From NCBI GenBank assembly GCA_965603765.1, contig CBFDEG010000001.1, positions 1-58,554 of the forward strand: 58,554 bases of DNA. The letters run 5' to 3'. Source of the DNA: an uncultured bacterium (GTDB lineage Bacteria; Nitrospirota; Thermodesulfovibrionia; UBA6902). The position numbers and the translations under genes were made by a program. Below the pieces are notes generated by a model. The model had not been told where the DNA came from. It made no database searches and saw only the letters and a program-made list of their open reading frames with translations. How positions within the stretch are numbered: the first letter of the stretch is position 1; every line of letters starts with the position of its first letter. Positions 1 to 58,554 of this stretch are shown here, piece after piece.

Positions 1-1
1 G

Positions 2-298
2 GTTGTTGCTCAGGTGATGGTACTGGAGAAAAACGGCAAAGAGAAGTTTTCTGATAAGTCCCCGATAAAGCATAGTGATCTGACAGTGGTATATACCGGT
101 TCCACAACAGGAACCACCTGGAACAACAACCACTGTTCACCGCTTCAGGTCACATGGGATGTTAAGGAAACATGCGATACACTGGATATCGATGACTTCA
201 GCAAATGGTGCGGTCATAACAAATATAACGAAAAACATGCACATGGTGTGAGGGATCTGGTTAAATCAGAGAAACTGTTAAGTAAAATATCTAAGTAA
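2..298 (+). CDS. 3' end of a hypothetical protein whose start lies upstream of the window
   Basis: The frame is open from the window edge, with no in-frame stop between nt 2 and the listed GTG at 14. Stop TAA at 296-298. No family recognised in the visible residues. Confidence 0.4.
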   Translation, partial: VVAQVMVLEKNGKEKFSDKSPIKHSDLTVVYTGSTTGTTWNNNHCSPLQVTWDVKETCDTLDIDDFSKWCGHNKYNEKHAHGVRDLVKSEKLLSKISK

Positions 299-313
299 AG
301 ATTTGAACTGTTC

Positions 314-341
314 GTAGGGGTAATTCATGAATTACCCCTAC
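314..341. repeat. REP-like perfect palindrome GTAGGGGTAATTCATGAATTACCCCTAC between convergent genes
   Basis: 28-nt perfect inverted repeat. A near-identical core (CAGGGGCAATTCATGAATTGCCCCTG) recurs at 7665-7690. It is followed by tandem CGCAACC CGCAACC (348-361) and an AT-rich TAATT tract (368-386). Confidence 0.8.
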
Positions 342-380
342 GCGGTTCGCAACCCGCAACCCGTTGTTCGTAATTAGTAA

Positions 381-1676
381 TTAATTTGTTGTCCCTGCCG
401 CCAGTTTCAGCGCCAGATCCCGTCTTGCCTTGTCTTTCTTGTCATCTATGAATAATATTGAGACCGCACCTATTACAAGCAGAACTGCTGCTGCAATAAG
501 CGGTGCGGTGAATGAGCCTTGTATTGCCTTAAGGGACTGGGAGACCCTGCTCATCACGAATCCTCCGACTCCCCAGGCTGAAAAGAGGATGCCGTAATTT
601 ACCCCGAAGTTCTTCATTCCCCAGAGATCTTTTGAGAATGAGGGGAAGAGCGCGAGGTTTGCGCCGTAGTTAAATCCTATGAGTGTTGCGATCAGGACAA
701 GTAGTATCGGGCTTGCGCTTTCTGACTGTATGATCGGTATTGCCGCTATCATTAAAATGGCCTGCAGGATAAATTCACCGGCAAGTGTCTTCTTTCTCCC
801 GATCTTGTCAGAGAGCATGCCTGCTGCAATGCGTCCGCCCGCGTTTCCTATTGCAAGGATAGCGACTGCCAGGAATGCTGACTCACCCAGGCTTGATTTT
901 GCCATGCCTGCAATGCTCCCTATTATCATGAGACCCGCGCCCGCGCCTACGAAGTACTGGAACCAGAGAAGCCAGAACATCGGCGTTTTTATCATTTCAA
1001 GCGGAGTATGTTCTTTTTGTTCTAATATTGCCCTTGCCACCCCGTTATTTCTTCTGTCCTCGAACTCAAGCTTAAATCCTTCCGGAGGATTGGTCAGGAA
1101 CATGGCCATGATGCTTACTACTATGAGGAACGCAACTCCAAAAAACAGCATGGCGCTCTGAAGTCCCTGTGTATTGAGAAGGTACTGTGCAAGCGGTGCT
1201 ATGTAGACTGATGCCAGACCGAAACCGGACACCACGATGCCGGTTATCTTCCCTGTTTTTGTAGGGGGATACCATTTAAGCGCCGCGGGTGTTGCTGATG
1301 CATAGCCGAAGGCAAGGCCTGCCCCGACCATTATTCCGAATCCGGCTATCCAGCTTACATATGCTGTTGTCTGTGATATCCAGATAAAACCGGCGCCAAC
1401 GAGAACACCGCCGATGGTGGCTGTTATGCGTGGACCGAATACGTCCTGGCATTTCCCGGCGGCTATCATGGTAAAGGCGAAAACCAGACAGCATACAGCG
1501 TATGGATCATTGAGCGAGGCCATGTCCCAGGTAAATGCGCCCGCGCCTCCGGTCTCAATGGACTGACTGATGGCGCTCTTGAAAATGCTCCATGTATACA
1601 GCACTCCAAGAGCAAGGTTTATGGCGGTTCCGGCAGTAACAACAAGTGCACCTTTATTTTTTACAGTTTCATTCAC
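381..1676 (-). CDS. MFS transporter, oxalate/formate antiporter (OFA)-like
   Basis: 431 aa with about 12 hydrophobic segments. The N-terminus TAGTAINLALGVLYTWSIF and the central loop layout are typical of the OFA branch of the major facilitator superfamily. Confidence 0.85.
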   Translation of the reverse strand: MNETVKNKGALVVTAGTAINLALGVLYTWSIFKSAISQSIETGGAGAFTWDMASLNDPYAVCCLVFAFTMIAAGKCQDVFGPRITATIGGVLVGAGFIWISQTTAYVSWIAGFGIMVGAGLAFGYASATPAALKWYPPTKTGKITGIVVSGFGLASVYIAPLAQYLLNTQGLQSAMLFFGVAFLIVVSIMAMFLTNPPEGFKLEFEDRRNNGVARAILEQKEHTPLEMIKTPMFWLLWFQYFVGAGAGLMIIGSIAGMAKSSLGESAFLAVAILAIGNAGGRIAAGMLSDKIGRKKTLAGEFILQAILMIAAIPIIQSESASPILLVLIATLIGFNYGANLALFPSFSKDLWGMKNFGVNYGILFSAWGVGGFVMSRVSQSLKAIQGSFTAPLIAAAVLLVIGAVSILFIDDKKDKARRDLALKLAAGTTN

Positions 1677-1826
1677 TTTATTGACCTCTTATCCTTTGTC
1701 TATAATTCCACTTCGATAAGGAAATGGTAACAGGGTTTTATGAATTGTCAAGGTTCTCTATGACTTATCAGCAAGCCTGGTTTTGCTGCACTTTATAGTT
1801 ATCGGTCAATTATGTCATATTATTAA

Positions 1827-2948
1827 ATGCATACAAACGAGAACGCCAATTTACCTTCAGCTGCTGAACAGTTCAGGAAGGGTGACAGGATCATTGATAT
1901 CAGGGAGTTAGGCAAAGGAAATATCAATGATACATATTTGATGACCTGCGGGATGGGCAGATTTCAGACCAGTCCGAGGGTCGTGCTTCAGCAGCTTAAC
2001 ACTCATGTGTTCAAAAGCCCTGACCTGGTCATGAGAAATATATGCATTGTAACCGAACATATCAGGCATCGCCTGCAGGATATGCCCTGTGATGCAGGAC
2101 GAAGGTGGGAGGTCCCTGCGGTATTGAGGACAAAGGACGGGCAGGACCACTGGGTTTCAGCTGACGGTTCATTCTGGCGGGCCATCAGCTATATTGAGGA
2201 CGTGCGGTCACTTGATATTATCAGGGACATGGAACACGCGAAGGAGGCCGGGTACGCGCTCGGAATGTTCCATGAGCTTCTGAGCGACCTTCCTGTTGAA
2301 GAACTGGCCGATACCATTGAAGGGTTTCATGTTACACCGCGCTACCTTGAACATTATAATGATGTCCGTGCAGAACATACTGCTGCTGACAGTCCGGAAG
2401 TTGAATATTGCAGGAAGTTCATTGAGGACCGCAAGGGTCGGGTCAGTGTCCTGGAAGATGCAAAAAAAGAAGGCAAGATCCTTTTGCGCGCAATTCATGG
2501 TGATCCAAAGATAAATAATATATTGATAGATAAAAGCACTGAACAAGCAGTAAGCATTATTGACCTTGATACTGTAAAGCCCGGGCTTGTGCATTATGAT
2601 ATCGGGGACTGTCTGCGTTCCGGCTGTAATATGTCCGGAGAGGATATAGAGGACTGGAAAAGGGTGAGGTTTGATATTGATATCTGCCGGGCTGTCCTGT
2701 CGGGCTACTGCAGCGCTGCAAAGCGGTCCCTTACAAAAAATGATCTGGAATATATGTATGATGCAATACGTCTGCTTCCCTTTGAACTCGGTATCAGGTT
2801 CTTTACGGACCATCTTGAAGGTAATGTATATTTCAAGGTAAAAAATAAGGGGCATAATCTTTTAAGGGCACTTGTCCAGTTCAGGCTGACAGAGAGCATC
2901 GAGTCGCAGGAAGACAGCATACGGGAAATTATAAAGGGTCTGATGTGA
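1827..2948 (+). CDS. Kinase-fold phosphotransferase (APH/choline-kinase-like, possibly a sugar kinase)
   Basis: Catalytic-loop motif IHGDPKINNILID (HxDxxxxN) and metal-binding IIDLDTV. Glycine-rich N-lobe ELGKGNINDTY. Confidence 0.75.
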   Translation: MHTNENANLPSAAEQFRKGDRIIDIRELGKGNINDTYLMTCGMGRFQTSPRVVLQQLNTHVFKSPDLVMRNICIVTEHIRHRLQDMPCDAGRRWEVPAVLRTKDGQDHWVSADGSFWRAISYIEDVRSLDIIRDMEHAKEAGYALGMFHELLSDLPVEELADTIEGFHVTPRYLEHYNDVRAEHTAADSPEVEYCRKFIEDRKGRVSVLEDAKKEGKILLRAIHGDPKINNILIDKSTEQAVSIIDLDTVKPGLVHYDIGDCLRSGCNMSGEDIEDWKRVRFDIDICRAVLSGYCSAAKRSLTKNDLEYMYDAIRLLPFELGIRFFTDHLEGNVYFKVKNKGHNLLRALVQFRLTESIESQEDSIREIIKGLM

Positions 2949-3481
2949 AGGAACAGGGTTTTTCTTTGAAACCCTTTTCTGATGACGGATGTTCCAGTAT
3001 CAATATCAGCGGTACAGTTTCCATACAGACCGGCAGGCTTTCCATTCAATATGAATTAACAGCGGACATGGCAGAGATCATACTCCCTGTCCGGGCGGAG
3101 AGACCGGCCCGCAGGGACAAGCTCTGGGAAGAGACATGTTTTGAACTGTTCGCTGCGCCCCGCGGTTCAGAACGATACTGGGAGTTCAATCTTTCGCCGT
3201 CAGGACACTGGAATGTTTACCGCTTTGGATCGTACCGGCAGGGTATGCAGGAAGAAGAGAGGTTCAGGGAATTGCCCATCAGGATGGAGTGCCTGAATAA
3301 TATACTGCGTTTATCTCTGGAAGTTGGAACTGAGATCTTTATGCCAAAGCCGTGCTCTCTTGATATCGGAATAACTGCTGTTGTCAGAACAGGAACAGGT
3401 AATAATGCATACTGGGCATTGTCGCATACAGGGACTGAACCTGACTTTCACAAAAGGGACAGCTTTATAATAACACTTTGA
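2945..3481 (+). CDS. DOMON/CBM9-like domain protein (hypothetical)
   Basis: The GTG start overlaps the kinase stop (ATGTGA at 2943-2948). The segment CFELFAAP...YWEFNLSPSGHWNVYRF resembles the carbohydrate-binding family 9/DOMON-like signature. Assignment is from memory only. Confidence 0.5.
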   Translation: MKEQGFSLKPFSDDGCSSINISGTVSIQTGRLSIQYELTADMAEIILPVRAERPARRDKLWEETCFELFAAPRGSERYWEFNLSPSGHWNVYRFGSYRQGMQEEERFRELPIRMECLNNILRLSLEVGTEIFMPKPCSLDIGITAVVRTGTGNNAYWALSHTGTEPDFHKRDSFIITL

Positions 3482-3604
3482 TATTAGTAGTTATTTCCCG
3501 TCAAATGATCAATGTGTAAACCCGGTAATATAGAATTATTAGGAAAACAGGAGTCGTATTTGTTATAATCAAATAATTAATAAATCGATTCGGGGAATAT
3601 TAAA

Positions 3605-3796
3605 ATGGAAAAGAAAACCTGCTGGGATTACTGGGACTGTCCTGAAGAAACAAGAGCAAAATGTCCTGCCTATATAACAAAGTCCGGAAGGGACTGTTTT
3701 GACCTTGCATCGGAATTCTGCCCGCGCAAGAAAAGCGAATTCAAACACTGCTGGGAATGTCCCTGGTATAAAAAAGTAGAAGAAGAAGACAAGTAA
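3605..3796 (+). CDS. Small Cys/Trp-rich protein with a duplicated CW motif (two-CW-like)
   Basis: 63 aa with 8 Cys. CWDYWDCP near the N-terminus and CWECPWY near the C-terminus. ATG is preceded by a purine-rich stretch. Lies 49 nt upstream of the ASKHA gene. Confidence 0.6.
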   Translation: MEKKTCWDYWDCPEETRAKCPAYITKSGRDCFDLASEFCPRKKSEFKHCWECPWYKKVEEEDK

Positions 3797-3844
3797 CCCT
3801 CGGATCTTTTAATCTACTCCCCCTCAACCATCGGATAATGTAAT

Positions 3845-5338
3845 GTGTTAAAATTATTATCTATGGGCCCTATTATCACCCTTAAAAATATAAATATTTC
3901 ACGTTATTCTGAGGATGACAGGCGTGCTGATGACCAGCGGGTCATGGATGCTCTCGGTCCCGGAATGCTTGAGATCCCCCTTCATGTCCTTAAAAAGATA
4001 CATATGCATACAGCTGATGAGCTGTCCTGTGTTATCGCAACTAAAAGACAGGGCAATGTGCTGGTTGATGCCGCGGTTGATGCATCGTATTGCGCAGCGA
4101 TAGACATAGGGACTACAAATCTGGCAGCTGAACTGTATGATAATTATTCCCGTAAGAAGGTTGCCGGGCTTAAACTCGAAAATCCTCAGATAGTGTTCGG
4201 CAGCGATATTCTTACGCGCCTGCACCATGCCATGCTTGATAAGGCGGATGAGGTCAGCCGGCATCTTCTGGAAGGCGTCAATTCCATTTTGAAAATGCTC
4301 TGCGATAAGGCCGGAACATCAATGCAGAACATTCATGCTGTGACGGCTGCCGGCAATACGGTCATGACACATTTTTTTCTCGGGCTTGATGTCAGCACTA
4401 TTCCTGTTGCTCCGTTTACACCGGTAGTAAGAAAACCCGGCTTTATCAATGCAGGTGACATTGGACTTGATATAAACCCCTCTGCTCCTGTTTATGTATT
4501 TCCTAATGCAGGCAGTTATGTCGGGGGGGACATTATTGCAGGAATTATGGCCTCCGGTATGTTCGAGTCCGAGGAGCTGTCTGTCCTTATAGATGTAGGC
4601 ACCAATGCAGAGGTTGTGGTCGGTAATAAGGAATGGCTTCTGGTCGGTGCAGGTGCAGCCGGCCCGGCCCTTGAAGAGGGGATCGCCGGCATCGGCAAAA
4701 GGGCAGAAAGCGGCATTGTATATGATGTTGAGATAACCCGGGGTGAATTTATATGCAGGACATTCAATGATGCTTTGCCTGAAGGCATATGCGGTTCAGG
4801 GATGGTCAGTCTGATATATGAGATGTACTCTGCCGGGATGATCGGCAATGACGGTATGCTCGACCCGGAAAATGAAAATATGAGTGAGATGGACGGGAAC
4901 AGGATATTTACCCTGCCTTGTGCATCTGTTGGAGGACTGGCGATAAAGCAGACGGAGATAGATAACTTCCTCAGGTCAAAGGCCGCCATGTTCACACTGC
5001 TGCTTGTCCTGCTGAGGTCTGTGGGCCTGAAGTTCGGTGATGTAAAGAAGGTGTATGTTGCCGGGGCCCTTGGTAACGGGATAGACGCAAAAAAGGCGGC
5101 GGGTATAGGAATGCTTCCTGCGTGGCCGCCTGATATCATCGTCCCGATAGGCAATGCATCCCTTAAAGGCGCGGGCATGGTTCTGCACAACAGCGCATTG
5201 ACAGACATGGAAGATACTTTAATTGCTGCGATAACATATAAGCATATGCATGATGACCCTGAGTTTATGAAGGAGTTCAGGGGCGCGATATTCCTTCCGC
5301 ATACCAATCCGGAAATGCTGAAAGTGGATATGTTATGA
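3845..5338 (+). CDS. ASKHA-fold ATPase, DUF4445/RACo-like (corrinoid/metallocofactor reductive-activase-like), lacking the N-terminal ferredoxin domain
   Basis: Phosphate-1 AIDIGTTNLAAEL, AAGNTVMTHFFLGLD, phosphate-2 VLIDVGTNAEVVVG and CGSGMVSLI. The start is uncertain (GTG 3845 or ATG 3863). Confidence 0.75.
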   Translation: MLKLLSMGPIITLKNINISRYSEDDRRADDQRVMDALGPGMLEIPLHVLKKIHMHTADELSCVIATKRQGNVLVDAAVDASYCAAIDIGTTNLAAELYDNYSRKKVAGLKLENPQIVFGSDILTRLHHAMLDKADEVSRHLLEGVNSILKMLCDKAGTSMQNIHAVTAAGNTVMTHFFLGLDVSTIPVAPFTPVVRKPGFINAGDIGLDINPSAPVYVFPNAGSYVGGDIIAGIMASGMFESEELSVLIDVGTNAEVVVGNKEWLLVGAGAAGPALEEGIAGIGKRAESGIVYDVEITRGEFICRTFNDALPEGICGSGMVSLIYEMYSAGMIGNDGMLDPENENMSEMDGNRIFTLPCASVGGLAIKQTEIDNFLRSKAAMFTLLLVLLRSVGLKFGDVKKVYVAGALGNGIDAKKAAGIGMLPAWPPDIIVPIGNASLKGAGMVLHNSALTDMEDTLIAAITYKHMHDDPEFMKEFRGAIFLPHTNPEMLKVDML

Positions 5339-5373
5339 AGCGGGACAGTGGTGAGGTTTTTACTTCCTGACTT

Positions 5374-5874
5374 TCACGCTTTCGAACTTTTCACTCTCAA
5401 TTTTGCTTCGATAAAATCCTTGTGTGAGACATAAAGCAGGTCAGCGATCTTGCGGACCATATATTCTTCATACTTGTCCAGTATCCCGTCTGTATAAGCG
5501 ACTTCCCATAAATACTCTATCACCTTAAGCTTCTGGCCGTAGCTGAAGCCTTTGTTCATAAGGGAGGTAAATTCAAAGTAGCCTGTGGACTCCCATATCT
5601 TGTCTTCGGCAAGTTTTAATATATCGTGTACTTCGTCAGATGTAAGGCCGAATTTGGAGCACATGGAGTTCATTACCGTTTGTTTCTCTTCCTCGCTTAT
5701 CTCAGAATCCGCACGCATCATCTCTATCAGAAGCGCGGCTGTAGCAATATAAAGAGAATGCTCTGATACTTCAGTGGAAGCGGCAGAGGACGGGATTATG
5801 TTCTTTTTGAAGAAGTCCTTGATCAAATTTACCATGTTTTTATTTGTCTGACTTTCTTGAAATGCTGCGGGCAA
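5374..5874 (-). CDS. TerB-family (tellurite-resistance TerB/DjlA N-domain-like) protein
   Basis: 166 aa helical protein. ATAALLIEMMRADSEISEEEKQTV and WEVAYTDGILDKYEEYMVRKIADLL are typical of the TerB fold. Confidence 0.7.
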   Translation of the reverse strand: MPAAFQESQTNKNMVNLIKDFFKKNIIPSSAASTEVSEHSLYIATAALLIEMMRADSEISEEEKQTVMNSMCSKFGLTSDEVHDILKLAEDKIWESTGYFEFTSLMNKGFSYGQKLKVIEYLWEVAYTDGILDKYEEYMVRKIADLLYVSHKDFIEAKLRVKSSKA

Positions 5875-5924
5875 TTAATGCCGGGATTATTTTACGGGGG
5901 TGTATTACACACCCCCGCTATATT

Positions 5925-6716
5925 TTAAGAAGCAGTGTTAACTGATGTCTCAATTATATAAGGAACGAGGCCGAATTTTTTTATCAGGTCTTTCTTTAAA
6001 GCCTCAGCTTCCTGACGGTTATTGAGTCCGGGGACTCTGACTTTGTTAAAGTTAGTGCCTTTTTCAATGTAGGCGTATATGAAATGAGACTTAAGCTTTT
6101 CCAGTATCTCTTCAGCATATGCGATATTTTTGTATGCGCCGACCTGCAGCATGAACCGGTTGTCGGTGTCGGAAATGGCCTTCTGCACAGCTGTGTTGTA
6201 GAGTTTATCAGCTGTCTGCGGGTCAATTCCTTTGAGGGTCTTGTACTCTTCAAAGGCAGCCTTCCGGTCATTTACCATTAAATAGGTTGCGCCGAGATTG
6301 TAATGCACTATCACATAATCTGACCTGATTATCCTGGCGGCATTTTTATATGACTCAATAGCTTCCATGTACTGGCCTTCGTTGCTGTATGCGACTCCAA
6401 GTTTGAAATAGACGCTCGGATCATCATGATCTGCGGCGTCCGCTCCTTTTTCGGATTCATCGGAAGCCATGTCTTCAACGGGTTCACCTAATATGATATC
6501 AGGTTCTTCAACTGCTTCTTCGTATACCGGTGCGGCATCAGCCATATCTTCAGCAGGTTCCATCACCTCTGATTCAATGGTTTCTGTTTCTTCTGGTTCA
6601 CTTGGTACTACCAGTTGAGGTTCTGATGTATGGGTCTGCTGTCCGTTCTTGGCTGCTTTACAAGAGAATAATAAAGGCATGGACAAAATCAATACAAATA
6701 ATATTTTTTTTACCAT
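5925..6716 (-). CDS. Lipoprotein with an acidic linker, TPR repeats and a C-terminal SPOR domain
   Basis: Lipobox LLFSC. TPR-like YFKLGVAYSNEGQYMEAIESYKNA. SPOR-like FMLQVGAYKNIAYAEEILEKLK...NKVRVPGLNNRQEAEALKKDL. Confidence 0.75.
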   Translation of the reverse strand: MVKKILFVLILSMPLLFSCKAAKNGQQTHTSEPQLVVPSEPEETETIESEVMEPAEDMADAAPVYEEAVEEPDIILGEPVEDMASDESEKGADAADHDDPSVYFKLGVAYSNEGQYMEAIESYKNAARIIRSDYVIVHYNLGATYLMVNDRKAAFEEYKTLKGIDPQTADKLYNTAVQKAISDTDNRFMLQVGAYKNIAYAEEILEKLKSHFIYAYIEKGTNFNKVRVPGLNNRQEAEALKKDLIKKFGLVPYIIETSVNTAS

Positions 6717-6917
6717 ACGGGCTTCTCCTTTTTTTTTATTTGCAATAGCATACCATAATAATTGAGGTATATGTAAACATTTTAATATGTTACAAGCTAT
6801 ATATTAAAATCTGATCATGTCATAAGTTTTGCTATCTTGAATTATTGTAAATGAAAGAAGTATTATTAAACTCAATGTGATTACTGTATCTAAAAAACCA
6901 AAAGGAGTTACTTTTCT

Positions 6918-7658
6918 ATGAAAATGAAAACAATGCTGTTTACCCTTATATTGACTTTAATCGTGGGTAGTGCTTTTGCTGATTCACTTAAACTGCCGGG
7001 TCTGCATGGATCCGATCAAGAGGCCGGATCAGGTGAGTCTGTTTCTCTTATAGCGGGCAAGGTTGTCGAGACTATGGACAGCGGCGGATATTCTTATGTG
7101 AAACTTGAAAATAACGGCAAAAGTACATGGCTGGCCGTCCCTAAAATGAAAATTACAGTGGGGCAGGAAGCTTCTTTTCTCCCCGGCGCGGTCATGCATG
7201 ACTTTAATAGTAAGACGCTCAATAGAACATTCGATACGATTATCTTTTCGAGCGGCCCTGCCGCAGGCTCTGCCGCAGTGACCGATTACGGCTCTCCGCA
7301 CGGAGGCATGGTTCCTGCTCCTGATGTGGAAATTATAAAGGTCGAAAAGGCATCAGGCACGAATGCATATACAGTTGCTGAGCTTCATGAAAATATGGAC
7401 AAGCTTGATAATAAGAAGATCACCGTCAAGGGGCAGGTTGTAAAGGTCTCCCCGAGTATCATGAAAAAGAACTGGGTGCATATCCAGGACGGAAGCGGCA
7501 GCGCAGCAAAAGGTAATAGTAAGATCATAGTGACTACCCAGGACCTCCCGAGTGTGGGCGATGTTGTGACAGCAAATGGTATTCTTTACAAGGATAAGGA
7601 TTTTGGGTATGGTTATAAGTATTCAGTAATTGTTGAGGAAGGCAGTATCACTAAATAG
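6918..7658 (+). CDS. Secreted hypothetical protein (OB-fold-like C-terminal half)
   Basis: Signal peptide MKMKTMLFTLILTLIVGSAFA. AGGAG Shine-Dalgarno at 6903-6907. GYSYVKLENNGKSTWLAV module. Ends directly at a terminator. Confidence 0.6.
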   Translation: MKMKTMLFTLILTLIVGSAFADSLKLPGLHGSDQEAGSGESVSLIAGKVVETMDSGGYSYVKLENNGKSTWLAVPKMKITVGQEASFLPGAVMHDFNSKTLNRTFDTIIFSSGPAAGSAAVTDYGSPHGGMVPAPDVEIIKVEKASGTNAYTVAELHENMDKLDNKKITVKGQVVKVSPSIMKKNWVHIQDGSGSAAKGNSKIIVTTQDLPSVGDVVTANGILYKDKDFGYGYKYSVIVEEGSITK

Positions 7659-7664
7659 ATCATG

Positions 7665-7696
7665 CAGGGGCAATTCATGAATTGCCCCTGTTTTTT
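7665..7696 (+). terminator. Rho-independent terminator formed by a REP-like palindrome
   Basis: CAGGGGCAATTCATGAATTGCCCCTG followed by TTTTTT, 7 nt after the stop of 6918-7658. It overlaps the 3' end of the convergent yggU-like ORF. Confidence 0.75.
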
Positions 7697-7971
7697 CCCC
7701 TGGCATTAATGTCCGTAACCCCAATAAGCTTTACGGACTTGTTCTTCGATGATTGTCCCGAGATAATTTCCACATCCTTTTTGCGTATCCCGAATTCTTT
7801 TGCAAGGACCTCAGTGAGCTCTTTGTTCGCCTTTCCCTCTACTGGAGGAGATGTGAGCTTTACTTTGAGCGCATCACCGTAAGGGCCGATTATTCCTGAC
7901 TTTGATGAACGAGGTTCGACTTTAATATTAATGATCAGATGTACTTTTGCTTTTTGCGGGTCTTTGCTCAT
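7675..7971 (-). CDS. DUF167/YggU-family protein
   Basis: VKLTSPPVEGKANKEL motif, size 98 aa. The last residues are encoded by the palindrome, so the C-terminus is uncertain. Confidence 0.8.
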   Translation of the reverse strand: MSKDPQKAKVHLIINIKVEPRSSKSGIIGPYGDALKVKLTSPPVEGKANKELTEVLAKEFGIRKKDVEIISGQSSKNKSVKLIGVTDINARGKNRGNS

Positions 7972-8013
7972 CAGTTAATTGTTCCGACTGTTTCAGCCGT
8001 TTGAACGGGCTGT

Positions 8014-8913
8014 TCAAGATAAAACCACATCCATTTTAATAACATTTTTTATAGGTGAATAACTGCCTATCGCAAGCAGTGTTCCGTCAGATGATCGTAT
8101 CCTTATACCGGGGGCATTTTTTATTTCATAGCTGATGCCCATGCTTATACTTAATTTGATGGGGTTGCCGTGTATTATGCCTTTAATGTGTGAACTGTCG
8201 ACTATGAATTCGGGCAGCCAGGACATTGCTTCATCCATTGTGTATATCCCTTTTTCTGCGGGTCCGCCCTGACTGATGTCCTGCAGCTCTTCGAATGTAA
8301 GGCTGTTTGAAATGCTGAAATGTCCGATAGCAGTTCTCTTGAGTTCGGTCATGTGCGCTCCTGTACCCAGTCTGCTGCCGATATCGTGGCATAATGTCCT
8401 GATGTAGGTCCCTTTAGAACATTTTGTCCTGAAGCTGATATACGGGAGGCTGATATCCAGAAGTTCAAGTTCGTATATAGTTATTTCCCTTGATTTCCGT
8501 TCGATCTCAATGCCTTCTCTTGCATACTTGTAAAGGGACCTTCCTTTGTGCTTTAGCGCGGAGAACATCGGTGGGTGCTGAAGGATAGTTCCCTTAAATG
8601 ACATCATCGCGTCTTTTATGGAGTCTTCGCTGACATTGATGTCCTGATTTGTTGAAATAACAGTCCCGGTTGAATCCTGAGTGTCCGTGGCTTCCCCGAG
8701 TTTCATTACAGCCCTGTACTCTTTGTCGAGGTCTGTGGAATATGATGCGAGCCTTGTTGCCTTGTTAATACAGACCAGGAGAAGGCCTGTTGCCATCGGA
8801 TCGAGTGTGCCGGTATGGCCGGCTTTCTTGACGTTCAGTATCTTTTTTACCTTTGAAACAGCCTGCTGTGATGTTATGCCTTCCGGCTTGTTGATGCTAA
8901 CTATTATATCCAT
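8014..8913 (-). CDS. truB: tRNA pseudouridine(55) synthase
   Basis: KPEGITSQQAV...GHTGTLDPMATGLLLVCI carries the catalytic Asp motif. PUA-like C-terminus. Classic position after rbfA. Confidence 0.95.
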   Translation of the reverse strand: MDIIVSINKPEGITSQQAVSKVKKILNVKKAGHTGTLDPMATGLLLVCINKATRLASYSTDLDKEYRAVMKLGEATDTQDSTGTVISTNQDINVSEDSIKDAMMSFKGTILQHPPMFSALKHKGRSLYKYAREGIEIERKSREITIYELELLDISLPYISFRTKCSKGTYIRTLCHDIGSRLGTGAHMTELKRTAIGHFSISNSLTFEELQDISQGGPAEKGIYTMDEAMSWLPEFIVDSSHIKGIIHGNPIKLSISMGISYEIKNAPGIRIRSSDGTLLAIGSYSPIKNVIKMDVVLS

Positions 8914-8960
8914 AAATTAGATGTTGAAATTACAAAAAACAAATCACAAATTTCAAATAA

Positions 8961-9051
8961 ATACCAAAATACAAGCACCAAAGTTAAGAGTCTTTAGTTT
9001 GGGATTTGTTGTTTGAGATTTATTTATTATTTGGTACTTGTGTTTTGGTAT
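8961..9051. repeat. Imperfect 22-nt inverted repeat inside an A/T-rich low-complexity spacer
   Basis: ATACCAAAATACAAGCACCAAA (8961-8982) pairs with TTTGGTACTTGTGTTTTGGTAT (9030-9051) at 20 of 22 positions. The right arm encodes the last residues of the nrnA ORF. Confidence 0.7.
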
Positions 9052-10030
9052 TTAATAGTATTTCTTTTTTGATGGCTTTAAAAACTTTCCCCTGTACTTC
9101 CTTTAAGGTGCCTTTCACGCTGCACCCTGCTGCTGCGACATGTCCGCCGCCGCCGAAGTAGTTTGCCACCTTCTGTACATTTACCATGCCTTTTGAGCGG
9201 AGGCTGAGCTTGTAGGACCTTTCACCGTTCTGTCTGAAGAATATGGCGACCTCAACACCCTTGATCTTCCTGGGATAGTCCACAAAGCCTTCGGAATCCT
9301 GAGAAGTGGTGTCAGTGTTCCTGATCATATTATTGCTGGTGGATATCCAGGCGATGCCGTTCTTTTTTTCCAGCGTTGCGAGTGACAGCCCCAGAAGTTT
9401 CATGGATCTGTAAGGAACATTTTCATGAAGTTCCTTTGATATTTCCCACGGGCTTGCCCCTGCCTCAACAAGTTTGGCTGATATGCTGAGAGATTCGGGT
9501 GAAACATTAGAGTATCTGAAGCCTCCTGTATCAACCAGTATTGAGGTATAAAGGCTCGTAGCAATGCTTTTATCTATAGGGACCTTAAGCGAGGTCAATG
9601 TTTTAAAAATGAGGACACCTGCGGCCGCAGCCCCGGTGTCGATATGACATGCTGCAAGTGAGCGGTAGAATGCTGATTCCCCTGAATCGGAAGGGAGTAC
9701 ATGATGGTCAATGATAGCTGTTTTTTCAGCATTGAAGCTTTCAAAGCCTGTCCTGTTTATATCGTTACAGTCAATTAATAACACCACATCAAACTTTTTG
9801 CGCGGGGGCTTCTGTTTTACTATTTTTGATGACGGGAGGAACTTCAGGTTTTCAGGTACGCCGTCTTTGCTCAGGACGCATATGCTCTTGCCGAGTTTTT
9901 TAAGCCCGAGCCCAAGTGCAAGACATGAGCCGATAGAGTCACCTTCAGGGTTTATGTGTCCGACCAGCAGGAAAGAATGGTTTTCCTTGATAACCTTTAA
10001 AAGCTTAGAAGAGATCTTCGTCTTCGTCAT
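9020..10030 (-). CDS. nrnA: DHH/DHHA1 phosphoesterase, NrnA-type oligoribonuclease/pAp phosphatase
   Basis: GHINPEGDSIGS (DHH motif I-II), IIDHH, GGGGHVAAAG (DHHA1). Start set at ATG 10030 (MTKTK...). The longer ORF to 10099 would run through rbfA. Confidence 0.85.
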   Translation of the reverse strand: MTKTKISSKLLKVIKENHSFLLVGHINPEGDSIGSCLALGLGLKKLGKSICVLSKDGVPENLKFLPSSKIVKQKPPRKKFDVVLLIDCNDINRTGFESFNAEKTAIIDHHVLPSDSGESAFYRSLAACHIDTGAAAAGVLIFKTLTSLKVPIDKSIATSLYTSILVDTGGFRYSNVSPESLSISAKLVEAGASPWEISKELHENVPYRSMKLLGLSLATLEKKNGIAWISTSNNMIRNTDTTSQDSEGFVDYPRKIKGVEVAIFFRQNGERSYKLSLRSKGMVNVQKVANYFGGGGHVAAAGCSVKGTLKEVQGKVFKAIKKEILLNTKTQVPNNK

Positions 10031-10382
10031 ATGATGTCCTTTCGGTATTAATGTCATCAAGGATTTTATCCATCTTACGACCGTATAACACTGCATCATC
10101 GATCTGGAATGTAAGGGTTGGAAGGAATTTTATTTTGATCCTTTTACAGAGCTCTCCTTTTATGAAGGACTTGGATTCGTTGAGTTTTCTTACTGTTTTT
10201 TCATTGTCTTCTGTGTTGAGCACAGTTATATATATTACAGCGTTTCTGAGGTCATCACTTAGCTTTGCGCCGGTAACAGTCACAAAACCGAGGGTTTTGT
10301 GCTTTATTTTATTCATAATAATGTCAGCGACTTCTTCTTTTATAAGGTCGCCAACCCGTACAGAGCGTTTATAGGGGCGCAT
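10005..10382 (-). CDS. rbfA: Ribosome-binding factor A
   Basis: RVGDLIKEEVADII...VTVTGAKLSDDLRNAVIY signature. Position after infB. Confidence 0.9.
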   Translation of the reverse strand: MRPYKRSVRVGDLIKEEVADIIMNKIKHKTLGFVTVTGAKLSDDLRNAVIYITVLNTEDNEKTVRKLNESKSFIKGELCKRIKIKFLPTLTFQIDDAVLYGRKMDKILDDINTERTSYDEDEDLF

Positions 10383-10433
10383 ATTAAGGTCCTTTGCCGG
10401 TTTGAGATTCGGGTATTGTTTAAATTGAGTATA

Positions 10434-10715
10434 TTATAACATTTCTATGGTTGCGTCTATTAATTCCACGGAATGGGTGTTCAGAACAAGATTGCGTATC
10501 TTTTCAAAGACACTGTTTATGATGATCGTTTCATTTGCAACATATGCAATGCCGATTATGCTTCTCTGCCACAGCTCCTGCGCGTCAACCTCAGAGACCG
10601 ACACATTGAACTTGTTTCGGGTGCGTTCTATCAGGCTCTTTATAACAAGACGTTTTTCCTTGAGGGAATTTGCCCCGTGTATATGCAGGTCGAGGGTAAG
10701 TAGTCCGACTATCAT
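10434..10715 (-). CDS. DUF503 (YlxP-like) protein
   Basis: 93 aa. LDLHIHGANSLKEKR motif. Conserved placement between infB and rbfA. Confidence 0.8.
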   Translation of the reverse strand: MIVGLLTLDLHIHGANSLKEKRLVIKSLIERTRNKFNVSVSEVDAQELWQRSIIGIAYVANETIIINSVFEKIRNLVLNTHSVELIDATIEML

Positions 10716-10741
10716 CGGTTATATTCTGATGGAACAAGCGG

Positions 10742-13051
10742 CTATTCCAGTTTGCCGGCCACTTCTTCCTTTATATAATTTTCTATTATGTCCCCGGCCT
10801 TAAGGTCATTGAAATTCTCCACCATTATGCCGCACTCAAAGCCTGCAAGGACCTCTTTTGTATCTTCCTTGAAACGTTTAAGGGAGGATAATTTGCTTTC
10901 GTAAATGACTACATTGTCCCTTATGACACGTGCTCCGAGACTTGACCTTGTCATCTTGCCGTCAAGAACATGGCAGCCTGCAATGGTGCCGAGCCTTGAT
11001 ATGTAAAAAAGGTCACGAACCTCAGCACGTCCTATTACCTTTTCTGAGATGGTCGGCGCAAGGAGTCCTTCAAGCGCTTTTTTAACATCCTCGATGGCTT
11101 CATAGATGATATTGTAGAGCCTGACATCAACACCTTCTTTTTCTATAAGAGAGGATGCCTTGGCATCAGGGCGGATATTGAAGCCGATTATGATGGCGTT
11201 CGATGCGGCTGCGAGCATAACGTCTGATTCGTTGATACCGCCGGCCCCTGTATGTATCACATTGACCTTTACCTCTTCATGGGTGATCTTTGTGAGTGCG
11301 TCCCTGACGGCTTCCACGGATCCCTGAACGTCTGCTTTTATAATAATGTTCAGGTCCTTTATCTCCCCTTCCTTTACCTTTTCAAAAAGGTTTTCAAGGG
11401 TGATCTTTGACCTCTTGGCTGCTGCAGCGGTCTTCTGTTTCTGGAGCCTGTTCGCGGCTATCTGCCGTGCTTTTCTTTCATCTTCCATGACCACAAAAAT
11501 GTCACCTGCCTGCGGTACGGACGGGAAGCCTATGACCTCAACAGGGGTTGACGGGCCGGCTGTATTGATCTTCCTGCCGGTGTCGTCTATTAATGCCCTG
11601 ACCTTGCCGGATACAGTGCCCACAAGGAAATGGTCACCGGCTTTGAGGCTGCCTGAATTAACAAGTACAGTGCCTACAGGGCCTCTGCCTTTATCAAGTT
11701 TTGCCTCAACTATTGTCCCTTTTGCAGCCCTGTCAGGGTCTGCTTTCAGTTCCATCATGTCTGCCTGCATTAGTATCATTTCGAGAAGGTGCTCAATGCC
11801 GGTCTTCTCTTTTGCAGAGACTTCAACAAATATGTTCTGGCCGCCCCAATCCTCCGGCACTACCTCATGCTGGGAGAGCTCTGTCTTGACCCGCTCGATG
11901 TTTGCGCCGGGTTTGTCTATTTTATTGACAGCTACGATTATAGAAACTTTTGCGGCCTTTGCGTGGTCTATTGCCTCTATGGTTTGGGGCATGACACTGT
12001 CATCAGCGGCAACAACAAGTACTACGATGTCTGTTACCTTTGCGCCCCTGGCCCTCATTATGGTGAAAGCCTCATGGCCCGGGGTATCAAGGAATGTTAT
12101 CTCTTTATCTTTCAGTTTTACTTTATATGCACCGATATGCTGGGTTATTCCGCCTGCCTCGGTCTCGGTCACCTTTGTTTCCCTGATAGCATCAAGGAGT
12201 GTTGTTTTACCATGGTCAACATGTCCCATAATGGTAACGATGGGGGGACGGTGTTTGAGCTTTGATGCATCTATCTCTGCTTCATCCATGACCGCTTCTT
12301 CGTCTTCAACCTGTACCATTTCTATCTTGAGGTCAAATGCTTCAGCGATTATCTGTGCAGCATCATTATCTACCGGCTGGTTTATGGTCGGCATGTAGCC
12401 GAGTTCCATGAACTTCTTTATTACATCATTCAGCTTCTGGCCGATCAATTCTGCAAATTCCTTGACAGTGGAGCCTTCTTCAAACTTCAGTATCCGCTTT
12501 CTCGGCTGGGTGGCGGCTGCCTGTGCATCAACAGGCTCGTCTGACTTTTTGACAGGGGCTTTTTTGTCCTGTCTCTTGGTAAACCTTGATTTGAAATCAG
12601 GCCCTTTTTTAGCGCCCTCGATCCTTCTTATGGAGTCAAATGCCCTCTGCATACCGGGCTTATTCTTGAGTTTTGAAAGATTTTCCCGTTCTGCTTCTTT
12701 GGATTTTTCAGCAACAGGAGCTGCTGGTTCAGCTTTTGCTGTTACAGCTTCTACTGGTTTTGGTGCTGCTTCCTCTTTAGCAGGTGTTTCTGCCGGTGCG
12801 TCTTTAACAGGAGCGGGAGCGGGTACTTCCTCTTTTATAGCAACTTCCGGTTTTGGTGCCGGGATCGGTTTTTTCTTTATTGGAGGCGCACTTGTCTTTT
12901 TGCCTTTAGAAAATAATTCTATAAGCTTTTTAACTACATCGTCATCTATTTTTGACATGTGGGACTTCACCTGTATCCCCATGCCCGCAAGTCTTGCTAT
13001 TATTTCCTTGCTGCTTACATCTATTTGTCTGGATAATTCGTATATTCTCAT
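10742..13051 (-). CDS. infB: Translation initiation factor IF-2
   Basis: GTPase motifs [21 protein letters not shown]. Pro/Ala/Lys-rich N-terminal linker. 769 aa. Confidence 0.97.
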
Positions 13052-13288
13052 TATGTTCTCTTTCAGAAAACCCTTTATTTGCTCAGTTTGCGCTGTTCTA
13101 TTATCATTCAGTGTGAGCTTGTAAGTTTGTCAGGATTAATGTTATCATAACCTCTCTTTTTAAAGCAAACCCGGATGTTCTTATTAACAAAAGGATTTCT
13201 GAGTTGAGAGAAATGATAACAGGAGCCGCTGCAGTATCTCGGTCTTCGATATGTGTTATAGAATAAGTTAATTTTGGAGGAAAAGCAA

Positions 13289-13477
13289 ATGGCAGAGTGT
13301 CAAGTATGTGGAAAAAAGAGAACTTCAGGCAATAATGTGAGTCATGCAAACAATAGGACCAAACGTCTTTTCTTGCCTAATCTTCAGAGAATAAGAGTAC
13401 AGACTGATCAGGGAACAAAAAAGCAGCATGTCTGCACAAGATGTATCCGTTCCGGTAAGGTCAAAAAAGCTATATAG
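13289..13477 (+). CDS. rpmB: 50S ribosomal protein L28
   Basis: [31 protein letters not shown] at 13276-13280, 8 nt before ATG 13289. Confidence 0.9.
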
Positions 13478-13569
13478 ATTTTTTAATGTTTCAGCCGTTT
13501 AAACTGCATTTACGGTTCATACGGCTGGAGCTTCAGCTTCTTTAACTTCAATTATGCCGTCAGTCAGAT

Positions 13570-14016
13570 ATGCAGCCTCTCAATGATGTTCTGAAAAAAT
13601 TTGTCAGGGAACACGGTCTCGAAGGCGGAGCAGTGCTCAATGCGCTCGCTAATCATTGGGCCGGGATCGTAGGGGAGGGTATTGCAGCCCATACATATCC
13701 CGAGACAGTAAGAAACGGAACCATCACCCTCATTGTAGACAGTCCCCAATGGATGCACCACCTCGGTTTTTACAAACAAGAGATAATCGATAAACTTGCC
13801 CAATATGACGTGAAGGACGTGCGTTTCAGACATGGAAGGCTTCCTGAAAAAAGGAGATCTGCTGTTCGTGAAGAAGTGCAGGACATCGAACTTTCTGATG
13901 ACGACCGTACATATATAGATAATACCCTGAAGAACGTAGATGATGATGAGCTGAAAAAGACATTCGAAAAGCTTATTTCTCACGGGCTTACGAGGGGTAA
14001 GAAGGAAAGCGAATAA
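13570..14016 (+). CDS. DUF721/DciA-family protein (candidate replicative-helicase operator)
   Basis: NHWAGIVGEGIAAHTYPETVRNGTITLIVDSPQWMHHL matches the DUF721 core as I recall it. The opposite-strand ORF 13564-14115 is rejected. Confidence 0.75.
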   Translation: MQPLNDVLKKFVREHGLEGGAVLNALANHWAGIVGEGIAAHTYPETVRNGTITLIVDSPQWMHHLGFYKQEIIDKLAQYDVKDVRFRHGRLPEKRRSAVREEVQDIELSDDDRTYIDNTLKNVDDDELKKTFEKLISHGLTRGKKESE

Positions 14017-14043
14017 GTGGGGAATAATAGAAAGACAAAGGCA

Positions 14044-14073
14044 GGATCCTTCGCTATACTCAGGATGCCGATG
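14044..14073. repeat. Copy of the short dispersed motif TCCTTCGCT-N-CTCAGGATG
   Basis: GGATCCTTCGCTATACTCAGGATGCCGATG. A related copy, GGTCCTTCGCTTTGCTCAGGATGACAAG, lies at 35011-35038. Both are intergenic. Confidence 0.6.
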
Positions 14074-14102
14074 TTGGAAGGGGTATGTAGTGGAGTATAA
14101 AT

Positions 14103-14131
14103 AAAAAAGGGGCATCCGTATTGGATGCCCC
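14103..14131 (-). terminator. Rho-independent terminator of clpX
   Basis: On the minus strand GGGGCATCC-AATAC-GGATGCCCC is followed by TTTTTT. Lies 25 nt after the clpX stop, and the stem also faces the convergent DUF721 gene. Confidence 0.8.
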
Positions 14132-14155
14132 GGTGTATTATCTGTAATTTAAACC

Positions 14156-15409
14156 TTAGGCTGATTCAGCCTGTTTTTTGTAGATAAGGAGAGGTTTTTC
14201 TTTTCTGTTCACAGCCTCTTCGGTTATCATGCATTCTTCTATGTTCTCCTCTGACGGGACCTCGTACATGATATCGAGCATTACCTCTTCCAGTATAGCC
14301 CTCAGTCCGCGCGCTCCTGTTTTGCGTTTTAGAGCTTCTTTTGCGATCGCTTTGTAAGCGCTATCCGTGAACTTCAGGTTAACATTGTCAAATGAGAGCA
14401 GTTTCTGGTACTGCTTTATAAGAGCATTCTTCGGCTCTGTCAATATCCTTATGAGCGCTGATTCGGTGAGTTCCTTGAGTGTGGCCATAACAGGCAGGCG
14501 GCCTATGAATTCCGGTATGAGCCCGTATTTTATCAGGTCCTGGGGCTGTACCATTTTAAAGATCTCCCCTAATTTTTTCACGCTTTTCTTCATTGGTTTG
14601 GAACCGAAGCCGACCACTTTTTTGCCGAGCCTGTTCTCGACCACTTTTTCGAGTCCGACAAACGCGCCGCCGCAGATAAACAGGATATTCGTTGTATTTA
14701 CCTGTATGAACTCCTGCTGGGGGTGTTTCCGTCCGCCCTGCGGGGGTATGTTTGCGACAGTGCCTTCGATTATCTTTAAGAGCGCCTGCTGGACACCTTC
14801 ACCCGAGACATCTCTTGTGATAGAGACATTTTCGGTCTTACGGCTTATCTTGTCTATCTCATCGATATAGATGATACCGCGCTGTGCCTTTTCCACATCA
14901 TAGTCAGCGGCCTGAAGGAGCTTGAGTATGATGTTTTCGACATCTTCACCTACATAGCCGGCTTCCGTAAGGGTCGTGGCGTCAGCGATCGTGAACGGCA
15001 CATCAAGTGTCCTTGCGAGTGTCTGCGCAAGTATTGTCTTTCCTGTTCCTGTCGGTCCTATGAGGATGATGTTGCTTTTCTGGAGCTCGACATCGGATTT
15101 GTCAGGGTTGTTTATTCTCTTGTAGTGGTTATGCACTGCAACAGAGAGGATCTTTTTGGCCTCTTCCTGCTCTATGACGTAGTCATCAAGGACCTTCTTT
15201 ATTTCTTTTGGTGTGGGGAGTTTCTTTGATACACTGACATCAATTGATGTATCGAACTCTTCGTCCATTATCTCATTGCAGAGGTTTACGCATTCATTGC
15301 AGATATATACGGTCGGGCCTGCAATAAGTTTTTTTACTTCTCTCTGGCCTTTGCCGCAAAAAGAGCATTTCAGAGATGTGTTGTTATCATTTGTTGTTTT
15401 TTCGCTCAT
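14156..15409 (-). CDS. clpX: ATP-dependent Clp protease ATP-binding subunit ClpX
   Basis: Zinc-binding N-domain CSFCGK...CNEC. Walker A GPTGTGKT. Walker [10 protein letters not shown]. Confidence 0.97.
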
Positions 15410-15419
15410 ATTCGTTCCA

Positions 15420-16013
15420 TTACTCTTTTAATGTTTTTATTACATCATCAATGATGCCGTATTCTTTTGCTTCCTGTCCTGACATGAAGTAGTCTCTTTC
15501 CGTGTCTTCCTCGATCTTTCCGATTTTTTGTCCTGTATGGTTTACAAGTATTCCGTTAAGGGTGTCCCTCAGTTTAAGTATCTCCTTGGCATGGATCGCA
15601 ATGTCTGTTGCCTGCCCCTGGAAGCCCCCCATCGGCTGGTGTATCATCACGCGTGAATGCGGGAGGACAAACCGTTTGCCTTTTGTGCCGGCTGTGAGCA
15701 GGAGAGCGCCCATGCTGGCCGCCTGCCCAATGCAGTACGTCCCGATGTCCGGCTTGATATACTGCATGGTGTCGTAGATCGCAAGTCCCGAGGAGACAAC
15801 GCCTCCAGGAGAGTTTATGTATATATGAATGTCCTTTTCAGGGTCCTCTGTCTGGAGGAACAGGAGCTGTGCGATAACTGTATTTGCCATGAGATCATCT
15901 ATGGCTGAGCCGATAAAGATGATCCTGTCCTTAAGCAGGCGGGAGTAGATGTCGTATGCTCTTTCGCCCCTGCCTGTCTGTTCTATTACCATTGGAATTA
16001 AACTCATATACAC
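15420..16013 (-). CDS. clpP: ATP-dependent Clp protease proteolytic subunit
   Basis: Catalytic Ser in GQAASMGA, catalytic His in MIHQP. Start may be ATG 16007. Confidence 0.97.
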
Positions 16014-16055
16014 TCCTTAATATTTAATTGTACCGTATCAGGCAGTTCGGGACTG

Positions 16056-17327
16056 CTACGATTTTTTCTCAATAGTTGATTTTTCCAGTACATATTCAAG
16101 CACCTTGTCAGCAAAGAGCCTGCTTCTCAGCGCGTCTATCGAGCCTTCTCTTGCAGCATAGAGCTTTGTGACCTCTTCAGGCTTAAGGTTGTTACGAACC
16201 GCTATTTCATCAATGGCTACTTTAATATCATCGTCATTGACCTCTACCTTTTCCTGTTTGCCGATGGTCTCGATCAGGAGAACGCTTTTGACGTTTTCTC
16301 TGGCTGATTTTTCGTTCTCTGTTCTAATGTCTTCATCGGACTTCAGAGGTTCGCCATTTTTCATGGCTGTTTCTTTGGCATTTTCGATGATTGACTTAAG
16401 CTCGCCTTCGACCATTGTTTCCGGTACATCAAAGTCATACTTCTTGATCAGCGCGTCCAGTATCACTTTTTTATGCTGGAGGTTTATCTCGCCTTCTTTT
16501 CTTTTTACGAGGTTCTCACGGATGGCTTCTTTGAGCTTTTCCATGGTATCAAAACCGGCCTCTTTTGCAAATTCGTCATCAAGGGGAGGAAGGTTCTTCT
16601 TCTTGGCCTCTTTTACGGTGATCTTGAAGACAGCTGTTTTTCCTGCGAGTTCCTTGTTCTGGAAATCAGCTTCGAAATCAAGGCTTACTTCTGCGGTATC
16701 GCCCTTTTTCTTGCCCATCAGGGCATCTGTGAACTCTTTAGGCATTGATTCCGAACCCAGGACAAAAGGAAATTCTTTATTTGTAAGTTCTTCTCTTGGT
16801 TCATCGTCTATAAAGGCATCGCTGTCCATTACAGCCATGTCCTCTTCTTTGAGAGCTTCATCTGTTGCAGAATATAAGGCCCTGCTTTCCTGCATTGAGC
16901 TTATGGACCTGTCCAGGTCAGCCTCATCAATACCGGCATCTATTGCTTCGAGCTTAATGCCTTCAAAGTCAACTTTTCCGATAACAGGCTTGATCTCAAC
17001 TGTAACAGAGAAGTTGAGCTCTTCCCCTGGCTTGAGAACTACCTGGTCCTCGATGTCAGGGTAGGTCACAGGCTCGATATCTGCCTCTTTTATCGCCTCC
17101 ATGTAAAAGCGGGGCACAACACGCTCAATGATCTGGGCCTCTACATTCTTGCCGAACTTTTTAACGAGTATCGACTGCGGCACCTTGCCGGGCCTGAACC
17201 CGGGTATTTTCGCGGTGGCTTTCAGTTCATTATAGGCAGTATCTGTTTCAGACTGTATAATTTCCTTAGGCACATTGATGTTAAGTTTTCTTTTTGTTGG
17301 TGAAAGTTCTTCTATTCCCTGTAGCAT
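16056..17327 (-). CDS. tig: Trigger factor
   Basis: Ribosome-binding GFRPGKVP motif. tig-clpP-clpX order. Start is ambiguous (ATG 17327 or GTG 17333). Confidence 0.93.
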   Translation of the reverse strand: MLQGIEELSPTKRKLNINVPKEIIQSETDTAYNELKATAKIPGFRPGKVPQSILVKKFGKNVEAQIIERVVPRFYMEAIKEADIEPVTYPDIEDQVVLKPGEELNFSVTVEIKPVIGKVDFEGIKLEAIDAGIDEADLDRSISSMQESRALYSATDEALKEEDMAVMDSDAFIDDEPREELTNKEFPFVLGSESMPKEFTDALMGKKKGDTAEVSLDFEADFQNKELAGKTAVFKITVKEAKKKNLPPLDDEFAKEAGFDTMEKLKEAIRENLVKRKEGEINLQHKKVILDALIKKYDFDVPETMVEGELKSIIENAKETAMKNGEPLKSDEDIRTENEKSARENVKSVLLIETIGKQEKVEVNDDDIKVAIDEIAVRNNLKPEEVTKLYAAREGSIDALRSRLFADKVLEYVLEKSTIEKKS

Positions 17328-17398
17328 ACACACCTCTATAAGTATTTGATTTTCGATATAATCTTAGAATTATACCAGTTATTTGTCAATTTATCAGC

Positions 17399-17668
17399 TT
17401 AGTATGGAATGACTACATCGTATTCGGTCAGCATGGCGGCGATATCTTCCGTTTTTTTCTGTTCGAACGGATTGTCGGGGCAATTCGAAAATATCCTGGC
17501 CTTAAGGTCTGAGAGCATCTCAAGGTTTACGGACATATCATAATCTGTTTCGAGCTTTTTATCCATTATGAATACATCTACGGCATCATTGGCAAGAGTG
17601 GCGCCTACGGCCATTCTGAAGGCCTCGTCTTTTCTGTCACGTATCAGTATTGCTATCTTTTTTGCCAT
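17399..17668 (-). CDS. Small DsrE/DsrF-like-fold protein (hypothetical)
   Basis: MAKKIAILIRD...AFRMAVGATLA...VDVFIMD resembles the DsrE-like alpha/beta fold. The call is weak. Divergent from the GT2 gene. Confidence 0.4.
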   Translation of the reverse strand: MAKKIAILIRDRKDEAFRMAVGATLANDAVDVFIMDKKLETDYDMSVNLEMLSDLKARIFSNCPDNPFEQKKTEDIAAMLTEYDVVIPY

Positions 17669-17739
17669 AGTATTCAGATCCAGCAGGTTATTATGCATTA
17701 TCAGTGCATTGTTATATTATAATGGTAAACGGTCCTAAA

Positions 17740-18774
17740 ATGAACAGCATGGAAGAAAAATTTATATCAGTCGTGATCCCGAACTTCAATAAGGCATCTA
17801 CTATAGGTAAATGTCTTGAGGCCGCGTTTGCCTCAAAGTACGGCAGATTCGAGGTCATCGTTGTTGATGACAACTCGGATGACGGCTCAATTGAGCTGAT
17901 AAAAAAGTATCCCTGCAGGCTTATCAGTCTTAAAGAACGTTCAGGGGCATCAAAGGCAAGAAACACCGGGGCCCTGAATGCCAAAGGCGAGGTCATATTT
18001 TTTACGGATTCAGACTGCCTGCTTCAGCAGGAGACGCTTGGTATCATAAACAGGGCAATGTCATCAGCGGGGACGGAGACCGTTGTGGGCGGAACTTACA
18101 CAAGGGTCCCGTATGATAAGGGTTTTTTCAATATGTTCCAGTCGGTCTTTGTGAACTACTCTGAGACCAAGAATGCCGGGGACCCTGATTATATTGCTGC
18201 CCATGCAATGGCAATTTACACCGAAACATTCAGAAAACATCGGGGGTTCCCTGAGGTCTTTATGCCTATCATAGAAGATGTCGAGTACAGCCACATGCTC
18301 AAAAGGTCGGGCTGCAGACTTGTTATGGAGCCTGATATCCAGGTAAGGCATATATTCGGCTTCTCATTTGTTTCATCCCTTGTGAACGCTTACAGGAAGA
18401 GTTCCTACTGGAATATGTATTCGCTTGTTAATAAAGATGTTTTCAGAGATTCAGGTTCTGCCTCGATAGAGCTTAAGACCAATGTGGCCTCACTTCTTCT
18501 GCTCCTTATATTAATGACAGCATGGGCGGTGATCGGGCAGTCTGCTTTCATGTTTCTGTCGATAGCAGTGTTCTGCCTGAATATAATCGTCAATTTCAGG
18601 TTTCTAAAGATGTTCTTTGAGACAAAAGGGGGCATGTTCGGTGTAATGGCCTCTCTCTATTACATATTCTGCTATCCAGTACCGATAGGCCTTGCAACTG
18701 TAACAGCGCTTATGAAATATCTGTTCAGGAAAAAAGATATTATCGTGCCCGGATTTGACAGGGGAAGGCCATGA
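17740..18774 (+). CDS. Family 2 glycosyltransferase with a C-terminal membrane domain
   Basis: ISVVIPNFN, VVDDNSDDGS, FFTDSDC (DxD). About 4 hydrophobic segments at the C-terminus. Confidence 0.85.
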   Translation: MNSMEEKFISVVIPNFNKASTIGKCLEAAFASKYGRFEVIVVDDNSDDGSIELIKKYPCRLISLKERSGASKARNTGALNAKGEVIFFTDSDCLLQQETLGIINRAMSSAGTETVVGGTYTRVPYDKGFFNMFQSVFVNYSETKNAGDPDYIAAHAMAIYTETFRKHRGFPEVFMPIIEDVEYSHMLKRSGCRLVMEPDIQVRHIFGFSFVSSLVNAYRKSSYWNMYSLVNKDVFRDSGSASIELKTNVASLLLLLILMTAWAVIGQSAFMFLSIAVFCLNIIVNFRFLKMFFETKGGMFGVMASLYYIFCYPVPIGLATVTALMKYLFRKKDIIVPGFDRGRP

Positions 18775-18792
18775 ACCCTGAGCGCTAAAAAT

Positions 18793-19875
18793 ATGTCATA
18801 TTCTCCATTTTCCCATATAGGCTCTATCTTGTGGAAGCGCCGTCCCATACATCTCACGCTTTTTCTGACCAGCAGGTGCAACTCAAAATGCGGGTTCTGT
18901 TTTTACCGGACAGAAGATAATGCGGAGAAAGAGGGCATTGCTGAAATATCGCTAGAAGAGATACGGAAAATATCCGGCTCAATGGGCAGACTCCTGTGGC
19001 TCGCGCTTTCAGGCGGGGAGATATTTCTGAGGAACGATCTGGCTGAGATAGTAAAGGTGTTTTATAAGCAGAACAGCCCGTCCATCATTCTCCTTCCGAC
19101 CAATGGTCTGCTTACAGATTTGATCAAAGAGAGGGTGGAGGAAGTCCTTCGGTCATGTCCCCAAAGCACGGTTGCGGTAAAGCTCTCACTGGATGGTGAT
19201 GAAGAACTCCATGACAGACTGAGGGGAGTGAAGGGGGGATTCAGCAAGACGCTTGAGACATACAATGCGCTCGGCGGTCTGCTCAATAAATATCCCAACT
19301 TTGAACTCGGCATCAATACGGTTTTCTGCTCCGAAAATCAGGATAGCATGGACTGGATCATTGATTTCGTTAACGGGCTTGACAGGATAAAGACCCATAC
19401 CGTATCGCTAATGAGGGACGCTTTTTCTGATAAGGAGCATAAGGGTATTGATATGGCCAAATACTATAAGACCATCGAAACGCTTGCTTTAAATTCCAGG
19501 GAAAGAGCATCGGCCATGTATAGTTTCAGGGGAGCGGGGCTTAAGGCCGCGCAGGACATTCTGCAGCGCCGTATAATATATGAGACCGTGCAGGAGCAGA
19601 AACAGATAATTCCGTGTTATGCGGGCAGACTGAATATTGTTATCACTGAAAAAGGCGATGTCTATCCGTGCGAATCATTTTCAATGAAGATAGGCAATGT
19701 GAGACAGGCAGGGTATAATGTCAATAAGATATTAAAGTCAGGGCCTGCTCACAAGGTTATCTGCTCCATCAGATCGGGCAGATGCTGTTGCACTCACGAA
19801 TGTTATATGATGACGAATATTCTTTTTAACCCGCGAATGTACCCTGAGTTGCTGAAAGAGTATATGAAGTTGTAA
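18793..19875 (+). CDS. Radical SAM enzyme with a SPASM-like C-terminal Cys cluster
   Basis: CNSKCGFC (Cx3Cx2C), LSGGE. C-terminal CYAG...YPCES...CCCTHEC. Lies 19 nt after the GT2 gene. Confidence 0.85.
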   Translation: MSYSPFSHIGSILWKRRPIHLTLFLTSRCNSKCGFCFYRTEDNAEKEGIAEISLEEIRKISGSMGRLLWLALSGGEIFLRNDLAEIVKVFYKQNSPSIILLPTNGLLTDLIKERVEEVLRSCPQSTVAVKLSLDGDEELHDRLRGVKGGFSKTLETYNALGGLLNKYPNFELGINTVFCSENQDSMDWIIDFVNGLDRIKTHTVSLMRDAFSDKEHKGIDMAKYYKTIETLALNSRERASAMYSFRGAGLKAAQDILQRRIIYETVQEQKQIIPCYAGRLNIVITEKGDVYPCESFSMKIGNVRQAGYNVNKILKSGPAHKVICSIRSGRCCCTHECYMMTNILFNPRMYPELLKEYMKL

Positions 19876-19954
19876 ATTATTATTTAAGAAAGCTGTTAAA
19901 GTACCGTTTTAATAATAAACACCTATTTTCTACGTATTGAAAGGCTGAAACTTT

Positions 19955-21343
19955 ATGAATAATGACCTGTCCGTAGTTGTACTTGCCGCAGGGCTCGGGA
20001 CAAGGATGAAGTCTGACCTGCCCAAGGTGCTCCATGAAGCGCTGGGGCGGCCCATGCTGCGCTATACGCTTGATGCTGTTGAAAAACTGAAGCCCTCAAA
20101 GACGGTCGTTGTCGTCGGGAATGGCGCGGATAAAGTAAAGGAACATGTTGCTGACGACCGGCTCACCTTTGTAGTGCAGGAGAAGCTCCTCGGTACCGGT
20201 GATGCTCTGCTTACTGCAAGGAAAGAGATAAAAAAGGGCATGGTCCTTGTTCTTAACGGAGATTGTCCCCTTATTACTCCAGAGACACTAAGGACATTTA
20301 TCTCAAAACATAAACGCAATAAAAATGTGCTTTCCTTCCTCTCATTTAAGGATGATACAATGTCTGGCTACGGCAGGATAATCCGGGATGAAGGGGGAGC
20401 AGTAAAGGGCATAGTTGAAGACAAACATGCCACCCCTGAGCAAAGGGCCTCCTGCAATGAGCTCAATGGCGGGGTGTATCTTATGGAGAGCAGTCTGCTC
20501 AATTCTCTTGACAGTATAAAGAAGAACAGCTCTTCCGGTGAGTACTATCTTACTGATATAGTTGATATGGTCTCCAGGGCCGGAAAAAAACTGGATGCTT
20601 ATCAATGTCCTTCAGAAGAGATATGCGGTGTCAATAACAGGGCGGAACTCTTTGAGGTGTCTGATATCCTGAGAGTAAGGGTTGTCTCAAAATGGATGGA
20701 GAAGGGAGTCACTTTTATTGACCCTTACGCGTCATTTGTCCATGTAACTGCTTCAATAGGCAGGGACACGGTTATATATCCCAATACATATATAGAAGGC
20801 AACACCGTGATAGGGAAAAATTGCGTGATACTGCCGGGAGTGCGTGTATGTGACAGCAGGATAGGCGACGGCGTTACAATAAAGGACAATACATTAATAG
20901 AGGAAAGCAGGATTGCGCGCGGGGCTGTTATCGGACCGTTCGCTCACCTGAGGCCCGGCAGCAATATAGGCAGCAGGGCGAAGATAGGGAATTTTGTAGA
21001 AATTAAAAAATCCAATATAGGTGAAGGCTCAAAGGCATCCCATCTGTCATATATCGGGGACGCGGATGTTGGGAAGGACGTCAATATCGGCGCAGGCACC
21101 ATAACCTGCAATTATGACGGAAAGAACAAATCCAGGACCGTGATAGAGTCCGGAGTATTTATAGGCAGTGACACTCAGCTGGTTGCGCCGGTGAAGGTTA
21201 AAAAAGGGGCATATGTTGCGGCAGGCGCAACGGTGACAAAGGATGTGCCTGAAGGGGCGCTTGCGATAAGCAGGTCAAAACAGGTGAACCTTTTGGGATG
21301 GGTCAAAAATAAGGCAGGGAAGAAGTTTGAAGAAAAGAAATAA
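19955..21343 (+). CDS. glmU: Bifunctional UDP-GlcNAc pyrophosphorylase / GlcN-1-P acetyltransferase
   Basis: LAAGLGTRMKS N-terminal motif. Left-handed beta-helix hexapeptide repeats at the C-terminus. Confidence 0.95.
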   Translation: MNNDLSVVVLAAGLGTRMKSDLPKVLHEALGRPMLRYTLDAVEKLKPSKTVVVVGNGADKVKEHVADDRLTFVVQEKLLGTGDALLTARKEIKKGMVLVLNGDCPLITPETLRTFISKHKRNKNVLSFLSFKDDTMSGYGRIIRDEGGAVKGIVEDKHATPEQRASCNELNGGVYLMESSLLNSLDSIKKNSSSGEYYLTDIVDMVSRAGKKLDAYQCPSEEICGVNNRAELFEVSDILRVRVVSKWMEKGVTFIDPYASFVHVTASIGRDTVIYPNTYIEGNTVIGKNCVILPGVRVCDSRIGDGVTIKDNTLIEESRIARGAVIGPFAHLRPGSNIGSRAKIGNFVEIKKSNIGEGSKASHLSYIGDADVGKDVNIGAGTITCNYDGKNKSRTVIESGVFIGSDTQLVAPVKVKKGAYVAAGATVTKDVPEGALAISRSKQVNLLGWVKNKAGKKFEEKK

Positions 21344-21380
21344 TCAAGGGGGGCTGGCGGTCATGCCGCTGCATTGAATT

Positions 21381-23213
21381 ATGTGTGGAATAATCGGCTA
21401 CTTAGGCAGGAAAAACGCTGTACCAATACTTATCGAGGGGCTTAAAAAACTTGAGTACCGCGGATATGATTCTGCGGGCATATCGTTTCTTAAAGACAGC
21501 AAGATAGAGGTCAGGCGCTGTGCCGGAAAAATAAATATTCTTGAGAGTTCGATCTGTGATGAAAATCTGTCAAGTCATGTAGGTGTCGGCCATACAAGGT
21601 GGGCGACACATGGAAAGCCTACACAGGTAAATGCCCATCCTCACAGGGCCGGCGGTATTGTTGTTGTCCATAACGGTATTATAGAAAATTACTTTGAACT
21701 CAGAGAGATGCTTAAGAAGAAAGGCCATGTCTTCACTTCTGAGACAGACACTGAGGTCATCTGCCATCTTATCCTCAGCTATTCAAAGAATGGAACAGCG
21801 CTTGAGGAGGCAACTAAAAGTGCATTGAAGGACCTTGAGGGTGCATACGCAATAGGCGTGATATCTGAGGCAGAGCCGGACAGGATAATTGCCGTAAAAA
21901 AAGACAGTCCCCTTGTCCTGGGTATCGGGGACGGAGAGTATTTTATTGCATCTGATATACCCGCGTTCCTTAAGTACACAAGGAACGTCATAATCCTTGA
22001 AAATGATGAGCTTGCGAGAATAACGCATGACGGTATGGTCATTCGCAATGTGCGCACGAACAGGAATGTGAAGAGAACGCCTGAAAAAATAGAGTGGAGT
22101 CCCTCGATGGCTGAAAAGGGAGGGTATGACCACTTCATGCTGAAAGAGATATATGAACAGCCCCGGGCTATCTCTGACACTATCCGGGGGAGGTTCTCGC
22201 TTGAAAAGGGCAGTGTGGACCTGAAGGAGTTCGCTCTTACGGCAAATGTACTTAAGAACCTGAACAAGATATTTCTTGTTGCATGCGGAACTTCCTGGCA
22301 TGCAGCGCTTGTCGGTAAATATATGATAGAAGACATGGTCCGCATTCCGTGTGAAGTGGACATCGCATCCGAGTTCAGGTACAGGAAGCCTATTATCCCG
22401 AAGAACAGCCTTATGATAGTGATAACGCAGTCAGGTGAGACTGCGGACACGCTTGCGGCCCAGAGGGAGGCAAAACGGCTTGGAGCCAAAGTGCTTACCA
22501 TTTGCAATGTTGTCGGCAGTACAACATCGAGGGAGGCGGATGGTGTGTTTTATACACATTCAGGGCCTGAGATAGGAGTTGCGTCAACCAAGGCATTCAC
22601 AACACAGCTCACAGCGCTCTATCTTTTTTCAATAGCACTTGCAAAGGCAAAAAAGAGCATTACTATTAAGAAGGTAAGAGAGCTGTTCAGCGACCTTCTT
22701 CAGCTTCCTGAAAAGGTCGAACAGGCACTCCATCTGAATGAAAGTATAATTAGCATCGCAAAAAAGTTTTGCAAAGCAAAAGATTTCCTTTATCTGGGGA
22801 GGGGTATTAACTATCCTATTGCCCTTGAAGGTGCTTTAAAGCTTAAGGAGATATCATATATACATGCGGAGGGATATCCAGCCGGTGAACTGAAGCACGG
22901 ACCGATCGCCCTTATAGACAGGAAGATGCCTGTCCTTGCTATAGCGCCGAATGACAATGTACTTGAAAAGATACTTTCGAACATGGAGGAAGTAAAGAGC
23001 CGGGGAGGTAAGCTCATTGCAGTTGCAACGGAAGGTAACCGCAAGGTGAACTCACGGGCAAAGCATATTCTGTTAGTACCTGAAACGAATTATTACCTCT
23101 CCCCTGTATTATTTTGTGTTCCGCTGCATCTGCTTTCATATCACATTGCTGTATTAAGAAAATGCCATGTTGACCAGCCCAGAAATCTTGCAAAAAGCGT
23201 CACAGTAGAATAG
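21381..23213 (+). CDS. glmS: Glutamine--fructose-6-phosphate aminotransferase
   Basis: MCGIIGY N-terminal nucleophile. Two SIS domains. C-terminal ...NLAKSVTVE. Confidence 0.97.
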   Translation: MCGIIGYLGRKNAVPILIEGLKKLEYRGYDSAGISFLKDSKIEVRRCAGKINILESSICDENLSSHVGVGHTRWATHGKPTQVNAHPHRAGGIVVVHNGIIENYFELREMLKKKGHVFTSETDTEVICHLILSYSKNGTALEEATKSALKDLEGAYAIGVISEAEPDRIIAVKKDSPLVLGIGDGEYFIASDIPAFLKYTRNVIILENDELARITHDGMVIRNVRTNRNVKRTPEKIEWSPSMAEKGGYDHFMLKEIYEQPRAISDTIRGRFSLEKGSVDLKEFALTANVLKNLNKIFLVACGTSWHAALVGKYMIEDMVRIPCEVDIASEFRYRKPIIPKNSLMIVITQSGETADTLAAQREAKRLGAKVLTICNVVGSTTSREADGVFYTHSGPEIGVASTKAFTTQLTALYLFSIALAKAKKSITIKKVRELFSDLLQLPEKVEQALHLNESIISIAKKFCKAKDFLYLGRGINYPIALEGALKLKEISYIHAEGYPAGELKHGPIALIDRKMPVLAIAPNDNVLEKILSNMEEVKSRGGKLIAVATEGNRKVNSRAKHILLVPETNYYLSPVLFCVPLHLLSYHIAVLRKCHVDQPRNLAKSVTVE

Positions 23214-23402
23214 AACCATTATAAATTATAAAAATTCCATAATAAGAAAACGTTTGCCAGCAACACTTTTTAGGGATAATCTGATATAATTTTAATACTG
23301 GTTTGAATAAATACTACTTCCTGTAGTTGAGAGGGTTACTATAACAATTACTTGCTCCATGTTGAGACCTGAATCGCCACACACTACAATTGAGGGGGCT
23401 TG

Positions 23403-25514
23403 ATGACAAAACGGATGTTACTGAACGATCTTAATCCTGAGCAGAAAAAAGCTGTGCTCCATACTGATGGACCTTTGCTTGTCCTTGCAGGAGCCGGAAG
23501 CGGCAAGACAAAAGTAATCACACATAAATTCGCCTATCTTACATCCTTTGGTAAGGTATCGCCGGAATCAATTCTTGCAATGACCTTTACAAATAAGGCT
23601 GCCGGAGAAATGAAGGCAAGGATAGAAGAACTTACCGGCAAGAGTTCCAGAGACCTCTGGGTCGGGACATTTCATTCCCTGTCAGCACGTATCCTCAGAA
23701 AAGAGATACATAACCTCGGATACAGTAATAATTTCTGTGTTTATGATGAAAATGATTCGGGCAACCTTGTCCGCTCCATACTTAAGGAGTTTAAGATACA
23801 TGAAGCCCTTTATAAAGGGATACTTTCAAAAATATCGTTATTGAAGGCATCACTTACCGGCCCGGAGGAGTTCCTTGAGAATGAGGACAGTTATGGGTTT
23901 GATGAAAAGTTTGCACGGGTCTATGTCAGGTACCAGGAGGAGCTTAAAAAGAACAATGCCCTCGATTTTGATGATCTGATAATGACAACTGTAAAGCTGT
24001 ATGAGGAACACCCGGCAATACTGAAGAAGTATCAGAAGGCTTTTGAGTATGTGCTTATTGATGAGTTTCAGGACACAAATATATCACAGTACAGGCTTGC
24101 AAAACTTTTTGTTGAAAAACATAAGAATATTTTTGCTGTTGGTGATGATGACCAGAGCATATACAAGTTCAGGGGCGCTGAAATAGGGAATATTCGTAAT
24201 TTCCAGAAGGACTTCAAAAAGGCGAAGGTCATCAGGCTTGAACAGAATTACAGGTCAACGCAGGGTATTCTTGATGTTGCCGCCAATATAATCGGCAATA
24301 GCAGTGAAAGGATATCCAAGAAGCAGTGGACAGACAGAGGTAAGGGCGACAAGGTTTTTTATTGTGTTGCAACAAATGAAAAAGAAGAGGCCAGATATAT
24401 TGCGCAGTCAATAAAGGAACTTTACCTCAAAGGAAAGTATTCATATAGTGACATTGTGGTCCTGTTCAGGACGAAACAGCAGGCAAAGATAGTTGAAGAG
24501 GCCATGATGGAAAATGGCCAGCCATGCCGGATCTTCGGAGGGATTAATTTTTATCAGAGAAAAGAGGTTAAGGACATTATCTCATATCTGAAGGTCATAG
24601 CGAACCCTGATGACTCTGTAAGTCTCAAAAGGATCGTCAATGCTCCTCAGAGACAGATTGGCGCTGCCACTGTCACCAGGGTTGAGAATGAGGCCAGAAA
24701 GATGGACAAGAGCCTTTACGGTGCTATGAAGTACATTATAAAGAGCAGCAGTTACACTAATTCGCTTAAAGATAAGATAAGCGGTTTTGTGAAATTGCTG
24801 GATGCTCTTATTGCTGAAAAGGATAGACCCCTTACAGAGATATTTAAGACTGTCTTTGAAAAGACAGGCTATCTTGAATGGGTGAGTGAAAGAAGGGCTA
24901 AAAACCTTCGTGAGCTTGCTGCCAGCGCTGAAGACAGGACGCTTAAAGGTTTTCTTGATGATGCATCTTTGTTCAGCGGTGTTGATGAGGATATTGACGG
25001 AGGTAATGCTGTTTCGCTTATGACCCTGCATAGTGCAAAAGGGCTTGAGTTCCCTGTTGTATTTGTTGCGGGTATAGAAGAAGGGCTTATCCCTCATTTC
25101 CATGCCATTAAGAACCCTGAAGAGCTTGATGAGGAGCGCAGGCTTTTTTATGTTGGAGTGACAAGGGCGCAGGATATGCTGATAATGTCAGGGGCAAAAA
25201 AGAGGAAACTCTATACATCTGTTCAGGAACAGCAGCCGTCCAGGTTTCTTGCTGATATACCTGCTAAATGCTATAAGTCTATTGAAAAACGGCCGAGGGC
25301 TGATGCTGTGAATACGGCTTCTGTAAAAGTGCCGGTAGACTTTATGAATACGTCTCCTTTTGCTACCGGTGTGCGAGTGAAACATCCCAAGTGGGGTGTC
25401 GGGGTTGTAAGAGACAGTTACGGTGAGACCGATGATGTGAAGGTAATGGTCAACTTTCCGACTGTCGGTATGAAGAGACTCTCCCTGAAGTTTGCAAATC
25501 TGGAGAAAATATAG
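23403..25514 (+). CDS. pcrA: UvrD/PcrA-type superfamily 1 DNA helicase
   Basis: AGAGSGKT, DEFQDTN, TLHSAKGLEFPVVF, YVGVTRA. Start is ATG 23403 or TTG 23400, after GAGGGGG. Confidence 0.93.
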   Translation: MTKRMLLNDLNPEQKKAVLHTDGPLLVLAGAGSGKTKVITHKFAYLTSFGKVSPESILAMTFTNKAAGEMKARIEELTGKSSRDLWVGTFHSLSARILRKEIHNLGYSNNFCVYDENDSGNLVRSILKEFKIHEALYKGILSKISLLKASLTGPEEFLENEDSYGFDEKFARVYVRYQEELKKNNALDFDDLIMTTVKLYEEHPAILKKYQKAFEYVLIDEFQDTNISQYRLAKLFVEKHKNIFAVGDDDQSIYKFRGAEIGNIRNFQKDFKKAKVIRLEQNYRSTQGILDVAANIIGNSSERISKKQWTDRGKGDKVFYCVATNEKEEARYIAQSIKELYLKGKYSYSDIVVLFRTKQQAKIVEEAMMENGQPCRIFGGINFYQRKEVKDIISYLKVIANPDDSVSLKRIVNAPQRQIGAATVTRVENEARKMDKSLYGAMKYIIKSSSYTNSLKDKISGFVKLLDALIAEKDRPLTEIFKTVFEKTGYLEWVSERRAKNLRELAASAEDRTLKGFLDDASLFSGVDEDIDGGNAVSLMTLHSAKGLEFPVVFVAGIEEGLIPHFHAIKNPEELDEERRLFYVGVTRAQDMLIMSGAKKRKLYTSVQEQQPSRFLADIPAKCYKSIEKRPRADAVNTASVKVPVDFMNTSPFATGVRVKHPKWGVGVVRDSYGETDDVKVMVNFPTVGMKRLSLKFANLEKI

Positions 25515-25786
25515 TGGAAATAGATCATGTGGCGCTTCTTGCCAGACTGAAGCTCGATGAAAAAGAAAAAGAGCTTTTTTCCAGGCAGGTCGGCGATGTT
25601 ATTGAATATATAGATAAGCTTAATGAGCTGGACACAGACGGTATAGAGCCTACGGCCCATGTCTTTCCGATAAAGAATGTCTTCAGGGAGGATGAGCTGA
25701 AGGATTCCCTGCCCCGGAACAAGGCACTGCAGAACGCCCCTGAAAAAGAAGACGGTTTTTACAGGGTACCGAAGATTATAGAGTAA
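25514..25786 (+). CDS. gatC: Asp/Glu-tRNA amidotransferase subunit C
   Basis: VALLARLKLDEKE...DELKDSLPRNKALQNAP...FYRVPKIIE. The GTG start shares one nt with the pcrA stop. No gatA or gatB nearby. Confidence 0.85.
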   Translation: MEIDHVALLARLKLDEKEKELFSRQVGDVIEYIDKLNELDTDGIEPTAHVFPIKNVFREDELKDSLPRNKALQNAPEKEDGFYRVPKIIE

Positions 25787-25910
25787 CGTTCCAAATATCA
25801 AATAATAAATTCCAGATAAATTCCAGATTGCGATAACCGAAATGCGGAATATTTGTGATTTTGATAGTATAATATTGATTCTGAATAAGATCTTATTTTA
25901 GGAGTAAATT

Positions 25911-26261
25911 ATGTTGAGGTCCATGTTGAGGGCTAAGATACATCAGGCGACCGTTACAGACTCAAATATCCTTTACGAGGGGAGTCTGACCGTGGATACA
26001 GCGCTGCTTGATGCTGTCGGTATCAAGCCTTATGAGCAGGTCAGGGTCAGCAACCTGAATAACGGCGAAAGGTTTGAGACCTATATAATCCCCGGTGAGA
26101 GGGATTCCGGTGTTATCTGTATCAATGGCGCAGCTGCAAGAAAAGGCATGAAGGGCGATGTTATTATAATCTTTGCCTATTCGCTGTATAATGAGGAAGA
26201 GCTTAAGGATTATACCCCTGAGATAATCAGGCTGGATGAGAATAACAGGATAATAAAGTAG
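25911..26261 (+). CDS. panD: Aspartate 1-decarboxylase
   Basis: MLRAKIHQATVT...YEGSLTVD carries the Gly-Ser self-processing site. 116 aa. Confidence 0.93.
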   Translation: MLRSMLRAKIHQATVTDSNILYEGSLTVDTALLDAVGIKPYEQVRVSNLNNGERFETYIIPGERDSGVICINGAAARKGMKGDVIIIFAYSLYNEEELKDYTPEIIRLDENNRIIK

Positions 26262-26320
26262 GTCTTATCATTTGTTAGAAGTTGTATTATTTTGATGTTA
26301 CGGCAAGGGAGGTGATTTTA

Positions 26321-26527
26321 TTGCCGGTTGTAAGAGTTAGAGAAAACGAGCCGCTCGAAAAAGTACTTAGAAATTTCAAGAGACAGTGTGATAAAGAAGG
26401 AATAATCTCTGATGTTAAAAAGAGAGAGTTCTATGACAAACCAAGCGTGAAAAAGAAGAAAAAAACGATTGCTGCACGAAAAAAAGCAGCTAAAATGACA
26501 AGAGGTAAATATAGTGCAGCTAGCTGA
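26321..26527 (+). CDS. rpsU: 30S ribosomal protein S21
   Basis: [25 protein letters not shown]...EFYDKPS. TTG at 26321 lies 5 nt after AGGGAGGTGA (26306-26315). The listed longer ORF start (26282) has no Shine-Dalgarno. Confidence 0.88.
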
Positions 26528-26960
26528 GAAACTCTCAAATGACCTTAAGACCGCCCTTAAGTCCGGGGATAAGATCCGCTTAGGCATATTAAGGATGATA
26601 AAGTCGGACATTAAGAACAAAGAGATAGAAAAAGGGGCATCTCCCGGAGAGGAAGAGATCCTGGCGATGCTCCGTTCTTTTGTGAAACGTGCAAAGGATT
26701 CGATAGAGCAGTTTTCCAATGCAGGCAGGACGGACCTGGCTGAAAAGGAGAAAGCTGAACTTGCCATAATACAGGAGTACCTTCCAAAGCAGATCTCGGA
26801 AGATGATATAAGGCAGATAGTTAAAGATGCTGTAGCGGAAACAGGGGCATCCGGCCCCAAAGACATGGGTATGGTCATGAAGGCTGTCATGGGAAAGACA
26901 AAAGGTCAGGCTGACGGTAAGCTTGTTAATGGTTTGGTAAAAGAGATACTGGAGAAATAG
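26514..26960 (+). CDS. GatB/YqeY-domain protein
   Basis: [33 protein letters not shown] and [22 protein letters not shown]. The GTG start overlaps the rpsU end. Confidence 0.85.
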
Positions 26961-27923
26961 ATGAAACTGAAAAAGCTTTATGAGGCGGTTGTAGCCATAG
27001 GCATTGAGGCGGATCCACGGGAAAAGAAAGCTATTCTCAAGACGCTTGATAAAAAGAAGAAGGCTTACAAGGACATGAAGAAGGAGGACAAAGAGTTCTT
27101 TGATGTCGAGAGCCTTACCAGTCCGTATGCTGACACAAGGATCCTCAACGGGACCGGAAATGAAGAGATAAAGACCGCGCTTATCGGTATAGATATGGAA
27201 GTAGCAGAGATACTCCTTGCAGACAGACTTTCATCAAAGGGAAAGAAAATTGACCTTGTCATTGCCCACCACCCGGAAGGAAAAGCATATGCCAACTTCT
27301 ATGAAGTGATGAGCATGCAGGCTGATATACTTCATAAGTTCGGTGTTCCCATAAATATTGCGGAGAGCCTTACAGAAAGCAGGATGAAGGATGTCGGCAG
27401 AAGGCTTATGCCGGTTAACCATACAAGGGCATCTGATGCGGCAAAGCTTCTCGGCATACCTTTTATGTGCATGCATACACCTGCGGACAATATGGTCGTT
27501 GATCACCTGCAGAACCTGTTTGATAAAAAGAAACCGGATACTGTCGGTGATATTATTGATATGCTTAAAGAGATACCTGAATATCAGGAAGCCATGAGAA
27601 ACAATGCAGGCCCGAACATCATGCTTGGTTCAAAGGACAGGCGCGCCGGAAAGGTCTTTGTTGATATGACAGGAGGCACAGAGGGTTCAAAGGACATATT
27701 CAGGAGCCTTGCCAATTCAGGAGTAGGCACTATTGTTGCCATGCACCTGAGTGATGAACACAGGAAGCAGGCTGAAAAGTACCATATTAATGTGGTCATC
27801 GCAGGACATATCTCAAGTGATAACCTTGGAATAAACCTGATGCTTGATGAGATCCTGAAAAAGGAAAAGATCAAGTTCATGCCCTGCTCAGGGTTCAGAA
27901 GATTTGAAAGAAACAAAAAATAA
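26961..27923 (+). CDS. NIF3-family (dinuclear metal centre) protein
   Basis: DLVIAHHP, AGHISSD. ATG immediately follows the yqeY-like stop. Confidence 0.85.
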   Translation: MKLKKLYEAVVAIGIEADPREKKAILKTLDKKKKAYKDMKKEDKEFFDVESLTSPYADTRILNGTGNEEIKTALIGIDMEVAEILLADRLSSKGKKIDLVIAHHPEGKAYANFYEVMSMQADILHKFGVPINIAESLTESRMKDVGRRLMPVNHTRASDAAKLLGIPFMCMHTPADNMVVDHLQNLFDKKKPDTVGDIIDMLKEIPEYQEAMRNNAGPNIMLGSKDRRAGKVFVDMTGGTEGSKDIFRSLANSGVGTIVAMHLSDEHRKQAEKYHINVVIAGHISSDNLGINLMLDEILKKEKIKFMPCSGFRRFERNKK

Positions 27924-27929
27924 AGAATA

Positions 27930-27988
27930 GGCAATAGGTAAGAGGCGATAGGCTATGGGAAAAAGCCCATTGCCCCTTGCCTCTTGCC
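27930..27988 (+). repeat. Imperfect GC-rich hairpin between the NIF3 gene and dnaG (possible internal attenuator)
   Basis: GGCAATAGGTAAGAGGCGATAGGC (27930-27953) and GCCCATTGCCCCTTGCCTCTTGCC (27965-27988) are complementary at 18 of 24 positions. There is no clear T-run. Confidence 0.5.
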
Positions 27989-28002
27989 GGAATTTTTTAA
28001 TT

Positions 28003-29694
28003 ATGCCTTCCCACGATAATACCCTTGAAGAGATAAAGGACAGGATAGATATTGTTGACCTGATATCCGACTATGTCCTTCTGAAAAAAGCGGGACAGAA
28101 CTGGAAGGGCCTCTGTCCGTTCCATACTGAAAAATCCCCATCGTTCATGGTCAACCCGGCAAAGCAGATATTCCATTGCTTCGGGTGCGGCAGCGGAGGG
28201 GACATCTTCACATTTCTTGTAAAACATGAGAGCCTTACCTTCCCCGAGGCAAAGAGCATCCTTGCGAAAAGAGCAGGGGTCACGATCAAAGAATTCCAGC
28301 AATCCGGTTATCAAACAGGGGAGAAGGAACAGCTTCTGAACATACATAAAGAAGCTGTTATGTTTTTTGCTCATAACCTTGCAAATAATCCTGCGGCAAA
28401 GGCTTACCTTGAACGCCGGGGTATCGGCATAGAGACACAGAAGGCCTTTTCCCTCGGGTATGCCCCCAAGTCCTGGCATGATCTGCTTCATCATCTCGGG
28501 CGCAAAGGTTATAAAAATGATATTGTGCAGAAGGCGGGACTTGCTGTAAAGGGTACAAAGGGGCATTACGATACATTCAGGGACAGGGTAATATTCCCTA
28601 TATATAATCTTTCGGGTGAGGCAGTTGCATTCGGGGGACGGTCCATTGACGGGTCAGAGCCGAAGTACCTTAATTCTCCTGAGACAATTATATTTAACAA
28701 GAGCAGGATCCTTTACGGGATCGACCTTGCCAGGGATGCAATTAAAAAAGAGGGCCGGGCGCTTTTCATGGAGGGATACCTTGATGTGATAACCGCTCAT
28801 ATTCATGGTTTTTCAAATGCGGTGGCGCCGCTCGGCACAGCCCTTACTCCGGAGCATGGCAAGCTCATTAAAAGGTTTACGGAAAATGTTGTGATAGTTT
28901 TTGACAGTGACCCTGCAGGTATAAAGGCGTCAAAGAAGGCCGCGGGAATACTTCTTGAGAGCAGCCTTGATGTAAAGATCCTTGATATCCCCGGGAATGA
29001 AGACCCGGACAGTTTCCTGAGGATAAAAGGCAGAGAGGCATTTTCTGCATTGCTCGAAAAACCGTTCTCAATAATAGAATTTTATATGAAGCAGAAGGGT
29101 GACCGTCGTCTTATAGCGCATGAGCTTCTTGATGTGATATCGAGGGTCTCTGACAAGATACTTGTCGGTGATTATATACGAGTGCTTGCAGAAAAACTGA
29201 ATGTCAAAGAGGAGCTTGTCTATGAACAGCTCAAAAAGGTCAAGAATAGACCTGCGGGCGGACAGAGGAAGACGGCTGTCAATTCCCGGCCGGTGCCCCG
29301 TAAAAAACCGGAATATGAAGTATATCTAATAAAACTGCTGCTTCAGCTTGATGAGAGGACCGAAGAGATATGCGGACTCCTTTCATCGAAGGATTTCAGG
29401 GACCCGGTCACACGGGAGATATTCACTAAAATAAATAACGGCTACAGAGACCTGAACACTCTTATCACAGACTCTGACGGGGAGGCAAGGGACTTTCTCG
29501 CAAAGATATCTGTTGAAGATGAATTTGAAAATCCTGAAAAGGCGCTGGATGACTGTATAAAACGCCTTAAGGAAACCAGGCGAAAGGCAATGGAGCAGGA
29601 AATACAGTGCAGGATAAGAGATGCGGAATCCAGGGGGGATCTCGGGCAATTGAAAGAGTTACAGGCTGAGCATCAGAAGCTCTGGAAACAATGA
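28003..29694 (+). CDS. dnaG: DNA primase
   Basis: Zinc finger CPFHTEKSPSFMV...FHCFGCG. TOPRIM EGYLDV...VFDSDPAG. Start set at ATG 28003. Confidence 0.93.
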   Translation: MPSHDNTLEEIKDRIDIVDLISDYVLLKKAGQNWKGLCPFHTEKSPSFMVNPAKQIFHCFGCGSGGDIFTFLVKHESLTFPEAKSILAKRAGVTIKEFQQSGYQTGEKEQLLNIHKEAVMFFAHNLANNPAAKAYLERRGIGIETQKAFSLGYAPKSWHDLLHHLGRKGYKNDIVQKAGLAVKGTKGHYDTFRDRVIFPIYNLSGEAVAFGGRSIDGSEPKYLNSPETIIFNKSRILYGIDLARDAIKKEGRALFMEGYLDVITAHIHGFSNAVAPLGTALTPEHGKLIKRFTENVVIVFDSDPAGIKASKKAAGILLESSLDVKILDIPGNEDPDSFLRIKGREAFSALLEKPFSIIEFYMKQKGDRRLIAHELLDVISRVSDKILVGDYIRVLAEKLNVKEELVYEQLKKVKNRPAGGQRKTAVNSRPVPRKKPEYEVYLIKLLLQLDERTEEICGLLSSKDFRDPVTREIFTKINNGYRDLNTLITDSDGEARDFLAKISVEDEFENPEKALDDCIKRLKETRRKAMEQEIQCRIRDAESRGDLGQLKELQAEHQKLWKQ

Positions 29695-29752
29695 ACATTG
29701 CCGGACAATTCTTTAATTTACAAAATCTCGAAAATACCGATAAAATATATAT

Positions 29753-29959
29753 ATGAAAGAGTCACTGGCAGAGAAACAGTTTGCGATCGAGACCGGCAAG
29801 CTTCATATATCATGTCCCCACAAAGAGAGGACTGGCATAAATATCCATGTGGTCATAAAGGACGGCTACTGTTACCGTTCTGAAGAGTGCATGGTGATCT
29901 GGTGCAAGTTCAACCGCCTTCAGACAGACCTTGACTCATTTCTCTCCCTCATATGGTAG
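29753..29959 (+). CDS. Possible small Cys/His-containing protein (unverified)
   Basis: 68-aa ORF whose stop lies in a weak stem (TCCCT/AGGGA) followed by T9 (29963-29971). No Shine-Dalgarno and no recognised family. Confidence 0.3.
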   Translation: MKESLAEKQFAIETGKLHISCPHKERTGINIHVVIKDGYCYRSEECMVIWCKFNRLQTDLDSFLSLIW

Positions 29960-30210
29960 GGAAATTTTTTTTTATCATTCAGTGTATACCTGTCACCTGA
30001 TCAGGGAGTTTTATTCCCATAGAGAAAATAATTCCTGCCCTTGTGTCATGTTATTGACGCAGTCAATATTCCCCGACAAGCTAAAAACATTTAAAATCAA
30101 TATGTTGAGTTCTGGCATTTGATTTGCATTGTAAACATTATGTTTTTTAAAAGAGTAGAAAAGATTGATGAGTCAATCAATTGGCATCTGCTGCTAAAAA
30201 TGAGGGGAGT

Positions 30211-31248
30211 ATGAAACATATGGACATTCAGACATTAATGAAACCAATTGACATTTTACTTGTTGAGGACAGACTGGCAGACACGCGGTTGTTCAGGGAA
30301 ACCCTTGTTGATACCGATGCGTATCATTTTGAGTTGACATGCGCTGAAAACATCGGGGAAGCGAGCGAACACCTTTCCGGGAAAGAGTTTGATGTTGTTC
30401 TGCTTGATATATCAATGTCCGATCATACAGGGTTCGAGACCTTTGTGAACCTCAGGATGCTTGCTCTCAGGGTACCGATAATACTCCTGTCGAGCGTGCA
30501 TGATGAAGATCTTGCAATAAAGGCCCTCCAGAACGGCGCGCAGGATTACCTTATAAAAGGGCAGTTCAGCAGCTCTGTGCTTGGCCGTTCCATACGGTAT
30601 GCAATTGAGCGTCACAGAATAATGTCCGATCTGGAGCGTGCCAGAAAAAGGGAATATCGTCTTGCGTACTTTGATTATCTCACAAATCTGCCGAATCGAC
30701 AGCTTTTTTATGACCGTATGAACCAGTTTATTACGCATGCCCAGAGGTATAAACAGAAGATAGCGCTTATGTTCATTGACCTTGACGGTTTCAAGAATGT
30801 TAATGATACTATGGGGCATGGAACAGGGGATCTTATGCTCAAGGCAGTTGCCGGACGTTTGAAGGATTGCCTGCGCAAGTCAGACACTGTTGCGCGCATG
30901 GGCGGCGATGAGTTCACCTGCATCCTTCCAAAGATAAAGGGCAGAGACGATATCAGTATTGTGGCAAAGAAGATAAACAACGCACTTGCCAGGCCGTTTG
31001 AACTGAAGGGCCATAACATATATATATCCTGCAGTATTGGTATAAGCGTATTTCCGGATAATTCCAGTGAGATGCACGGGCTGATAAAAGAAGCGGACAT
31101 CGCCATGTACCACGCAAAACGGCAGGGAAAGAACAATTTCCGTTTTTATTCAAAAAGCATGACATTTATCAGCCATGAGCATATGGTCCCTCACAATAAC
31201 ATGTTGAGGACCATAGACCACAGGAAGGTAATGTTCGATTTCAGATAG
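30211..31248 (+). CDS. Response-regulator receiver + GGDEF diguanylate cyclase
   Basis: REC motifs: LLVEDRLAD, LLDISMSD, LLSS, K in YLIKG. GGDEF motifs: RMGGDEF with an RKSD I-site 5 residues upstream. GAGGGGAG Shine-Dalgarno before ATG 30211. Confidence 0.9.
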   Translation: MKHMDIQTLMKPIDILLVEDRLADTRLFRETLVDTDAYHFELTCAENIGEASEHLSGKEFDVVLLDISMSDHTGFETFVNLRMLALRVPIILLSSVHDEDLAIKALQNGAQDYLIKGQFSSSVLGRSIRYAIERHRIMSDLERARKREYRLAYFDYLTNLPNRQLFYDRMNQFITHAQRYKQKIALMFIDLDGFKNVNDTMGHGTGDLMLKAVAGRLKDCLRKSDTVARMGGDEFTCILPKIKGRDDISIVAKKINNALARPFELKGHNIYISCSIGISVFPDNSSEMHGLIKEADIAMYHAKRQGKNNFRFYSKSMTFISHEHMVPHNNMLRTIDHRKVMFDFR

Positions 31249-31290
31249 AAGTATAGGAATACTCCCCCTTTTGCATTTACTTTAATGCGT

Positions 31291-31324
31291 GCAGTGGCAG
31301 TTATTGCCACTGCATTTTTTTTTA
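31291..31324 (+). terminator. Rho-independent terminator of the REC-GGDEF gene
   Basis: GCAGTGGCA-GTTAT-TGCCACTGC followed by a run of about 10 T. Confidence 0.85.
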
Positions 31325-31407
31325 AAGTTGAATTCTTTGATATCCGATAAATCAATATGTCTAAGTTCAATCCTGTATGTGCATTTAGAGTTGAAGGTCT
31401 GTGGTCT

Positions 31408-31896
31408 ATGACCAGAACAAAAATGATTGTTGTTTTATTCTTTCTTATTGTATTAATGTCCGGAACAGCAGGGGCTGAAATATATAAGTGGGTTGATGAT
31501 AAAGGACAGGTGCATTTCTCTGACCGTTCACCTCATGATGAAAAGGTTAAAGGGGATGTCAGCGTGCTCTCCATGCCCCGTTCGAGGCCGCAGTCGATAA
31601 TTGATTATGGTGGATCAGGCAACAATACTGAACCGGAGGAAAGGATTGAACCAAAGACGCCTGAAGTAGAGCTTTATACAACTAGCTGGTGCGGTTACTG
31701 TAAGAAGGCCCGCAACTTTTTAAAGGCCAGGAATATTCCTTTTATGGAGTATGACATCGAAAAGGATGAGGCCGCAGCCAGGAGGAAGATGAAGCTTGAC
31801 GGAAGAAGAGGAGTCCCCTTTGCTGTTATAAACGGGCAGAAGGTGCATGGATTTTCGAAGGCTACCTATAAAAGAATGCTCGGGATAAAACATTGA
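31408..31896 (+). CDS. Exported DUF4124 + glutaredoxin-fold protein
   Basis: Signal-like MTRTKMIVVLFFLIVLMSGTAGA. IYKWVDDKGQVHFSD (DUF4124-like). ELYTTSWCGYCKKARNFL (CxxC glutaredoxin). An alternative start is at 31357. Confidence 0.75.
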   Translation: MTRTKMIVVLFFLIVLMSGTAGAEIYKWVDDKGQVHFSDRSPHDEKVKGDVSVLSMPRSRPQSIIDYGGSGNNTEPEERIEPKTPEVELYTTSWCGYCKKARNFLKARNIPFMEYDIEKDEAAARRKMKLDGRRGVPFAVINGQKVHGFSKATYKRMLGIKH

Positions 31897-31916
31897 AGCA
31901 GGGACTGGTATGAAAA

Positions 31917-32258
31917 TTATTCAAGAACAAGGATTTTCAGGTTTTGTATCAGAAGCCTTTTATTCCTGTTGCTTATCTCTCCGAGATGTTCTTTAAACCT
32001 TCTGTTGTCAATTGACCTTATCTGGTCAACTATAATGTCAGAGTTCTTTTTCAGTCCGGCCTCGTTCTTCTTCAGGTGGACACGAAGTATATTGGCTTTT
32101 GATCGGACATTTGTTGTTATCGGGCAGATGATGGTACTCGGATGGTCATCATTGAGCATGTTGGTCTGAATAACCACCACTGGCCTTGTCTTGCCGGGCT
32201 CAGTGCCGAAACGTGGATTAAGATCAGCTGTATAGATATTGAATTTACGGACAGTCAC
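31917..32258 (-). CDS. mazF: Type II toxin, PemK/MazF family endoribonuclease
   Basis: IYTADLNPRFGTEPGKTRPVVVIQ...ICPITT. The GTG start overlaps the upstream stop (GTGA at 32255-32258). Confidence 0.9.
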   Translation of the reverse strand: MTVRKFNIYTADLNPRFGTEPGKTRPVVVIQTNMLNDDHPSTIICPITTNVRSKANILRVHLKKNEAGLKKNSDIIVDQIRSIDNRRFKEHLGEISNRNKRLLIQNLKILVLE

Positions 32259-32494
32259 TCAGGTATTTCATCCTCAATAAGTTCAAGTTCATGCAGAATC
32301 TCCATTGAAACATCTGACACTATGCCTGACTCTTTTTTCAGCTGTTCTTTCAGGAGGCTTCTTTTCATTCATTTATTGTAAAAGCCCAGTGCATCGTTAA
32401 TGTAGGCATTCCTTGGTTTTTTTATCTCTTCCAGGATATCCTCTGTTTCGCTGAATATATCGTCTTTTAATTTAAGAGAAAGTGTCTTTGACAT
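32255..32494 (-). pseudogene. MazE-like ribbon-helix-helix antitoxin frame interrupted by an in-frame TGA (or two mini-ORFs of 41 and 37 aa)
   Basis: My own translation. ATG 32494 (GGAGGC Shine-Dalgarno at 32501-32506) gives MSKTLSLKLKDDIFSETEDILEEIKKPRNAYINDALGFYNK. Next comes TGA (32369-32371). It is immediately followed in frame by ATG (32366-32368) and KRSLLKEQLKKESGIVSDVSMEILHELELIEDEIPE, ending in the GTGA overlap with mazF. Both pieces fall below the ORF-track length cut-off. Confidence 0.6.
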
Positions 32495-32558
32495 GTCAGG
32501 GCCTCCGCTTCATGGTGATACCTATAGTATATACCGCATGTCGGGTGATTGCAATAGA

Positions 32559-32652
32559 GCTGTCCATATGGTTATGGCATGTCCCCTTGTTCCAGTATAG
32601 TCTAATTAATGCTGACAATATTGTCTAACTGTAATAAATTACAGGGTTAATT
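32559..32652. repeat. Copy A of a ~94-nt repeat upstream of the mazEF-like operon
   Basis: GCTGTCCATATGGTTATGGCATGTCCCCTTGTTCCAGTATAGTCTAATTAATGCTG...TAACTGTAATAAATTACAGGGTTAATT. Aligns with 33964-34057 in the same orientation, differing mainly in an ~11-nt internal patch. Confidence 0.85.
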
Positions 32653-32742
32653 CGCTTAGGTTCTGTTTTATATTAAGCATGCCGTGGGGATATGGTGATA
32701 TTCTTTTGCAATATCTGAAATGAGTTGATGTATTCTATTGTA

Positions 32743-32769
32743 TTCACATGTAGTTTATTGTGATATAAT
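32743..32769 (+). promoter_or_regulatory. Candidate extended -10 promoter of the relBE-like operon
   Basis: TGATATAAT (TGnTATAAT, 32761-32769) lies 27 nt upstream of ATG 32796. The -35-like TTCACA (32743-32748) is weak, with a short spacer. Confidence 0.4.
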
Positions 32770-32795
32770 ATGTATTGCAAAGGGAGGTGACTGAA

Positions 32796-33038
32796 ATGTC
32801 CAAAACCATCACATTAAGAATAAAAGACGAGGTATATGAACTGTTCCGCACACTTGCAGAAAATGATAACCGTACGCTTTCTAATTTTATAGAGACAGCT
32901 GCCCTGCGCCATATTGAAGAAAATGAGTTTGCTGATGAATATGAAATGGCCGAGATAAGGGACAATAGGGAACTGAACAGAAGCCTGAAACAGGCACTCA
33001 AAGATGCAAAGGCAGGACGGGGACAGTTTGTTGAGTGA
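32796..33038 (+). CDS. Ribbon-helix-helix antitoxin (CopG/RelB/ParD-like)
   Basis: MSKTITLRIKDEVYELFRTLAENDNRTLSNFIETAALRHI. AGGGAGGTGA Shine-Dalgarno at 32781-32790. Confidence 0.8.
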   Translation: MSKTITLRIKDEVYELFRTLAENDNRTLSNFIETAALRHIEENEFADEYEMAEIRDNRELNRSLKQALKDAKAGRGQFVE

Positions 33039-33312
33039 TTATAGAATATTTGAAACTGAAGAATTTACGAAAAAACTCGTCAAGATTGATGCACGGGATT
33101 CACAATTCATAAAAGAGAAACTCCGTAAATACGTATATCCCCAGATTCGAAAAGAACCGCGTTTCGGTAAAAATATAAAAAAGCTCAGAGGGTATGAGCC
33201 TGATACCTGGCGTTACCGAATCGGGAAGTTCAGGGTGTTCTATACAATAGAGAATGATAAGGCGGTTATTCTTATGCTGACGCTGGATCACAGGAAAGAT
33301 GCTTATGGATAG
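33031..33312 (+). CDS. Type II toxin, RelE/ParE superfamily
   Basis: YRIFETEEFTKKL...WRYRIGKFRVFYTIENDKAVILMLTLDHRKDAY. A TTG start (33028 or 33031) overlaps the antitoxin stop. Confidence 0.82.
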   Translation: MSDYRIFETEEFTKKLVKIDARDSQFIKEKLRKYVYPQIRKEPRFGKNIKKLRGYEPDTWRYRIGKFRVFYTIENDKAVILMLTLDHRKDAYG

Positions 33313-33349
33313 GCAAGGAAAAAGTAGAATTTGGTGTTTTATTAACGAC

Positions 33350-33643
33350 TTATGATCTTTTTTTCCAGTAACCGGGCCTGCGGCGTAGATGTGCCACTGC
33401 GGTGACAATAATTTGTTCCGGTTCGATATAGTATAGAATAGCAAACGGAAACCTGCGGACAAGACGTCTTCTTAACTTTCCTTCAATTACAGGCCATGTT
33501 TTTGGAGATAGTGCGACTGAGTTTACAGCTCCTTCTACTTCTGAGAGATAGTCATAACCCAAACCGGTAGCCTGAGTTTCATAATACTTGGCGGCTTCAT
33601 ACATTTCCTCTTCTGCAGCAGGAAAAAATTTAACATGCTTCAT
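33350..33643 (-). CDS. Type II toxin, ParE/RelE superfamily
   Basis: MKHVKFFPAAEEEMYEAAKYYE...RRFPFAILYYIEPEQIIVTAVAHLRRRPGYW. 4-nt ATGA overlap with the upstream antitoxin. Confidence 0.8.
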   Translation of the reverse strand: MKHVKFFPAAEEEMYEAAKYYETQATGLGYDYLSEVEGAVNSVALSPKTWPVIEGKLRRRLVRRFPFAILYYIEPEQIIVTAVAHLRRRPGYWKKRS

Positions 33644-33870
33644 TTAAGCCTGGAACGGGTATCTTTAAATACCTGCTCTGACGGCTTTGTTTTTACCTTT
33701 CCATCTTTGTACTCCTGATACCGGGCTTCTGCTTCCGCAACCCATAATCTTTCTGCATCAGGGTCTTCCTCATTATCAAGGCTTTTCAGTAAATTTTCTG
33801 CTAGTTGTGCCCTTTCAGTAGAGGACAGCTGCATGGCTTCTTTCTTTATTTCTTCAATTTTAAGCGGCAT
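33640..33870 (-). CDS. Addiction-module antitoxin (putative addiction module component family)
   Basis: EAMQLSSTERAQLAENLLKSLD...DAERLWVAEAEARYQEYKDG. GGAGG Shine-Dalgarno at 33876-33880 (minus strand). Confidence 0.8.
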   Translation of the reverse strand: MPLKIEEIKKEAMQLSSTERAQLAENLLKSLDNEEDPDAERLWVAEAEARYQEYKDGKVKTKPSEQVFKDTRSRLK

Positions 33871-33963
33871 GAAATCCTCCTATAATCTATACAATATCTT
33901 AACCGGCACAAAGGTCTTATGCAAGTTGTTTATAGATTTTTGTGATAGCCTCCGTTAATGGAC

Positions 33964-34057
33964 GGTGTCTATCCGTTTATGGCATGTTCCCTTGTTCCTG
34001 TATAGTCTAATTAATACTGTCTGTAGTGTGTAACTGTAATAAATTACAGGGTTAATT
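33964..34057. repeat. Copy B of the ~94-nt repeat, upstream of the parDE-like operon
   Basis: GGTGTCTATCCGTTTATGGCATGTTCCCTTGTTCCTGTATAGTCTAATTAATACTG...TAACTGTAATAAATTACAGGGTTAATT. Confidence 0.85.
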
Positions 34058-34200
34058 TATGATTTTTATAGATAATGACGTCATGACTGACAGGCGGAGC
34101 TCAGTAAAGATACTCAATGCAATATAGACCTTAAATTCTGATTAATTAAAAAAGGTCTCAGAGGTAGCCTGTTAAAGTCCATATACTGGTTATGTTTTTA

Positions 34201-34749
34201 TTAACACTTTCCTTTATGCTTTCCCTCAACAATCACTTTGTAGCATGATAAATTGCGAATAGCATCTGTTTTTATGCAGTTGTTAACATTGAATCCGTCA
34301 TCTATAGCTTTTCTTAGCCATTGGCACGCTTCATCATTTTTGCCTTTAATAGCATAAAGCTCAGCCATACTCGTAATTGCATATTGATTCTTTTCATTTA
34401 TATCTAGCGCCTTTTTTATATCCTCTCCAGCATTATCAAGTTGACCAATTAATAAATATGTATATCCACGGTTGTTATAAGCCATATCATACATAGGATT
34501 TATCTCTATAGCCTTACTGAAATCATCTAACGCTTTGTGATATTCTTCTTTTTGAGAATAAGCACATCCACGGTAGAAGTATGCGACGTCGTATTCCGGA
34601 TTCAATTCAATGGCCTTGTCGTAATGATCTATAGCCTCATCATATGAACTCTCATTTAAAAAAGAGCCTCCTCTTAAGTAGTAGAATTCATACTCTGGTG
34701 CACAAGCAATAACGGTTAACAAAATAATTAAGCAAATAACTTTTTTCAT
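34201..34749 (-). CDS. TPR-repeat lipoprotein
   Basis: Lipobox LTVIAC. Repeated A..YY.RG.AY....Y..A..D..KAIE..P units. Confidence 0.8.
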   Translation of the reverse strand: MKKVICLIILLTVIACAPEYEFYYLRGGSFLNESSYDEAIDHYDKAIELNPEYDVAYFYRGCAYSQKEEYHKALDDFSKAIEINPMYDMAYNNRGYTYLLIGQLDNAGEDIKKALDINEKNQYAITSMAELYAIKGKNDEACQWLRKAIDDGFNVNNCIKTDAIRNLSCYKVIVEGKHKGKC

Positions 34750-34966
34750 TGTTTCATTATCCTGGAGATATACGCTTTATTTAATTTTCTATACATAACA
34801 ATGATTACCTTTAGGCGCAATATCTGTTTGTTGGATATTTTGTAATAAAATTTATTAATCCGGGGACGTGGCATGAAATAAATGTTGTTATCTGAATAGA
34901 AAGAATTTTTACCCTCGAAAAGCCATGTCCTTGAAAAGTATATCCTGTCTTATGCGTGGTGGTCAA

Positions 34967-35073
34967 GGGAAAAGGGAAAAGGGAAAAGACGGGTGATGGG
35001 TAATGGGTGAGGTCCTTCGCTTTGCTCAGGATGACAAGCTGGTTTGTAGGGGCGAATGGCCGTTCGCCCCTAC
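34967..35073. repeat. Composite repeat patch: (GGGAAAA)x3, a TCCTTCGCT..CTCAGGATG motif and a GTAGGGG...CCCCTAC palindrome
   Basis: GGGAAAA tandem at 34967-34987. GGTCCTTCGCTTTGCTCAGGATGACAAG at 35011-35038. GTAGGGGCGAATGGCCGTTCGCCCCTAC at 35046-35073. Confidence 0.8.
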
Positions 35074-35092
35074 GTATCATTGCAATGCAAAT

Positions 35093-35120
35093 AAAAAAGG
35101 GCGGGTTTGAAACCCGCCCC
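35093..35120 (-). terminator. Rho-independent terminator closing the NuoEFG-like operon
   Basis: On the minus strand GGGGCGGGTTTCAAACCCGCCC is followed by TTTTTT, about 45 nt after the stop at 35166. Confidence 0.85.
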
Positions 35121-35165
35121 TACGTTACTTTCACGCTTACTAACTTACCCGCTGTCCCGCTAACC

Positions 35166-37619
35166 TCACATCTTCTCTAATTTAACAGCAACTATCGGTG
35201 ATTCGCCTTCTGATGATATGCTTGTGAGCGTATTTATCTTTGCGAACGGGAAGTGGGTCGGCACGAACACTGTTCCGTCAGGCAGTTCTGATGCGACCTT
35301 TGCCTTCAAAAATACCGAGCCCTGTTTAGAGGTTATCTTTACATGACTGTCATCCTCTATGCCGTTATTTTTAGCGTCCTCTTCACTTATCTCAAGCAAT
35401 GCTTCCGAGACAACCAGGTCGAGGGACTTGGAGCTTGTGGACATGCTTCCAGAGTGCTGGACAACATCCCTTATTACGAGTTTGAACGGATATGCGCTGT
35501 CAGCCTCATCACCGGTTCTGTATTCAACCGGGTTGAATGCCTTTGTGCCTGAGGATTCCTCTGCGGGCAGGGCCTTTATTTCTTCCTGAACAGCCGCAAG
35601 GTTTCTTACGCCTGTGTCCTCTCCCATTGCGAGCGCGAGGTTTCTGAGTATCATCCAGTCAGCAACCGATTGTCCGGTCGGGTCAGAGAGTTTATGCACC
35701 TTCTGAGTTCTGCCTTCAGCGCTTGTGAATGTACCGCTCTTTTCACCCCAGCTTGAGGCGGGCAGTACAACGTTTGCAAGCTTTGCTGTATCTGTCATAA
35801 AGATGTCCTGGACAACGAGGAAATCAAGTGATTTAAGCTTCTCGATGACCTTTTTGCTGTCAGGGTATGTTGTTGCAGGGTCTTCACCCATTACATAGAG
35901 CATGCTTAACGGCATGTTCTCATTGTAGAGCATCTCCAATACACCCTTGTCCTCAGGTTCGTTAAGCGGCCTTATGCCCATTTTATAATGTCCAAAAGTG
36001 TTTGAGAATTCAGCCGGTATCTGGAGCGCCTCAGGCCCGTCACCCAGAAGGTTGACAAGGTTTGCCGCGGCAAGGACCGTGTCCATGCCTTTTGTGTTCT
36101 CAGAGACACTGACCGAAAGCGATATCATTCTGCTCTTTGCATTGCCAAGCGCTTCTGCGGCGTACACAATGTCAGCTTCAGGAATGCCTGTGATGGCGGA
36201 CACTTTGTCGGCAGTGTAGTTTTCGAGCGAGCTTTCAAGTGCCGCAAGATCTTTGATCTTTGATGCGGCATCTTTGTCATAAAGACCTTTGTCGATTATT
36301 ATCTTCATGAGGCCGTTTATAAGTGCTACGCTTGTGCCGTCATTTATGCTGAGCCATTTTGAGCTGTGCCTTGTCAGTTTTGACTCTCTTGAATCAGCCA
36401 CCAGAAGTTCGCTCCCCTCTCTTTTTGCCTGGAGCATGTTAAGCCCGAAAACAGGATGGGTAACGCTGGGGTCTGACTCGAGGACGAGAATGACGTCCTT
36501 GCCTATCGGGGATTGGAGGTCTATCTTATGGTTTTTCTGACCGAAAGATCTTTCCCACGCCTTTTGTACCTTTGTATATCCGAACTCAGCGGACGATCCA
36601 ATATTGTTGGTGCCGATTATCTTCCGCATGAATTTCTGGAGAAGATAGTTGTCTTCATTTGTACACCTCGGGGAGCCTATTGCGCCGACTGTATCCGGTT
36701 TGGCTGTTTTGAGGACGGCTTTTATATTATTCGAGATATAGTCGAGTGCATCGTCCCATGATACTTCATTGAACTCATCACCTTCTTTTATCAAAGGATT
36801 CTTGAGGCGTTTGGCGCTGTATATGTAGTCAATGCCGAACCTGCCTCTTCCGCAGAGGTTTCCGTCACTGACACCGACACCTTCTTTACCGCTTGCCCTG
36901 AGGATCTTTCCTTCCCTCATTCCAAGAGTAAGGGTACAGCCTACACCGCAGAACGGACAGGTTGTGTCCTGGTCTTCTATGAACCATGAGCGTGCGGTGA
37001 ATTTGTAAGGCTTGCTGAGAATAGCGCCCGTAGGACATACGTCAAGACATTGTCCGCAGTAATCACATTCGAGTATTTCGCCGAATGCAGGCTGAACAAC
37101 TGTATCGAATCCTCTGCCTATAAGGCCGAGCGCCGCTTTCCCCTGGTGTTCTGCACAGATCCGGACACATTTACCGCAGAGAATGCAGCGTCTTGAAGTG
37201 AGCTCTATCAGCGGGCCACGAACATCTGATGCAGCCTCTTTTCGATGCCTTAGAAATCTTCCTTCGGGTTTGCCGTATTCATAGGCCAGATCCTGGAGGT
37301 CGCATTCGCCTGCCTTGTCGCACTCCGGGCAATCGAGCGGGTGATGGATCAGCATAAGCTCGATTACTGTCTGGCGAAGCTTTCGTAGTTTTGGAGTTTC
37401 TGTGATGACTTCCATTCCTTCCTGTGCAGGCGCTGAACATGCCGCGAAAAGCCTTGGCTGGTCCTTGACCTCAACCAGGCAGAGCCTGCATCCTCCGTAT
37501 GGCCTCAGCCTCTTGTCAGCACACAGGTTCGGTATATATATTTTATTTCTTAACGCAACAGAGAGGATCGTATCTCCGGTTTCCGCAGTGACTTCTTTTC
37601 CGTTGATTATCAGCTTCAT
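35166..37619 (-). CDS. NuoG/Nqo3-like Fe-S subunit with a molybdopterin-oxidoreductase-fold domain (no obvious active-site Cys/Sec)
   Basis: N-terminal 2Fe-2S (C..GGCRLC). His/Cys cluster HHPLDCPECDKAGEC. CILCGKCVRIC and CDYCGQCLDVCP. MopB 4Fe-4S CPFCGVGC. The segment IGTNNIGSSAEFGYTKV sits where formate dehydrogenases carry C/U-H. Confidence 0.85.
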   Translation of the reverse strand: MKLIINGKEVTAETGDTILSVALRNKIYIPNLCADKRLRPYGGCRLCLVEVKDQPRLFAACSAPAQEGMEVITETPKLRKLRQTVIELMLIHHPLDCPECDKAGECDLQDLAYEYGKPEGRFLRHRKEAASDVRGPLIELTSRRCILCGKCVRICAEHQGKAALGLIGRGFDTVVQPAFGEILECDYCGQCLDVCPTGAILSKPYKFTARSWFIEDQDTTCPFCGVGCTLTLGMREGKILRASGKEGVGVSDGNLCGRGRFGIDYIYSAKRLKNPLIKEGDEFNEVSWDDALDYISNNIKAVLKTAKPDTVGAIGSPRCTNEDNYLLQKFMRKIIGTNNIGSSAEFGYTKVQKAWERSFGQKNHKIDLQSPIGKDVILVLESDPSVTHPVFGLNMLQAKREGSELLVADSRESKLTRHSSKWLSINDGTSVALINGLMKIIIDKGLYDKDAASKIKDLAALESSLENYTADKVSAITGIPEADIVYAAEALGNAKSRMISLSVSVSENTKGMDTVLAAANLVNLLGDGPEALQIPAEFSNTFGHYKMGIRPLNEPEDKGVLEMLYNENMPLSMLYVMGEDPATTYPDSKKVIEKLKSLDFLVVQDIFMTDTAKLANVVLPASSWGEKSGTFTSAEGRTQKVHKLSDPTGQSVADWMILRNLALAMGEDTGVRNLAAVQEEIKALPAEESSGTKAFNPVEYRTGDEADSAYPFKLVIRDVVQHSGSMSTSSKSLDLVVSEALLEISEEDAKNNGIEDDSHVKITSKQGSVFLKAKVASELPDGTVFVPTHFPFAKINTLTSISSEGESPIVAVKLEKM

Positions 37620-39466
37620 TATTTCGTCACCTCCTGATCCTGTTCAGCAGGTTCCGGCTCTTTAAGGGAAGCATTTATTTCTATTGCACCGAACGGGCAG
37701 GCATCATAACATGTCCTGCATTGTACGCATAGCTCCTGTATTACCCTGTGGGGCTGTTTCTTTTCTCCCACAATGGCTTTTGAAGGACAACCCCTTAAAC
37801 AGAGGCCGCATCCCTTGCATTTTTCCGCGTTTATATCGAATGAGCATAGTGTGCTGCATATTCCGGCCTTGCACCAGCGCTCGTTGATGTGGGATTCATA
37901 TTCATGCCTGAAGTATTTGATTGTTGTAAGTACCGGGTTCGGAGCTGTCTGTCCCAGACCGCAGAGAGATGTTGCTATAATGTCTTTGCTGAGATCAAGA
38001 AGGGTCTCTATGTCTCCCTCTTTTCCCCGGCCGGCACAGATATCGGTCAGCATATCGAGCATGACCTTTGTACCGACCCTGCAGGGTGTACATTTTCCGC
38101 AGGACTCTTCAGCTGTGAACTCAAGAAAGAATTTCGCGGTGCTTACCATGCATGTATCTTCGTCCATGACAACCATACCGCCGGACCCTACAATTGCGCC
38201 GGTCTTGTTAATGTCTTCATACGTAACCGGGATGTCTAACAGCTCTTCAGGGATACAGCCTCCTGACGGGCCTCCGAGCTGGACTGCCTTGAATTTCTTC
38301 TTTTTCTTGTTTATGCCGCCTCCGATGTCATAAATAATCGATCTCAGCGGTATGCCCATCGGCACTTCAACAAGGCCGACGTTTTTAATGTCTCCTGTAA
38401 GCGCGAATACTTTTGTGCCCGCGCTCTTTTCTGTGCCTAATGTCCTGTACCATTCGGCCCCGCCTAAGATAATAGGGGCTATCTGTGCCAGTGATTCGAC
38501 ATTATTCAGAACGGACGGTTTGTCCCAAAGTCCTTTGTGGGCAGGGAAGGGAGGTCTCGGTCTCGGCATGCCGCGCTGTCCCTCAATGGAACGCATAAGA
38601 GCGGTCTCTTCACCGCAGACGAATGCCCCGGCTCCGAGATATATCTCAAGATCAAAATCAAAACCGCTGTCAAGGATGTTCTCTCCCAGAAGTCCGGCGT
38701 CACGGCATTTTTCTATTGCCATCTGGAGACGTTCAACAGCAAGCGGATATTCCGCTCTGACATAAATGACGCCTTTGCTCGAGCCGATCGCCTTTGCACC
38801 GATAATCATTCCCTCGATTACGGAATGGGGGTCAGCTTCCATGACCGACCTGTCCATGAATGCACCGGGATCACCTTCGTCACCATTGCAGAGCATGTAT
38901 TTCTGGTCCGCGACCGATTTAGAGGCGAATTCCCATTTAAGACCTGTCGGGAAACCCGCTCCGCCTCGTCCTCTCAGGCCTGAGTCTTTCATTACCTGGA
39001 TAATATCTTCAGACGTCATTTCAGTCAGCGCCTTTGCTGTGGCTGAATATCCGTCTCTTGCGATGTATTCTTCGAGGCTTTCAGGGTCTATCATGCCTTT
39101 GTTCCTTAATACCCTGAGCACCTGGTGTTTAAAAAATGGTATGTCATTCATTAAAGGAATGGCACTTTTATTCTCGGCGTCCTTAAACATTAATTTCTCA
39201 TACGGACGGCCCTTTAGAAAATGCTCTTCAACGAGCTTTGGTATTTCTTCAACAGTGAGTTTCTGATAGAAGATCTCTTCGGGGTATACAAGCATGACAG
39301 GACCCTCGGCGCAAAAACCGTTGCAACCTGTAAGTACGATCTTGATCTCATCCGCGAGCCCCTGTTTTTCGAGCTCAGCCTGCAAGGCGTCTTTTACCTT
39401 GGGGGTCCCGGTTGCAACACATCCGGTACCGGCGCACATCAATAAATTGGCACGATATTTTTCCAT
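37619..39466 (-). CDS. NuoF/HydB-like NAD(P)H-FMN subunit with an extra N-terminal [2Fe-2S] and C-terminal 2x[4Fe-4S]
   Basis: CAGTGC...GCNGFC. GRGGAGFPTG. GAGAFVCGEETAL. SCGKCTPCR. CKGCGLCLRGCP and CVQCRTCYDACP. Its stop overlaps the next start (TAATG). Confidence 0.9.
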   Translation of the reverse strand: MEKYRANLLMCAGTGCVATGTPKVKDALQAELEKQGLADEIKIVLTGCNGFCAEGPVMLVYPEEIFYQKLTVEEIPKLVEEHFLKGRPYEKLMFKDAENKSAIPLMNDIPFFKHQVLRVLRNKGMIDPESLEEYIARDGYSATAKALTEMTSEDIIQVMKDSGLRGRGGAGFPTGLKWEFASKSVADQKYMLCNGDEGDPGAFMDRSVMEADPHSVIEGMIIGAKAIGSSKGVIYVRAEYPLAVERLQMAIEKCRDAGLLGENILDSGFDFDLEIYLGAGAFVCGEETALMRSIEGQRGMPRPRPPFPAHKGLWDKPSVLNNVESLAQIAPIILGGAEWYRTLGTEKSAGTKVFALTGDIKNVGLVEVPMGIPLRSIIYDIGGGINKKKKKFKAVQLGGPSGGCIPEELLDIPVTYEDINKTGAIVGSGGMVVMDEDTCMVSTAKFFLEFTAEESCGKCTPCRVGTKVMLDMLTDICAGRGKEGDIETLLDLSKDIIATSLCGLGQTAPNPVLTTIKYFRHEYESHINERWCKAGICSTLCSFDINAEKCKGCGLCLRGCPSKAIVGEKKQPHRVIQELCVQCRTCYDACPFGAIEINASLKEPEPAEQDQEVTK

Positions 39467-39512
39467 ATGTATCTCCTAATAAATAGGGTTTGAAAATTCA
39501 AAAAATTAATAA

Positions 39513-39896
39513 TTAATATGTTGTTTCACTGCCGATAACAAGCGCGTATTTTTCAACGGGCTTGCCGCCCATAACATGCTCTTTGAATATCTCGCGTATC
39601 TTGTCGGCTGTAAGTTCGCCGTATTTTACAGGGGGCTGGTTCACTATTTCGACTGTCACCATCGGCTCCCGGGCACAAAAACCCGCGCATCCTGATGTTG
39701 TTGTTATCACGTCTTCGACCTTTGACAGTTCTATCTCTTCCATAAGCGCGGTCATGATGTTTCTTGCGCCTGCGGCGATACCGCATGTGCCCATATGGAC
39801 AGTGACCTTTGCCCTGTTGCCGCCTTCTCTGAGAGCAAATGTGGCGTGCTGTTTTTCTTTTATTTTTTTAAGATCAGCGATCGTTATTCTTGTCAT
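39513..39896 (-). CDS. Small thioredoxin-like [2Fe-2S] ferredoxin-domain protein (HydD-like)
   Basis: VHMGTCGIAAG ... SGCAGFCAREP. Only three Cys in 127 aa. Confidence 0.75.
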   Translation of the reverse strand: MTRITIADLKKIKEKQHATFALREGGNRAKVTVHMGTCGIAAGARNIMTALMEEIELSKVEDVITTTSGCAGFCAREPMVTVEIVNQPPVKYGELTADKIREIFKEHVMGGKPVEKYALVIGSETTY

Positions 39897-39981
39897 TTTG
39901 ATTCCTCCTTGTTAAAAGAAGGGACAAAGTGGCAAAGTGAAAAACTTTGTTCCTCTGTTCCTTTGAACCTTTGTGTCTGAT

Positions 39982-40854
39982 TTATCTATATTCATTCAGT
40001 ATTTCTGTTATCTTTTTCGGTGTGACCGCGCCGTATGTCTCCTCATCTACAACCACAACGGGCGCGAGCCCGCAAGCTCCGAGACAGCGTACTACTTCAA
40101 TAGAGAATTTTTTGTCTTCAGTCACATCTCCGACATCTATCTTGAGTTCTTCCTTTATCTTGTTGAGGGATTCTTCGACCCTCTTAACATAACAGGCGGT
40201 ACCCAGGCAGACCCTTATATTATGGTCGCCTCTCGGTTTCATGGTGAAAAAGGAATAAAATGAGACTATGCTGTGTATCTCGGCAGGCGAGAGGTTAAGC
40301 CCTTTGGCAACGCGCTTCTGCACTATTGGAGGCAGGTATCCGACTATTTGCTGACACCGCTGTAATACAGGGATCGAACTGCCGGGTTTGTCCTTGTACT
40401 TTTTTATGACCCTGTCCATCTCCTCGATCATTGAGGGAGGGAACTCGTCTTCCTTGGGTTTTGTTTCAACTGAAGCTTGTTTGTTCAGCCATTCGACAGC
40501 CCTCAGGGTGACATCTGTAAGCACCGCAGGGGTGAAAGGCTTCGGCACATAATCAATTATGCCGAGTTCAAGTGCTTCTTTTATTGTTTCCTGTGAAGGA
40601 TAGCCGGTCAGTATGACTATTCCGATATCAGGTCTTTTCTGTCTCAGCCATCTGATGAGCGTTATGCCGTCCATCTCGGGCATATTAAGGTCGGTGAGCA
40701 CAAGGTTGTAGCTGTTCTGCTCCATCTTAAGGATGGCCTCTTTTCCGCTTGAGGCGCTTTCTATCTCATATCCTTCAGACTTGAGGACCATTTCAACACT
40801 GCGGATAATGACTTTTTCATCATCTACAACAAGGATCTTGATATTATCAGGCAT
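39982..40854 (-). CDS. Fusion of a response-regulator receiver domain with a NuoE/HydC-type [2Fe-2S] subunit
   Basis: REC motifs: ILVVDDEK, LTDLNMPEMDG, VILTGY, VPKPF. NuoE motifs: CLGTACYVKR and CLGACGLAPVVVVD. Confidence 0.85.
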   Translation of the reverse strand: MPDNIKILVVDDEKVIIRSVEMVLKSEGYEIESASSGKEAILKMEQNSYNLVLTDLNMPEMDGITLIRWLRQKRPDIGIVILTGYPSQETIKEALELGIIDYVPKPFTPAVLTDVTLRAVEWLNKQASVETKPKEDEFPPSMIEEMDRVIKKYKDKPGSSIPVLQRCQQIVGYLPPIVQKRVAKGLNLSPAEIHSIVSFYSFFTMKPRGDHNIRVCLGTACYVKRVEESLNKIKEELKIDVGDVTEDKKFSIEVVRCLGACGLAPVVVVDEETYGAVTPKKITEILNEYR

Positions 40855-40963
40855 CAGGAGATTCCTCCTATATTATGGGGTGACGGGTAACAGTCTATAA
40901 ATGAATTTAATGACAGATACAGTCTCATTTTGACGAACCTTATTTAGTGAGAATAATTAAATG

Positions 40964-41737
40964 TTAAACGGTTTCCAGAGGAAACACTCTTGCAAGCCAT
41001 AGCAGCCAGCCTTCAGACAGGTGGTCTTTCAGCAGCGCGGCCATAACATCATTGGCCCTGGTGTTGATCTCTCTCAGGTCTGCGGTCATCGGTGAAAGCA
41101 GGTCATTGCTCTGACCTGTGCTTGAATAAATACTTGCAAAGGGTTTTCCTGCTTCGAATTTATCAAGGCCTTTAATAAAGTCCACATATGTGAGGGCGCC
41201 GGAAAGTATCCAGTACCTGAGATCACAACCTACTTCCCAAAGGCCGTCCTTTGCCGGGCGCGCCCATGTTCCTTCTTTATAGAAAATGATGGGGTTGTCC
41301 TGCTCCCGCAATGAGACAACTGAATCCCGGAATTCATCGATAAATGCCTGCCTCAGTATCCATCCCCTTTTGTCAAAGACCTTTTTGGCGACATTGAGCA
41401 TGAAGTCAGGGGTGAAGGGTTTTTCGAGATACTGCCGTGCTCCGAGCCTTGAAGCCTCTTTAGCATCTTCAAGCCGGGGGTATCCTGTAATTATTACAAC
41501 ATCGGTCTGTGGCTTGGCGATACGCGCTTCTTTCAGAACTTCCATGCCGCTTATGTCAGGCAGCATCACGTCAGATATGAAAAGGTCGAAGTCCTCTTTT
41601 ACCAGCTTGTTGAGGGCCGCTTCTCCTTTGTCGACAGTTGAAATGCTGTAACCTTCTGCTCCGAGTATTCTCTTGCAGCTTAATGTTACAACAGGGTCAT
41701 CATCAAGTATTAAAATCCTGCCTTTTTTCTCCATCAA
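40964..41737 (-). CDS. Receiver domain fused to a glycine-cleavage-H-like domain without the lipoyl lysine
   Basis: REC motifs: ILILDDDP, FISDVMLPDISG, VIITGY, LEKPF. C-terminal half: GLWEVGCD...LTYVDF...GKPFASIYSSTGQSNDLLSPMTADLREIN...SEGWLLWL. Confidence 0.7.
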   Translation of the reverse strand: MMEKKGRILILDDDPVVTLSCKRILGAEGYSISTVDKGEAALNKLVKEDFDLFISDVMLPDISGMEVLKEARIAKPQTDVVIITGYPRLEDAKEASRLGARQYLEKPFTPDFMLNVAKKVFDKRGWILRQAFIDEFRDSVVSLREQDNPIIFYKEGTWARPAKDGLWEVGCDLRYWILSGALTYVDFIKGLDKFEAGKPFASIYSSTGQSNDLLSPMTADLREINTRANDVMAALLKDHLSEGWLLWLARVFPLETV

Positions 41738-41837
41738 ACCCCCTTCCGGTTAATTTATTATACTTATTAAACCGGCATTTACATCCCGGAAAATTAACCT
41801 TAAAATAACCGGAACACTTAAATTGCAGAAATCAAGT

Positions 41838-42398
41838 TTATTCTATCATATTATCTGTACTATTTAACCATGCACTTATATCGTTCTTAATAATTTTTAT
41901 CACGTCCGGTTCGTTAATCGGGATGCCGTCGAGGTCTTTTTTGAGCTCTGCGGTATCGAGTGAATATTTTTTGTCATTTCTAATGTGCTCAAACAGGAAA
42001 TCTATCTCCGGATTGGACATGATGAGAATTATCATTGTCTGGGTAATGTCTCCGAGAGGTTTCCGGTCAATATGGTCATGCTGGAAGGATGCTTTTATGG
42101 ACGTGCCCTTGCCTTTTTCTGAATTTACAGTGATATTCCCGTTACATTCTCTTGCTGATTGAGCAAGCAGAGGGATGCCGAGTCCGACTTTGCGCGTGGT
42201 CCTTGTGGTGTAAAAAGGATTGCAGGCATTTTCGAGCAGTTCCTTATCCATGCCTTTGCCGTTGTCGCTTATCTCCAGTGTCAGCAGGTTTGCCGCAGTA
42301 TCCTCGACGATCGTTATATCTACCCTGTCCGCCTCAGCGGTTATGCAGTTCTCGGCAATGTCGAGTATATGTAATGACAGGTCTTCCATTACTCCCAC
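41838..42398 (-). CDS. Stand-alone GHKL/HATPase_c-type ATP-binding protein (no His-phosphotransfer domain)
   Basis: N-box HILDIAENCI, G1 ISDNGKGM, G2 GLGIPLL. 186 aa. Overlaps the PHP gene by 10 nt. Confidence 0.75.
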   Translation of the reverse strand: MGVMEDLSLHILDIAENCITAEADRVDITIVEDTAANLLTLEISDNGKGMDKELLENACNPFYTTRTTRKVGLGIPLLAQSARECNGNITVNSEKGKGTSIKASFQHDHIDRKPLGDITQTMIILIMSNPEIDFLFEHIRNDKKYSLDTAELKKDLDGIPINEPDVIKIIKNDISAWLNSTDNMIE

Positions 42399-43132
42399 AC
42401 CACTTTTCGTCCGTCAATATTCTTAAATGCCAATGAAATTTCCTTTATTGTCGGCTCGTTCATTATGAAACTTGTTGTTCTTTTTCCTATATCCTCAGGA
42501 TGGTGCGCGTCAGATGATGATATCCATGGGAATGAGCTGTACATATTGAATTTCTCTTCTGCGCCTTTTCTGTCTGTGTGAGGGGAGAATTCCAGGGCAT
42601 TAAATTTCATGTCATCAGATATAAAACCGAGCTGGGAGATTATGCTGAAGGCGTCCTTGTCAATATGAGAGGCCATGGCAAGCCCTCCCAAAGAATGAAT
42701 ATTATCAATAACTTCCTGCGCAGAGAGCATTGTCGCACCGATCAATAAACGTTTATTGAAATCCATGACCTCATCATTTTCATTTACAACGATCTGCTCC
42801 CCGAACATCTTTTCGTCATTTTCACCCGGCAGTAAATTATTATAGATAATATCCTGTAATTTGATGACAGCTTCCGTGTCATCAAAAAGCGCAAGGATGT
42901 GAGCTTCCTCAGCGGAACATATCTCCATTCCCGCAAGCACGGTCAGCTTTTTATCTGAAGCGGCCTTTTGTGCTGCGATTATGTTTTCTGCTGAATTATG
43001 GTCAGTTACCGCTATTATGTCAAGGTGTCGTTCGGATGCGGCATTTACAACAGCAAGGGGGGACATTTCGAGTTCAGCGCACGGGGAGAGACAGGTGTGG
43101 ATGTGCAGGTCAGCCCTGAATTCTTTCAGCAT
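42389..43132 (-). CDS. PHP-domain phosphoesterase
   Basis: ADLHIHTCLSPCA, VTDHNS, ASHID, SSSDAHH metal-binding motifs. Confidence 0.8.
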   Translation of the reverse strand: MLKEFRADLHIHTCLSPCAELEMSPLAVVNAASERHLDIIAVTDHNSAENIIAAQKAASDKKLTVLAGMEICSAEEAHILALFDDTEAVIKLQDIIYNNLLPGENDEKMFGEQIVVNENDEVMDFNKRLLIGATMLSAQEVIDNIHSLGGLAMASHIDKDAFSIISQLGFISDDMKFNALEFSPHTDRKGAEEKFNMYSSFPWISSSDAHHPEDIGKRTTSFIMNEPTIKEISLAFKNIDGRKVVWE

Positions 43133-43178
43133 TTATTACTGTAGCATATTTATATCGAGGTTGAACCTGCATAATTGA

Positions 43179-43206
43179 TAAAAAAAGGCACCCACAAGAG
43201 GTGCCC
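43179..43206 (-). terminator. Rho-independent terminator after the Zn-ribbon gene
   Basis: On the minus strand GGGGCACC-TCTTGTG-GGTGCC is followed by TTTTTTT. It carries the GTAGGGG cap of the REP family. Confidence 0.6.
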
Positions 43207-43249
43207 CTACGATATTCATAATTCGTAATTATTAATTATTAATTGCCGT

Positions 43250-43537
43250 TTACCCCGGCAGTTTATAGTCCGCGCCTGCAAACTGTATGTTTGCCTGATT
43301 GTCACTGCGCGGTGGTGACACTGCGTGTACTCCTCCGCATGAAGGGCATTTGTCCACAAATGTTTTCAGGGTAAAGCTCTCTCCGCATCCCTGACATTTT
43401 GTGTCGAGTCCGTTATTTGGTACGGGCGTGTCCTTTATTGCTCCGCCGTGTGCCTGATAGACAAAATCTACGAGTTCTTTACCTTCGGCATAAGGGCCTC
43501 CGCCGCCACTGCCGCAACCGCATCCACATCCTCCCAT
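43250..43537 (-). CDS. Small zinc-ribbon protein with an N-terminal (Cys-Gly)n tract
   Basis: MGGCGCGCGSGGGG.... CQGCG...CPSCGG (CxxC-x18-CxxC). Strong AAGGAGG Shine-Dalgarno 7 nt upstream of ATG 43537. Confidence 0.65.
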   Translation of the reverse strand: MGGCGCGCGSGGGGPYAEGKELVDFVYQAHGGAIKDTPVPNNGLDTKCQGCGESFTLKTFVDKCPSCGGVHAVSPPRSDNQANIQFAGADYKLPG

Positions 43538-43640
43538 TTACAACCTCCTTTTTTATTTAATTATATAGGGCTGATCAGATTAATAGTATGACATAAATCA
43601 TGATTGCTGCCTGTTGAAAATTGTCATAGTGGGTTATAAA

Positions 43641-43760
43641 GGAGAGTGCTGTCTGTTAAGGGGACATGGCTGAAATGAAAGGTTTGTCCTGTACCGTCAG
43701 GTACAGGCTGGGCTCTTAGCGTAGGCAAGGAGAACCTTTACTTCAGTGACAGCACCCTCC
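43641..43760. ncRNA. Candidate structured RNA or long nested hairpin, class unknown
   Basis: Nested complementarity:
- GGAG/CTCC (43641-44 with 43757-60)
- GTGCTGTC/GACAGCAC (43646-53 with 43748-55)
- CTGAA/TTCAG (43670-74 with 43742-46)
- AAAGGTT/AACCTTT (43678-84 with 43733-39)
- apical CCTGTACC-GTCA-GGTACAGG (43688-43707)
The strand is undetermined. Confidence 0.35.
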
Positions 43761-43852
43761 GTGGTCTGATATTTTATGTTCTTAGTTTTAAGATAATTTA
43801 TTTTTCTCATCAAAAATATGATATATATCATCTATTAAAAGGATTACCCTGT

Positions 43853-44578
43853 TTATCTCTCCATCCTGACCCTTAGTATAATGAGCGTTACAATTCCTGC
43901 CATAAAGAGGATCCCTCCGGTCAATGCCCATACAGCACCCGGCTCCCTGTTTATCTGCAGGAGTATTGTTTTGCGTGGAAATGCAGAGATGTCCCGGACA
44001 TTGATATTGAAACCCATCTGCACTGAAGGGCTGTTCGGACTGATGGTGTCATGCATTAATGTTCTTTCATTAATAAAGTAGGATATTTTGACCTTCCAGT
44101 CAGTCACATATCCGTATTGGTCAATATCAATATCTATGTTATTAATTTTCAGGGAGGTCTCCTCATTGACGGGAATACTGAATCCCTCCATCAAGGTGAC
44201 CGTACTTTGTGACGCGCCCATACTGCTTAGAAAGTGTGCAAGAAGGATGAAGAGGAAACCGATATGGATTATCTGCGGTGAGATTAACAGAAGCCAGCTC
44301 GTGACCTTTCTCTTTTTTATTATCGACTCGATACTGCAGAAAAGGGTATTGCATGCAAGCAGTCCAAGGAGAAATATCAGACCCCACAGCCACCATGTCA
44401 GCTCCAGAGGCTGTTTGGTCAGCCAGCTGAACAGGGGGATGGAATGCAGATCCTGAAACTCCTGCCTCCCCGGCATTATGAACGCACCGCTTAATAGCAA
44501 AAGCAGAATAATACCTAAAAGCCATAAAGATGTTTTGAGCGACAGAAAAAAATCCAGTATGTTCTTCAGTAGTTTCAT
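43853..44578 (-). CDS. ccsB: Short ResB/CcsB-like cytochrome c biogenesis protein (system II)
   Basis: LSLKTSLWLLGIILLLLL, WWLWGLIFLLGLLACNTLFC, HIGFLFILLAH, and C-terminal REPGAVWALTGGILFMAG. Sits directly after ccsA. Confidence 0.75.
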   Translation of the reverse strand: MKLLKNILDFFLSLKTSLWLLGIILLLLLSGAFIMPGRQEFQDLHSIPLFSWLTKQPLELTWWLWGLIFLLGLLACNTLFCSIESIIKKRKVTSWLLLISPQIIHIGFLFILLAHFLSSMGASQSTVTLMEGFSIPVNEETSLKINNIDIDIDQYGYVTDWKVKISYFINERTLMHDTISPNSPSVQMGFNINVRDISAFPRKTILLQINREPGAVWALTGGILFMAGIVTLIILRVRMER

Positions 44579-44610
44579 GATTAGTAATTCTTAATTAGTA
44601 ATTGTCGTAA

Positions 44611-45321
44611 TCAAAAGCTGTGTGAGCTTTTCATCAATAAACTCACTCCGAGATATGTGAACATTACAACCGCAAATCCGGCGATCCCGAGATATGCCAT
44701 CGGCCTGCCTGACCACCATGATATTAGTCTGGCATGCAGATAAAAGCCGTAGAAGACCCAGAGGATGGTTGTCCAAAGTTCCTTTGGTGTCCATACCCAG
44801 TAGGTACCCCATGCAAGGTATGCCCATATACCCCCGAATATCATCGAAAGGGTGAAGAGGCAGTAACCGATCAAAACAGCTTTGTAAGCCAGGCTGTCCG
44901 GTTCAGCGCTTTTTTCCTTCAGATAAAGGCTGCCGAGTATCGCTGCTATACCGAATAGCGCGTACGACATGAATGCAAGCACTACATGGCTTTCGAACCA
45001 GATGGTCTTCAGTATCGGCGGAAGCGGGGAATTGTGCTGTTTTGCTGTCATTGCAAATGCGGTAAATAAGGAAACTGTCACCGCCGTGACATTGAAAAAC
45101 CACTTTTTTTCTTTTAGCGCATTGCCGAACGGTATGGAAAATGCAGCTATTGAAGCTGTCATAAATATAACAGTATCATGCGGTCCCACAAGCGGAAGCC
45201 TTCCGAGTTCCGCTCCCCTTGAAAATATATAAAATATCTGGAGAATAAGACCGGCGTATAACAGTTGTCTTTTCCATAGGGAGAAAAGATAAAAGGCGAA
45301 AGATAGCGCAAGTATGGTCAT
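44611..45321 (-). CDS. ccsA: Cytochrome c biogenesis heme-handling protein CcsA
   Basis: Trp-rich WAYLAWGTYWVWTPKELWT (WGxxWxWD-type). Conserved His residues. 8 hydrophobic segments. Confidence 0.85.
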   Translation of the reverse strand: MTILALSFAFYLFSLWKRQLLYAGLILQIFYIFSRGAELGRLPLVGPHDTVIFMTASIAAFSIPFGNALKEKKWFFNVTAVTVSLFTAFAMTAKQHNSPLPPILKTIWFESHVVLAFMSYALFGIAAILGSLYLKEKSAEPDSLAYKAVLIGYCLFTLSMIFGGIWAYLAWGTYWVWTPKELWTTILWVFYGFYLHARLISWWSGRPMAYLGIAGFAVVMFTYLGVSLLMKSSHSF

Positions 45322-45336
45322 CAGGAGGTTAGTATA

Positions 45337-46683
45337 TTATTTGTGAAGAATAAAATAAAAGTTGTTGCCGTGTTCTGTTGCTTCATAACCGACTATTCCG
45401 CCATGTATCTCAACTGCATTTTTTATAAATGCCAGACCCTGGCCTGTGCCCGGCTGGGTTTCAACATTTGATCCCCGGAACTTTTCTTTAAAAATATCTT
45501 CACGTTCATTCTCGGGAATATGGGGCCCGGTGCTGAATACATTGAATTTGACCCCGTCCTTGTCATGCCCGAAAAAGTCTTTTATGACCTCATGCCCGTA
45601 GGATATATATTTTTTCTTCTCCCCGTTTGCAAGAGAGACTTCCCGTGTGTATTTCAGTGTATTGGAGAAAAGGTTTGCATATACCTGCGCTATAAGGCCT
45701 ACATCAACGACGGTTAAGACCTCAGCATCAGGGATGCCGCTTAAACGGTCGTCTGTTGATATGCCGGCATTACTGAGCCTCTCGATATATCTGTCAAGCT
45801 GGGGCAGGACAACATCGTTTTTCATGTTGCATGTCTTTGTCCGGAGTGTCAGCCGTCCCTGGTCAAAATGGCTTTTCCTGAAGAGTGTTTCGATAAAGAG
45901 GCTCATGTTCTTATAATGTTTTTCTATGTTCTCAAGCTCTGTGTTCAGTCCCAGGTTTATGTCGGCAAGCTCTTTTATGAACTCCTGCATGCAGACCGCA
46001 TCACATGAACCTGCAGAGGCCTTACTGATGAAATCCTTTTCAAGTTCGGTGTTTTTTTCAATTCTTCTTTTGAGGCCCCTTAAAAAGAGCTTATACACCA
46101 TGTTGGGGACTATTATGTTGTGTTCTATGTCAGCGACAAGCGAGCGGATGAATCTGAGGTGCTCGATGTTCTTTCTTACGAGAAACCTGTTATGAATATT
46201 GAAGCCGATACGGTTTGCATATTTCTGGAAAAAGAACTCAGCGTGCTGCCCGAGGTTATCAGCAGGGTATATCTCCAGCAGTCCCAGAACATTGTCATGT
46301 ACTTCAAAGGGCAGTTCTTCAATAAGAGGACCTTTGCCCCGGATAGTCAATGCAATGCTGTTACGTTTCGTATAAAAAGGTTTGTAAGAGGGTTTCAGAT
46401 CCTGCGGTGGCGGCGTGCTCAGCTTGAGATCCTGTTCCTCTGTTCTTGATACGAGAGACATATTGTTTGTTGCCGGGTCTACACTATAAAGGCGGGCATC
46501 CCGGTCAAAATAGATCTTTGGTATAACCACACAGAGATTGTAAAAGTCCTGTATGCTGTCGACCTCCTGCGCAAGGTCAAAAAAGGTCTTCAGCGCGTCA
46601 TTTTCATTGCGGGCGAAATCATATTTTTCGTAATCAGCTTTTTTACGATTTGCTCTTTCATATATATAATTCATGCTGCTCAT
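45337..46683 (-). CDS. Soluble sensor histidine kinase (GAF-like N-domain + HisKA-like + HATPase_c)
   Basis: H-box-like LVADIEHNIIVP. N-box ANLFSNTLKYT. G-boxes GTGQGLAFIKNAVEIHGG. No hydrophobic segments. Confidence 0.75.
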   Translation of the reverse strand: MSSMNYIYERANRKKADYEKYDFARNENDALKTFFDLAQEVDSIQDFYNLCVVIPKIYFDRDARLYSVDPATNNMSLVSRTEEQDLKLSTPPPQDLKPSYKPFYTKRNSIALTIRGKGPLIEELPFEVHDNVLGLLEIYPADNLGQHAEFFFQKYANRIGFNIHNRFLVRKNIEHLRFIRSLVADIEHNIIVPNMVYKLFLRGLKRRIEKNTELEKDFISKASAGSCDAVCMQEFIKELADINLGLNTELENIEKHYKNMSLFIETLFRKSHFDQGRLTLRTKTCNMKNDVVLPQLDRYIERLSNAGISTDDRLSGIPDAEVLTVVDVGLIAQVYANLFSNTLKYTREVSLANGEKKKYISYGHEVIKDFFGHDKDGVKFNVFSTGPHIPENEREDIFKEKFRGSNVETQPGTGQGLAFIKNAVEIHGGIVGYEATEHGNNFYFILHK

Positions 46684-46882
46684 AACGGTCCTTAAAAGAA
46701 TTATGCGGTAATTAAAAATGTTTTGCTAAATAATTGTATCATAGTTTTAGTATACAAACAAAATGATGAATATAGTAATTATTTTTAAGAGATATTTTTA
46801 CGGAGAATGGGGAGAACATTTCCAGGGACGCAGGCTTTTTTGCCCGAATATGGGGTCAGCGGCTCTAATGTTAACTGCTGTA

Positions 46883-47104
46883 TTAACTGCGCAGTCTTTC
46901 CAGTACAAGCTCCACCTGTTTGTTTGTGAGCCAGCCTTTTTCGAGGAGCACTTCTCCGATCAGTCTTTGGGGCCGCAGCCTTGAGGCTGTATCATTGCTG
47001 ACTTGATCAACAAGCGCTTCCCTATACTGTTTTTCATCAATAAAGCCCATGTCCATTGCTATTTTGCAAAAGCGGTCCGGATTCGTACTGTTTGAGTTAT
47101 CCAT
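46883..47104 (-). CDS. 73-aa protein with two MshEN/T2SSE_N-like half-motifs (hypothetical)
   Basis: RFCKIAMDMGFIDEKQYREALVDQ and (R)LIGEVLLEKGWLTNKQVELVLERL resemble the RLGxx(L/V/I)(L/V/I)xxG(L/V/I)(L/V/I)xxxxLxxxLxxQ repeat. Starts 15 nt after the NfnB-like stop. Confidence 0.5.
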   Translation of the reverse strand: MDNSNSTNPDRFCKIAMDMGFIDEKQYREALVDQVSNDTASRLRPQRLIGEVLLEKGWLTNKQVELVLERLRS

Positions 47105-47118
47105 TATATTTTCCTCTT

Positions 47119-48498
47119 TTAAGTTGAGCCGGCAATAGAGAATTTTTCAGAAATATACCTGTGTATGCTTTTTGCCGCCCGTTTTCCTGCGCCCATTGCG
47201 CTTATTACTGTTGCTGCTCCGGTTGATATATCGCCTCCTGCAAAGATGCCGGGAATATTTGTGCTGTTGTCAGGTGCTGTTTTTATATATCCGCCTCCCC
47301 ATAGCCTCAGACCTTTTATAGATTCTACTAACAGGGGATTTGAGGCCTGTCCGATAGCAACTATTACCTGGTCAACATCAATGATGAATTCGTCCCCTGA
47401 ACGCTCCGGCCTTCTCCTGCCGGATCCATCCGGTTTTCCGAGGATCATTTTGTCGCATTTCATTGCCTTTACATATCCTCTTTCATCTCCGATTATTTCT
47501 GTGGGGTTTGAAAGGAAACTGAATTCGATGCCTTCTTCCTTTGCGTGGTGCAGTTCTTCAAGCCTTGTCGGCATCTCTGCCTCAGTTCGTCTGTATACAA
47601 TATAGACCTTCTCTGCTCCCAGCCTGAGTGCGGTCCTTGCCGCGTCCATGGCGACATTGCCGCCTCCTATTACCGCTGACCTGCGGGCTTTTTTTACGGG
47701 AGTAGCGTAGTCAGGGAACTGTTCGGCCTTCATAAGGTTTACCCTTGTGAGAAATTCCGAGGCAAAATAAACATTGTTCAGATTTTCACCGGGGATGTCC
47801 ATATACCTTGGTGTCCCGGCTCCTACTCCTATGAATACTGCTTTAAAGCCGTCTTCGAAGAGTTCATCGATTGTCTGGGTCCTGCCGACAACCCAGTTGA
47901 GCTGTATTTTCACACCAAGGCTTTTGATATAATCTATCTCTCTGTTGATTATTTTCTTGGGGAGCCTGAACTCAGGTATCCCGTAACCCAGGACACCGCC
48001 AGCCTCATGAAGGGCTTCAAAGACCGTTACATCATATCCGAGCCTTGCAAGCTCCGCGGCGGTGGTGAGTCCTGCCGGACCTGAACCTATGACAGCCACT
48101 TTGTGGCCGTTTAGTTTTTTAGAGGGTATTTTTTTTGAACTGTTTTGTTGTGCATTATGATCGGCCGCGAAACGTTCGAGAGCCCCTATGGAAATGGCCT
48201 GCTTTTTTTTGCCGAGAAGACAGCCGCCCTGGCATTGCCTTTCCTGAGGGCATACTCTGCCGCATATGGCAGGCAGCATGTTGTATTGCCTCACAACATC
48301 AAGTGCTGCTTCAAAGTCACTGTTTTTTATGGCGGATATAAAACCGGGTATGTCTATCTCAACAGGGCACCCCTTTACACAGCCAGGGTTTTTGCATTGA
48401 AGGCATCTTGAGGCCTCCTTTATTGCCTGTTTTTCAGTCAGGCCGAGGGAAACTTCTTTAAAGTCTTTTGCTCTTTTTTTCGGGTCTCTTGTTCTCAT
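47119..48498 (-). CDS. GltD-family NADPH-dependent FAD/FeS oxidoreductase (NfnB/SudA-like)
   Basis: CLQCKNPGCVKGCP, CGRVCP. Two Rossmann motifs, VAVIGSGPAG and SAVIGGGNVAMD. GIFAGGD. Confidence 0.88.
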   Translation of the reverse strand: MRTRDPKKRAKDFKEVSLGLTEKQAIKEASRCLQCKNPGCVKGCPVEIDIPGFISAIKNSDFEAALDVVRQYNMLPAICGRVCPQERQCQGGCLLGKKKQAISIGALERFAADHNAQQNSSKKIPSKKLNGHKVAVIGSGPAGLTTAAELARLGYDVTVFEALHEAGGVLGYGIPEFRLPKKIINREIDYIKSLGVKIQLNWVVGRTQTIDELFEDGFKAVFIGVGAGTPRYMDIPGENLNNVYFASEFLTRVNLMKAEQFPDYATPVKKARRSAVIGGGNVAMDAARTALRLGAEKVYIVYRRTEAEMPTRLEELHHAKEEGIEFSFLSNPTEIIGDERGYVKAMKCDKMILGKPDGSGRRRPERSGDEFIIDVDQVIVAIGQASNPLLVESIKGLRLWGGGYIKTAPDNSTNIPGIFAGGDISTGAATVISAMGAGKRAAKSIHRYISEKFSIAGST

Positions 48499-48535
48499 CT
48501 TATTTAATAATGCAGGGGCACGGCGCGCCTTGACC

Positions 48536-49381
48536 CTACTTTTTACAGTTTCCTTTGCATTTTTTCTTTTTGAATGCCTTCATTGACTCTGCTTCTTCTT
48601 CCTTGTAAAAACCGAGCCTGTCAGCAAGCTCATGGAAGTCAACTTCATGCCCGTCAAATTCGGGCCCTTCAATACAGGCAAATTTTGTTTTGCCCGCGAT
48701 CTTCACCCTGCAGGCGCCGCACATGCCGGTGCCCTCCACCATTACAGGGTTGAGGCTTACAAGAGTTTTAATTTCATAAGGTTTTGTTGTTTCGGCAACT
48801 GCCTGCATCATCCTTATCGGGCCTACTGCTATTACTATTTTGACCTTTGAACTCTCTATGATGTCTTTAAGTTCTTCTGTAACAAGGCCTTTTCTGCCGG
48901 CGCTTCCGTCATCTGTTGTCAGCAGCACTTCATCAGCGTATTGTTCAAATCGGTCTTTCCAGACTATCAGCTCTTTTGACCGTGCCCCGAGTATCACGCT
49001 CACCCTGTTCTTTTTTGCCTTAAGGGCCTTTAGTATCGGAAAGAGTGTTGCTGACCCTATTCCCCCGGCCACAAGAACACAATGTCCGTATTTTTTTATC
49101 GGAGTTGCGTGGCCCAGCGGACCTGCAATGTCCCTGATGATGTCACCTTTGTTGAGCAGGCCCATTTCATGGGTTGTCCTGCCGATTTTCTGGTAGAGCA
49201 GGGTAATAGTGCCCTTTTCATAGTCGGAGTCAGCTATTGTAAGCGGTATGCGCTCACCTTTTTCATGCAGTCTCAATACAACAAAATTCCCCGCTTTGTG
49301 GTGGCGTGCTATGTATGGGGCGCTCACCTGCATTACTTCAACTTCGGGAGCTATTATCTCTTTATTAAGTATTTCGTACAT
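48536..49381 (-). CDS. Ferredoxin-NADP reductase-like FAD/[2Fe-2S] subunit (NfnA/SudB-like)
   Basis: MYEILNKE...; RIPLTIAD; VAGGIGSA; C-terminal CGACRV...CIEGPEF. Start set at ATG 49381. The longer ORF to 49462 overlaps comF. Confidence 0.85.
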   Translation of the reverse strand: MYEILNKEIIAPEVEVMQVSAPYIARHHKAGNFVVLRLHEKGERIPLTIADSDYEKGTITLLYQKIGRTTHEMGLLNKGDIIRDIAGPLGHATPIKKYGHCVLVAGGIGSATLFPILKALKAKKNRVSVILGARSKELIVWKDRFEQYADEVLLTTDDGSAGRKGLVTEELKDIIESSKVKIVIAVGPIRMMQAVAETTKPYEIKTLVSLNPVMVEGTGMCGACRVKIAGKTKFACIEGPEFDGHEVDFHELADRLGFYKEEEAESMKAFKKKKCKGNCKK

Positions 49382-49386
49382 AATGT

Positions 49387-50085
49387 TTAATCTCTTATCC
49401 CGTATGCAAGGGCAGCTACAATGACCTCTTTTGCCCCTGCGCGTTTTAGTTCTTTTGAACATTCCCGGACAGTTGCTCCGGTTGTTATCACATCATCTAT
49501 CACTAAAACGTTTTTATCTTTTATCAATTTATTGCTCAGTATTTTAAATGCGTTCCTGATGTTCTTTTTCCGGTCAACGGAATTCAGCCCTACCTGCGGT
49601 GCTGTGTCTTTGATCTTGACCAGGGTGTTGATGGCCAGGCAGGCGTTCATGCCTTTTGCAACGTGGCCGGCAAGCAGGGCAGACTGGTTGAAGCCCCTCT
49701 GTCTGAGCCGTTTTTTATAAAGCGGAACAGGTATGACCGTGTCAATCCGGGGAGCCTTGACCCGCAGTATTATATCAGATAATGGTTTTGAAAGTCTTTT
49801 AACATTCTGGTATTTATATAGATTTATGGCTGTTCTAAGTACGCTGTCATACAAGCCGAAGCTTGAAGCCCTTTTAAACGCAGGTTTTTCCCTGATACAG
49901 TCAGCGCAGGTCGTGCTTCTTTCTGAAATAAAAGGTTTGCCGCATGTCAGGCAGACTGCGCCGTTATACTGACTTATAGAATCCCAGCAGTCACTGCATA
50001 TAGGCGCTGTTTCGCGGTCCGGGGACATATTGCTGCATACCGGGCATTTTTGAGGGAAAAGAGTGTTTAATAACCTGTTAAGCAT
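49387..50085 (-). CDS. comF: ComF-family phosphoribosyltransferase-domain protein
   Basis: N-terminal double CxxC zinc finger (CPVC...CSDC...CLTCG...CADC). PRTase motif VLVIDDVITTGAT. Confidence 0.85.
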   Translation of the reverse strand: MLNRLLNTLFPQKCPVCSNMSPDRETAPICSDCWDSISQYNGAVCLTCGKPFISERSTTCADCIREKPAFKRASSFGLYDSVLRTAINLYKYQNVKRLSKPLSDIILRVKAPRIDTVIPVPLYKKRLRQRGFNQSALLAGHVAKGMNACLAINTLVKIKDTAPQVGLNSVDRKKNIRNAFKILSNKLIKDKNVLVIDDVITTGATVRECSKELKRAGAKEVIVAALAYGIRD

Positions 50086-50127
50086 GTATGGTCATATGTC
50101 AGCTGAAACTATTTCATCCGGCCCGGT

Positions 50128-51651
50128 TTATTTTATTATCAGACTACTGCCGGTCATTTCTTCTGTCCGGTCAATTCCTGCAAGGTCAAGGACTGTCGGG
50201 GCCACATCCGCTAATATCCCGTTGGTGCTAAGTACGGCACCTTTTTTTAACAGTATGAAAGGCACGGGGTTTGTTGTATGTGCTGTATGTGATTTTCCGT
50301 TATTGAGCATTTTTTCGCAGTTCCCGTGGTCCGCTGTTATCATGGCCACGCCGCCCAGGGATTCTATCTTTTCGATTATCTTCTTCAGGCACCTGTCTAT
50401 TGTTTCGCATGCTTTTACAGCAGCTTCCATGATGCCGGTATGGCCTACCATGTCAGGGTTCGCAAAATTGAGAAGTATAAAATCATATGCTGACCGGTCA
50501 AGCCTTTTAAGCAGCTCATCGGTGACCTCGTAAGCGCTCATTTCCGGTTTAAGGTCATATGTGGCCACTTCTTTCGGTGAGGGTACAAGGCATCGGTCCT
50601 CTCCGGGAAAAGGCTTTTCCTCTCCACCATTAAAGAAGTATGTGACGTGAGCATATTTTTCTGTTTCTGCTATTCTCAGCTGTTTCAGGCCGTTACTGCT
50701 CAATACCTCACCAAGTATTCCTGTAAGTTTGAGAGGGGGAAATACGGCAGGGAATGGAAAGCTCTCTTCGTATTGTGTCATTGTTACATAGGAGCTCAGG
50801 TCCGGAACTTTTTTTCTCTCAAAACCCTTGAACTCATTTGCGGTCAGCGCTGCTGTCAGTTCCCTTGCCCTGTCAGCCCTGAAGTTGAAGAATATGACTG
50901 AATCACCGTCTTTGATCGTACCGGGTGCATCCGAGCCATTATTGATGATGCAGGGTTTTATGAACTCGTCTGTCTCTTTATTGCTATAGCTTTTTTCAAC
51001 AGCCTCTAATGCTGAATCTGCGGTCGTACCTTCTCCGAGCACAAGGGTGTTATATGCCTTTTCCACCCTGTCCCATCGATTGTCCCTGTCCATTGCCCAG
51101 TATCTTCCGGTGACAGTGGCTATCTTTGCGGAAGGTCTTTCTTTTAGAAAATCCTCAAGCTCTTTTATATAATGTATACCTGAAGAAGGCGGGGTGTCCC
51201 TGCCGTCCATAAAGGCATGTATGAATATGCTGCTCACGCCTGACTGAACGGCCAGGTCGATCAATGCGTAAAGATGACTGTTATGGCTGTGCACTCCGCC
51301 GTCAGAGAGAAGGCCGAGAAAATGGACCGCTCTGTTTTTGTCCAGAGCCGCGTTCATAGCGCCTTTCAGAGCGGGATTGCCTGACAGTTTCCCGTTTTTG
51401 ACAGCCTTATTGACCCTCGCATAATCCTGGTATACGATCCTTCCTGCCCCCAGGTTCAGGTGGCCTACTTCTGAATTGCCCATCTGTCCTTCAGGCAGGC
51501 CCACGGCCTCGCCGGAGGCCTCTATTGATGTATGAGGGTATTTTTTGAGCAGGCTTTTATAAAAAGGTATGTCTGCTTTTTCCTGCGCGTTTTCTTCAGG
51601 GCTGGCGCTTATTCCCCATCCGTCAAGAATTATAAGAACAATAGGTTTCAT
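50128..51651 (-). CDS. gpmI: 2,3-bisphosphoglycerate-independent phosphoglycerate mutase
   Basis: LIILDGWG, MGNSEVGHLN, ITADHGN. 507 aa. Confidence 0.95.
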   Translation of the reverse strand: MKPIVLIILDGWGISASPEENAQEKADIPFYKSLLKKYPHTSIEASGEAVGLPEGQMGNSEVGHLNLGAGRIVYQDYARVNKAVKNGKLSGNPALKGAMNAALDKNRAVHFLGLLSDGGVHSHNSHLYALIDLAVQSGVSSIFIHAFMDGRDTPPSSGIHYIKELEDFLKERPSAKIATVTGRYWAMDRDNRWDRVEKAYNTLVLGEGTTADSALEAVEKSYSNKETDEFIKPCIINNGSDAPGTIKDGDSVIFFNFRADRARELTAALTANEFKGFERKKVPDLSSYVTMTQYEESFPFPAVFPPLKLTGILGEVLSSNGLKQLRIAETEKYAHVTYFFNGGEEKPFPGEDRCLVPSPKEVATYDLKPEMSAYEVTDELLKRLDRSAYDFILLNFANPDMVGHTGIMEAAVKACETIDRCLKKIIEKIESLGGVAMITADHGNCEKMLNNGKSHTAHTTNPVPFILLKKGAVLSTNGILADVAPTVLDLAGIDRTEEMTGSSLIIK

Positions 51652-51791
51652 ATGGAAGCTCAGCCTTTCCTGCTACTTCGATTTTAACGCCCTGAAATAA
51701 ACCGGTTATTCCTGTTCAGGCAGTTGTTAGAGAAATTATATTAAGTTGAGCTGCTATAATGCAAATTTTGTCATCTGGCCTGATGAATCGA

Positions 51792-52808
51792 TCATTGCCG
51801 GTTTTTTGCGAAGAAAAGCTTCAGCATGTACCAGACCAGTATTGCCGCGATCGCAAAGCAGATAATAAATATCATAAAAAATGTCCACTGAGGTTTGACA
51901 GGGATCGTTGAAGGATCGAAATAGTCCTTTAGAAAGACGGTCCTTGCATGAAATCGTATTATTAGCATGCCTGTGAATGAGACCAGGAAGATCACTCCTG
52001 CCTTTATGAAATCTTTTCTGACAAAATAAAACAGAGCTGCTATGGAAAGAATAATGGCAGCAAGCAGCACCGGAGCTGCATAAGAGTTCATGACGGGCTT
52101 AAGAAGGCTGCCTAATGAAAAGAGGTAGGCGGTGCCTGTTATCATGGCTGCAACAATACCGGACATGAAATATTTTATGCTTTTTTCAAATACAGCCTTA
52201 TTGTCTTTCCCTAGCCAGCCTGTGAAAAAACCGCCTACAGCAAGTGCTGCTGTAAGAAAGTGGAGCCACCTGAAGATATAAGAGCCAATGGCAGGGTTGA
52301 TAATGGACCCTGACTGCTGTTTTATATAAAGAGCCTTGTACAGGGCAGGCTGTTCCGCCATTGAAAAGACCGAACTGTATGTAAACGAAACATATACAAA
52401 ACAGCATAGTGCAACTGTAAGATATATTCTGGTGCGGCCGCTGTCTTCCTCGGCAAAGGCTGCGGCGTAGAGACTGTAGTAACAGATAATAACAACCGCT
52501 ACTATCATCAGCCAGAACCATGCGCTCACAATAGAGGCTGAATATACATACTGTCCATATACCAGCTGTAAAAACAGCAGGGGGGCTACACCGAATGAAA
52601 CAGTGGCTGCCATTACTGTCGGGAAAAGTTTAATTAATTTCCGGTAGACATCATCGTCACTTTTGCAGATGAATTTTTCGTACAGGACTATAACTGTTCC
52701 GCCCACCATGAAGTTCATTGCCAGCAGGTGCAGGGCAAAGGTCGTTATATGGAGCGCTGTTATGATCCATAACGGGGCTGATAAGAAATTATGGTCAGGC
52801 AGGTTCAT
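51792..52808 (-). CDS. Polytopic membrane protein, candidate partner subunit of the bd-like protein
   Basis: 338 aa, about 9-10 hydrophobic segments. ATGA overlap (52805-52808) with the upstream gene. No family recognised. Confidence 0.6.
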   Translation of the reverse strand: MNLPDHNFLSAPLWIITALHITTFALHLLAMNFMVGGTVIVLYEKFICKSDDDVYRKLIKLFPTVMAATVSFGVAPLLFLQLVYGQYVYSASIVSAWFWLMIVAVVIICYYSLYAAAFAEEDSGRTRIYLTVALCCFVYVSFTYSSVFSMAEQPALYKALYIKQQSGSIINPAIGSYIFRWLHFLTAALAVGGFFTGWLGKDNKAVFEKSIKYFMSGIVAAMITGTAYLFSLGSLLKPVMNSYAAPVLLAAIILSIAALFYFVRKDFIKAGVIFLVSFTGMLIIRFHARTVFLKDYFDPSTIPVKPQWTFFMIFIICFAIAAILVWYMLKLFFAKNRQ

Positions 52809-54316
52809 TGCATGCCCCCGTTATTAATTGAGTTCAGGTATTTGAACATTGCCTCTTTTTCTATTTCATCTCCGGTAAAAGAAGGCATTTCATCCGCAAG
52901 TTCCCCCGCATACTCAAGAAGTTCATTATAATCTTCCCTGGCTATACCGACCATGGTGGCTGAGTTGTCATTGTATCCGCCGAACACATGGCATTTACCG
53001 CAGCGTATATCATATATCTTTTTCCCCAGTTCAATTCCTTTAATATCATATATTTCGCTGATATGGCGCGGATCGGTTTTGGAATGGATGTATTCAGTCA
53101 GCTTTTGGACCTCTTCTTCATTGCCGTAAAACCGGGGCATATTGCCTTTGATAACGTGGGCACCTTTAATGATGCCTGCTATAAATTCCTTGTCAGTACC
53201 GTCAAACGCGGGCTTCAGAGGTTTGTACCCGTCTATTGTATGGCATGCCCGGCATGCCCGCCGGAAAAGATCAGCACCGTCATCGCCTGTGCGGAAGGCA
53301 ATATGGCGCAGATATCCATCTTTTTTATAAAGGTCTCTTTTACTCAATTCAATGCTGTTGCCGTACATATAGCCCGAGATAACATATGGTTTCCTGATTG
53401 ATTCGCGGAACCATTCGAATGCTCCGAACCATCCCATGCTTAAAGCGAGTGTTAATAAAGCTATGGCAAATCTCTGGCGGGAAGGGAATAATACTCCGAA
53501 AAGCAGCAGGGTCACTGCTATGCCTCCTGCATACCAAAGTGACTGTTCAATTGACGAAACAGGGGTGGCCATCATTTCGAGAGCCTTGTCTGTAACGGAT
53601 GAAGGTATCGCCTGCCAGTACCAGTAAAATGATAACAGCGCTGTTGCAAGACCTGTCAGTCCCCATGCCGCATTGAACCGTATTGCCCCGGTCCTGAAAT
53701 CAGATGGACTTCTGCGTGACACAATTACCATTGAATATATCCCGGCCAGCATGATGCAGACCCCTGTTCTTAATGCAAGGGATGGCCAGAATGTGGGGTT
53801 AAAGAACCCGTCCCATATATTGCCGGTGGTCAGCCATTCCCCGGTGGTCAGCATAAAGGTTATGATGCCGTTTATTACAAACAGCGACATCCATGCAGCG
53901 ATAAAGTATATCCAGCCGATGATCATGTGGTTTTTGGGAGACATTTTCTTCCATCCGTAGAAATATAAAATGGAAGATGTTATTTCAATTATGAAAAATG
54001 TCCACTCAGTAGCCCATGCCCAGAGAAAATTATGGATCAATACCTCGGTTGCAGCAGGGTTAAGAAGTCCGATTATAAACCAGATGCCCACCCCGGTGAG
54101 TGCACCGAAAACAACGGTAAGCAGGACAAAGAATTTGCTTAGATGCTGCAGATAATCCAGCCACTGTGAGTCATTTTTTTTGCGGGCGTACGTCTCAGCT
54201 GTAATGAGATACAGTCCGCCTCCAATGGCAAAGTGGGAAACAAAGACATGAACAATGGCGATCCCTGCCATTATGATGCCGTACCCGATATTGATGTCCC
54301 AGAAAGGATAGTTCAT
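52805..54316 (-). CDS. Cytochrome bd subunit-I-like membrane domain fused to two c-type heme (CxxCH) modules
   Basis: The N-terminal IVHVFVSHFAIGGGLYL and ATEWTFFIIEITSSILYFYGW parallel the CydA helices bearing the heme ligands. C-terminal CRACH and CGKCH. Confidence 0.8.
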   Translation of the reverse strand: MNYPFWDINIGYGIIMAGIAIVHVFVSHFAIGGGLYLITAETYARKKNDSQWLDYLQHLSKFFVLLTVVFGALTGVGIWFIIGLLNPAATEVLIHNFLWAWATEWTFFIIEITSSILYFYGWKKMSPKNHMIIGWIYFIAAWMSLFVINGIITFMLTTGEWLTTGNIWDGFFNPTFWPSLALRTGVCIMLAGIYSMVIVSRRSPSDFRTGAIRFNAAWGLTGLATALLSFYWYWQAIPSSVTDKALEMMATPVSSIEQSLWYAGGIAVTLLLFGVLFPSRQRFAIALLTLALSMGWFGAFEWFRESIRKPYVISGYMYGNSIELSKRDLYKKDGYLRHIAFRTGDDGADLFRRACRACHTIDGYKPLKPAFDGTDKEFIAGIIKGAHVIKGNMPRFYGNEEEVQKLTEYIHSKTDPRHISEIYDIKGIELGKKIYDIRCGKCHVFGGYNDNSATMVGIAREDYNELLEYAGELADEMPSFTGDEIEKEAMFKYLNSINNGGMQ

Positions 54317-54406
54317 TTGTAAGTTATTATTATCTTTGTAATAGCATGTTTTTACAACTAAAATCCTATCATGATTTGCATTATTGTCAAATTATGGATG
54401 GGTAAA

Positions 54407-54433
54407 GTAGGGGCAGATCTTGTGTCTGCCCTG
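54407..54433. repeat. GTAGGGG-capped REP-like hairpin
   Basis: GTAG-GGGCAGA-TCTTGTG-TCTGCCC-TG, in the gap between argF and the bd-like gene. Confidence 0.6.
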
Positions 54434-54489
54434 CCAGGCAAGGAATGTAATCAAAACTGAAAGGTATGCAAAAGGGCTGAAGGGCATAG

Positions 54490-54519
54490 AAAAGGGCGCA
54501 CACTCAGGTGCGTCCCTAC
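54490..54519 (-). terminator. Probable terminator of argF (REP-like hairpin containing the stop codon)
   Basis: On the minus strand GTAGGGACGCAC-CTGAGT-GTGCGCCC is followed by TTTTCT. One mismatch in an 8-bp stem. The argF TAG stop lies within the GTAGGG cap. Confidence 0.5.
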
Positions 54520-55418
54520 TTTATCAGCATCTCAAGAAGCGCCTTCTGTGCGTGCAGACGGTTTTCAGCCTGGTCTATTACAACGCTCTGCGGTGAACTC
54601 AGCACTTCGTCCGTTATCTCTTCCCCCCTGTGCGCGGGCAGGCAGTGCATAACGATTGCGTCAGGTTTCGCAAGGGAGAGCAGTTCCCTGTTGACCTGAT
54701 AATTTTTAAATATCTTTCTCCGGCGCTCTACTTCCCTTTCCTGCCCCATGCTGATCCATACGTCAGTGTAGAACACGTCTGCATCTTTGGCAGCCTCGTT
54801 GGGGTCTGTTACTATGTTCACTGCAGCGCCTTCGGCTTTTGCTTTTTCAAATATTTTTCTGTCAGGGTCATATCCGCGTGGACATGCCAGGGTCAGTTCC
54901 ATTCCGGTCATCATGGCCGCTTCGATCAATGAATTGGCAACATTGTTGCCGTCGCCGATATAGGCCATGCGTATTCCTTTTAACTTCCCCTTTTTCTCTT
55001 TTACGGTAAGTATGTCCGCCAGCGCCTGACAGGGATGGTGCAGGTCCGTAAGGCCGTTGATCACAGGGATCGAGGCATTCTCCGCAAGGGTTTCGATCGT
55101 GCTGTGCGCATATGTCCTGAGCACGATACCATGAAGATATCTTGCCATTACCTTTGCTGTGTCTTCGATGGATTCGCCTCTTCCTAACTGGAGTTCGCTG
55201 CTATTAATGTATATGGGCTGGGCGCCGAGCTGGTATGTGCCTGTCTGAAAGGATATCCTTGTCCGTGTTGATGTCTTGTCGAACAGCAGCCCGATGCTTT
55301 TTCCTATGAGCGGGTATGCTGAACTGTCTTTGCCTGCTTTAAGCTCAGCAGCTCTTTCTATTAGAGTGGAAAGCTCTTTTGGTGTTAAATCACGTAATGT
55401 TAAAAAATCTTTTTTCAT
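54516..55418 (-). CDS. argF: Ornithine carbamoyltransferase
   Basis: STRTR, HPCQ, HCLP motifs. 300 aa. Confidence 0.95.
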   Translation of the reverse strand: MKKDFLTLRDLTPKELSTLIERAAELKAGKDSSAYPLIGKSIGLLFDKTSTRTRISFQTGTYQLGAQPIYINSSELQLGRGESIEDTAKVMARYLHGIVLRTYAHSTIETLAENASIPVINGLTDLHHPCQALADILTVKEKKGKLKGIRMAYIGDGNNVANSLIEAAMMTGMELTLACPRGYDPDRKIFEKAKAEGAAVNIVTDPNEAAKDADVFYTDVWISMGQEREVERRRKIFKNYQVNRELLSLAKPDAIVMHCLPAHRGEEITDEVLSSPQSVVIDQAENRLHAQKALLEMLIK

Positions 55419-55464
55419 TAGTATTCTCCTGCCGCGGAATGTTTAATAAAATTTACAGGACCTT

Positions 55465-56661
55465 TTATGACTGTCCCTCAAAGATATCTTCAAGTACTTC
55501 TATTAAATGGTCGATCTCTTTTTCAACTACTATGAGCGGAGGTACGAAACGCAGTACATTGCCGCTTGTGCAATTTATGAGAAGACCTTTTTTCAGGCAT
55601 AGATCGACTATGTTACCCCCCGGTTTTGTAAGTTCGAGTCCGAGCATAAGGCCGAGTCCTCTTACCTCCGCTATTTCTGACGGGAAAGCCTGTTTCAGTT
55701 TTTCAAGGCTGTTTTTGAAATAATCACCTATACGGCGGCAGTTATCTATCAGAAAGCCGTCTTCAAGCAGTATCTCCATTGCAGTGACAGCTGCAGCGCA
55801 TGCAAGCGGGTTTCCCCCGAAGGTTGAGCCGTGTGAACCGGGCTGGAATGATGCTGCAATATTCTCCTTTGCGAGCACAGCTCCAATTGCCACTCCTGCA
55901 CCGAGCCCTTTTGCGACTGTCATAATATCAGGCTTAACATTGAAATGTTCATAGGCGAAAAGAGCTCCTGTCCTTCCCATGCCGGTCTGTATCTCATCAA
56001 ATATAAGCAGCAGGTTGTTTTCGTCACACAGCCCGCGCACCTGCGCCAGATAATCTTCAGAAGGTATCCTGACCCCGCCTTCTCCCTGTATGGGTTCGAG
56101 CATGACAGCGCATGTCTCTTTTGAGACAGCTTTTTTAAGTGCTTCTATATCATTGAACGGTACATGTTTAAATCCAGGGACAAGCGGTTTAAATCCCTGC
56201 TGAAGCGCTTCCTGTCCTGTAGCGGACAGTGCACCGAGTGTCCTGCCGTGAAATGACCCGTTCGCTGTTATTATTTCAAATCTTTCAGGAGAGATATTCT
56301 CTTTTGCATGTTTTCGTGCGAGTTTTATCGCGCCTTCGACCGCTTCTGTCCCTGAGTTGCAGAAAAATACCTTGTCAGCAAAAGAATTGTTCACGAGTAT
56401 CTTTGCAAGCTTTATCTGGGGTTCAATATGGTACAGGTTTGAAACATGCAGAAGCCTTTGCGCCTGTTTCTGGAGCGCTATTACAAGTTTTGGGTGGCAG
56501 TGGCCGAGACAGTTCACTGCAATGCCTGCGAGAAAGTCGAGATATTCGTTGTCTTCAGTGTCCCAGACCTTCATGCCCCTGCCTTTCCTGAGTACAATAG
56601 GAAAGCGCTTATAGGTATTCATTATATACTTCTGTGATTCCTCAATGAGTTTTTTGTCCAT
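55465..56661 (-). CDS. argD: Acetylornithine aminotransferase (class III PLP)
   Basis: GIAVNCLGHCHP, NSGTEAVE, DEIQTGMGRTG, and the PLP Lys in TVAKGLG. Confidence 0.93.
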   Translation of the reverse strand: MDKKLIEESQKYIMNTYKRFPIVLRKGRGMKVWDTEDNEYLDFLAGIAVNCLGHCHPKLVIALQKQAQRLLHVSNLYHIEPQIKLAKILVNNSFADKVFFCNSGTEAVEGAIKLARKHAKENISPERFEIITANGSFHGRTLGALSATGQEALQQGFKPLVPGFKHVPFNDIEALKKAVSKETCAVMLEPIQGEGGVRIPSEDYLAQVRGLCDENNLLLIFDEIQTGMGRTGALFAYEHFNVKPDIMTVAKGLGAGVAIGAVLAKENIAASFQPGSHGSTFGGNPLACAAAVTAMEILLEDGFLIDNCRRIGDYFKNSLEKLKQAFPSEIAEVRGLGLMLGLELTKPGGNIVDLCLKKGLLINCTSGNVLRFVPPLIVVEKEIDHLIEVLEDIFEGQS

Positions 56662-56965
56662 AGTTTAGAAATATAACATAAATGAGGTGGGATTAAAAAG
56701 ATGTGGGATGCGGACCGGAGACCTTTGACCGTGAAGCGTAAAACGACTGCGTATGGTCAACGGTCAATATATTTGTCATAAAATCGATCATTATTATATA
56801 ATCAGCCATGTCTGGAAAAGTCCGAAAACGCTCTAACTGTAACAGACACCTGTAAGATAAGAGACAGATGTAATTTTTGATACATAATCTCAAGTTAATC
56901 AGGCAGGTAACCGTCATATATATAAAGGTCAATGACATCTATAAAACAGGGGAGATAAAGAGATC

Positions 56966-58554
56966 ATGAACAAAGAATATTCAGCAAGTCCTGACGGAAA
57001 GAAATTTTCATTGCCGCTTAAGAGTGAATATGCAAAGGAATTCAAACGAATAAAGACCGAGGTTTCGAAGCAGAAGAAAAAGGGGCGTGAGATAGTTGTG
57101 GTCATGGGTGTCGGGTTTGTAGGTGTTGCCATGGCCGCGGTCATTGCGGACACTCTGGATGAAAAGGGCAGTTTCAGTAAGTTTGTTATAGGCATGCAGA
57201 GGCCGAGTCCGAGGAGTTACTGGAAGATACCTGTGATCAATAAAGGTATCTCTCCTGTTGTGTCTGAGGACAAGGAGCTTGCGCCTATGATAAAGAGGTG
57301 CGTTCTTGACAAGAAGACCCTGACCGCGACCTATGTATATGATGTCCTTTCACTTGCTGATGTTGTTGTTGTTGATATACAGTGTGATTATCTGAAGGAA
57401 TCCCTCGGTGACGTACATGACGGGCATGCTGATATGACCCCGCTTGAACATTCACTTGAGATCATGGCCGAATATATTTCTCCGGAGGCGCTTGTCCTGA
57501 TAGAGACCACCGTGGCCCCGGGAACAACCGAGCAGATCGCCTATCCCATCATGAAGAAGATATTCAAGCGCCGCGGGATAAAGAGCGACCCTCTGCTTGC
57601 CCACAGTTATGAAAGGGTCATGCCCGGCAAGAACTATGTCGCGAGTATCCGTGATTTCTGGCGTGTATGCAGCGGTATAAATAAGAAATCGCGTGACAAG
57701 GTGGTCAAGTTCCTCAATGATGTTCTCAATACAAAAGATTACCCCCTGACAGTCCTTGACAAGCCCATTGAATCAGAGACAGCCAAGATAGTTGAGAACA
57801 GTTACCGCGCTGCAATGCTCGCATTTATTGATGAATGGAGCCTTTTTGCGGAGCGCAACGGGGTAGACCTTCTCAAGGTCATTAATGCGATAAAGGTGCG
57901 TCCCACTCACAGTAATATAATGTTTCCCGGACCGGGCATCGGCGGTTACTGCCTGCCGAAAGACGGCGGCCTCGGTATCTGGGCATACAAACATATCCAC
58001 GGGTTTGAGGATGATATCTTCAAGATAACGCCTCTTGCGATCAATATCAATGACACCCGTTCACTCCATGTGGGCCAGCTTGTAAGGGACGCGCTCAGGA
58101 ACATGGGCAGGCCGATAGCTGCCGCGGAGATACTGCTTCTTGGAGCTTCATACAGGGAGGATGTCGGTGATACACGGTACAGCGGTTCGGAGATCATAGT
58201 CAGAAAGCTTACCGAGATGGGCGCTGAGATGAGGGTACATGACCCGTACCTTACCCACTGGTGGGAATTTGAAAAACAGGACACGTATCCTGCTCCCGGT
58301 CACAGCTGGGAAAGATTTTTCAGGAACCAGGAAAAGCTTACGGACCTCCGGATGCAGGAAGACCTGAAAAAGGGACTGAAGAGCGCTGACGCAGTTATTT
58401 TTGCTGTGCGTCATGAGCAGTATATGGACCTTGACCCGGACAAGGTAATAAAAATGGTCGGCAACACCTGTGCTGTCATAGACTGTTTCGGCATACTTGA
58501 TGATGACAAGATCCGCAGGTACATTGAACTCGGCTGTGAGGTCAAAGGTCTTGG
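56966..58554 (+). CDS. Nucleotide-sugar dehydrogenase (UDP-Glc/GDP-Man dehydrogenase family), 3'-truncated by the window edge
   Basis: My own translation; the ORF is absent from the track because no stop is reached. ATG 56966 follows AGGGGAG. Rossmann VVVMGVGFVGVAMA, catalytic GGYCLPKD, ASYREDVGDTR. Confidence 0.85.
   Translation, partial: MNKEYSASPDGKKFSLPLKSEYAKEFKRIKTEVSKQKKKGREIVVVMGVGFVGVAMAAVIADTLDEKGSFSKFVIGMQRPSPRSYWKIPVINKGISPVVSEDKELAPMIKRCVLDKKTLTATYVYDVLSLADVVVVDIQCDYLKESLGDVHDGHADMTPLEHSLEIMAEYISPEALVLIETTVAPGTTEQIAYPIMKKIFKRRGIKSDPLLAHSYERVMPGKNYVASIRDFWRVCSGINKKSRDKVVKFLNDVLNTKDYPLTVLDKPIESETAKIVENSYRAAMLAFIDEWSLFAERNGVDLLKVINAIKVRPTHSNIMFPGPGIGGYCLPKDGGLGIWAYKHIHGFEDDIFKITPLAININDTRSLHVGQLVRDALRNMGRPIAAAEILLLGASYREDVGDTRYSGSEIIVRKLTEMGAEMRVHDPYLTHWWEFEKQDTYPAPGHSWERFFRNQEKLTDLRMQEDLKKGLKSADAVIFAVRHEQYMDLDPDKVIKMVGNTCAVIDCFGILDDDKIRRYIELGCEVKGL

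Follow-up and report, generated by a model that had tools for sequence, protein, structure and literature searches.

The 94-base repeat that precedes two toxin-antitoxin (TA) operons in this uncultured Nitrospirota bacterium is real, and it is best read, with a probability of roughly 0.55, as a reused module of operator, promoter, and leader that would be under the control of a trans-acting factor. The window that we analyzed is a 58,554-nt stretch of DNA (assembly GCA_965603765.1, contig CBFDEG010000001.1, positions 1 to 58,554). An earlier note on this DNA had offered a shared promoter/operator module as one of three readings, and it is the best supported of them, since its geometry recurs in six modules of the genome and at independently located boxes of relatives.

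In a repeat search of the window, positions 32561 to 32652 aligned without gaps to positions 33966 to 34057 (87% identity over 92 nt), which bears out the earlier description of two ~94-nt copies, here A and B, that align over their full length. When the flanks were included in the alignment, they did not align, and the right edge of the repeat was sharp, falling after GGGTTAATT. The end common to both copies, CTGTAATAAATTACAGGGTTAAT, was found at exactly two places in the window, relative to 0 occurrences expected from 100 shuffles. The copies are 1.4 kb apart, and the unit between them measures 1,405 nt. Copy A, which is situated in a divergent intergenic region, lies 65 to 158 nt upstream of the TA1 antitoxin ATG (position 32494), and copy B lies 94 to 187 nt upstream of the TA3 antitoxin ATG (position 33870), in agreement with the distances given before. 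The variable patch reported between the copies maps to positions 32605 to 32626 of copy A and corresponds to the promoter spacer. No third high-identity copy was found when all 209 contigs of the assembly (2.65 Mb, 97% complete) were searched by BLAST and nhmmer; the genome-wide count that the earlier note had called for is thus two, with none in 60 relatives. A 141-nt query found nothing real among the 60 relatives, and a scan of public genome contigs with the repeat pattern gave no match. The single metagenome match to the pattern, inside a DegT-type gene, was due to chance, as were two weak nhmmer matches within genes on contigs C105 and C76.

The gene calls confirmed that the two operons are unrelated, as had been claimed (RHH-like antitoxin with MazF/PemK; PF09720 antitoxin with a ParE-like toxin) (Table 1). 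A third TA pair, TA2, lies between copies A and B and comes with an extended -10 promoter of its own. The in-frame TGA of the TA1 antitoxin gene reads TTA (Leu) in ENA contig L010. All of the TA operons also carry a proximal promoter-like site of their own, that of TA1 being TTGCAA-N17-TATACT at 32526 to 32554, and the upstream module may therefore be dispensable.

Table 1. Features of the repeat and of the surrounding locus (coordinates refer to the window)
Feature	Position	Strand	Details or basis
Module copy A	32559..32652	-	Repeat search, flank alignment, A/B comparison
Module copy B	33964..34057	-	Architecture as copy A; begins 13 nt past attC of TPR cassette
Palindromic box, copy A	32629..32644	-	CTGTAATTTATTACAG; putative binding site for dimeric factor
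Palindromic box, copy B	34034..34049	-	Same sequence as copy A box; putative site
Predicted promoter, copy A	32599..32627	-	TAGACA 32622-32627, N17, TAGACT 32599-32604
Predicted promoter, copy B	34004..34032	-	TACACA 34027-34032, N17, TAGACT 34004-34009
Leader, copy A	32572..32593	-	Predicted start GG 32592-32593; SD-like AAGGGGAC 32581-32588
Vestigial ATG-CCA-TAA, copy A	32572..32580	-	A/B comparison
Leader, copy B	33977..33998	-	Predicted start GG; SD-like AAGGGAAC; vestigial ATG-CCA-TAA
TA1 antitoxin, RHH-like	32255..32494	-	79 codons; in-frame TGA at 32369-32371
TA1 toxin, MazF/PemK	31917..32258	-	PF02452, 87 bits
TA2	32796..33312	+	DUF6290/RHH antitoxin 32796-33038; ParE/RelE toxin 33004-33312
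TA3	33350..33870	-	PF09720/TIGR02574 antitoxin 33640-33870; ParE-like toxin 33350-33643
attC of TPR cassette	34070..34196	-	Canonical; 37.4 bits, E 3e-7; outside training set
Cassette ORF, TPR lipoprotein	34201..34749	-	Gene call
Decayed integron platform	34777..34971	+	attI-like 34777-34855; integrase first ~34 codons 34870-34971

The TA islet adjoins a decayed integron, which consists of a 5' remnant of intI, an attI-like site, and the TPR cassette. The integrase remnant is truncated at a (GGGAAAA)3 run, and the platform matches the intI/attI region of contig C35 (blastn E values of 1e-20 and 4e-13; tblastn identity of 53% over 34 aa). The attC of the TPR cassette has the R' box GTCATTA, which departs from GTT. 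Two intact integron integrases are encoded elsewhere in the genome, and the paralogue on contig C2 belongs to TIGR02249 (428 bits).

Read on the minus strand, copy A comprises an 8-nt lead (AATTAACC), the box, a -35 hexamer, a 17-nt spacer, a -10 hexamer, and the predicted start, after which come the SD-like sequence, the ATG-CCA-TAA triplets, and a tail that diverges from that of copy B. The 13 differences between the copies over 94 nt are sited in the promoter spacer and at the distal end, and only 2 of them fall among the 55 positions of the lead, box, hexamers, and start-SD-ATG segment (P about 0.0009, a post hoc value, given that these "functional positions" were chosen after inspection of the data). 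The earlier note had proposed a minus-strand promoter TTACAG-N17-(C/T)ATTAA; this pair is present in both copies but is probably 7 nt off, since a better-scoring pair (TAGACA/TACACA-N17-TAGACT), whose position is kept across the family, lies 7 nt downstream. Its hexamer matches are only moderate (5/6 plus 4/6 and 3/6 plus 5/6), and a generic promoter scan of the region yielded no excess of sites over shuffles. Several other features were considered and rejected: a plus-strand sigma-54 promoter (TGGCATGTCCCCTTGTT), which by eye has a spacing one base too long and lacks the GC dinucleotide; a 40-aa minus-strand ORF of copy A, which has no counterpart in copy B; and an unconvincing 8-codon plus-strand ORF.

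Six box-plus-promoter modules are present in the genome (A, B, and those at C79:1874, C79:1052, C3:33941, and C175:2275, named by contig and position), each of which points at a different two-gene TA or TA-like operon from 15 to 260 nt upstream. The pairs behind them are RHH-MazF, PF09720-ParE, Phd-ParE, a TIGR02683 RelE/ParE protein with its partner, DUF4160-DUF2442, and DUF4258-like-DUF2283. The four modules outside the window end in AAGGGGGAC(ATG); their -35 hexamer, TTGTTG, is invariant, their -10 hexamer is TAAAAT or TAAACT, and their spacer varies in sequence but is constantly 17 nt long, exactly as in A and B. This sequence pattern resembles that of a promoter under selection. Neither A nor B was recovered with a profile made from these four modules only; they are linked to the group by the box, the equal spacing, and a 15-nt AAGGGGACATRCCAT block common to A, B, and C79:1874. 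In the C175 module, the first gene uses AAGGGGGAC-ATG as its SD sequence and start codon, which would explain the AAGGGGAC-ATG of A and B as a vestige. The layout module-TA-module-TA is seen again on C79 and partly on C175, and no C79-type module was found in the relatives.

A search for the box as CTGTNANTTNTTACAG, a form of CTGT-N8-ACAG, gave 13 hits in this genome and 48 across 60 relatives, relative to 0 and 5 hits, respectively, for a reversed-box control, and nearly all of the hits in relatives fall within the same family. The bare CTGT-N8-ACAG pattern is only 1.4-fold above the 4-mer expectation. A TAnnnT hexamer starts at +24/+25 from the box in 12 of 40 distinct boxes, relative to ~1.3 at any other offset, and independent near-consensus promoters accompany the box on C92 (GTGACA-N17-TATAAT), L037 (GTCACA-N17-TATACT), and L046 (N18-TATAAT). 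The box is located upstream of the -35 hexamer, not across the promoter core. In relatives it also precedes non-TA genes with the same box-to--10 spacing, and it is present in the intI-attI spacer on C2 and in an intI-less homologue of that region on C29. Judged by these occurrences, the box is a true motif of the genome.

In the usual account, TA operons regulate themselves, and integron TA cassettes come with private promoters. Given that the same box stands before six unrelated antitoxin types and before non-TA genes, binding by the cognate antitoxin appears improbable; the earlier note had likewise considered a shared autoregulatory operator unexpected, and with six unrelated antitoxins behind the modules we agree. 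If none of these antitoxins can regulate its own operon through the box, a trans-acting factor would be implied. Each 94-nt copy would then be a compact expression module on the minus strand, in which the 16-bp box CTGTAATTTATTACAG is the putative site of a dimeric DNA-binding protein and abuts a predicted sigma-70-type promoter (TAGACA/TACACA, 17 nt, TAGACT). Transcription would start at GG about 7 nt past the -10 hexamer and run into a short leader with a vestigial SD sequence and start codon (AAGGGGAC-ATG, now with CCA-TAA behind it). The module would provide a second, upstream promoter for the TA operon, the proximal one presumably being autoregulated, and a factor bound at about -36 to -51 would set the upstream promoter, either as an activator or as a repressor. 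To produce the two window copies, the module rather than the genes would have been duplicated or recombined; both copies lie in what is left of an integron cassette array. The repeat and its family, the enrichment of the box, its fixed distance to the -10 hexamer, the pattern of conservation, and the integron surroundings are observations, whereas we infer from them that the module is transcribed, where transcription starts, and that a regulator exists and acts positively or negatively.

Since the same box occurs in intI-attI spacers, such a factor would connect TA modules with integron platforms through a single signal. The more specific proposal, that a lineage-specific factor binds CTGTnAnTTnTTACAG by the -35 hexamer and places at least six TA operons and intI/attI under one signal, is tentative, and we consider it clearly less probable than the module itself. 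If true, it would amount to a "TA-integron regulon," functionally like SOS control, in a genome apparently without LexA. TA loci could then be wired together in trans, and promoter modules could spread between them independently of genes. The presence of the box in integron platforms also offers a hypothesis for how an uncultivated lineage may coordinate cassette stabilizers with integrase and cassette expression, and a 16-bp site this well defined points to a possible regulator in this Nitrospirota family. No candidate for that role was found: LexA and S24 peptidases had no match in the assembly, and the local HipB encoded beside intI on C2 was rejected because its own upstream palindromes are of the GTAGC type and differ from the box.

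The strongest rival is that the repeat is a neutral relic, a product of local duplication or gene conversion whose neighbors were later replaced and which has no present function. There are only two high-identity copies, 1.4 kb apart, with none in the 60 relatives or, by pattern search, in public collections; the TA operons are each provided with a proximal promoter-like site, and the mini-ORF ATG-CCA-TAA looks like debris. The earlier note had held a simple local duplication confined to these two sites against a functional element. The restriction to two high-identity sites is indeed what we found, but the flanks are unrelated and the A/B differences are strongly nonuniform, sparing the box, the hexamers, and the SD-ATG. 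An exact spacer length in A, B, and the four C79-type modules, a TA-like pair behind six of six modules, and a family-wide box at a fixed distance from the -10 hexamer likewise argue against a relic, which we regard as improbable. Were the module inactive, the repeat would be just another relic within a decaying integron.

Somewhat less probable still is a recombination site, at which IntI, using a noncanonical site, or another recombinase would insert, excise, or shuffle TA segments; the claim that the 1,405-nt unit between the copies is a mobilizable segment is equally unlikely. attC sites are 57 to 141 nt long, and their hairpin is closed by the R''/R' cores RYYYAAC/GTTRRRY; every cassette carries one at its 3' end, and in an array beside attI/intI they share a single orientation. 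The locus is a decayed integron in a genome with two intact integrases, copy B starts 13 nt from a true attC, the TAAC...GTTA around the box recalls the R''/R' cores, with a 2-nt bulge, the tail of copy A (CATAACC-ATATGGAC) is similar to the R''-L'' start of the neighboring attC, and module-TA-module-TA recurs on C79 and partly on C175. However, a covariance model trained on 12 attCs of the C2 array, which scored true attC sites at 53 to 118 bits and the window's TPR attC at 37.4 bits and also found new sites on C29 and C35, detected neither copy of the repeat, even when run unfiltered and with E values of up to 10 allowed. The single-stranded DNA folds of the copies were weaker (-6 to -8.7 kcal/mol, z about -0.8 to -1.25) than those of the genome's attCs (-13 to -17 kcal/mol, z -2.2 to -2.7), and the palindromic core, the box within TAAC...GTTA, spans 30 nt only. 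The identification of the repeat as an attC was thus rejected by the genome's own model and by folding controls, and the earlier proposal of a cassette boundary holds for the decayed integron and the adjacent attC but not for the repeat. The one true attC lies next to copy B, and none follows TA3/TA2 or TA1.

Nor did we find the rearrangement between copies that such a site might leave behind: three independent assemblies have the same arrangement, identical repeats, and no junction variants (exact-protein look-ups with the TA3 antitoxin, the TPR protein, and a glutaredoxin-like protein led to two other assemblies only, both with this arrangement). Homologues of the glutaredoxin-like gene were found in only two relatives, and comparison of their flanks revealed no neighbors in common. 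A fixed box-to--10 distance at non-TA genes of relatives would also not be expected of a recombination site.

LexA boxes occur between intI and attI in many integrons, and LexA controls intI as well as E. coli TA loci, e.g., dinJ-yafQ and tisB. The palindrome could be an operator for LexA, of the type known from gamma- and beta-proteobacteria, and place the TA operons and intI under SOS control: it fits CTGT-N8-ACAG with an AT-rich spacer, it is located between intI and attI on C2, and in G042, a relative of the same order, lexA is preceded by TTGACAACTGTAAATATTTACAGTATAGT. In Vibrio cholerae, moreover, Pint is induced by SOS (PMC3948777). Against this, LexA_DNA_bind (PF01726), Peptidase_S24 (PF00717), and TIGR00498 had no match in the 97%-complete assembly, although such a gene may lie in an assembly gap. 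lexA was found in 26 of 41 relatives, among which G042 alone has CTGT-N8-ACAG at that place; the operators of the others (TATAC-N4-GTATA or GTGAAC-N4-GTTCAC) are unlike the box. Given also the low enrichment of the bare pattern and the position of the box upstream of the -35 hexamer rather than over the core, we consider an SOS box quite unlikely.

Least probable of all is that both TA operons are acted on by a conserved RNA encoded in the repeat, either a leader, one of the readings in the earlier note, or a small RNA: transcription from the predicted start would yield ~35 conserved nt, and a short hairpin could arise from the palindrome on either strand, but the box lies upstream of that start, Rfam 15 matched neither copy save for a meaningless 17-bit hit at copy B (family threshold, 428 bits), and in the folding analysis that had been called for, neither RNA nor DNA folds of the copies were better than those of shuffles (RNA z, -0.1 to -0.85; full leader, +1.0), A and B being too alike for a covariation test.

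Among known systems, miniature elements of the Correia/ERIC type (cited in PMC3575422) resemble the repeat in being short and intergenic and in giving promoter elements to their neighbors. The repeat differs in lacking terminal inverted repeats and target-site duplications, in its small number of copies (2, plus 4 distant ones), and in its single orientation relative to the TA genes; a MITE or REP-type repeat was rejected on the same grounds of ends and copy number. The genome does have an actual REP family (GTAGGGGCGAA...TTCGCCCCTAC), which is unlike the 94-nt repeat. attC sites and CALINs (Cury et al. 2016, PMC4889954) share with it ~90-nt direct repeats around small gene units by an integron platform, as well as the TAAC...GTTA that surrounds the palindrome, but the repeat fails the genome's attC covariance model and folding test. 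Since a CALIN requires at least two attC sites (PMC4889954) and the locus has a single true one, it is neither a CALIN nor a complete integron.

SOS-controlled TA loci and the regulator sites of the intI-attI region (for the latter, Krin et al. 2014, PMC3948777) offer a regulatory parallel, in that this genome has a 16-bp CTGT-N8-ACAG common to TA promoters and the intI-attI spacer; in V. cholerae, the Pint and Pc promoters of the intI-attI region overlap and are coregulated (PMC3948777). By analogy, the box in both places suggests that one signal may serve both, although the assembly has no LexA match, the lexA operators of the lineage differ, and the box lies upstream of the -35 hexamer. Promoter-bearing, gene-less integron cassettes are also comparable (Blanco et al. 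2024, PMC11014356; Tansirichaiya et al. 2019, PMC6557892), and in the former source such promoters are described as not identifiable in silico. Like them, the module is short noncoding DNA that lies in a cassette array and would drive the genes downstream of it, and copy B begins at a cassette-start position, 13 nt past an attC. No attC closes the repeat unit, however; by definition, then, it does not count as a cassette, and on C79 and C175 the module also occurs away from any recognizable attC.

The repeat is also close to the putative mobile promoters (PMPs) of Matus-Garcia, Nijveen, and van Passel (2012, PMC3575422), defined by an identity of 80% or more across 50 nt or more at -150 to -50 of nonhomologous genes in one genome. 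The repeat has 87% identity over 92 nt at -65 to -187, and its downstream genes are nonparalogous (RHH-like/MazF versus PF09720/ParE-like), its promoter activity being predicted only. It differs from PMPs in its vestigial SD-ATG and in its location in integron debris with no evident mobilization mechanism. The module also keeps to a single functional class, preceding six different TA-like pairs, and it carries a palindromic box that is itself a family-wide, promoter-proximal motif.

A repeat search of the window returned copies A and B as an ungapped pair of 92 nt with 87% identity (32561-32652 and 33966-34057) in unrelated surroundings, which bears out the two-copy repeat described in the earlier note; the copy-to-start-codon distances recorded there were also correct. 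When the flanks were included in the alignment, the similarity ended abruptly on the right, just past GGGTTAATT, while on the left it tailed off within some 10 nt, with unrelated sequence beyond both edges. The end common to both copies, CTGTAATAAATTACAGGGTTAAT, occurred twice in the window and never in 100 shuffles; the repeat pair is real and non-random. The BLAST count in the organism's own genome that had been proposed gave two close copies only, no third being found by BLAST or nhmmer in the whole assembly (2.65 Mb, 209 contigs, 97% complete).

Read on the minus strand, TA1 comes after copy A and TA3 after copy B; TA2 and TA3 occupy the interval separating the copies. By Pfam, these are three unrelated type II toxin-antitoxin (TA) pairs, so the operons behind the two copies are unrelated, as originally claimed. 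TA1 and TA3 each have their own proximal promoter-like site plus local palindromes, the site of TA1 being TTGCAA-N17-TATACT (32554-32526). Separately, the mazE-like antitoxin gene carries an in-frame TGA at 32369-32371 where locus L010, from the independent assembly ENA ERZ25073479, has TTA (Leu). Since this 79-codon gene is unbroken in L010, the TGA is a strain-level nonsense variant or an assembly variant. Comparison of the window with the ENA contig over 6.7 kb gave 22 differences, 10 of them packed into 54 nt of mazF (32058-32111); this cluster may mark a brief tract of recombination or a part of the toxin gene that is diversifying locally.

Features of the locus and of related modules on other contigs (C-numbers) of the same assembly
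Feature	Position	Strand	Content	Basis
TA1	32255-32494; 31917-32258	minus	RHH-like antitoxin; MazF	Pfam
TA2	32796-33038; 33004-33312	plus	DUF6290/RHH; ParE/RelE	Pfam
TA3	33640-33870; 33350-33643	minus	PF09720; ParE-like toxin	Pfam
TPR-lipoprotein cassette	34749-34201		leftward of attI-like site	
attC of TPR cassette	34196-34070		canonical, 127 nt; most similar to attC 'a6' of C2 array	
Integron platform remnant	34777-34971		attI-like site and first ~34 integrase codons	homology to intact C35 copy
Module	C79:1874		downstream: Phd/YefM + ParE	
Module	C79:1052		downstream: TIGR02683 RelE/ParE toxin + partner	
Module	C3:33941		downstream: DUF4160 + DUF2442	
Module	C175:2275		downstream: DUF4258-like ORF + DUF2283	

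Each copy contains a 16-bp CTGT-N8-ACAG palindrome (the box). At the four sites on C79, C3 and C175, similarity reaches about 60 nt downstream of a box, with 79-86% identity among the four (E 1e-17 to 3e-9) and nhmmer E values of 6e-9 or better. In this family, the predicted -35, TTGTTG, is invariant, the -10 is TAAAAT or TAAACT, and the spacer is constant in length (17 nt) and variable in sequence. Three of the four modules run on to CTTTTAAGGGGGAC, and every one is oriented toward a different two-gene TA or TA-like operon. On C175, AAGGGGGAC-ATG serves the first gene as its actual ribosome site and start codon; at the end of this short contig, tandem ~27-nt repeats (GGCTAGAGGCKATRGGCTATAAAAGAYA) lie behind a partial module (C175:3236-3447). 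Copies A and B share the family layout to within one base: box, -35 at +2, N17, -10 TAGACT at +25, GG at +36/37 and AAGGGGAC-ATG, the ATG being followed by CCA-TAA; ACATRCCATWRAC is common to A, B and C79:1874. A profile of the C79/C3/C175 group alone did not retrieve copies A and B, and the A/B profile came no closer to C79:1874 than E = 2. The box, the 15-nt block and the equal spacing suggest, without proving it, that the two groups share an ancestor.

Copies A and B differ at 13 of 94 positions. Five differences fall in the 17-nt promoter spacer, which is what had been described as a variable patch, one in the discriminator and five in the 14 nt that close the repeat. No change affects the 8-nt lead, box or -10, and the -35 and the start-SD-ATG block have one each. 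This conservation pattern (2 differences in the 55 positions of lead, box, hexamers and start-SD-ATG) has a P of about 0.0009 in a permutation test that is post hoc, since the position classes were set after the family comparison. That the repeat is instead a neutral relic, the alternative that survives best, is unlikely.

The box, written as CTGTNANTTNTTACAG, is enriched in the assembly, with 13 occurrences against ~0.1 expected (base composition, hand calculation) and none for the reversed-pattern control; 60 relatives hold 48 versus 5 for the reversed control, nearly all in the same family. Among 40 distinct, oriented boxes from this genome and fetched relatives, 12 have a TAnnnT hexamer starting 24 or 25 nt downstream, versus ~1.3 per other offset. 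Several of these form independent, near-consensus predicted promoters: box-GTGACA-N17-TATAAT on C92, and, at fetched loci, box-GTCACA-N17-TATACT (L037), N18-TATAAT (L046) and N18-TAAAAT (L054). Given this fixed geometry, the box abuts the predicted -35 and would span roughly -36 to -51, a position compatible with activation or with repression. Dispersed through the intergenic DNA of the assembly are members of a REP-like palindrome family, GTAGGGGCGAA(N)TTCGCCCCTAC(GT) (window 35047-35075 and 35100-35128; C13:28760, C18:341, C27:21396, C45:8274, C108:1739, C3:~33910), which occurs in relatives too, e.g., at L029 and L050.

We favor, at a probability of about 0.55, the reading of the repeat as a reused operator-promoter-leader module, the shared promoter/operator option of the earlier note, as the box-promoter geometry recurs ahead of other TA or TA-like pairs. 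The module would be an upstream, factor-controlled promoter reading into TA1 and TA3, in addition to their proximal promoter-like sites, and one trans-acting factor may, via the shared box, connect the TA operons with the intI-attI region. The vestigial SD-ATG in copies A and B suggests that the module once drove a gene directly, as it probably still does on C175; recombination would later have put it ahead of other TA operons.

The locus lies in a decayed integron. Positions 34777-34967 match the attI-intI 5' region of C35 at 77-79% identity (E 1e-20 and 4e-13), with about 112 nt deleted upstream of the start codon, and the integrase homology breaks off at a (GGGAAAA)3 run (about 34968-34990). 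Since integron integrases are encoded in the genome (C2, TIGR02249, 428 bits; its C35 paralogue, 66% identity), the attC idea was put to a full test. A covariance model built from 12 classic attC sites of the C2 array (folds -13 to -17 kcal/mol, z -2.2 to -2.7) picked up unseen sites on C35 and C29, and in the window it found one site, the TPR-cassette attC (34070-34196, minus strand; 37.4 bits, E 3e-7), whose R' box, GTCATTA versus GTTRRRY, possibly carries an inactivating change. No attC followed TA3/TA2 or TA1 in the window, so the TA islet occupies the position expected of further cassettes and is not made of now mobilisable ones. That the repeat is itself a cassette boundary or recombination site is improbable: the decayed integron and the start of copy B 13 nt after the TPR-cassette attC speak for it, but the model was silent at both copies (filters off, E up to 10), rejecting attC identity, and ENA ERZ25073479 and Logan SRR26215690, which complete the three assemblies that exist for the species, show the same arrangement with no difference in the repeats.

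The assembly holds at least five integron platforms or remnants (C2, C35, C29 [~3850-4030], C3 [~34900-35340] and C1 are listed); intact integrases with an N-terminal extension occur in two (C2 and C35), intI-less attI regions number three (window, C29 and C3), and isolated attC-like sites lie on C6, C7, C46, C76, C78, C114 and C123. The same box is also present in the intI-attI spacer of C2 and in its intI-less homologue on C29. In this spacer (C2:46339-46520; C29:~3850-4030), two ~60-nt direct repeats, 75% identical, flank the CTGTTAATTCTTACAG box and are candidates for the attI direct repeats that integrase binds.

Because the box has the CTGT-N8-ACAG form of an SOS box, it was tested as a LexA operator, an identity that we regard as highly improbable and rejected. 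LexA_DNA_bind, S24 peptidase and TIGR00498 had no match in the assembly, a 97%-complete, fragmented MAG in which lexA absence is not proven; most relatives have at least one such gene, and lexA itself is present in 26 of 41 relatives, where the upstream operators are of two other types, TATAC-N4-GTATA or GTGAAC-N4-GTTCAC (loci L016-L034), and the CTGT-N8-ACAG box precedes lexA in only one relative, G042, of another family. LexA and the neighboring HipB are unlikely box-binding factors. The leader RNA option is scarcely credible, and structured nucleic acid was rejected, given that an Rfam search of the copies returned nothing relevant and that folds were no better than shuffles (z -0.8 to -1.25 for ssDNA and -0.1 to -0.6 for RNA of the copies; +1.0 and -0.85 for RNA of the full predicted leaders).

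Copies A and B qualify as a putative mobile promoter under the published operational definition, which asks for 80% identity or more across 50 nt or longer ahead of genes that are not paralogs (PMC3575422); their promoter activity is predicted in silico. The module also resembles promoter-bearing gene-less cassettes (PMC11014356, PMC6557892) but lacks an attC. Blanco et al. state that promoters in gene-less cassettes were not identifiable in silico (PMC11014356), and our promoter assignment is provisional. The box in the intI-attI region recalls Vibrio cholerae, in which Pint and Pc overlap and are co-regulated (PMC3948777). What seems new relative to these systems is the use of one module for six unrelated TA pairs, carrying a family-wide putative operator.

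Follow-up and report, generated by a model that had tools for sequence, protein, structure and literature searches.

A Bfu-type NAD(H)/ferredoxin operon of Nitrospirota with built-in receiver domains and a large subunit lacking formate dehydrogenase catalytic residues

The locus lies in a stretch of 58,554 nucleotides from an uncultured Nitrospirota bacterium, the whole of which is called the window below. The seven co-directional minus-strand open reading frames that an earlier note, made from the sequence alone, had placed at 35166–43132 are all present there (Table 1), and profile annotation of all seven proteins (Pfam and NCBIfam, curated cut-offs) gave the gene order it had claimed, from a PHP phosphoesterase through a GHKL protein, two receiver proteins and a small 2Fe-2S protein to the NuoF-like (F) and NuoG-like (G) subunits. 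Genes F and G overlap by 1 nt, the PHP stop and the GHKL start overlap as TAATG, these two genes being translationally coupled, and the four intergenic gaps are 46, 85, 109 and 100 nt. The terminator said to close the operon at 35093–35120 is real and was seen at 35121–35097; that of the preceding 95-aa gene lies ~50 nt from the PHP start. The seven genes are therefore a single unit, delimited by a terminator on either side. An NfnAB-like pair that is not syntenic in relatives lies separately in the window, 4 kb upstream.

Table 1. Genes and boundaries of the operon in the window, with the basis of each assignment
Feature	Coordinates	Strand	Basis
Intrinsic terminator, operon end	35097..35121	-	11-bp stem, 7 GC pairs, 3-nt loop, T-run
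BfuA-like large subunit (G), 817 aa	35166..37619	-	Pfam domains, cluster ligands, MopB (FdhA/NuoG-like) fold without catalytic residues
BfuB (F; HydB/HndC-type NuoF), 615 aa, FMN/NAD(H) site, clusters B1–B5	37619..39466	-	Profile and structure-sequence matches
Small thioredoxin-like 2Fe-2S protein (HndB/HydD/BfuD-like), 127 aa	39513..39896	-	PF01257, fdxn_Clost
REC-BfuC fusion (receiver + NuoE/HydC-type [2Fe-2S]), 290 aa	39982..40854	-	Pfam
REC + GcvH-like protein, 256 aa from ATG 41734	40964..41734	-	Response_reg; GcvH profile match
Stand-alone GHKL (HATPase_c) protein, 183 aa from ATG 42389	41838..42389	-	HATPase_c, 58.7 bits
PHP-family phosphoesterase, 247 aa	42389..43132	-	PHP, 39 bits, and PHP_C
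Terminator of preceding 95-aa gene, upstream limit of the unit	43184..43208	-	10-bp stem and T-run

The 615-aa protein consists of an N-terminal thioredoxin-like 2Fe-2S domain, a Nuo51 FMN domain, an NADH_4Fe-4S domain and a C-terminal 2x[4Fe-4S] domain, and the profiles thus bear out the description of a NuoF-like protein with extra clusters at both ends. It can be aligned over its whole length with the HydB and NfnB subunits of solved bifurcating enzymes, with full-length matches to A. mobile NiFe-HydB (7t2r_B, 826 bits) and HydB (7q4v_B, 798 bits). The B5 ligands are C11/16/48/52 and the B1 ligands C456/459/462/502; the diagnostic B2 cluster, whose ligands part bifurcating from non-bifurcating homologues (Schut et al. 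2022, PMC9304861), has its full set of five (C439, C477, H526, C532, C537). The alignment and the B2 ligands uphold the assignment to the Bfu/HydABC architecture.

The 127-aa protein scores just under the PF01257 cut-off (24.3 vs 24.8 bits) and matches fdxn_Clost with E = 1.5e-10. Its C38, C70 and C74 are conserved in 66 homologues, and the candidate position of the fourth ligand, an uncertain assignment, holds His34 in this lineage and Ala in Bacteroidales. The 290-aa protein joins a receiver domain (Response_reg, 106.7 bits) to a full-length NuoE domain (2Fe-2S_thioredx, 162.4 bits), and the receiver residues D11, D12, D55, T83 and K105, read off the sequence, are present. This REC-BfuC architecture occurs in more than 120 clusters at 90% identity, whose attached taxon names are all Nitrospirae/Nitrospirota; homologues are named 'HndA' by JGI.

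The likeliest start of the REC-GcvH-like protein is that in Table 1, giving the length of database protein P0121 (first annotated: 257 aa). Its receiver scores 89 bits with Response_reg, and its C-terminal domain, which matches GCV_H weakly in Pfam, finds E. coli GcvH with E = 1.2e-6 in a profile comparison with the PDB; the column of the lipoyl-Lys is occupied by a near-invariant Gly (Gly208). This is the best-conserved protein of the operon (77–100% identity among the best 120 matches), and the GcvH-like domain is rare, with 26 matches among 1.84 billion representatives. Two receiver domains are thus built into the enzyme operon, as the earlier note had stated, both with complete phospho-acceptor pockets.

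Homologues of the GHKL protein begin MEDLSLHILD, which corresponds to the likeliest start in Table 1 (first annotated: 186 aa). Pfam detects HATPase_c alone, with no HisKA/DHp domain in this protein and no HisKA kinase within the operon. The protein has conserved N, G1 and G2 boxes and, behind the domain, the conserved motif H(I/V)D(R/M)xP(L/M)GD, whose His occurs in 29 of 32 homologues from different phyla; its nearest solved relative is the catalytic (ATP-binding) domain of KinB. The PHP phosphoesterase resembles only EndoQ and RNase AM, and these weakly; we take H10/H12, D44/H45, E70, H166 and D209/H211, read off the sequence, to be its metal-ligand motifs.

The large subunit carries the Pfam domains Fer2_4, NADH-G_4Fe-4S_3, Fer4_Nqo3, Molybdop_Fe4S4, Molybdopterin and Molydop_binding. 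All five FeS sites are kept (N-terminal [2Fe-2S], His-ligated [4Fe-4S], 2x[4Fe-4S] and N7/FS0-type [4Fe-4S]), and their ligands C33/44/47/61, H93/C97/100/106, C145/148/151/155, C185/188/191/195 and C221/224/228/256 are invariant in 60 homologues. The catalytic residues of formate dehydrogenases (FDHs) are lost. The Sec/Cys-His-Arg triad corresponds to Gly347-Tyr348-Ala536, the sequence ARVCHS of FdsA aligning with AEFGYT, while true FDH-type BfuA of related loci have CARL(U/C)H at the active site. Gly347 does not vary among 60 family members, canonical NuoG also has Gly there, and Sec/Cys, His and Arg are all substituted in every member of the family. The statement that this subunit has neither an H-cluster nor a Mo/W-ligating Cys or Sec is confirmed by Pfam, in which PF02906 is absent from the protein, and by the alignment with FdsA, in which no Cys or Sec occupies the ligand position.

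Elsewhere in the MopB domain, the GxNP, ERR and RGQNN motifs are gone from the family and TNEDNY, VVQDIF...LPAS and QHSG survive; the latter presumably contact the pterin in FDHs. Among 295 reference columns, defined as MopB-domain positions invariant in three Sec/Cys FDH-type BfuA of related loci, the family keeps 100, compared with 132 in canonical Nitrospirota NuoG. The protein scores below both curated cut-offs (Fdh-alpha, 444 vs 666 bits; NuoG, 440 vs 470 bits) and is equally near to NuoG and FDH-type BfuA (~34% identity and ~480 bits each). Its best sequence match, also among the top Foldseek matches, is FdsA of R. capsulatus FdsABG (6tg9, 392–400 bits), but the Sec/Cys, His and Arg of that enzyme are missing here. 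Residues 2–204 match FeFe hydrogenase models, and the large subunits of StnABC/NfnABC are matched with 290 (9bov_A) and 245 bits (8oh5_C).

Conservation of the five-gene core extends to ~35 Nitrospirota (Thermodesulfovibrionales) genomes. No conserved extra or catalytic third-substrate gene flanks it in the 13 loci compared, which upholds the earlier view that the third substrate is not deducible. In Syntrophales, Bacteroidales and Clostridia, Bfu cores are again accompanied by the PHP/GHKL pair, in some cases together with a DRTGG/HATPase_c_2 trio, and the enzymes concerned include FeFe-hydrogenases as well as Sec-FDHs. The association of such genes with hydABC, mentioned in the earlier note for some Firmicutes, was found in Clostridia and Bacteroidales loci with a real FeFe HydA (PF02906 present in L064 and L061).

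The Bfu family, with A. mobile NiFe-HydABCSL (7t2r) as the closest solved core, shares with the operon the FMN, N-terminal [2Fe-2S], NuoF-type [4Fe-4S], His/Cys B2 site and C-terminal 2x[4Fe-4S] of BfuB, the [2Fe-2S] of BfuC and the 2Fe-2S and 4Fe-4S chain of BfuA. The operon differs in having no third-substrate module in or beside the operon, a receiver on the N-terminus of BfuC and the extra REC-GcvH-like protein. The NAD(P)-linked FeFe hydrogenases Hnd (hndA-B-C-D) and tetrameric HydABCD have their genes in the same order, for a NuoE-like protein, a small 2Fe-2S protein, a NuoF-like protein with extra clusters and a large subunit with the same N-terminal FeS part, but the large subunit here has a MopB domain in place of the H-cluster domain. 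The Sec/Cys FDH-type Bfu operons of Syntrophales (L042, L076, L063) have the same PHP-GHKL-NuoE-Fd-BfuB layout, whereas their BfuB carries a fused GltD domain and their BfuA retains the active-site motif. StnABC/NfnABC (8oh5, 9bov, 9n5u) share the BfuBC core and a BfuA with a NuoG-like part and an inactive FdhF-like domain, for which StnC is the solved precedent (PMC10482914); their GltD-type FAD/NADPH domain, the supplier of the third substrate, is missing from the 817-aa protein. In Type 2/3 Bfu enzymes BfuA is FeS-only and the catalytic subunits are separate (PMC9304861).

The large subunit without FDH catalytic residues and the receiver on the small subunit make the operon a variant, specific to the Nitrospirota lineage, of an enzyme family already known, and not a system of a new kind. 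The Bfu family, its function-unknown clades and catalytically dead FdhF-like BfuA domains are already published (PMC9304861, PMC10482914), and the claim of an undescribed system goes too far for the enzyme core. We found no description in the literature of the REC-BfuC fusion, of the REC-GcvH-like protein or of any role for the PHP/GHKL cassette.

On balance, we lean towards a four-subunit Hnd/HydABC-type Bfu module for NAD(H) and ferredoxin, controlled by phosphorylation, whose BfuA is a non-catalytic wire to a partner encoded elsewhere. Since the 817-aa protein keeps the FeS chain and has lost the catalytic triad and about two thirds of the FDH-invariant positions, its role would be that of a wire for electrons and a scaffold for docking.

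The enzyme would be soluble and made with its own regulators from one operon. BfuB, with its FMN, NAD(H) site and ferredoxin-facing clusters, and BfuC, with the C1 [2Fe-2S] cluster that is mobile in solved Bfu enzymes, may together with the HndB-like protein exchange electrons with NAD(H) and ferredoxin as those enzymes do, and BfuA would connect them to a third redox partner outside the operon. The leading, still unproven candidate for this partner is the complex I/menaquinone branch; a third of the related genomes show physical linkage of the operon to it. Phosphorylation may switch activity or assembly, with one receiver fused straight to BfuC and the second, even better conserved, carrying the non-lipoylatable GcvH-like domain; the PHP/GHKL pair could add a further nucleotide- or phosphate-dependent layer of control. 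In keeping with such control, both receiver pockets are intact, and directly upstream of the operon relatives have genes for a HAMP-HisKA kinase, a sigma-54 activator and a REC protein of a single domain.

A specific version of this reading, possible but rather doubtful, is that in some redox conditions the NuoB/CD/I Q-module binds the REC-BfuC/BfuB/BfuA trimer in place of NuoEFG ('Nuo-Bfu in trans'). NADH and reduced ferredoxin would then drive menaquinone reduction, or the reverse reaction would yield reduced ferredoxin, with phosphorylation picking the N-module. Nuo-Bfu enzymes, including a Nitrospirae/Planctomycetes clade, have been predicted (Schut et al., PMC9304861), and 12 of the loci adjoin nuo genes, with nuoA/nuoB within a few kb; the two operons are divergent in 11 of these, and in L016 nuoA follows the G stop on the same strand after 72 nt. 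G also resembles NuoG of complex I and of predicted Nuo-Bfu in its domain order, in the Gly and aromatic residue at the former Sec/Cys-His site and in having no catalytic Arg, and it comes close to the NuoG equivalog cut-off. However, the adjoining nuo operons, put at a complete 14 subunits, have canonical NuoE and NuoF genes of their own in L004 and L016, where annotation reached nuoF or nuoG (in L004 canonical NuoG is also encoded), and a replacement N-module is therefore not needed there. Nuo adjacency is missing in the window, with no nuo genes among its annotated ORFs, in L002 and L003 (the closest relatives with enough flank) and in L023–L035. Moreover, G has no specific kinship to NuoG, its identity to the adjoining canonical NuoG being only equal to that with FDHs; its gene is not part of a nuo operon, and its partner flavoprotein is Bfu-type, not NuoF-type.

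It is unlikely that the complex is a redox sensor and not a metabolic enzyme, reading the NADH/NAD+ and ferredoxin poise and signalling to the REC, GHKL and PHP proteins, by analogy with the proposed action of sensory hydrogenases (HydS). Four of the seven genes are of signalling type, in relatives as many as ten regulatory genes surround the core, a third-substrate module is lacking, and the REC-GcvH-like protein is better conserved than the large subunit. Against this, BfuB shows enzyme-like conservation (70–88% identity within the family and ~65% to catalytic Bfu enzymes of other phyla), the full electron chain, with over ten clusters, is kept invariant, and the operon encodes no DNA-binding or other output domain. 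The same PHP/GHKL cassette adjoins bona fide catalytic hydrogenases and FDHs, which suggests that the cassette regulates the enzyme and is not its output.

We regard as distinctly unlikely a large subunit that is still a Mo/W-pterin enzyme, acting on a small-molecule third substrate at a non-canonical site without a protein ligand; to our knowledge, arsenite oxidase has no protein ligand at its metal. The AF2-predicted MopB part has the complete four-domain fold with high confidence and superimposes most closely on FdhH (TM 0.78, rmsd 3.7 Å), and the surviving MopB motifs are in keeping with this possibility. The gene fdhD lies directly 3' of G and co-directional in L035 and is separated from it by one downstream gene in L027 and L034, and its presence in three divergent loci leaves room for residual pterin binding. 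On the other hand, fdhD is missing from the window and most loci, the catalytic residues are substituted in every member, three motifs are lost, the score lies under the Fdh-alpha cut-off, and fewer FDH-invariant positions are kept than in the NuoG of the same phylum; we know of no pterin in NuoG in solved complex I structures.

A NiFe-Bfu hydrogenase whose SL pair is encoded elsewhere, with BfuA as connector as in A. mobile HydABCSL, is very improbable: hypF overlaps the G stop in L003 only, in the 13 loci compared the surroundings of the operon have no conserved hydrogenase SL genes, and the alignment of A. mobile HydA is limited to residues 3–340 of G, the MopB domain having no NiFe-Bfu counterpart, although NiFe-HydB is the best solved match of BfuB and published Thermodesulfovibrio genomes are reported to encode several NiFe hydrogenases (PMC5165239).

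The best-supported reading of the seven-gene operon is that of a phosphorylation-controlled NAD(H)/ferredoxin module of the Bfu (BfuABC/HydABC-type electron-bifurcating) family. Its minus-strand ORFs encode proteins of 817 aa (the BfuA-like large subunit, G), 615 aa (BfuB), 127 aa (a small HndB-like [2Fe-2S] protein), 290 aa (a REC-NuoE fusion carrying BfuC), 257 aa (the REC-GcvH-like protein, RECH), 186 aa (GHKL) and 247 aa (PHP), and in this order they are separated by a 1-nt overlap, by gaps of 46, 85, 109 and 100 nt, and by a further overlap. The earlier note had described seven closely spaced, co-directional genes closed by a strong terminator; all the ORFs were found with tight spacing, its list of domains was reproduced exactly by Pfam and NCBIfam, and the hairpin and T-run were confirmed. 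Since a second terminator, that of the preceding 95-aa gene, lies at the other end, the seven genes form one bounded transcription unit. Two gene starts were corrected: RECH most likely begins at ATG 41734, which gives a protein of 256 aa that matches database protein P0121 exactly, and the GHKL gene most likely at ATG 42389, where a TAATG overlap joins it to the PHP stop. A consensus search of the ~50-nt leader upstream of the operon gave no sigma-54 promoter site, and there were zero Rfam matches within the window. The 95-aa protein encoded directly upstream begins with MGGCGCGCGSGGGG; it contains a zinc-ribbon, CxxC...CxxC, and gave weak HypA-like and rubredoxin-like matches.

Coordinates of the features discussed in the window and in related loci (L-numbers)
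Feature	Location	Strand	Remarks
Toxin-antitoxin-style small ORFs	window 32775-33870	both	downstream of operon
TPR lipoprotein gene	window 34201-34749		adjoins the small ORFs
Terminator 3' of last operon gene	window 35121-35097	-	11-bp GC-rich hairpin + T-run
Seven-gene operon	window 35166-43132	-
GHKL gene	window 41838-42389	-
Terminator of preceding 95-aa gene	window 43208-43184	-
95-aa protein gene	window 43250-43537	-	own terminator
ResB-like/CcsA pair	window 43853-45321	-	241 and 236 aa
Kinase-like gene	window 45337-46683
NfnAB-like pair	window 47119-49462	-	459 and 308 aa
Cytochrome bd-I-like/c-type protein gene	window 52805-54316	-	503 aa
nuo operon	L004:14-7095		canonical nuoE, nuoF; nuoG
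nuo operon	L016:5645-10424		canonical nuoE, nuoF
hypF	L003:15844-18201		overlaps large-subunit stop
fdhD	L035:15774-16565		follows G gene
fdhD	L027:10595-11347		one gene further downstream
fdhD	L034:7211-7963		one gene further downstream
Five-gene cassette	L018:15792-18298
Five-gene cassette	L042:7400-9937
BfuB-GltD fusion	L042:10949-14005		Syntrophaceae MAG

By its sequence, the flavoprotein core is truly of the Bfu type, and the HydABC/Bfu-type architecture proposed earlier holds, with a full-length alignment of BfuB, the ligands of its clusters B1–B5 and a NuoE-type BfuC all present. Over its whole length the 615-aa BfuB can be aligned with bifurcating subunits of solved structure, scoring 826 bits against the NiFe-HydB of A. 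mobile (7t2r_B), 798 bits against HydB (7q4v_B), 717 bits against NfnB (9n5u_B) and 686 bits against T. maritima HydB (7p5h_B), compared with about 370–380 bits against NuoF of complex I. It contains the Nuo51 FMN/NAD(H) domain (PF01512, 158 bits) and the NuoF-type [4Fe-4S] domain (PF10589, 114.6 bits), with the B1 ligands C456/459/462/502 in place. According to Schut et al. (2022; PMC9304861), the family has an invariant BfuBC core with five clusters in BfuB, of which the N-terminal [2Fe-2S] B5, the C-terminal 2x[4Fe-4S] B3/B4 and the His/Cys-ligated [2Fe-2S] B2 are missing in non-bifurcating homologues, while the B2 His is kept in virtually all bifurcating BfuB. In our protein, B5 is represented by CX4C...CX3C (C11/16/48/52) in a PF01257-like N-terminus, and B3 and B4 by Fer4 matches over residues 545–596; C439, C477, H526, C532 and C537 align to A. 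mobile C438, C476, H525, C531 and C536, the B2 ligand set of PMC9304861 (given there as C476/T at the second position).

In the 290-aa protein, the last 145 residues cover the complete NuoE profile (PF01257, 162.4 bits), and the C1 [2Fe-2S] motif CX4C...CX3C of BfuC is present. Tetrameric Hyd enzymes have a thioredoxin-like small subunit between hydC and hydB, and the 127-aa thioredoxin-like protein is its equivalent; three of its Cys are conserved in 66 homologues, the fourth ligand being uncertain. The order REC-NuoE, small protein, BfuB, large subunit is what we take to be the Hnd gene order. A different arrangement was seen in a Syntrophaceae MAG (L042), in which a GltD/NfnB-type FAD-NADPH domain (Fer4_20 + Pyr_redox_2) is fused to BfuB and replaces its C-terminal 2x[4Fe-4S], and a selenocysteine FDH follows (in-frame stop, CARL*H), whereas in the published Nfn-Bfu enzymes the GltD domain is in BfuA.

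The large subunit keeps its FeS chain: in 60 homologues, none of the 20 ligands that hold its one [2Fe-2S] and its four [4Fe-4S] clusters varies. Its catalytic site is another matter, and here the statements that it has neither an H-cluster nor a Mo/W active-site Cys/Sec were both borne out. The H-cluster domain PF02906 of [FeFe] hydrogenase HydA, present in the HydA of two other Bfu loci (L064, L061), is absent from the 817-aa protein. Where Mo/W FDH alpha subunits have Sec/Cys, His and Arg, G has Gly347, Tyr348 and Ala536, with Gly347 invariant in the 60 homologues, and the active-site ARVCHS of R. capsulatus FdsA pairs with AEFGYT in the alignment. Across 27 G-family members from genomes the motif reads A-x-(F/L)-G-(Y/F), while RGQNNVQG, the FDH motif with the catalytic Arg, corresponds to IPAE(Y/F)SNT, in which Ala replaces that Arg; in the same search, FDH-type BfuA of Syntrophales and relatives had CARL-TGA-H or CARLCH together with RGQNNVQG, and the canonical NuoG adjoining several G-family members had ARTG(F/Y).

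G scores below the cut-offs of both the Fdh-alpha equivalog TIGR01591 (444.5 bits, cut-off 666.25) and NuoG TIGR01973 (440 bits, cut-off 470). Its identity to Nitrospirota NuoG and to FDH-type BfuA is the same, about 34% (470–540 bits), which rules out a recent NuoG duplication and makes G an old separate branch, a recent copy of neither. Moreover, NuoG of complex I lies inside a nuo operon with canonical NuoE and NuoF, whereas the partner flavoprotein of G is of the Bfu type. The AlphaFold model of G (mean pLDDT 73.6; 85–95 over most of residues 270–817) has a complete scaffold and superposes best on real FDHs (FdhH, TM 0.78, rmsd 3.7 Å). Out of 295 columns of the FdhA/NuoG-like MopB domain that are invariant in three FDH-type BfuA, the G family keeps 100 and canonical NuoG 132, and the GxNP, ERR and RGQNN motifs are lost in the G family. 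Most likely, the subunit has no cofactor such as the bis-MGD of FDHs, and in this resembles NuoG and the inactive FdhF-like domain in the BfuA of StnC (PMC10482914).

The REC-NuoE fusion occurred in 35 loci in a genome scan, all labelled Nitrospirae/Nitrospirota or sublineages apart from "Deferribacteres bacterium" and "Bacterium BMS3Bbin05". The host itself, going by the names that its closest homologues carry, belongs to the order Thermodesulfovibrionales of the Nitrospirota. The order RECH, REC-NuoE, small ferredoxin, BfuB, BfuA is kept in nearly all of them; the PHP and GHKL genes lie upstream in some, as in the window, and ~1.2 kb downstream in others, where DRTGG, HATPase_c_2 and DRTGG genes precede them. 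Clustering of all ORFs of 13 loci gave no other conserved neighbour and no candidate catalytic subunit, and neither G nor the operon has a Mo/W ligand or a GltD, F420 or rubrerythrin domain. This agrees with the earlier note, in which no third substrate could be deduced: Bfu enzymes couple NAD(H), ferredoxin and a third substrate in a bifurcating or confurcating reaction, and the site for the third substrate lies in BfuA or in co-encoded subunits, whereas none was found in or beside this operon. Membership of the family is not thereby excluded, because Schut et al. (PMC9304861) accept Bfu members of unknown third substrate.

In the preferred reading, G would be an FeS wire and a scaffold that connects the module with a partner whose genes lie elsewhere. 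The complex I/menaquinone branch leads the candidates for this partner, given the recurrent physical linkage to nuo and the NuoG-like dead site. nuoA/nuoB adjoin the operon in 12 loci, two of which (L004, L016) were annotated further. In eleven of the 12 the two operons diverge, and between them lie genes for a HAMP-HisKA kinase, a single REC and, in most cases, a sigma-54 activator, a layout that suggests common regulation of two NADH-oxidising systems; in L016, a distance of 72 nt separates the stop of the large-subunit gene from the start of nuoA. Against this partner, the nuo operons of L004 and L016 have NuoE and NuoF of their own (that of L004 NuoG as well), and among the annotated ORFs of the window there are no nuo genes. 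Because of these subunits in L004 and L016, the simple form of a missing N-module for 11-subunit Nuo was rejected; cultured Thermodesulfovibrio has been reported to be without nuoEFG (PMC5165239). What is kept of this idea, as a rival, is the Bfu trimer as an alternative N-module of complex I. Finding the partner would lengthen the list of NADH/ferredoxin-coupled reactions, and the prediction of a ferredoxin-assisted complex I could be put to the test in this way.

Three other readings, in which G is a non-canonical molybdoenzyme, the operon is a redox sensor, or the enzyme is a NiFe-Bfu hydrogenase with its SL subunits supplied in trans, each have one or two hints in their favour and stronger counter-evidence. 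The first of them touches on fdhD, whose product is a sulfurtransferase/chaperone for the FDH molybdenum cofactor and which lies downstream of and co-directional with the G gene in L035, L027 and L034, with no other MopB gene in the annotated flanks of L035. Its position beside a dead large subunit in these three divergent members is either left over from an FDH-type ancestor or hints at some remaining pterin binding, and it keeps a pterin-containing variant of G alive at low probability. A close relative (L003) has hypF, for [NiFe]-hydrogenase maturation, at the end of the operon, and fdhD and hypF lie downstream in the true-FDH locus L063. The NfnAB-like pair 4 kb upstream on the same strand, an NfnB/GltD-like protein (Fer4_20 + Pyr_redox_2) followed by an NfnA-like one (DHODB_Fe-S_bind + NAD_binding_1), is of the classical NfnAB type (or SudAB type) and was rejected as the missing module, being non-syntenic in every related locus compared.

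The phosphorylation side of the preferred reading begins with the two receivers noticed inside the enzyme operon, both of which proved to have complete phospho-acceptor pockets. The 290-aa protein has D11, D12, D55, T83 and K105, that is, the full acidic pocket, phospho-acceptor Asp, Thr and Lys; the corresponding residues of the 257-aa protein (D12–14, D56, T84, K106) are all invariant. Among the proteins of the operon RECH is the best conserved (identity over the best 120 matches is 77–100%, vs 61–97% for G). Its C-terminal domain is truly homologous to GcvH (3a8i_E, E=1.2e-6); in the column of the lipoyl-lysine of GcvH and other lipoyl carriers, however, stands a near-invariant Gly, and a lipoyl-protein as the third substrate was rejected for this reason. 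The domain family is tiny, with 26 matches among 1.84 billion representative proteins, and most near-full-length matches have the same ~250-aa architecture. The AlphaFold model of RECH (mean pLDDT 50.7) was left out of the analysis.

In the GHKL protein the ATP-binding boxes are intact, the nearest solved relative is the catalytic (ATP-binding) domain of KinB, and Pfam gave no HisKA/DHp domain. Directly after the GHKL domain (residues ~105–118) stands a motif H(I/V)D(R/M)xP(L/M)GD, which resembles the HisKA H-box (HE(L)RTPL). Its His may be a phospho-acceptor placed after rather than before the catalytic domain, or the likeness may be a coincidence; the phospho-His reading stays a lead only, because the His, present in 29 of 32 GHKL homologues across phyla, is Asn or missing in the other three. 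The PHP protein has His/Asp/Glu at what we take, from its sequence, to be the PHP metal-ligand motif positions. Its only solved relatives are the nucleases EndoQ and RNase AM, with weak E-values, so that a protein-phosphatase role is unsupported by homology. In relatives, among them a Ca. Sulfobium-type locus, the gene immediately before the operon encodes a HAMP-HisKA-HATPase kinase; the nearest kinase-like gene of the window has no HisKA match and is non-orthologous to it.

It is conceivable, though we hold it to be rather doubtful, that two-component phosphorylation acts directly on the electron-bifurcating enzyme. In that case the receiver on BfuC would fix or free the mobile C1 [2Fe-2S] domain, which in solved Bfu structures gates bifurcation, RECH would pair with the BfuC-fused receiver, and PHP/GHKL would be a second, widespread post-translational switch common to HydABC hydrogenases and FDH-Bfu enzymes. 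If so, the cell would need only seconds to turn the NADH/ferredoxin module on or off, or to move it from one partner to another, complex I being one example. Bfu/HydABC enzymes have a central place in anaerobic energy conservation, and the mechanism of bifurcation is still debated; a receiver joined to the very subunit that is thought to gate it by moving would be a testable handle on gating. Literature searches gave no description of post-translational regulation of Bfu/HydABC enzymes and no relevant report on REC-NuoE fusions.

As stated in the earlier note, PHP and GHKL genes do accompany hydABC operons: the pair stands beside genuine FeFe HydABC operons of Clostridia and Bacteroidales, as well as beside Sec-FDH Bfu operons of Syntrophales, which makes it a general accessory of Bfu enzymes. 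We also observed a five-gene form, DRTGG - HATPase_c_2 (SpoIIAB-like) - DRTGG - PHP - GHKL, of which the window keeps the last two genes. It occurs in L018, L004, L006, L014, L020 and L022 and in L042, L061, L064, L067 and L068, beside Bfu cores with a dead NuoG-like subunit, Sec-FDH or FeFe HydA, in Nitrospirota, Syntrophales, Bacteroidales and Clostridia. Literature searches gave no relevant report on a PHP/GHKL/DRTGG cassette with hydrogenases, nor a published function. The cassette, with or without DRTGG domains, is found with Bfu cores across a range that extends from Clostridia to Nitrospirota. It may be important to all HydABC-type enzymes, also to those that are engineered to convert H2 and CO2.

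The enzyme is not categorically new, as it belongs to a published family with clades of unknown function (clades 1–17 in the 57-clade tree of Schut et al., in which clade 39 is that of Nuo), and dead FdhF-like BfuA domains are known. For the enzyme core, the earlier proposal of an undescribed system goes too far. A stand-alone NuoG-type BfuA without a third module does appear to be undescribed, and so do two receivers in an enzyme operon, one of them on the subunit thought to gate bifurcation by moving.

Around the operon, the short ResB-like/CcsA pair lies between the kinase-like gene and the operon, and the 503-aa protein farther upstream has an N-terminus like that of cytochrome bd subunit I and, at its C-terminus, a c-type cytochrome domain. 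The small ORFs downstream, judged toxin-antitoxin-style from their translations, include overlapping ones of ~90–100 aa.

Follow-up and report, generated by a model that had tools for sequence, protein, structure and literature searches.

Gene content of the locus

The window, a stretch of 58,554 nucleotides (contig CBFDEG010000001.1) from an uncultured Nitrospirota bacterium, carries a seven-gene operon on its minus strand that encodes, 5' to 3', a PHP-domain phosphoesterase, a HATPase-only protein, a response regulator with a GcvH-like C-terminal domain (REC-GcvH-like), a receiver-NuoE fusion (REC-NuoE or REC-BfuC), a small [2Fe-2S] ferredoxin, a NuoF protein (BfuB) and a large subunit, BfuA. 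The intrinsic terminator of the upstream gene (43184..43208, minus strand; a 10-bp stem then a T run) marks the 5' boundary, and a second intrinsic terminator (35097..35121, minus strand; an 11-bp stem with 7 GC pairs, then a T run) marks the 3' boundary, 45 nt past the BfuA stop. The REC-NuoE gene (39982..40854; 290 aa) is defined by its open reading frame, by both Pfam domains and by database clusters of the same architecture, and it has an ATG start with a ribosome-binding site, AGGAGG, 8 nt upstream. The original prediction gave its coordinates exactly, but the strand required correction, the gene being on the minus strand.

Three parts can be distinguished in REC-NuoE: a receiver domain (aa 1-126; 40477..40854, minus strand), delimited by motif positions, orthologue alignment and the AlphaFold2 fold; a flexible linker (aa 127-139; 40438..40476, minus strand), recognised by low pLDDT and low conservation; and a NuoE/HydC module (aa 140-290; 39985..40437, minus strand) made up of a four-helix bundle and a thioredoxin-like [2Fe-2S] domain. 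Pfam places Response_reg (PF00072) at residues 7-114 (E 9.4e-31, 106.7 bits against a cutoff of 30.2) and 2Fe-2S_thioredx (PF01257) at residues 147-290 (E 7.9e-48, 162.4 bits against a cutoff of 24.8), the latter matching end to end over profile positions 2-145 of 145. In the AlphaFold2 model a (beta-alpha)5 receiver (1-126) is followed by a disordered linker (127-139, with pLDDT below 50 at residues 128-136), a four-helix bundle (140-199; helices 140-153, 160-171, 176-185 and 190-199) and a thioredoxin-like domain (211-289), with no fixed or defined contact between the REC and NuoE parts (pTM 0.49). Pfam, the motifs and the model therefore bear out the proposal of a receiver and a complete NuoE/HydC module in one protein, and every motif quoted for it was found: VVDDE (D11, D12), LTDLNMP (D55), VILTGY (T83) and VPKPF (K105) in the receiver, and CLGTAC (C216, C221) and CLGACG (C257, C261) in the C-terminal half, the four cysteines forming a C-x4-C ... 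C-x3-C [2Fe-2S] motif.

The fusion is real and is conserved in many Nitrospirota. The linker, at about nt 40438-40476, falls within a single unbroken reading frame, and at least 120 independent database clusters contain both Pfam domains in a protein of about 290 aa; the 120 best clusters, which were taken for comparison, are 73-100 % identical and come from JGI, ENA, NCBI and Logan assemblies, one of them being a 99 % identical copy on a different contig. The same architecture is present in 35 species-level genomes, and clusters and genomes alike are almost all Nitrospirota. A search for the architecture and a mapping of its neighbours, both suggested by the original prediction, thus recovered recurrent fusions with synteny kept in 35 loci, although the accompanying premise that NuoE subunits are usually unfused was too strong, NuoE domains being joined to other things more often than it assumed. 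Divergent examples lie beyond this group: the REC-NuoE of locus L082, 38 % identical and from an independent lineage, is found inside a HydA-type operon, and another is the C subunit in a true [FeFe]-hydrogenase HydABC operon, so the fusion is retained across several Bfu types.

Upstream of REC-NuoE, the PHP gene (42389..43132, minus strand; 247 aa, Pfam PHP and PHP_C) overlaps by 10 nt the HATPase gene (41838..42398, minus strand; 186 aa), in which Pfam detects HATPase_c (9.3e-16) and no other domain, including no DHp/HisKA domain. The REC-GcvH-like gene (40964..41737, minus strand; 257 aa) is the immediate upstream neighbour of REC-NuoE in most orthologous loci, and its product combines an intact receiver (Response_reg, 2.5e-25) with a C-terminal domain whose profile matches GcvH in the PDB (8.7e-07) and which gives a PF01597 match in all 15 orthologues compared; a role as a lipoyl carrier was rejected because the lipoyl-lysine position is not conserved. 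Downstream, the small thioredoxin-like [2Fe-2S] ferredoxin (39513..39896, minus strand; 127 aa) was assigned by Pfam, which matches only the C-terminal half of 2Fe-2S_thioredx (3e-05), and by NCBIfam (2Fe-2S ferredoxin, 1.5e-10); it has no four-helix bundle, and its gene separates NuoE from NuoF in almost every locus, presumably the position of HndB. BfuB, a BfuB/HydB-type NuoF (37619..39466, minus strand; 615 aa), was recognised by Pfam and by alignment to HydB chains, and BfuA, a NuoG/FdhA-like subunit (35166..37619, minus strand; 817 aa), by Pfam. The order NuoE, small ferredoxin, NuoF, large subunit is identical in loci that lack the receiver, and we take it to be that of hndABCD. REC-NuoE is the sole full NuoE/BfuC/HndA-type subunit in the operon, 0.5 kb upstream of BfuB, and so any signal received by its REC domain would reach the enzyme.

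Receiver and flavoprotein complex

The N-terminal half is a canonical receiver. Besides the motif residues given above there is an aromatic switch residue, Y102, and D11, D12, D55, T83, Y102 and K105 are invariant in both orthologue alignments (n=119 and n=58); loss of the acceptor Asp from orthologues, which had been named as evidence against the proposal, was not seen in the 119, where neither D55 nor any other pocket residue varies. The modelled strands (6-10, 30-34, 51-55, 78-83 and 101-104) and helices (14-26, 37-46, 63-73, 88-96 and 109-126) include a long alpha5 (109-126), block-mean pLDDT being about 88-93 between residues 11 and 80 and 68-80 between residues 81 and 120, and the closest solved relatives are NtrC1-type receivers. 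Conservation across the 119 orthologues is 0.84 for the REC domain and 0.87 for the NuoE domain, and it is lowest in the linker (0.69 versus 0.84-0.87), directly after which stands an invariant P139-P140-x-M142 motif; P139, P140, M142 and E145 are all invariant. Judged by its sequence, the receiver is phosphorylation-competent. In 10 of 12 more distant lineages the phospho-acceptor residues and the switch pair are also kept, while in two divergent lineages D55 is replaced, by Tyr (P0126) and by Glu (P0127), so not every family member can depend on phosphorylation.

The C-terminal half matches end to end the C subunits of electron-bifurcating hydrogenases, its best solved relatives being 7t2r_C (3.6e-40), 8a6t_C, 7q4v_C and 7p5h_C, and C216, C221, C257 and C261 are invariant in the 119 orthologues as well as in all 12 divergent lineages. 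BfuB has an N-terminal [2Fe-2S] domain, an FMN/NADH core, an N3-like [4Fe-4S] cluster and a C-terminal 2x[4Fe-4S] domain, and its residues 3-595 align with the bifurcating HydB chains 7t2r_B (1.8e-247), 7q4v_B and 8a6t_B. The domain set of BfuB and a BfuC with one [2Fe-2S] cluster, both characters of the Bfu family (PMC9304861), are thus present here. All Bfu enzymes require a BfuC carrying the C1 cluster, and a 'Nuo-Bfu' has been predicted for Nitrospirae and Planctomycetes (PMC9304861).

BfuA contains Fe-S domains and a molybdopterin-type domain, and its best solved match is FdsA of the FdsABG complex (6tg9/6tga; E 1.6e-118 to 4.8e-116), with which, as with Fdh-Bfu, the comparison is one of like Fe-S domain order but missing catalytic residues. 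The Sec/Cys-His pair and Arg of formate dehydrogenases are replaced: in all REC-linked loci AEFGYT stands in place of CARL(U/C)HS and IPAEFSNTFG in place of PLRGQNNVQG, such that the Mo-ligand Cys/Sec, the adjacent His and the Arg have become Gly, Tyr and Ala/Glu in every one of them, whereas the comparators L042 and L076 (Sec) and L063 (Cys) retain both catalytic motifs. In NCBIfam BfuA scores 444 bits against Fdh-alpha TIGR01591 (cutoff 666) and 440 bits against the NuoG equivalog (cutoff 470). An active formate dehydrogenase was rejected on the lost catalytic residues and the score below the Fdh-alpha cutoff, and no extra catalytic subunit is encoded in the operon. Like BfuA, NuoG of complex I has a molybdopterin-type domain without catalytic residues, but unlike the N-module NuoEFG the present genes are not inside a nuo operon, and their NuoF has the Bfu-type extra cluster domains. 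A plain complex I module or a hydrogenase module was rejected on these extra domains, on the lack of nuo genes within the window and on the degenerate BfuA; the complex is, as far as its sequences tell, a Bfu/Hnd/HydABC-type module with a degenerate FDH/NuoG-like large subunit. Meanwhile, 12 orthologous loci adjoin nuoABCD(EF) genes, in two arrangements; in L016 these come straight after the operon on the same strand. The nuo operons next to sister loci possess a plain nuoE and a plain nuoF of their own. A candidate partner of the BfuA-containing complex is complex I.

Two-component genes in sister loci

No DHp-containing kinase is encoded in or beside the operon, either in the window or in the closest relatives (L001-L003), and no sigma54 promoter was found there: in the window, unlike in most sister loci, a scan allowing up to 2 mismatches gave no match ahead of the PHP, HATPase, REC-GcvH-like or REC-NuoE genes, and L001-L003 likewise have none. 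A 448-aa HATPase-containing ORF at 45337-46683 is not supported as the cognate kinase, since it is a separate transcription unit, has no HisKA by Pfam and is not syntenic in L001-L003. The operon's own HATPase-only and PHP proteins cannot be counted as kinase and phosphatase of the receiver either, because the HATPase has no DHp and because the pair also flanks REC-less operons, accompanying REC-less Bfu/HydABC (NuoE) operons in other phyla. These two genes belong to a larger cassette found near HydABC-type operons (DRTGG, HATPase_c_2, a HydS-like gene in some cases, PHP and HATPase), which is presumably related to the sensory [FeFe]-hydrogenase (Hfs/HydS) clusters. The complete cassette comes after the operon in L004-L020 and is also found beside receiver-less operons of Thermodesulfobacteriota, Syntrophales, Bacteroidales and Clostridia, whereas the window retains PHP and HATPase only; occurrence of the cassette does not depend on the receiver fusion.

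Within L004-L022 there are 14 loci in which the REC-GcvH-like gene, REC-NuoE and the remaining operon genes come directly after a HAMP-HisKA-HATPase kinase gene or, in 8 of the 14, after that kinase gene followed by one for an NtrC-type sigma54 activator. Of 30 loci, 22 have a sigma54 -24/-12 element 43-109 nt ahead of the REC-GcvH-like gene, compared with 2.6 % of random 350-nt windows. The three receivers (NtrC-type, REC-GcvH-like and REC-NuoE) share 35-42 % identity and a similar alpha1 helix, and the long alpha5 of the REC-NuoE receiver resembles that of the NtrC1-type receivers (1ny5, 1zy2); the upstream genes of sister loci include one for an NtrC-type paralogue. The divergent REC-NuoE of L082 is located behind its own Cache-HAMP kinase, NtrC-type regulator and REC-REC gene, and no sigma54 element was found at that locus. 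The best reading of this gene arrangement is that a two-component system controls transcription of the operon and, via the tethered receiver, the complex itself.

A proposed phosphorylation switch, its alternatives and known systems

The account favoured here, to which we would give an even chance, is that REC-NuoE is the BfuC of a Bfu-family NADH/ferredoxin complex and bears a tethered, phosphorylation-competent receiver through which the complex is switched by two-component phosphorylation. Domain identity, conservation of the switch residues, membership in the operon and, in orthologous loci, linkage to kinase, NtrC and sigma54 promoter are shown; that phosphate is transferred, by which kinase and with what consequence for activity is what we infer. 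A dedicated histidine kinase, in sister lineages the HAMP-HisKA kinase encoded next door and in the window's genome an unlinked one or acetyl phosphate in its stead, would phosphorylate three related receivers: the NtrC-type sigma54 activator, which would turn the operon on, the REC-GcvH-like protein and REC-BfuC, whose receiver would be held on a flexible tether of about 13 residues. Phosphorylation of D55 would flip the T83/Y102 switch and alter the alpha4-beta5-alpha5 face, upon which the receiver might dimerise or dock, its counterpart being the second BfuC of the complex or else the REC-GcvH-like protein. In HydABC structures the HydC four-helix bundle sits at the HydB/HydA interface and the HydC [2Fe-2S] domain swings, gating the ferredoxin branch (PMC10021017). 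Because the receiver would likewise be anchored to the bundle at the BfuB/BfuA interface, its docking could alter how the complex assembles or oligomerises, or how the [2Fe-2S] domain swings in and out to gate the ferredoxin branch; gating of assembly or electron flow by phosphorylation is put forward by inference only. Counting against this account are the lack of a linked DHp kinase and sigma54 promoter in the window and in L001-L003, the occurrence of the HATPase-PHP pair with REC-less operons, the undefined REC-NuoE contact in the AlphaFold2 model and the replaced D55 of P0126 and P0127.

A more elaborate version, offered as speculation of rather low probability, is a phospho-switchable electron-input module under coherent feed-forward, in which the kinase induces the operon via NtrC/sigma54 and then licenses the complex via the receiver. 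Licensing could dock the NuoG-like module on a partner, for instance the complex I encoded nearby, where it would serve as an alternative NADH+ferredoxin N-module, or could free the swinging [2Fe-2S] domain. If true, ferredoxin-coupled (confurcating or bifurcating) electron flow would be switched on or off within seconds, and the module would be the first electron-bifurcating or respiratory flavoprotein under direct, post-translational control by a two-component system.

The flow of information could also be reversed, the enzyme reporting to the two-component system, an explanation that we consider unlikely. REC-BfuC, and perhaps REC-GcvH-like too, would then be a redox-dependent phosphate sink or sensor. 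Depending on its redox state or its assembly, the [2Fe-2S] subunit would alter the rate at which its receiver gains phosphate from the shared kinase or loses it, tuning NtrC~P and operon transcription, again an unlikely scheme. Three receivers of the same subfamily behind one kinase form a branched architecture, the receiver active site is invariant, and a flexible tether without fixed output-domain contact suits a competing phospho-acceptor as well as it suits a gate. Yet both receivers are intact in the window's clade, where kinase, NtrC and sigma54 promoter are unlinked, and a sink needs no covalent fusion to an enzyme subunit, whereas the fusion has persisted in different kinds of Bfu operon.

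Another suggestion, quite improbable in our estimation, is that the receiver is a phosphorylation-independent scaffold, a constitutive interaction or assembly domain that pairs with the REC-GcvH-like protein or, with the same poor prospects, docks BfuABC onto, for example, complex I. The near-constant position of the REC-GcvH-like gene as upstream neighbour, the loss of D55 in P0126 and P0127, the lack of a kinase in the window's operon and the nuo genes adjoining 12 loci in two different arrangements all agree with this, but the five catalytic residues and the Thr/Tyr pair are invariant in 119 sequences (73-100 % identity) and kept in 10 of 12 distant lineages, and such strict invariance makes phosphoryl chemistry hard to do without.

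It is far less probable that REC-NuoE is a free-standing redox-sensing regulator, with the [2Fe-2S] domain as its sensor or output, standing outside the complex. Although some members are named just 'response regulator' in source databases and the neighbouring gene specifies a second, small [2Fe-2S] protein, that protein lacks the four-helix bundle and matches the NuoE profile in its C-terminal half only, and the C1-cluster BfuC that Bfu enzymes need (PMC9304861) has no other candidate in the operon; furthermore, the gene order is that of REC-less loci and the NuoE half matches HydC chains throughout its length. Finally, a frameshift or assembly chimera joining two genes, for which the original prediction advised a check across the linker, found no evidence in its favour and has next to no chance of being right given the continuous frame, the conserved linker motif and the many independent occurrences of the fusion (at least 120 clusters, 35 species genomes).

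A receiver-tethered BfuC would matter because Bfu/HydABC-type enzymes set the NADH/ferredoxin balance of anaerobes and are currently discussed as unregulated machines, and the receiver sits on the one subunit that holds the presumed gate of the ferredoxin branch, its [2Fe-2S] domain. REC-BfuC is thus a testable handle on post-translational switching of bifurcation and on the environmental signal for it, and the analysis also draws attention to a Bfu complex, widespread in Nitrospirota, with a dead formate dehydrogenase as its large subunit. No description of a REC-NuoE/HydC/HndA fusion was found in the literature searched, which took in few of the subscription journals, and in the structural and family literature searched neither signalling inputs nor partners of the receiver, kinase or PHP kind are mentioned for Bfu/HydABC/Hnd enzymes.

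REC-NuoE shares with BfuC, HydC and HndA the four-helix bundle and the thioredoxin-like [2Fe-2S] domain with four cysteines, but differs in its N-terminal receiver, which is on no characterised or solved C subunit of these enzymes, and the operon differs from those of HydABC, NiFe-HydABCSL and Hnd in that BfuA is neither a hydrogenase nor an active FDH. Response regulators with outputs other than DNA binding include the CheB methylesterase, the GGDEF proteins PleD and WspR and the HD-GYP protein RpfG. We know of no characterised response regulator whose output is a redox-cofactor subunit, and none was found in the literature searched. CheB, PleD/WspR, RpfG and the NtrC1-type regulators have, as does REC-NuoE, a canonical receiver with an intact pocket and a Thr/Tyr switch. 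In contrast to their catalytic or DNA-binding outputs, the output of REC-NuoE is the redox-cofactor subunit of a multi-subunit electron-transfer complex, and two-component signalling would gain in it a new output class.

The receiver-NuoE fusion gene

The fusion described in the original prediction is genuine: REC-NuoE (a receiver joined to a NuoE/HydC-type [2Fe-2S] subunit; 39982-40854, minus strand) is a single uninterrupted frame of 290 codons, with an ATG start preceded at 8 nt by an AGGAGG ribosome-binding site, while the plus-strand translation of the interval contains many stops. Two Pfam domains score above cutoff, Response_reg at residues 7-114 (E 9.4e-31, 106.7 bits vs a cutoff of 30.2) and 2Fe-2S_thioredx at residues 147-290 (E 7.9e-48, 162.4 bits vs 24.8; profile positions 2-145 of 145). 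All of the motifs that had been cited were found, i.e. D11/D12 in VVDDE, D55 in LTDLNMP, T83 in VILTGY and K105 in VPKPF for the receiver, and C216/C221 in CLGTAC and C257/C261 in CLGACG for the NuoE cluster. The nearest NCBIfam models to the C-terminal half are HoxE, NuoE and FDH-gamma, and it falls below the equivalog cutoff of each. By sequence and structure, the protein belongs both to the receiver domains and to the NuoE/HydC subunits.

An AlphaFold2 model with 58 homologues as input has a (beta-alpha)5 receiver fold at residues 1-126, the alpha5 of which is long (109-126). Residues 127-139 form a disordered linker (pLDDT <50 at 128-136), and the C-terminal part has the usual NuoE/HydC make-up of a four-helix bundle (140-199) and a thioredoxin-like domain (211-289). 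The pTM is 0.49 and therefore no fixed contact is predicted between the receiver and NuoE halves. The analyses show a predicted phosphorylation-competent receiver, flexibly tethered to the N-terminus of the four-helix bundle of BfuC, the NuoE-type subunit of the electron-bifurcating Bfu family.

The best 120 database clusters (from JGI, ENA, NCBI and Logan assemblies; 73-100 % identical to REC-NuoE) all contain both Pfam domains in 269-312 aa, and a 99 % identical copy among them lies on another contig. Full-length relatives are present at 35 loci (45-86 % identity, one genome per GTDB species), nearly all in Nitrospirota hosts (Thermodesulfovibrionales, Candidatus Sulfobium, Dissulfurispiraceae). 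In 119 close homologues D11, D12, D55, T83, K105 and the four Cys are invariant, and mean conservation is 0.84 for the receiver, 0.87 for the NuoE half and 0.69 for the linker. Y102, the aromatic switch residue three positions N-terminal of the Lys, is invariant in the orthologues, as is the P139-P140-x-M142 motif C-terminal to the linker. Neither of the two grounds on which the fusion was to be refuted holds: a frameshift is ruled out by the recurrence of the two-domain architecture in the best 120 clusters and 35 species loci, and orthologues have kept the acceptor Asp, D55 being invariant in the 119 close homologues. At the level of residue conservation, strong purifying selection on the predicted receiver chemistry is shown. 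Two metagenomic proteins, P0121 (578 aa) and P0122 (501 aa), are tandem forms in which a receiver plus truncated NuoE unit precedes a second REC-NuoE unit; the first unit lacks the Cys motifs in both, the second retains them in P0121, and both units are truncated in P0122. They may be gene duplications and fusions, or degenerate regulatory copies.

The operon and its large subunit

REC-NuoE is the fourth gene of a seven-gene minus-strand unit between two strong intrinsic terminators (upstream 43208-43184, downstream 35121-35097, both minus strand). It is preceded by a PHP phosphoesterase (Pfam; 42389-43132), a 186-aa protein with HATPase_c as its sole Pfam domain (41838-42398), the start of which overlaps the PHP gene end by 10 nt, and a second response regulator whose C-terminal domain is GcvH-like (REC-GcvH-like; 40964-41737), and followed by a 127-aa thioredoxin-like [2Fe-2S] ferredoxin (39513-39896), a 615-aa NuoF (37619-39466) and an 817-aa NuoG/FdhA-like protein (35166-37619). 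The receiver of REC-GcvH-like is also intact, the lipoyl-Lys of its partner domain is not conserved, and the gene lies directly upstream of REC-NuoE at most orthologous loci; no solved sequence relative spanning the whole protein was found. The best sigma70-like promoter match of the region (42995-43023, minus strand; TTGACA-17-CATAAT, 11/12) is inside the PHP coding sequence, ~110 nt past its start; the gap between the upstream terminator and the beginning of the PHP gene is only 51 nt, and PHP lacks an obvious ribosome-binding site. Just upstream of the operon, 43250-43537 (minus strand) encodes a Cys/Gly-rich protein of 95 aa, with MGGCGCGCGSGGGG… and a CxxC…CxxC that resembles a zinc ribbon, which terminates at the strong terminator and has weak, sub-threshold Pfam matches (Zn ribbon, rubredoxin-like, HypA).

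The solved relatives nearest to the NuoE half are bifurcating-hydrogenase C subunits (7t2r_C 3.6e-40, then 8a6t_C, 7q4v_C and 7p5h_C), whereas complex I NuoE is clearly more distant. Residues 3-595 of the operon NuoF align with the corresponding B subunits (7t2r_B 1.8e-247, then 7q4v_B and 8a6t_B), and it bears an N-terminal [2Fe-2S] domain and a C-terminal 2x[4Fe-4S] domain, which separate bifurcating BfuB/HydB from complex I NuoF (PMC9304861). The small ferredoxin covers only the C-terminal half of the NuoE profile and lacks the helical bundle, therefore REC-NuoE is the sole possible BfuC of the operon. By its features the complex falls within the BfuBC-core enzymes, and not the formate dehydrogenases or the complex I N-module. 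The order NuoE, small ferredoxin, NuoF, large subunit is of the hndABCD/HydABC type and is kept in relatives that lack the receiver.

The large subunit, termed pseudo-FDH, has the alpha subunits of NAD-dependent formate dehydrogenases as its best solved relatives (9wxb_B, E 1.6e-118; 6tg9_A, E 4.8e-116) and scores 444 bits vs the Fdh-alpha cutoff of 666 and 440 vs the NuoG cutoff of 470 (NCBIfam). Aligned with FdsA, it has SAEFGYT where FdsA has the Mo-ligand motif CARVCHS, and the position reads A-x-[FL]-G-Y at all fusion-bearing loci, whereas receiver-less comparators retain CARL-Sec-HS (L042, L076) or CARLCHS (L063). In place of the Arg motif PLRGQNNVQG stands a conserved IPAE[FYH]SNT[FYLM]G (IPAEFSNTFG in the window). 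These replacements are conserved across the Nitrospirota and the Sec/Cys-His and Arg catalytic residues are gone; judged by its motifs, the large subunit is a putative dead formate dehydrogenase. With Bfu-type BfuB and BfuC and a dead formate dehydrogenase as BfuA, the complex is predicted to be a Bfu-type NADH/ferredoxin module. In the sampled loci, pseudo-FDH at >=45 % identity was found solely alongside the receiver fusion. Three loci have FdhD genes downstream, at a distance of 1-2 kb in L027 and L034 and of ~85 nt in L035.

Elsewhere in the window, 47119-49462 (minus strand) encodes an NfnB/GltD-like protein (Fer4_20 + Pyr_redox_2, 459 aa) followed by an NfnA-like protein (DHODB Fe-S + NAD_binding_1, 308 aa). 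The pair is probably a transhydrogenase of the NfnAB type, which would place a second candidate bifurcating system within a few kb of the Bfu operon. A 503-aa protein (52805-54316, minus strand) has an unusual combination of a cytochrome bd subunit I-like region at the N-terminus (16-199) and a mono-haem cytochrome c domain at the C-terminus (344-410). Two back-to-back type II toxin-antitoxin pairs occupy 32775-33870. The plus-strand pair consists of DUF6290 and a ParE toxin, and the minus-strand pair of an Unstab_antitox protein and a ParE toxin. The plus strand also encodes a REC-GGDEF response regulator (30181-31248) and a RACo-type reductive activator of corrinoid proteins (3845-5338). The remaining genes are housekeeping (IF-2, TruB, ClpXP, trigger factor, GlmS/GlmU, DnaG, UvrD-type helicase), and the gene content is consistent with a chromosomal Nitrospirota-like segment. 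The record of locus L001 is labelled 'Deferribacteres bacterium'; its whole operon is 71-88 % identical to that of the window and the other close relatives are all Nitrospirae/Nitrospirota, so this MAG is probably mislabelled.

Two-component genes at related loci

Many lineages have a kinase, an NtrC regulator and a sigma54 promoter linked to this operon. At 14 loci within L004-L022 a HAMP-HisKA-HATPase kinase gene lies upstream, followed in 8 of the 14 by an NtrC-type sigma54 activator; REC-GcvH-like, REC-NuoE, the small ferredoxin, BfuB and pseudo-FDH come next, and 3' of pseudo-FDH is a cassette of DRTGG, HATPase_c_2, DRTGG-like protein, PHP and HATPase genes. A search for sigma54 -24/-12 elements (TGGCAY-N5-TTGCW, <=2 mismatches, GG and GC kept) found one at 22 of the 30 loci L004-L033, 43-109 nt upstream of REC-GcvH-like, against a background of 2.6 % of random 350-nt windows from the same loci; another is present in the divergent locus L086. 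None was found beside the operon in the window and L001-L003, where the HATPase-only gene is upstream of REC-GcvH-like instead (preceded by PHP in the window and L001), and the family appears to have switched promoter type in the course of its evolution. The NtrC, REC-GcvH-like and REC-NuoE receivers are 35-42 % identical, with intact pockets in all three and similar alpha1 helices (…SCxRILxAEGY / …SAxRVLxSEGY), which fits, and does not prove, that one kinase may serve them all.

No kinase or NtrC regulator adjoins the operon in the window or its nearest relatives (L001-L003), thus both operon receivers are orphans in this genome, and their phosphodonor could be an unlinked kinase or acetyl phosphate. 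In the window PHP and the HATPase-only protein alone precede the two-receiver part of the operon. They were considered as phosphatase and kinase for the receiver and are not assignable to it, because the HATPase-only protein has no DHp domain and the pair also accompanies receiver-less NuoE-Fdx-NuoF operons (in Thermodesulfobacteriota, Syntrophales, Bacteroidales and Clostridia, usually with DRTGG and HATPase_c_2 genes). The sole kinase-like gene within 10 kb encodes a 448-aa protein with a C-terminal HATPase_c (45337-46683, minus strand, 2 kb upstream of the operon), in which a possible H-box (…ADIEHNIIVPN…) was picked out by eye and no Pfam sensor domain was found. Its assignment as the cognate kinase is not supported, as it is a separate unit that lacks Pfam HisKA and is not syntenic in relatives. 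All or part of the cassette, whose DRTGG-like protein is ~113 aa and which sometimes includes a HydS-like [FeFe] protein, occurs in the window (41838-43132, minus strand), L004-L022, L037-L078, L081 and L086. It adjoins NuoE-Fdx-NuoF operons in many phyla, receiver present or not, which suggests a general kinase/phosphatase-type control of Bfu/HydABC enzymes; a full-text search found no literature linking DRTGG to hydrogenase.

The fusion extends to divergent lineages. P0129 (L082; 38 % identical to the query) has its own Cache-HAMP-HisKA kinase, NtrC-type regulator and REC-REC protein upstream, and NuoF and a 588-aa HydA-like subunit downstream. In L088, a true [FeFe] HydABC operon with Fe_hyd_lg_C and Fe_hyd_SSU in HydA has P0205 as its C subunit, and P0125 (L086) occurs with a REC-GcvH-like gene and a HydS-like sensory hydrogenase cassette. 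In several divergent lineages the receiver is at least as similar to that of the query (38-57 % identity) as the NuoE part is, from which it follows that the fusion is old and was retained while its catalytic partner changed. Three other lineages (23-25 % receiver identity) may represent independent fusions.

Models of control and comparison with known enzymes

In its passages on HydC, the HydABC structure paper places the HydC bundle at the HydB/HydA interface, describes complexes that are dimers of heterotrimers, and puts forward as a key gating step a swing of the HydC [2Fe-2S] domain between 'in', near FMN, and 'out', near the ferredoxin-branch clusters (PMC10021017). The closest solved relatives of the REC-NuoE receiver are NtrC1-type receivers, and phosphorylation of D55 would, as in these, switch the alpha4-beta5-alpha5 face. 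The switched receiver would then dimerise with the other BfuC of the complex or the REC-GcvH-like paralogue, or dock on BfuB/BfuA, and so alter how the complex assembles or oligomerises, or how freely its [2Fe-2S] domain moves. The NtrC and receiver branches together would form a feed-forward design, in which one signal induces the enzyme and then licenses it. We infer that receiver phosphorylation controls the complex, feeding forward with the NtrC branch, and give this an even chance of being correct.

A role for REC-NuoE as a redox-dependent phosphate sink or in feedback is unlikely. A phosphorylation-independent scaffold role of the receiver would suit two divergent members in which residue 55 is Tyr or Glu and is decidedly doubtful; a free-standing regulator is highly improbable, and an artefact can be dismissed given the recurring architecture.

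Genes of nuoABCD(EF) adjoin the operon at 12 loci, in most cases divergently with the kinase gene between and in L016 directly downstream on the same strand, and these nuo operons possess their own nuoE and nuoF. This adjacency and the NuoG-like large subunit make it conceivable, at low probability, that the module is a phospho-switchable alternative NADH+ferredoxin input module for complex I, which would be related to the Nuo-Bfu predicted in Nitrospirae (PMC9304861).

The REC-NuoE architecture is already present in databases, under the names 'response regulator', 'NAD(P)H-dependent oxidoreductase subunit E' or 'HndA', and full-text searches found no literature describing or discussing it. 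In term searches, 'kinase', 'receiver', 'CheY' and 'PHP' were absent from the Bfu family paper (PMC9304861), and a review of multimeric hydrogenases featured kinases solely as glycolytic enzymes; the HydABC structure paper says nothing of a receiver in its HydC passages (PMC10021017). Compared with these systems, what is new is a Bfu complex that bears a receiver on its C subunit and has pseudo-FDH as its A subunit, and control of the complex by receiver phosphorylation, if true, would make it the first electron-bifurcating enzyme to receive a direct two-component input.
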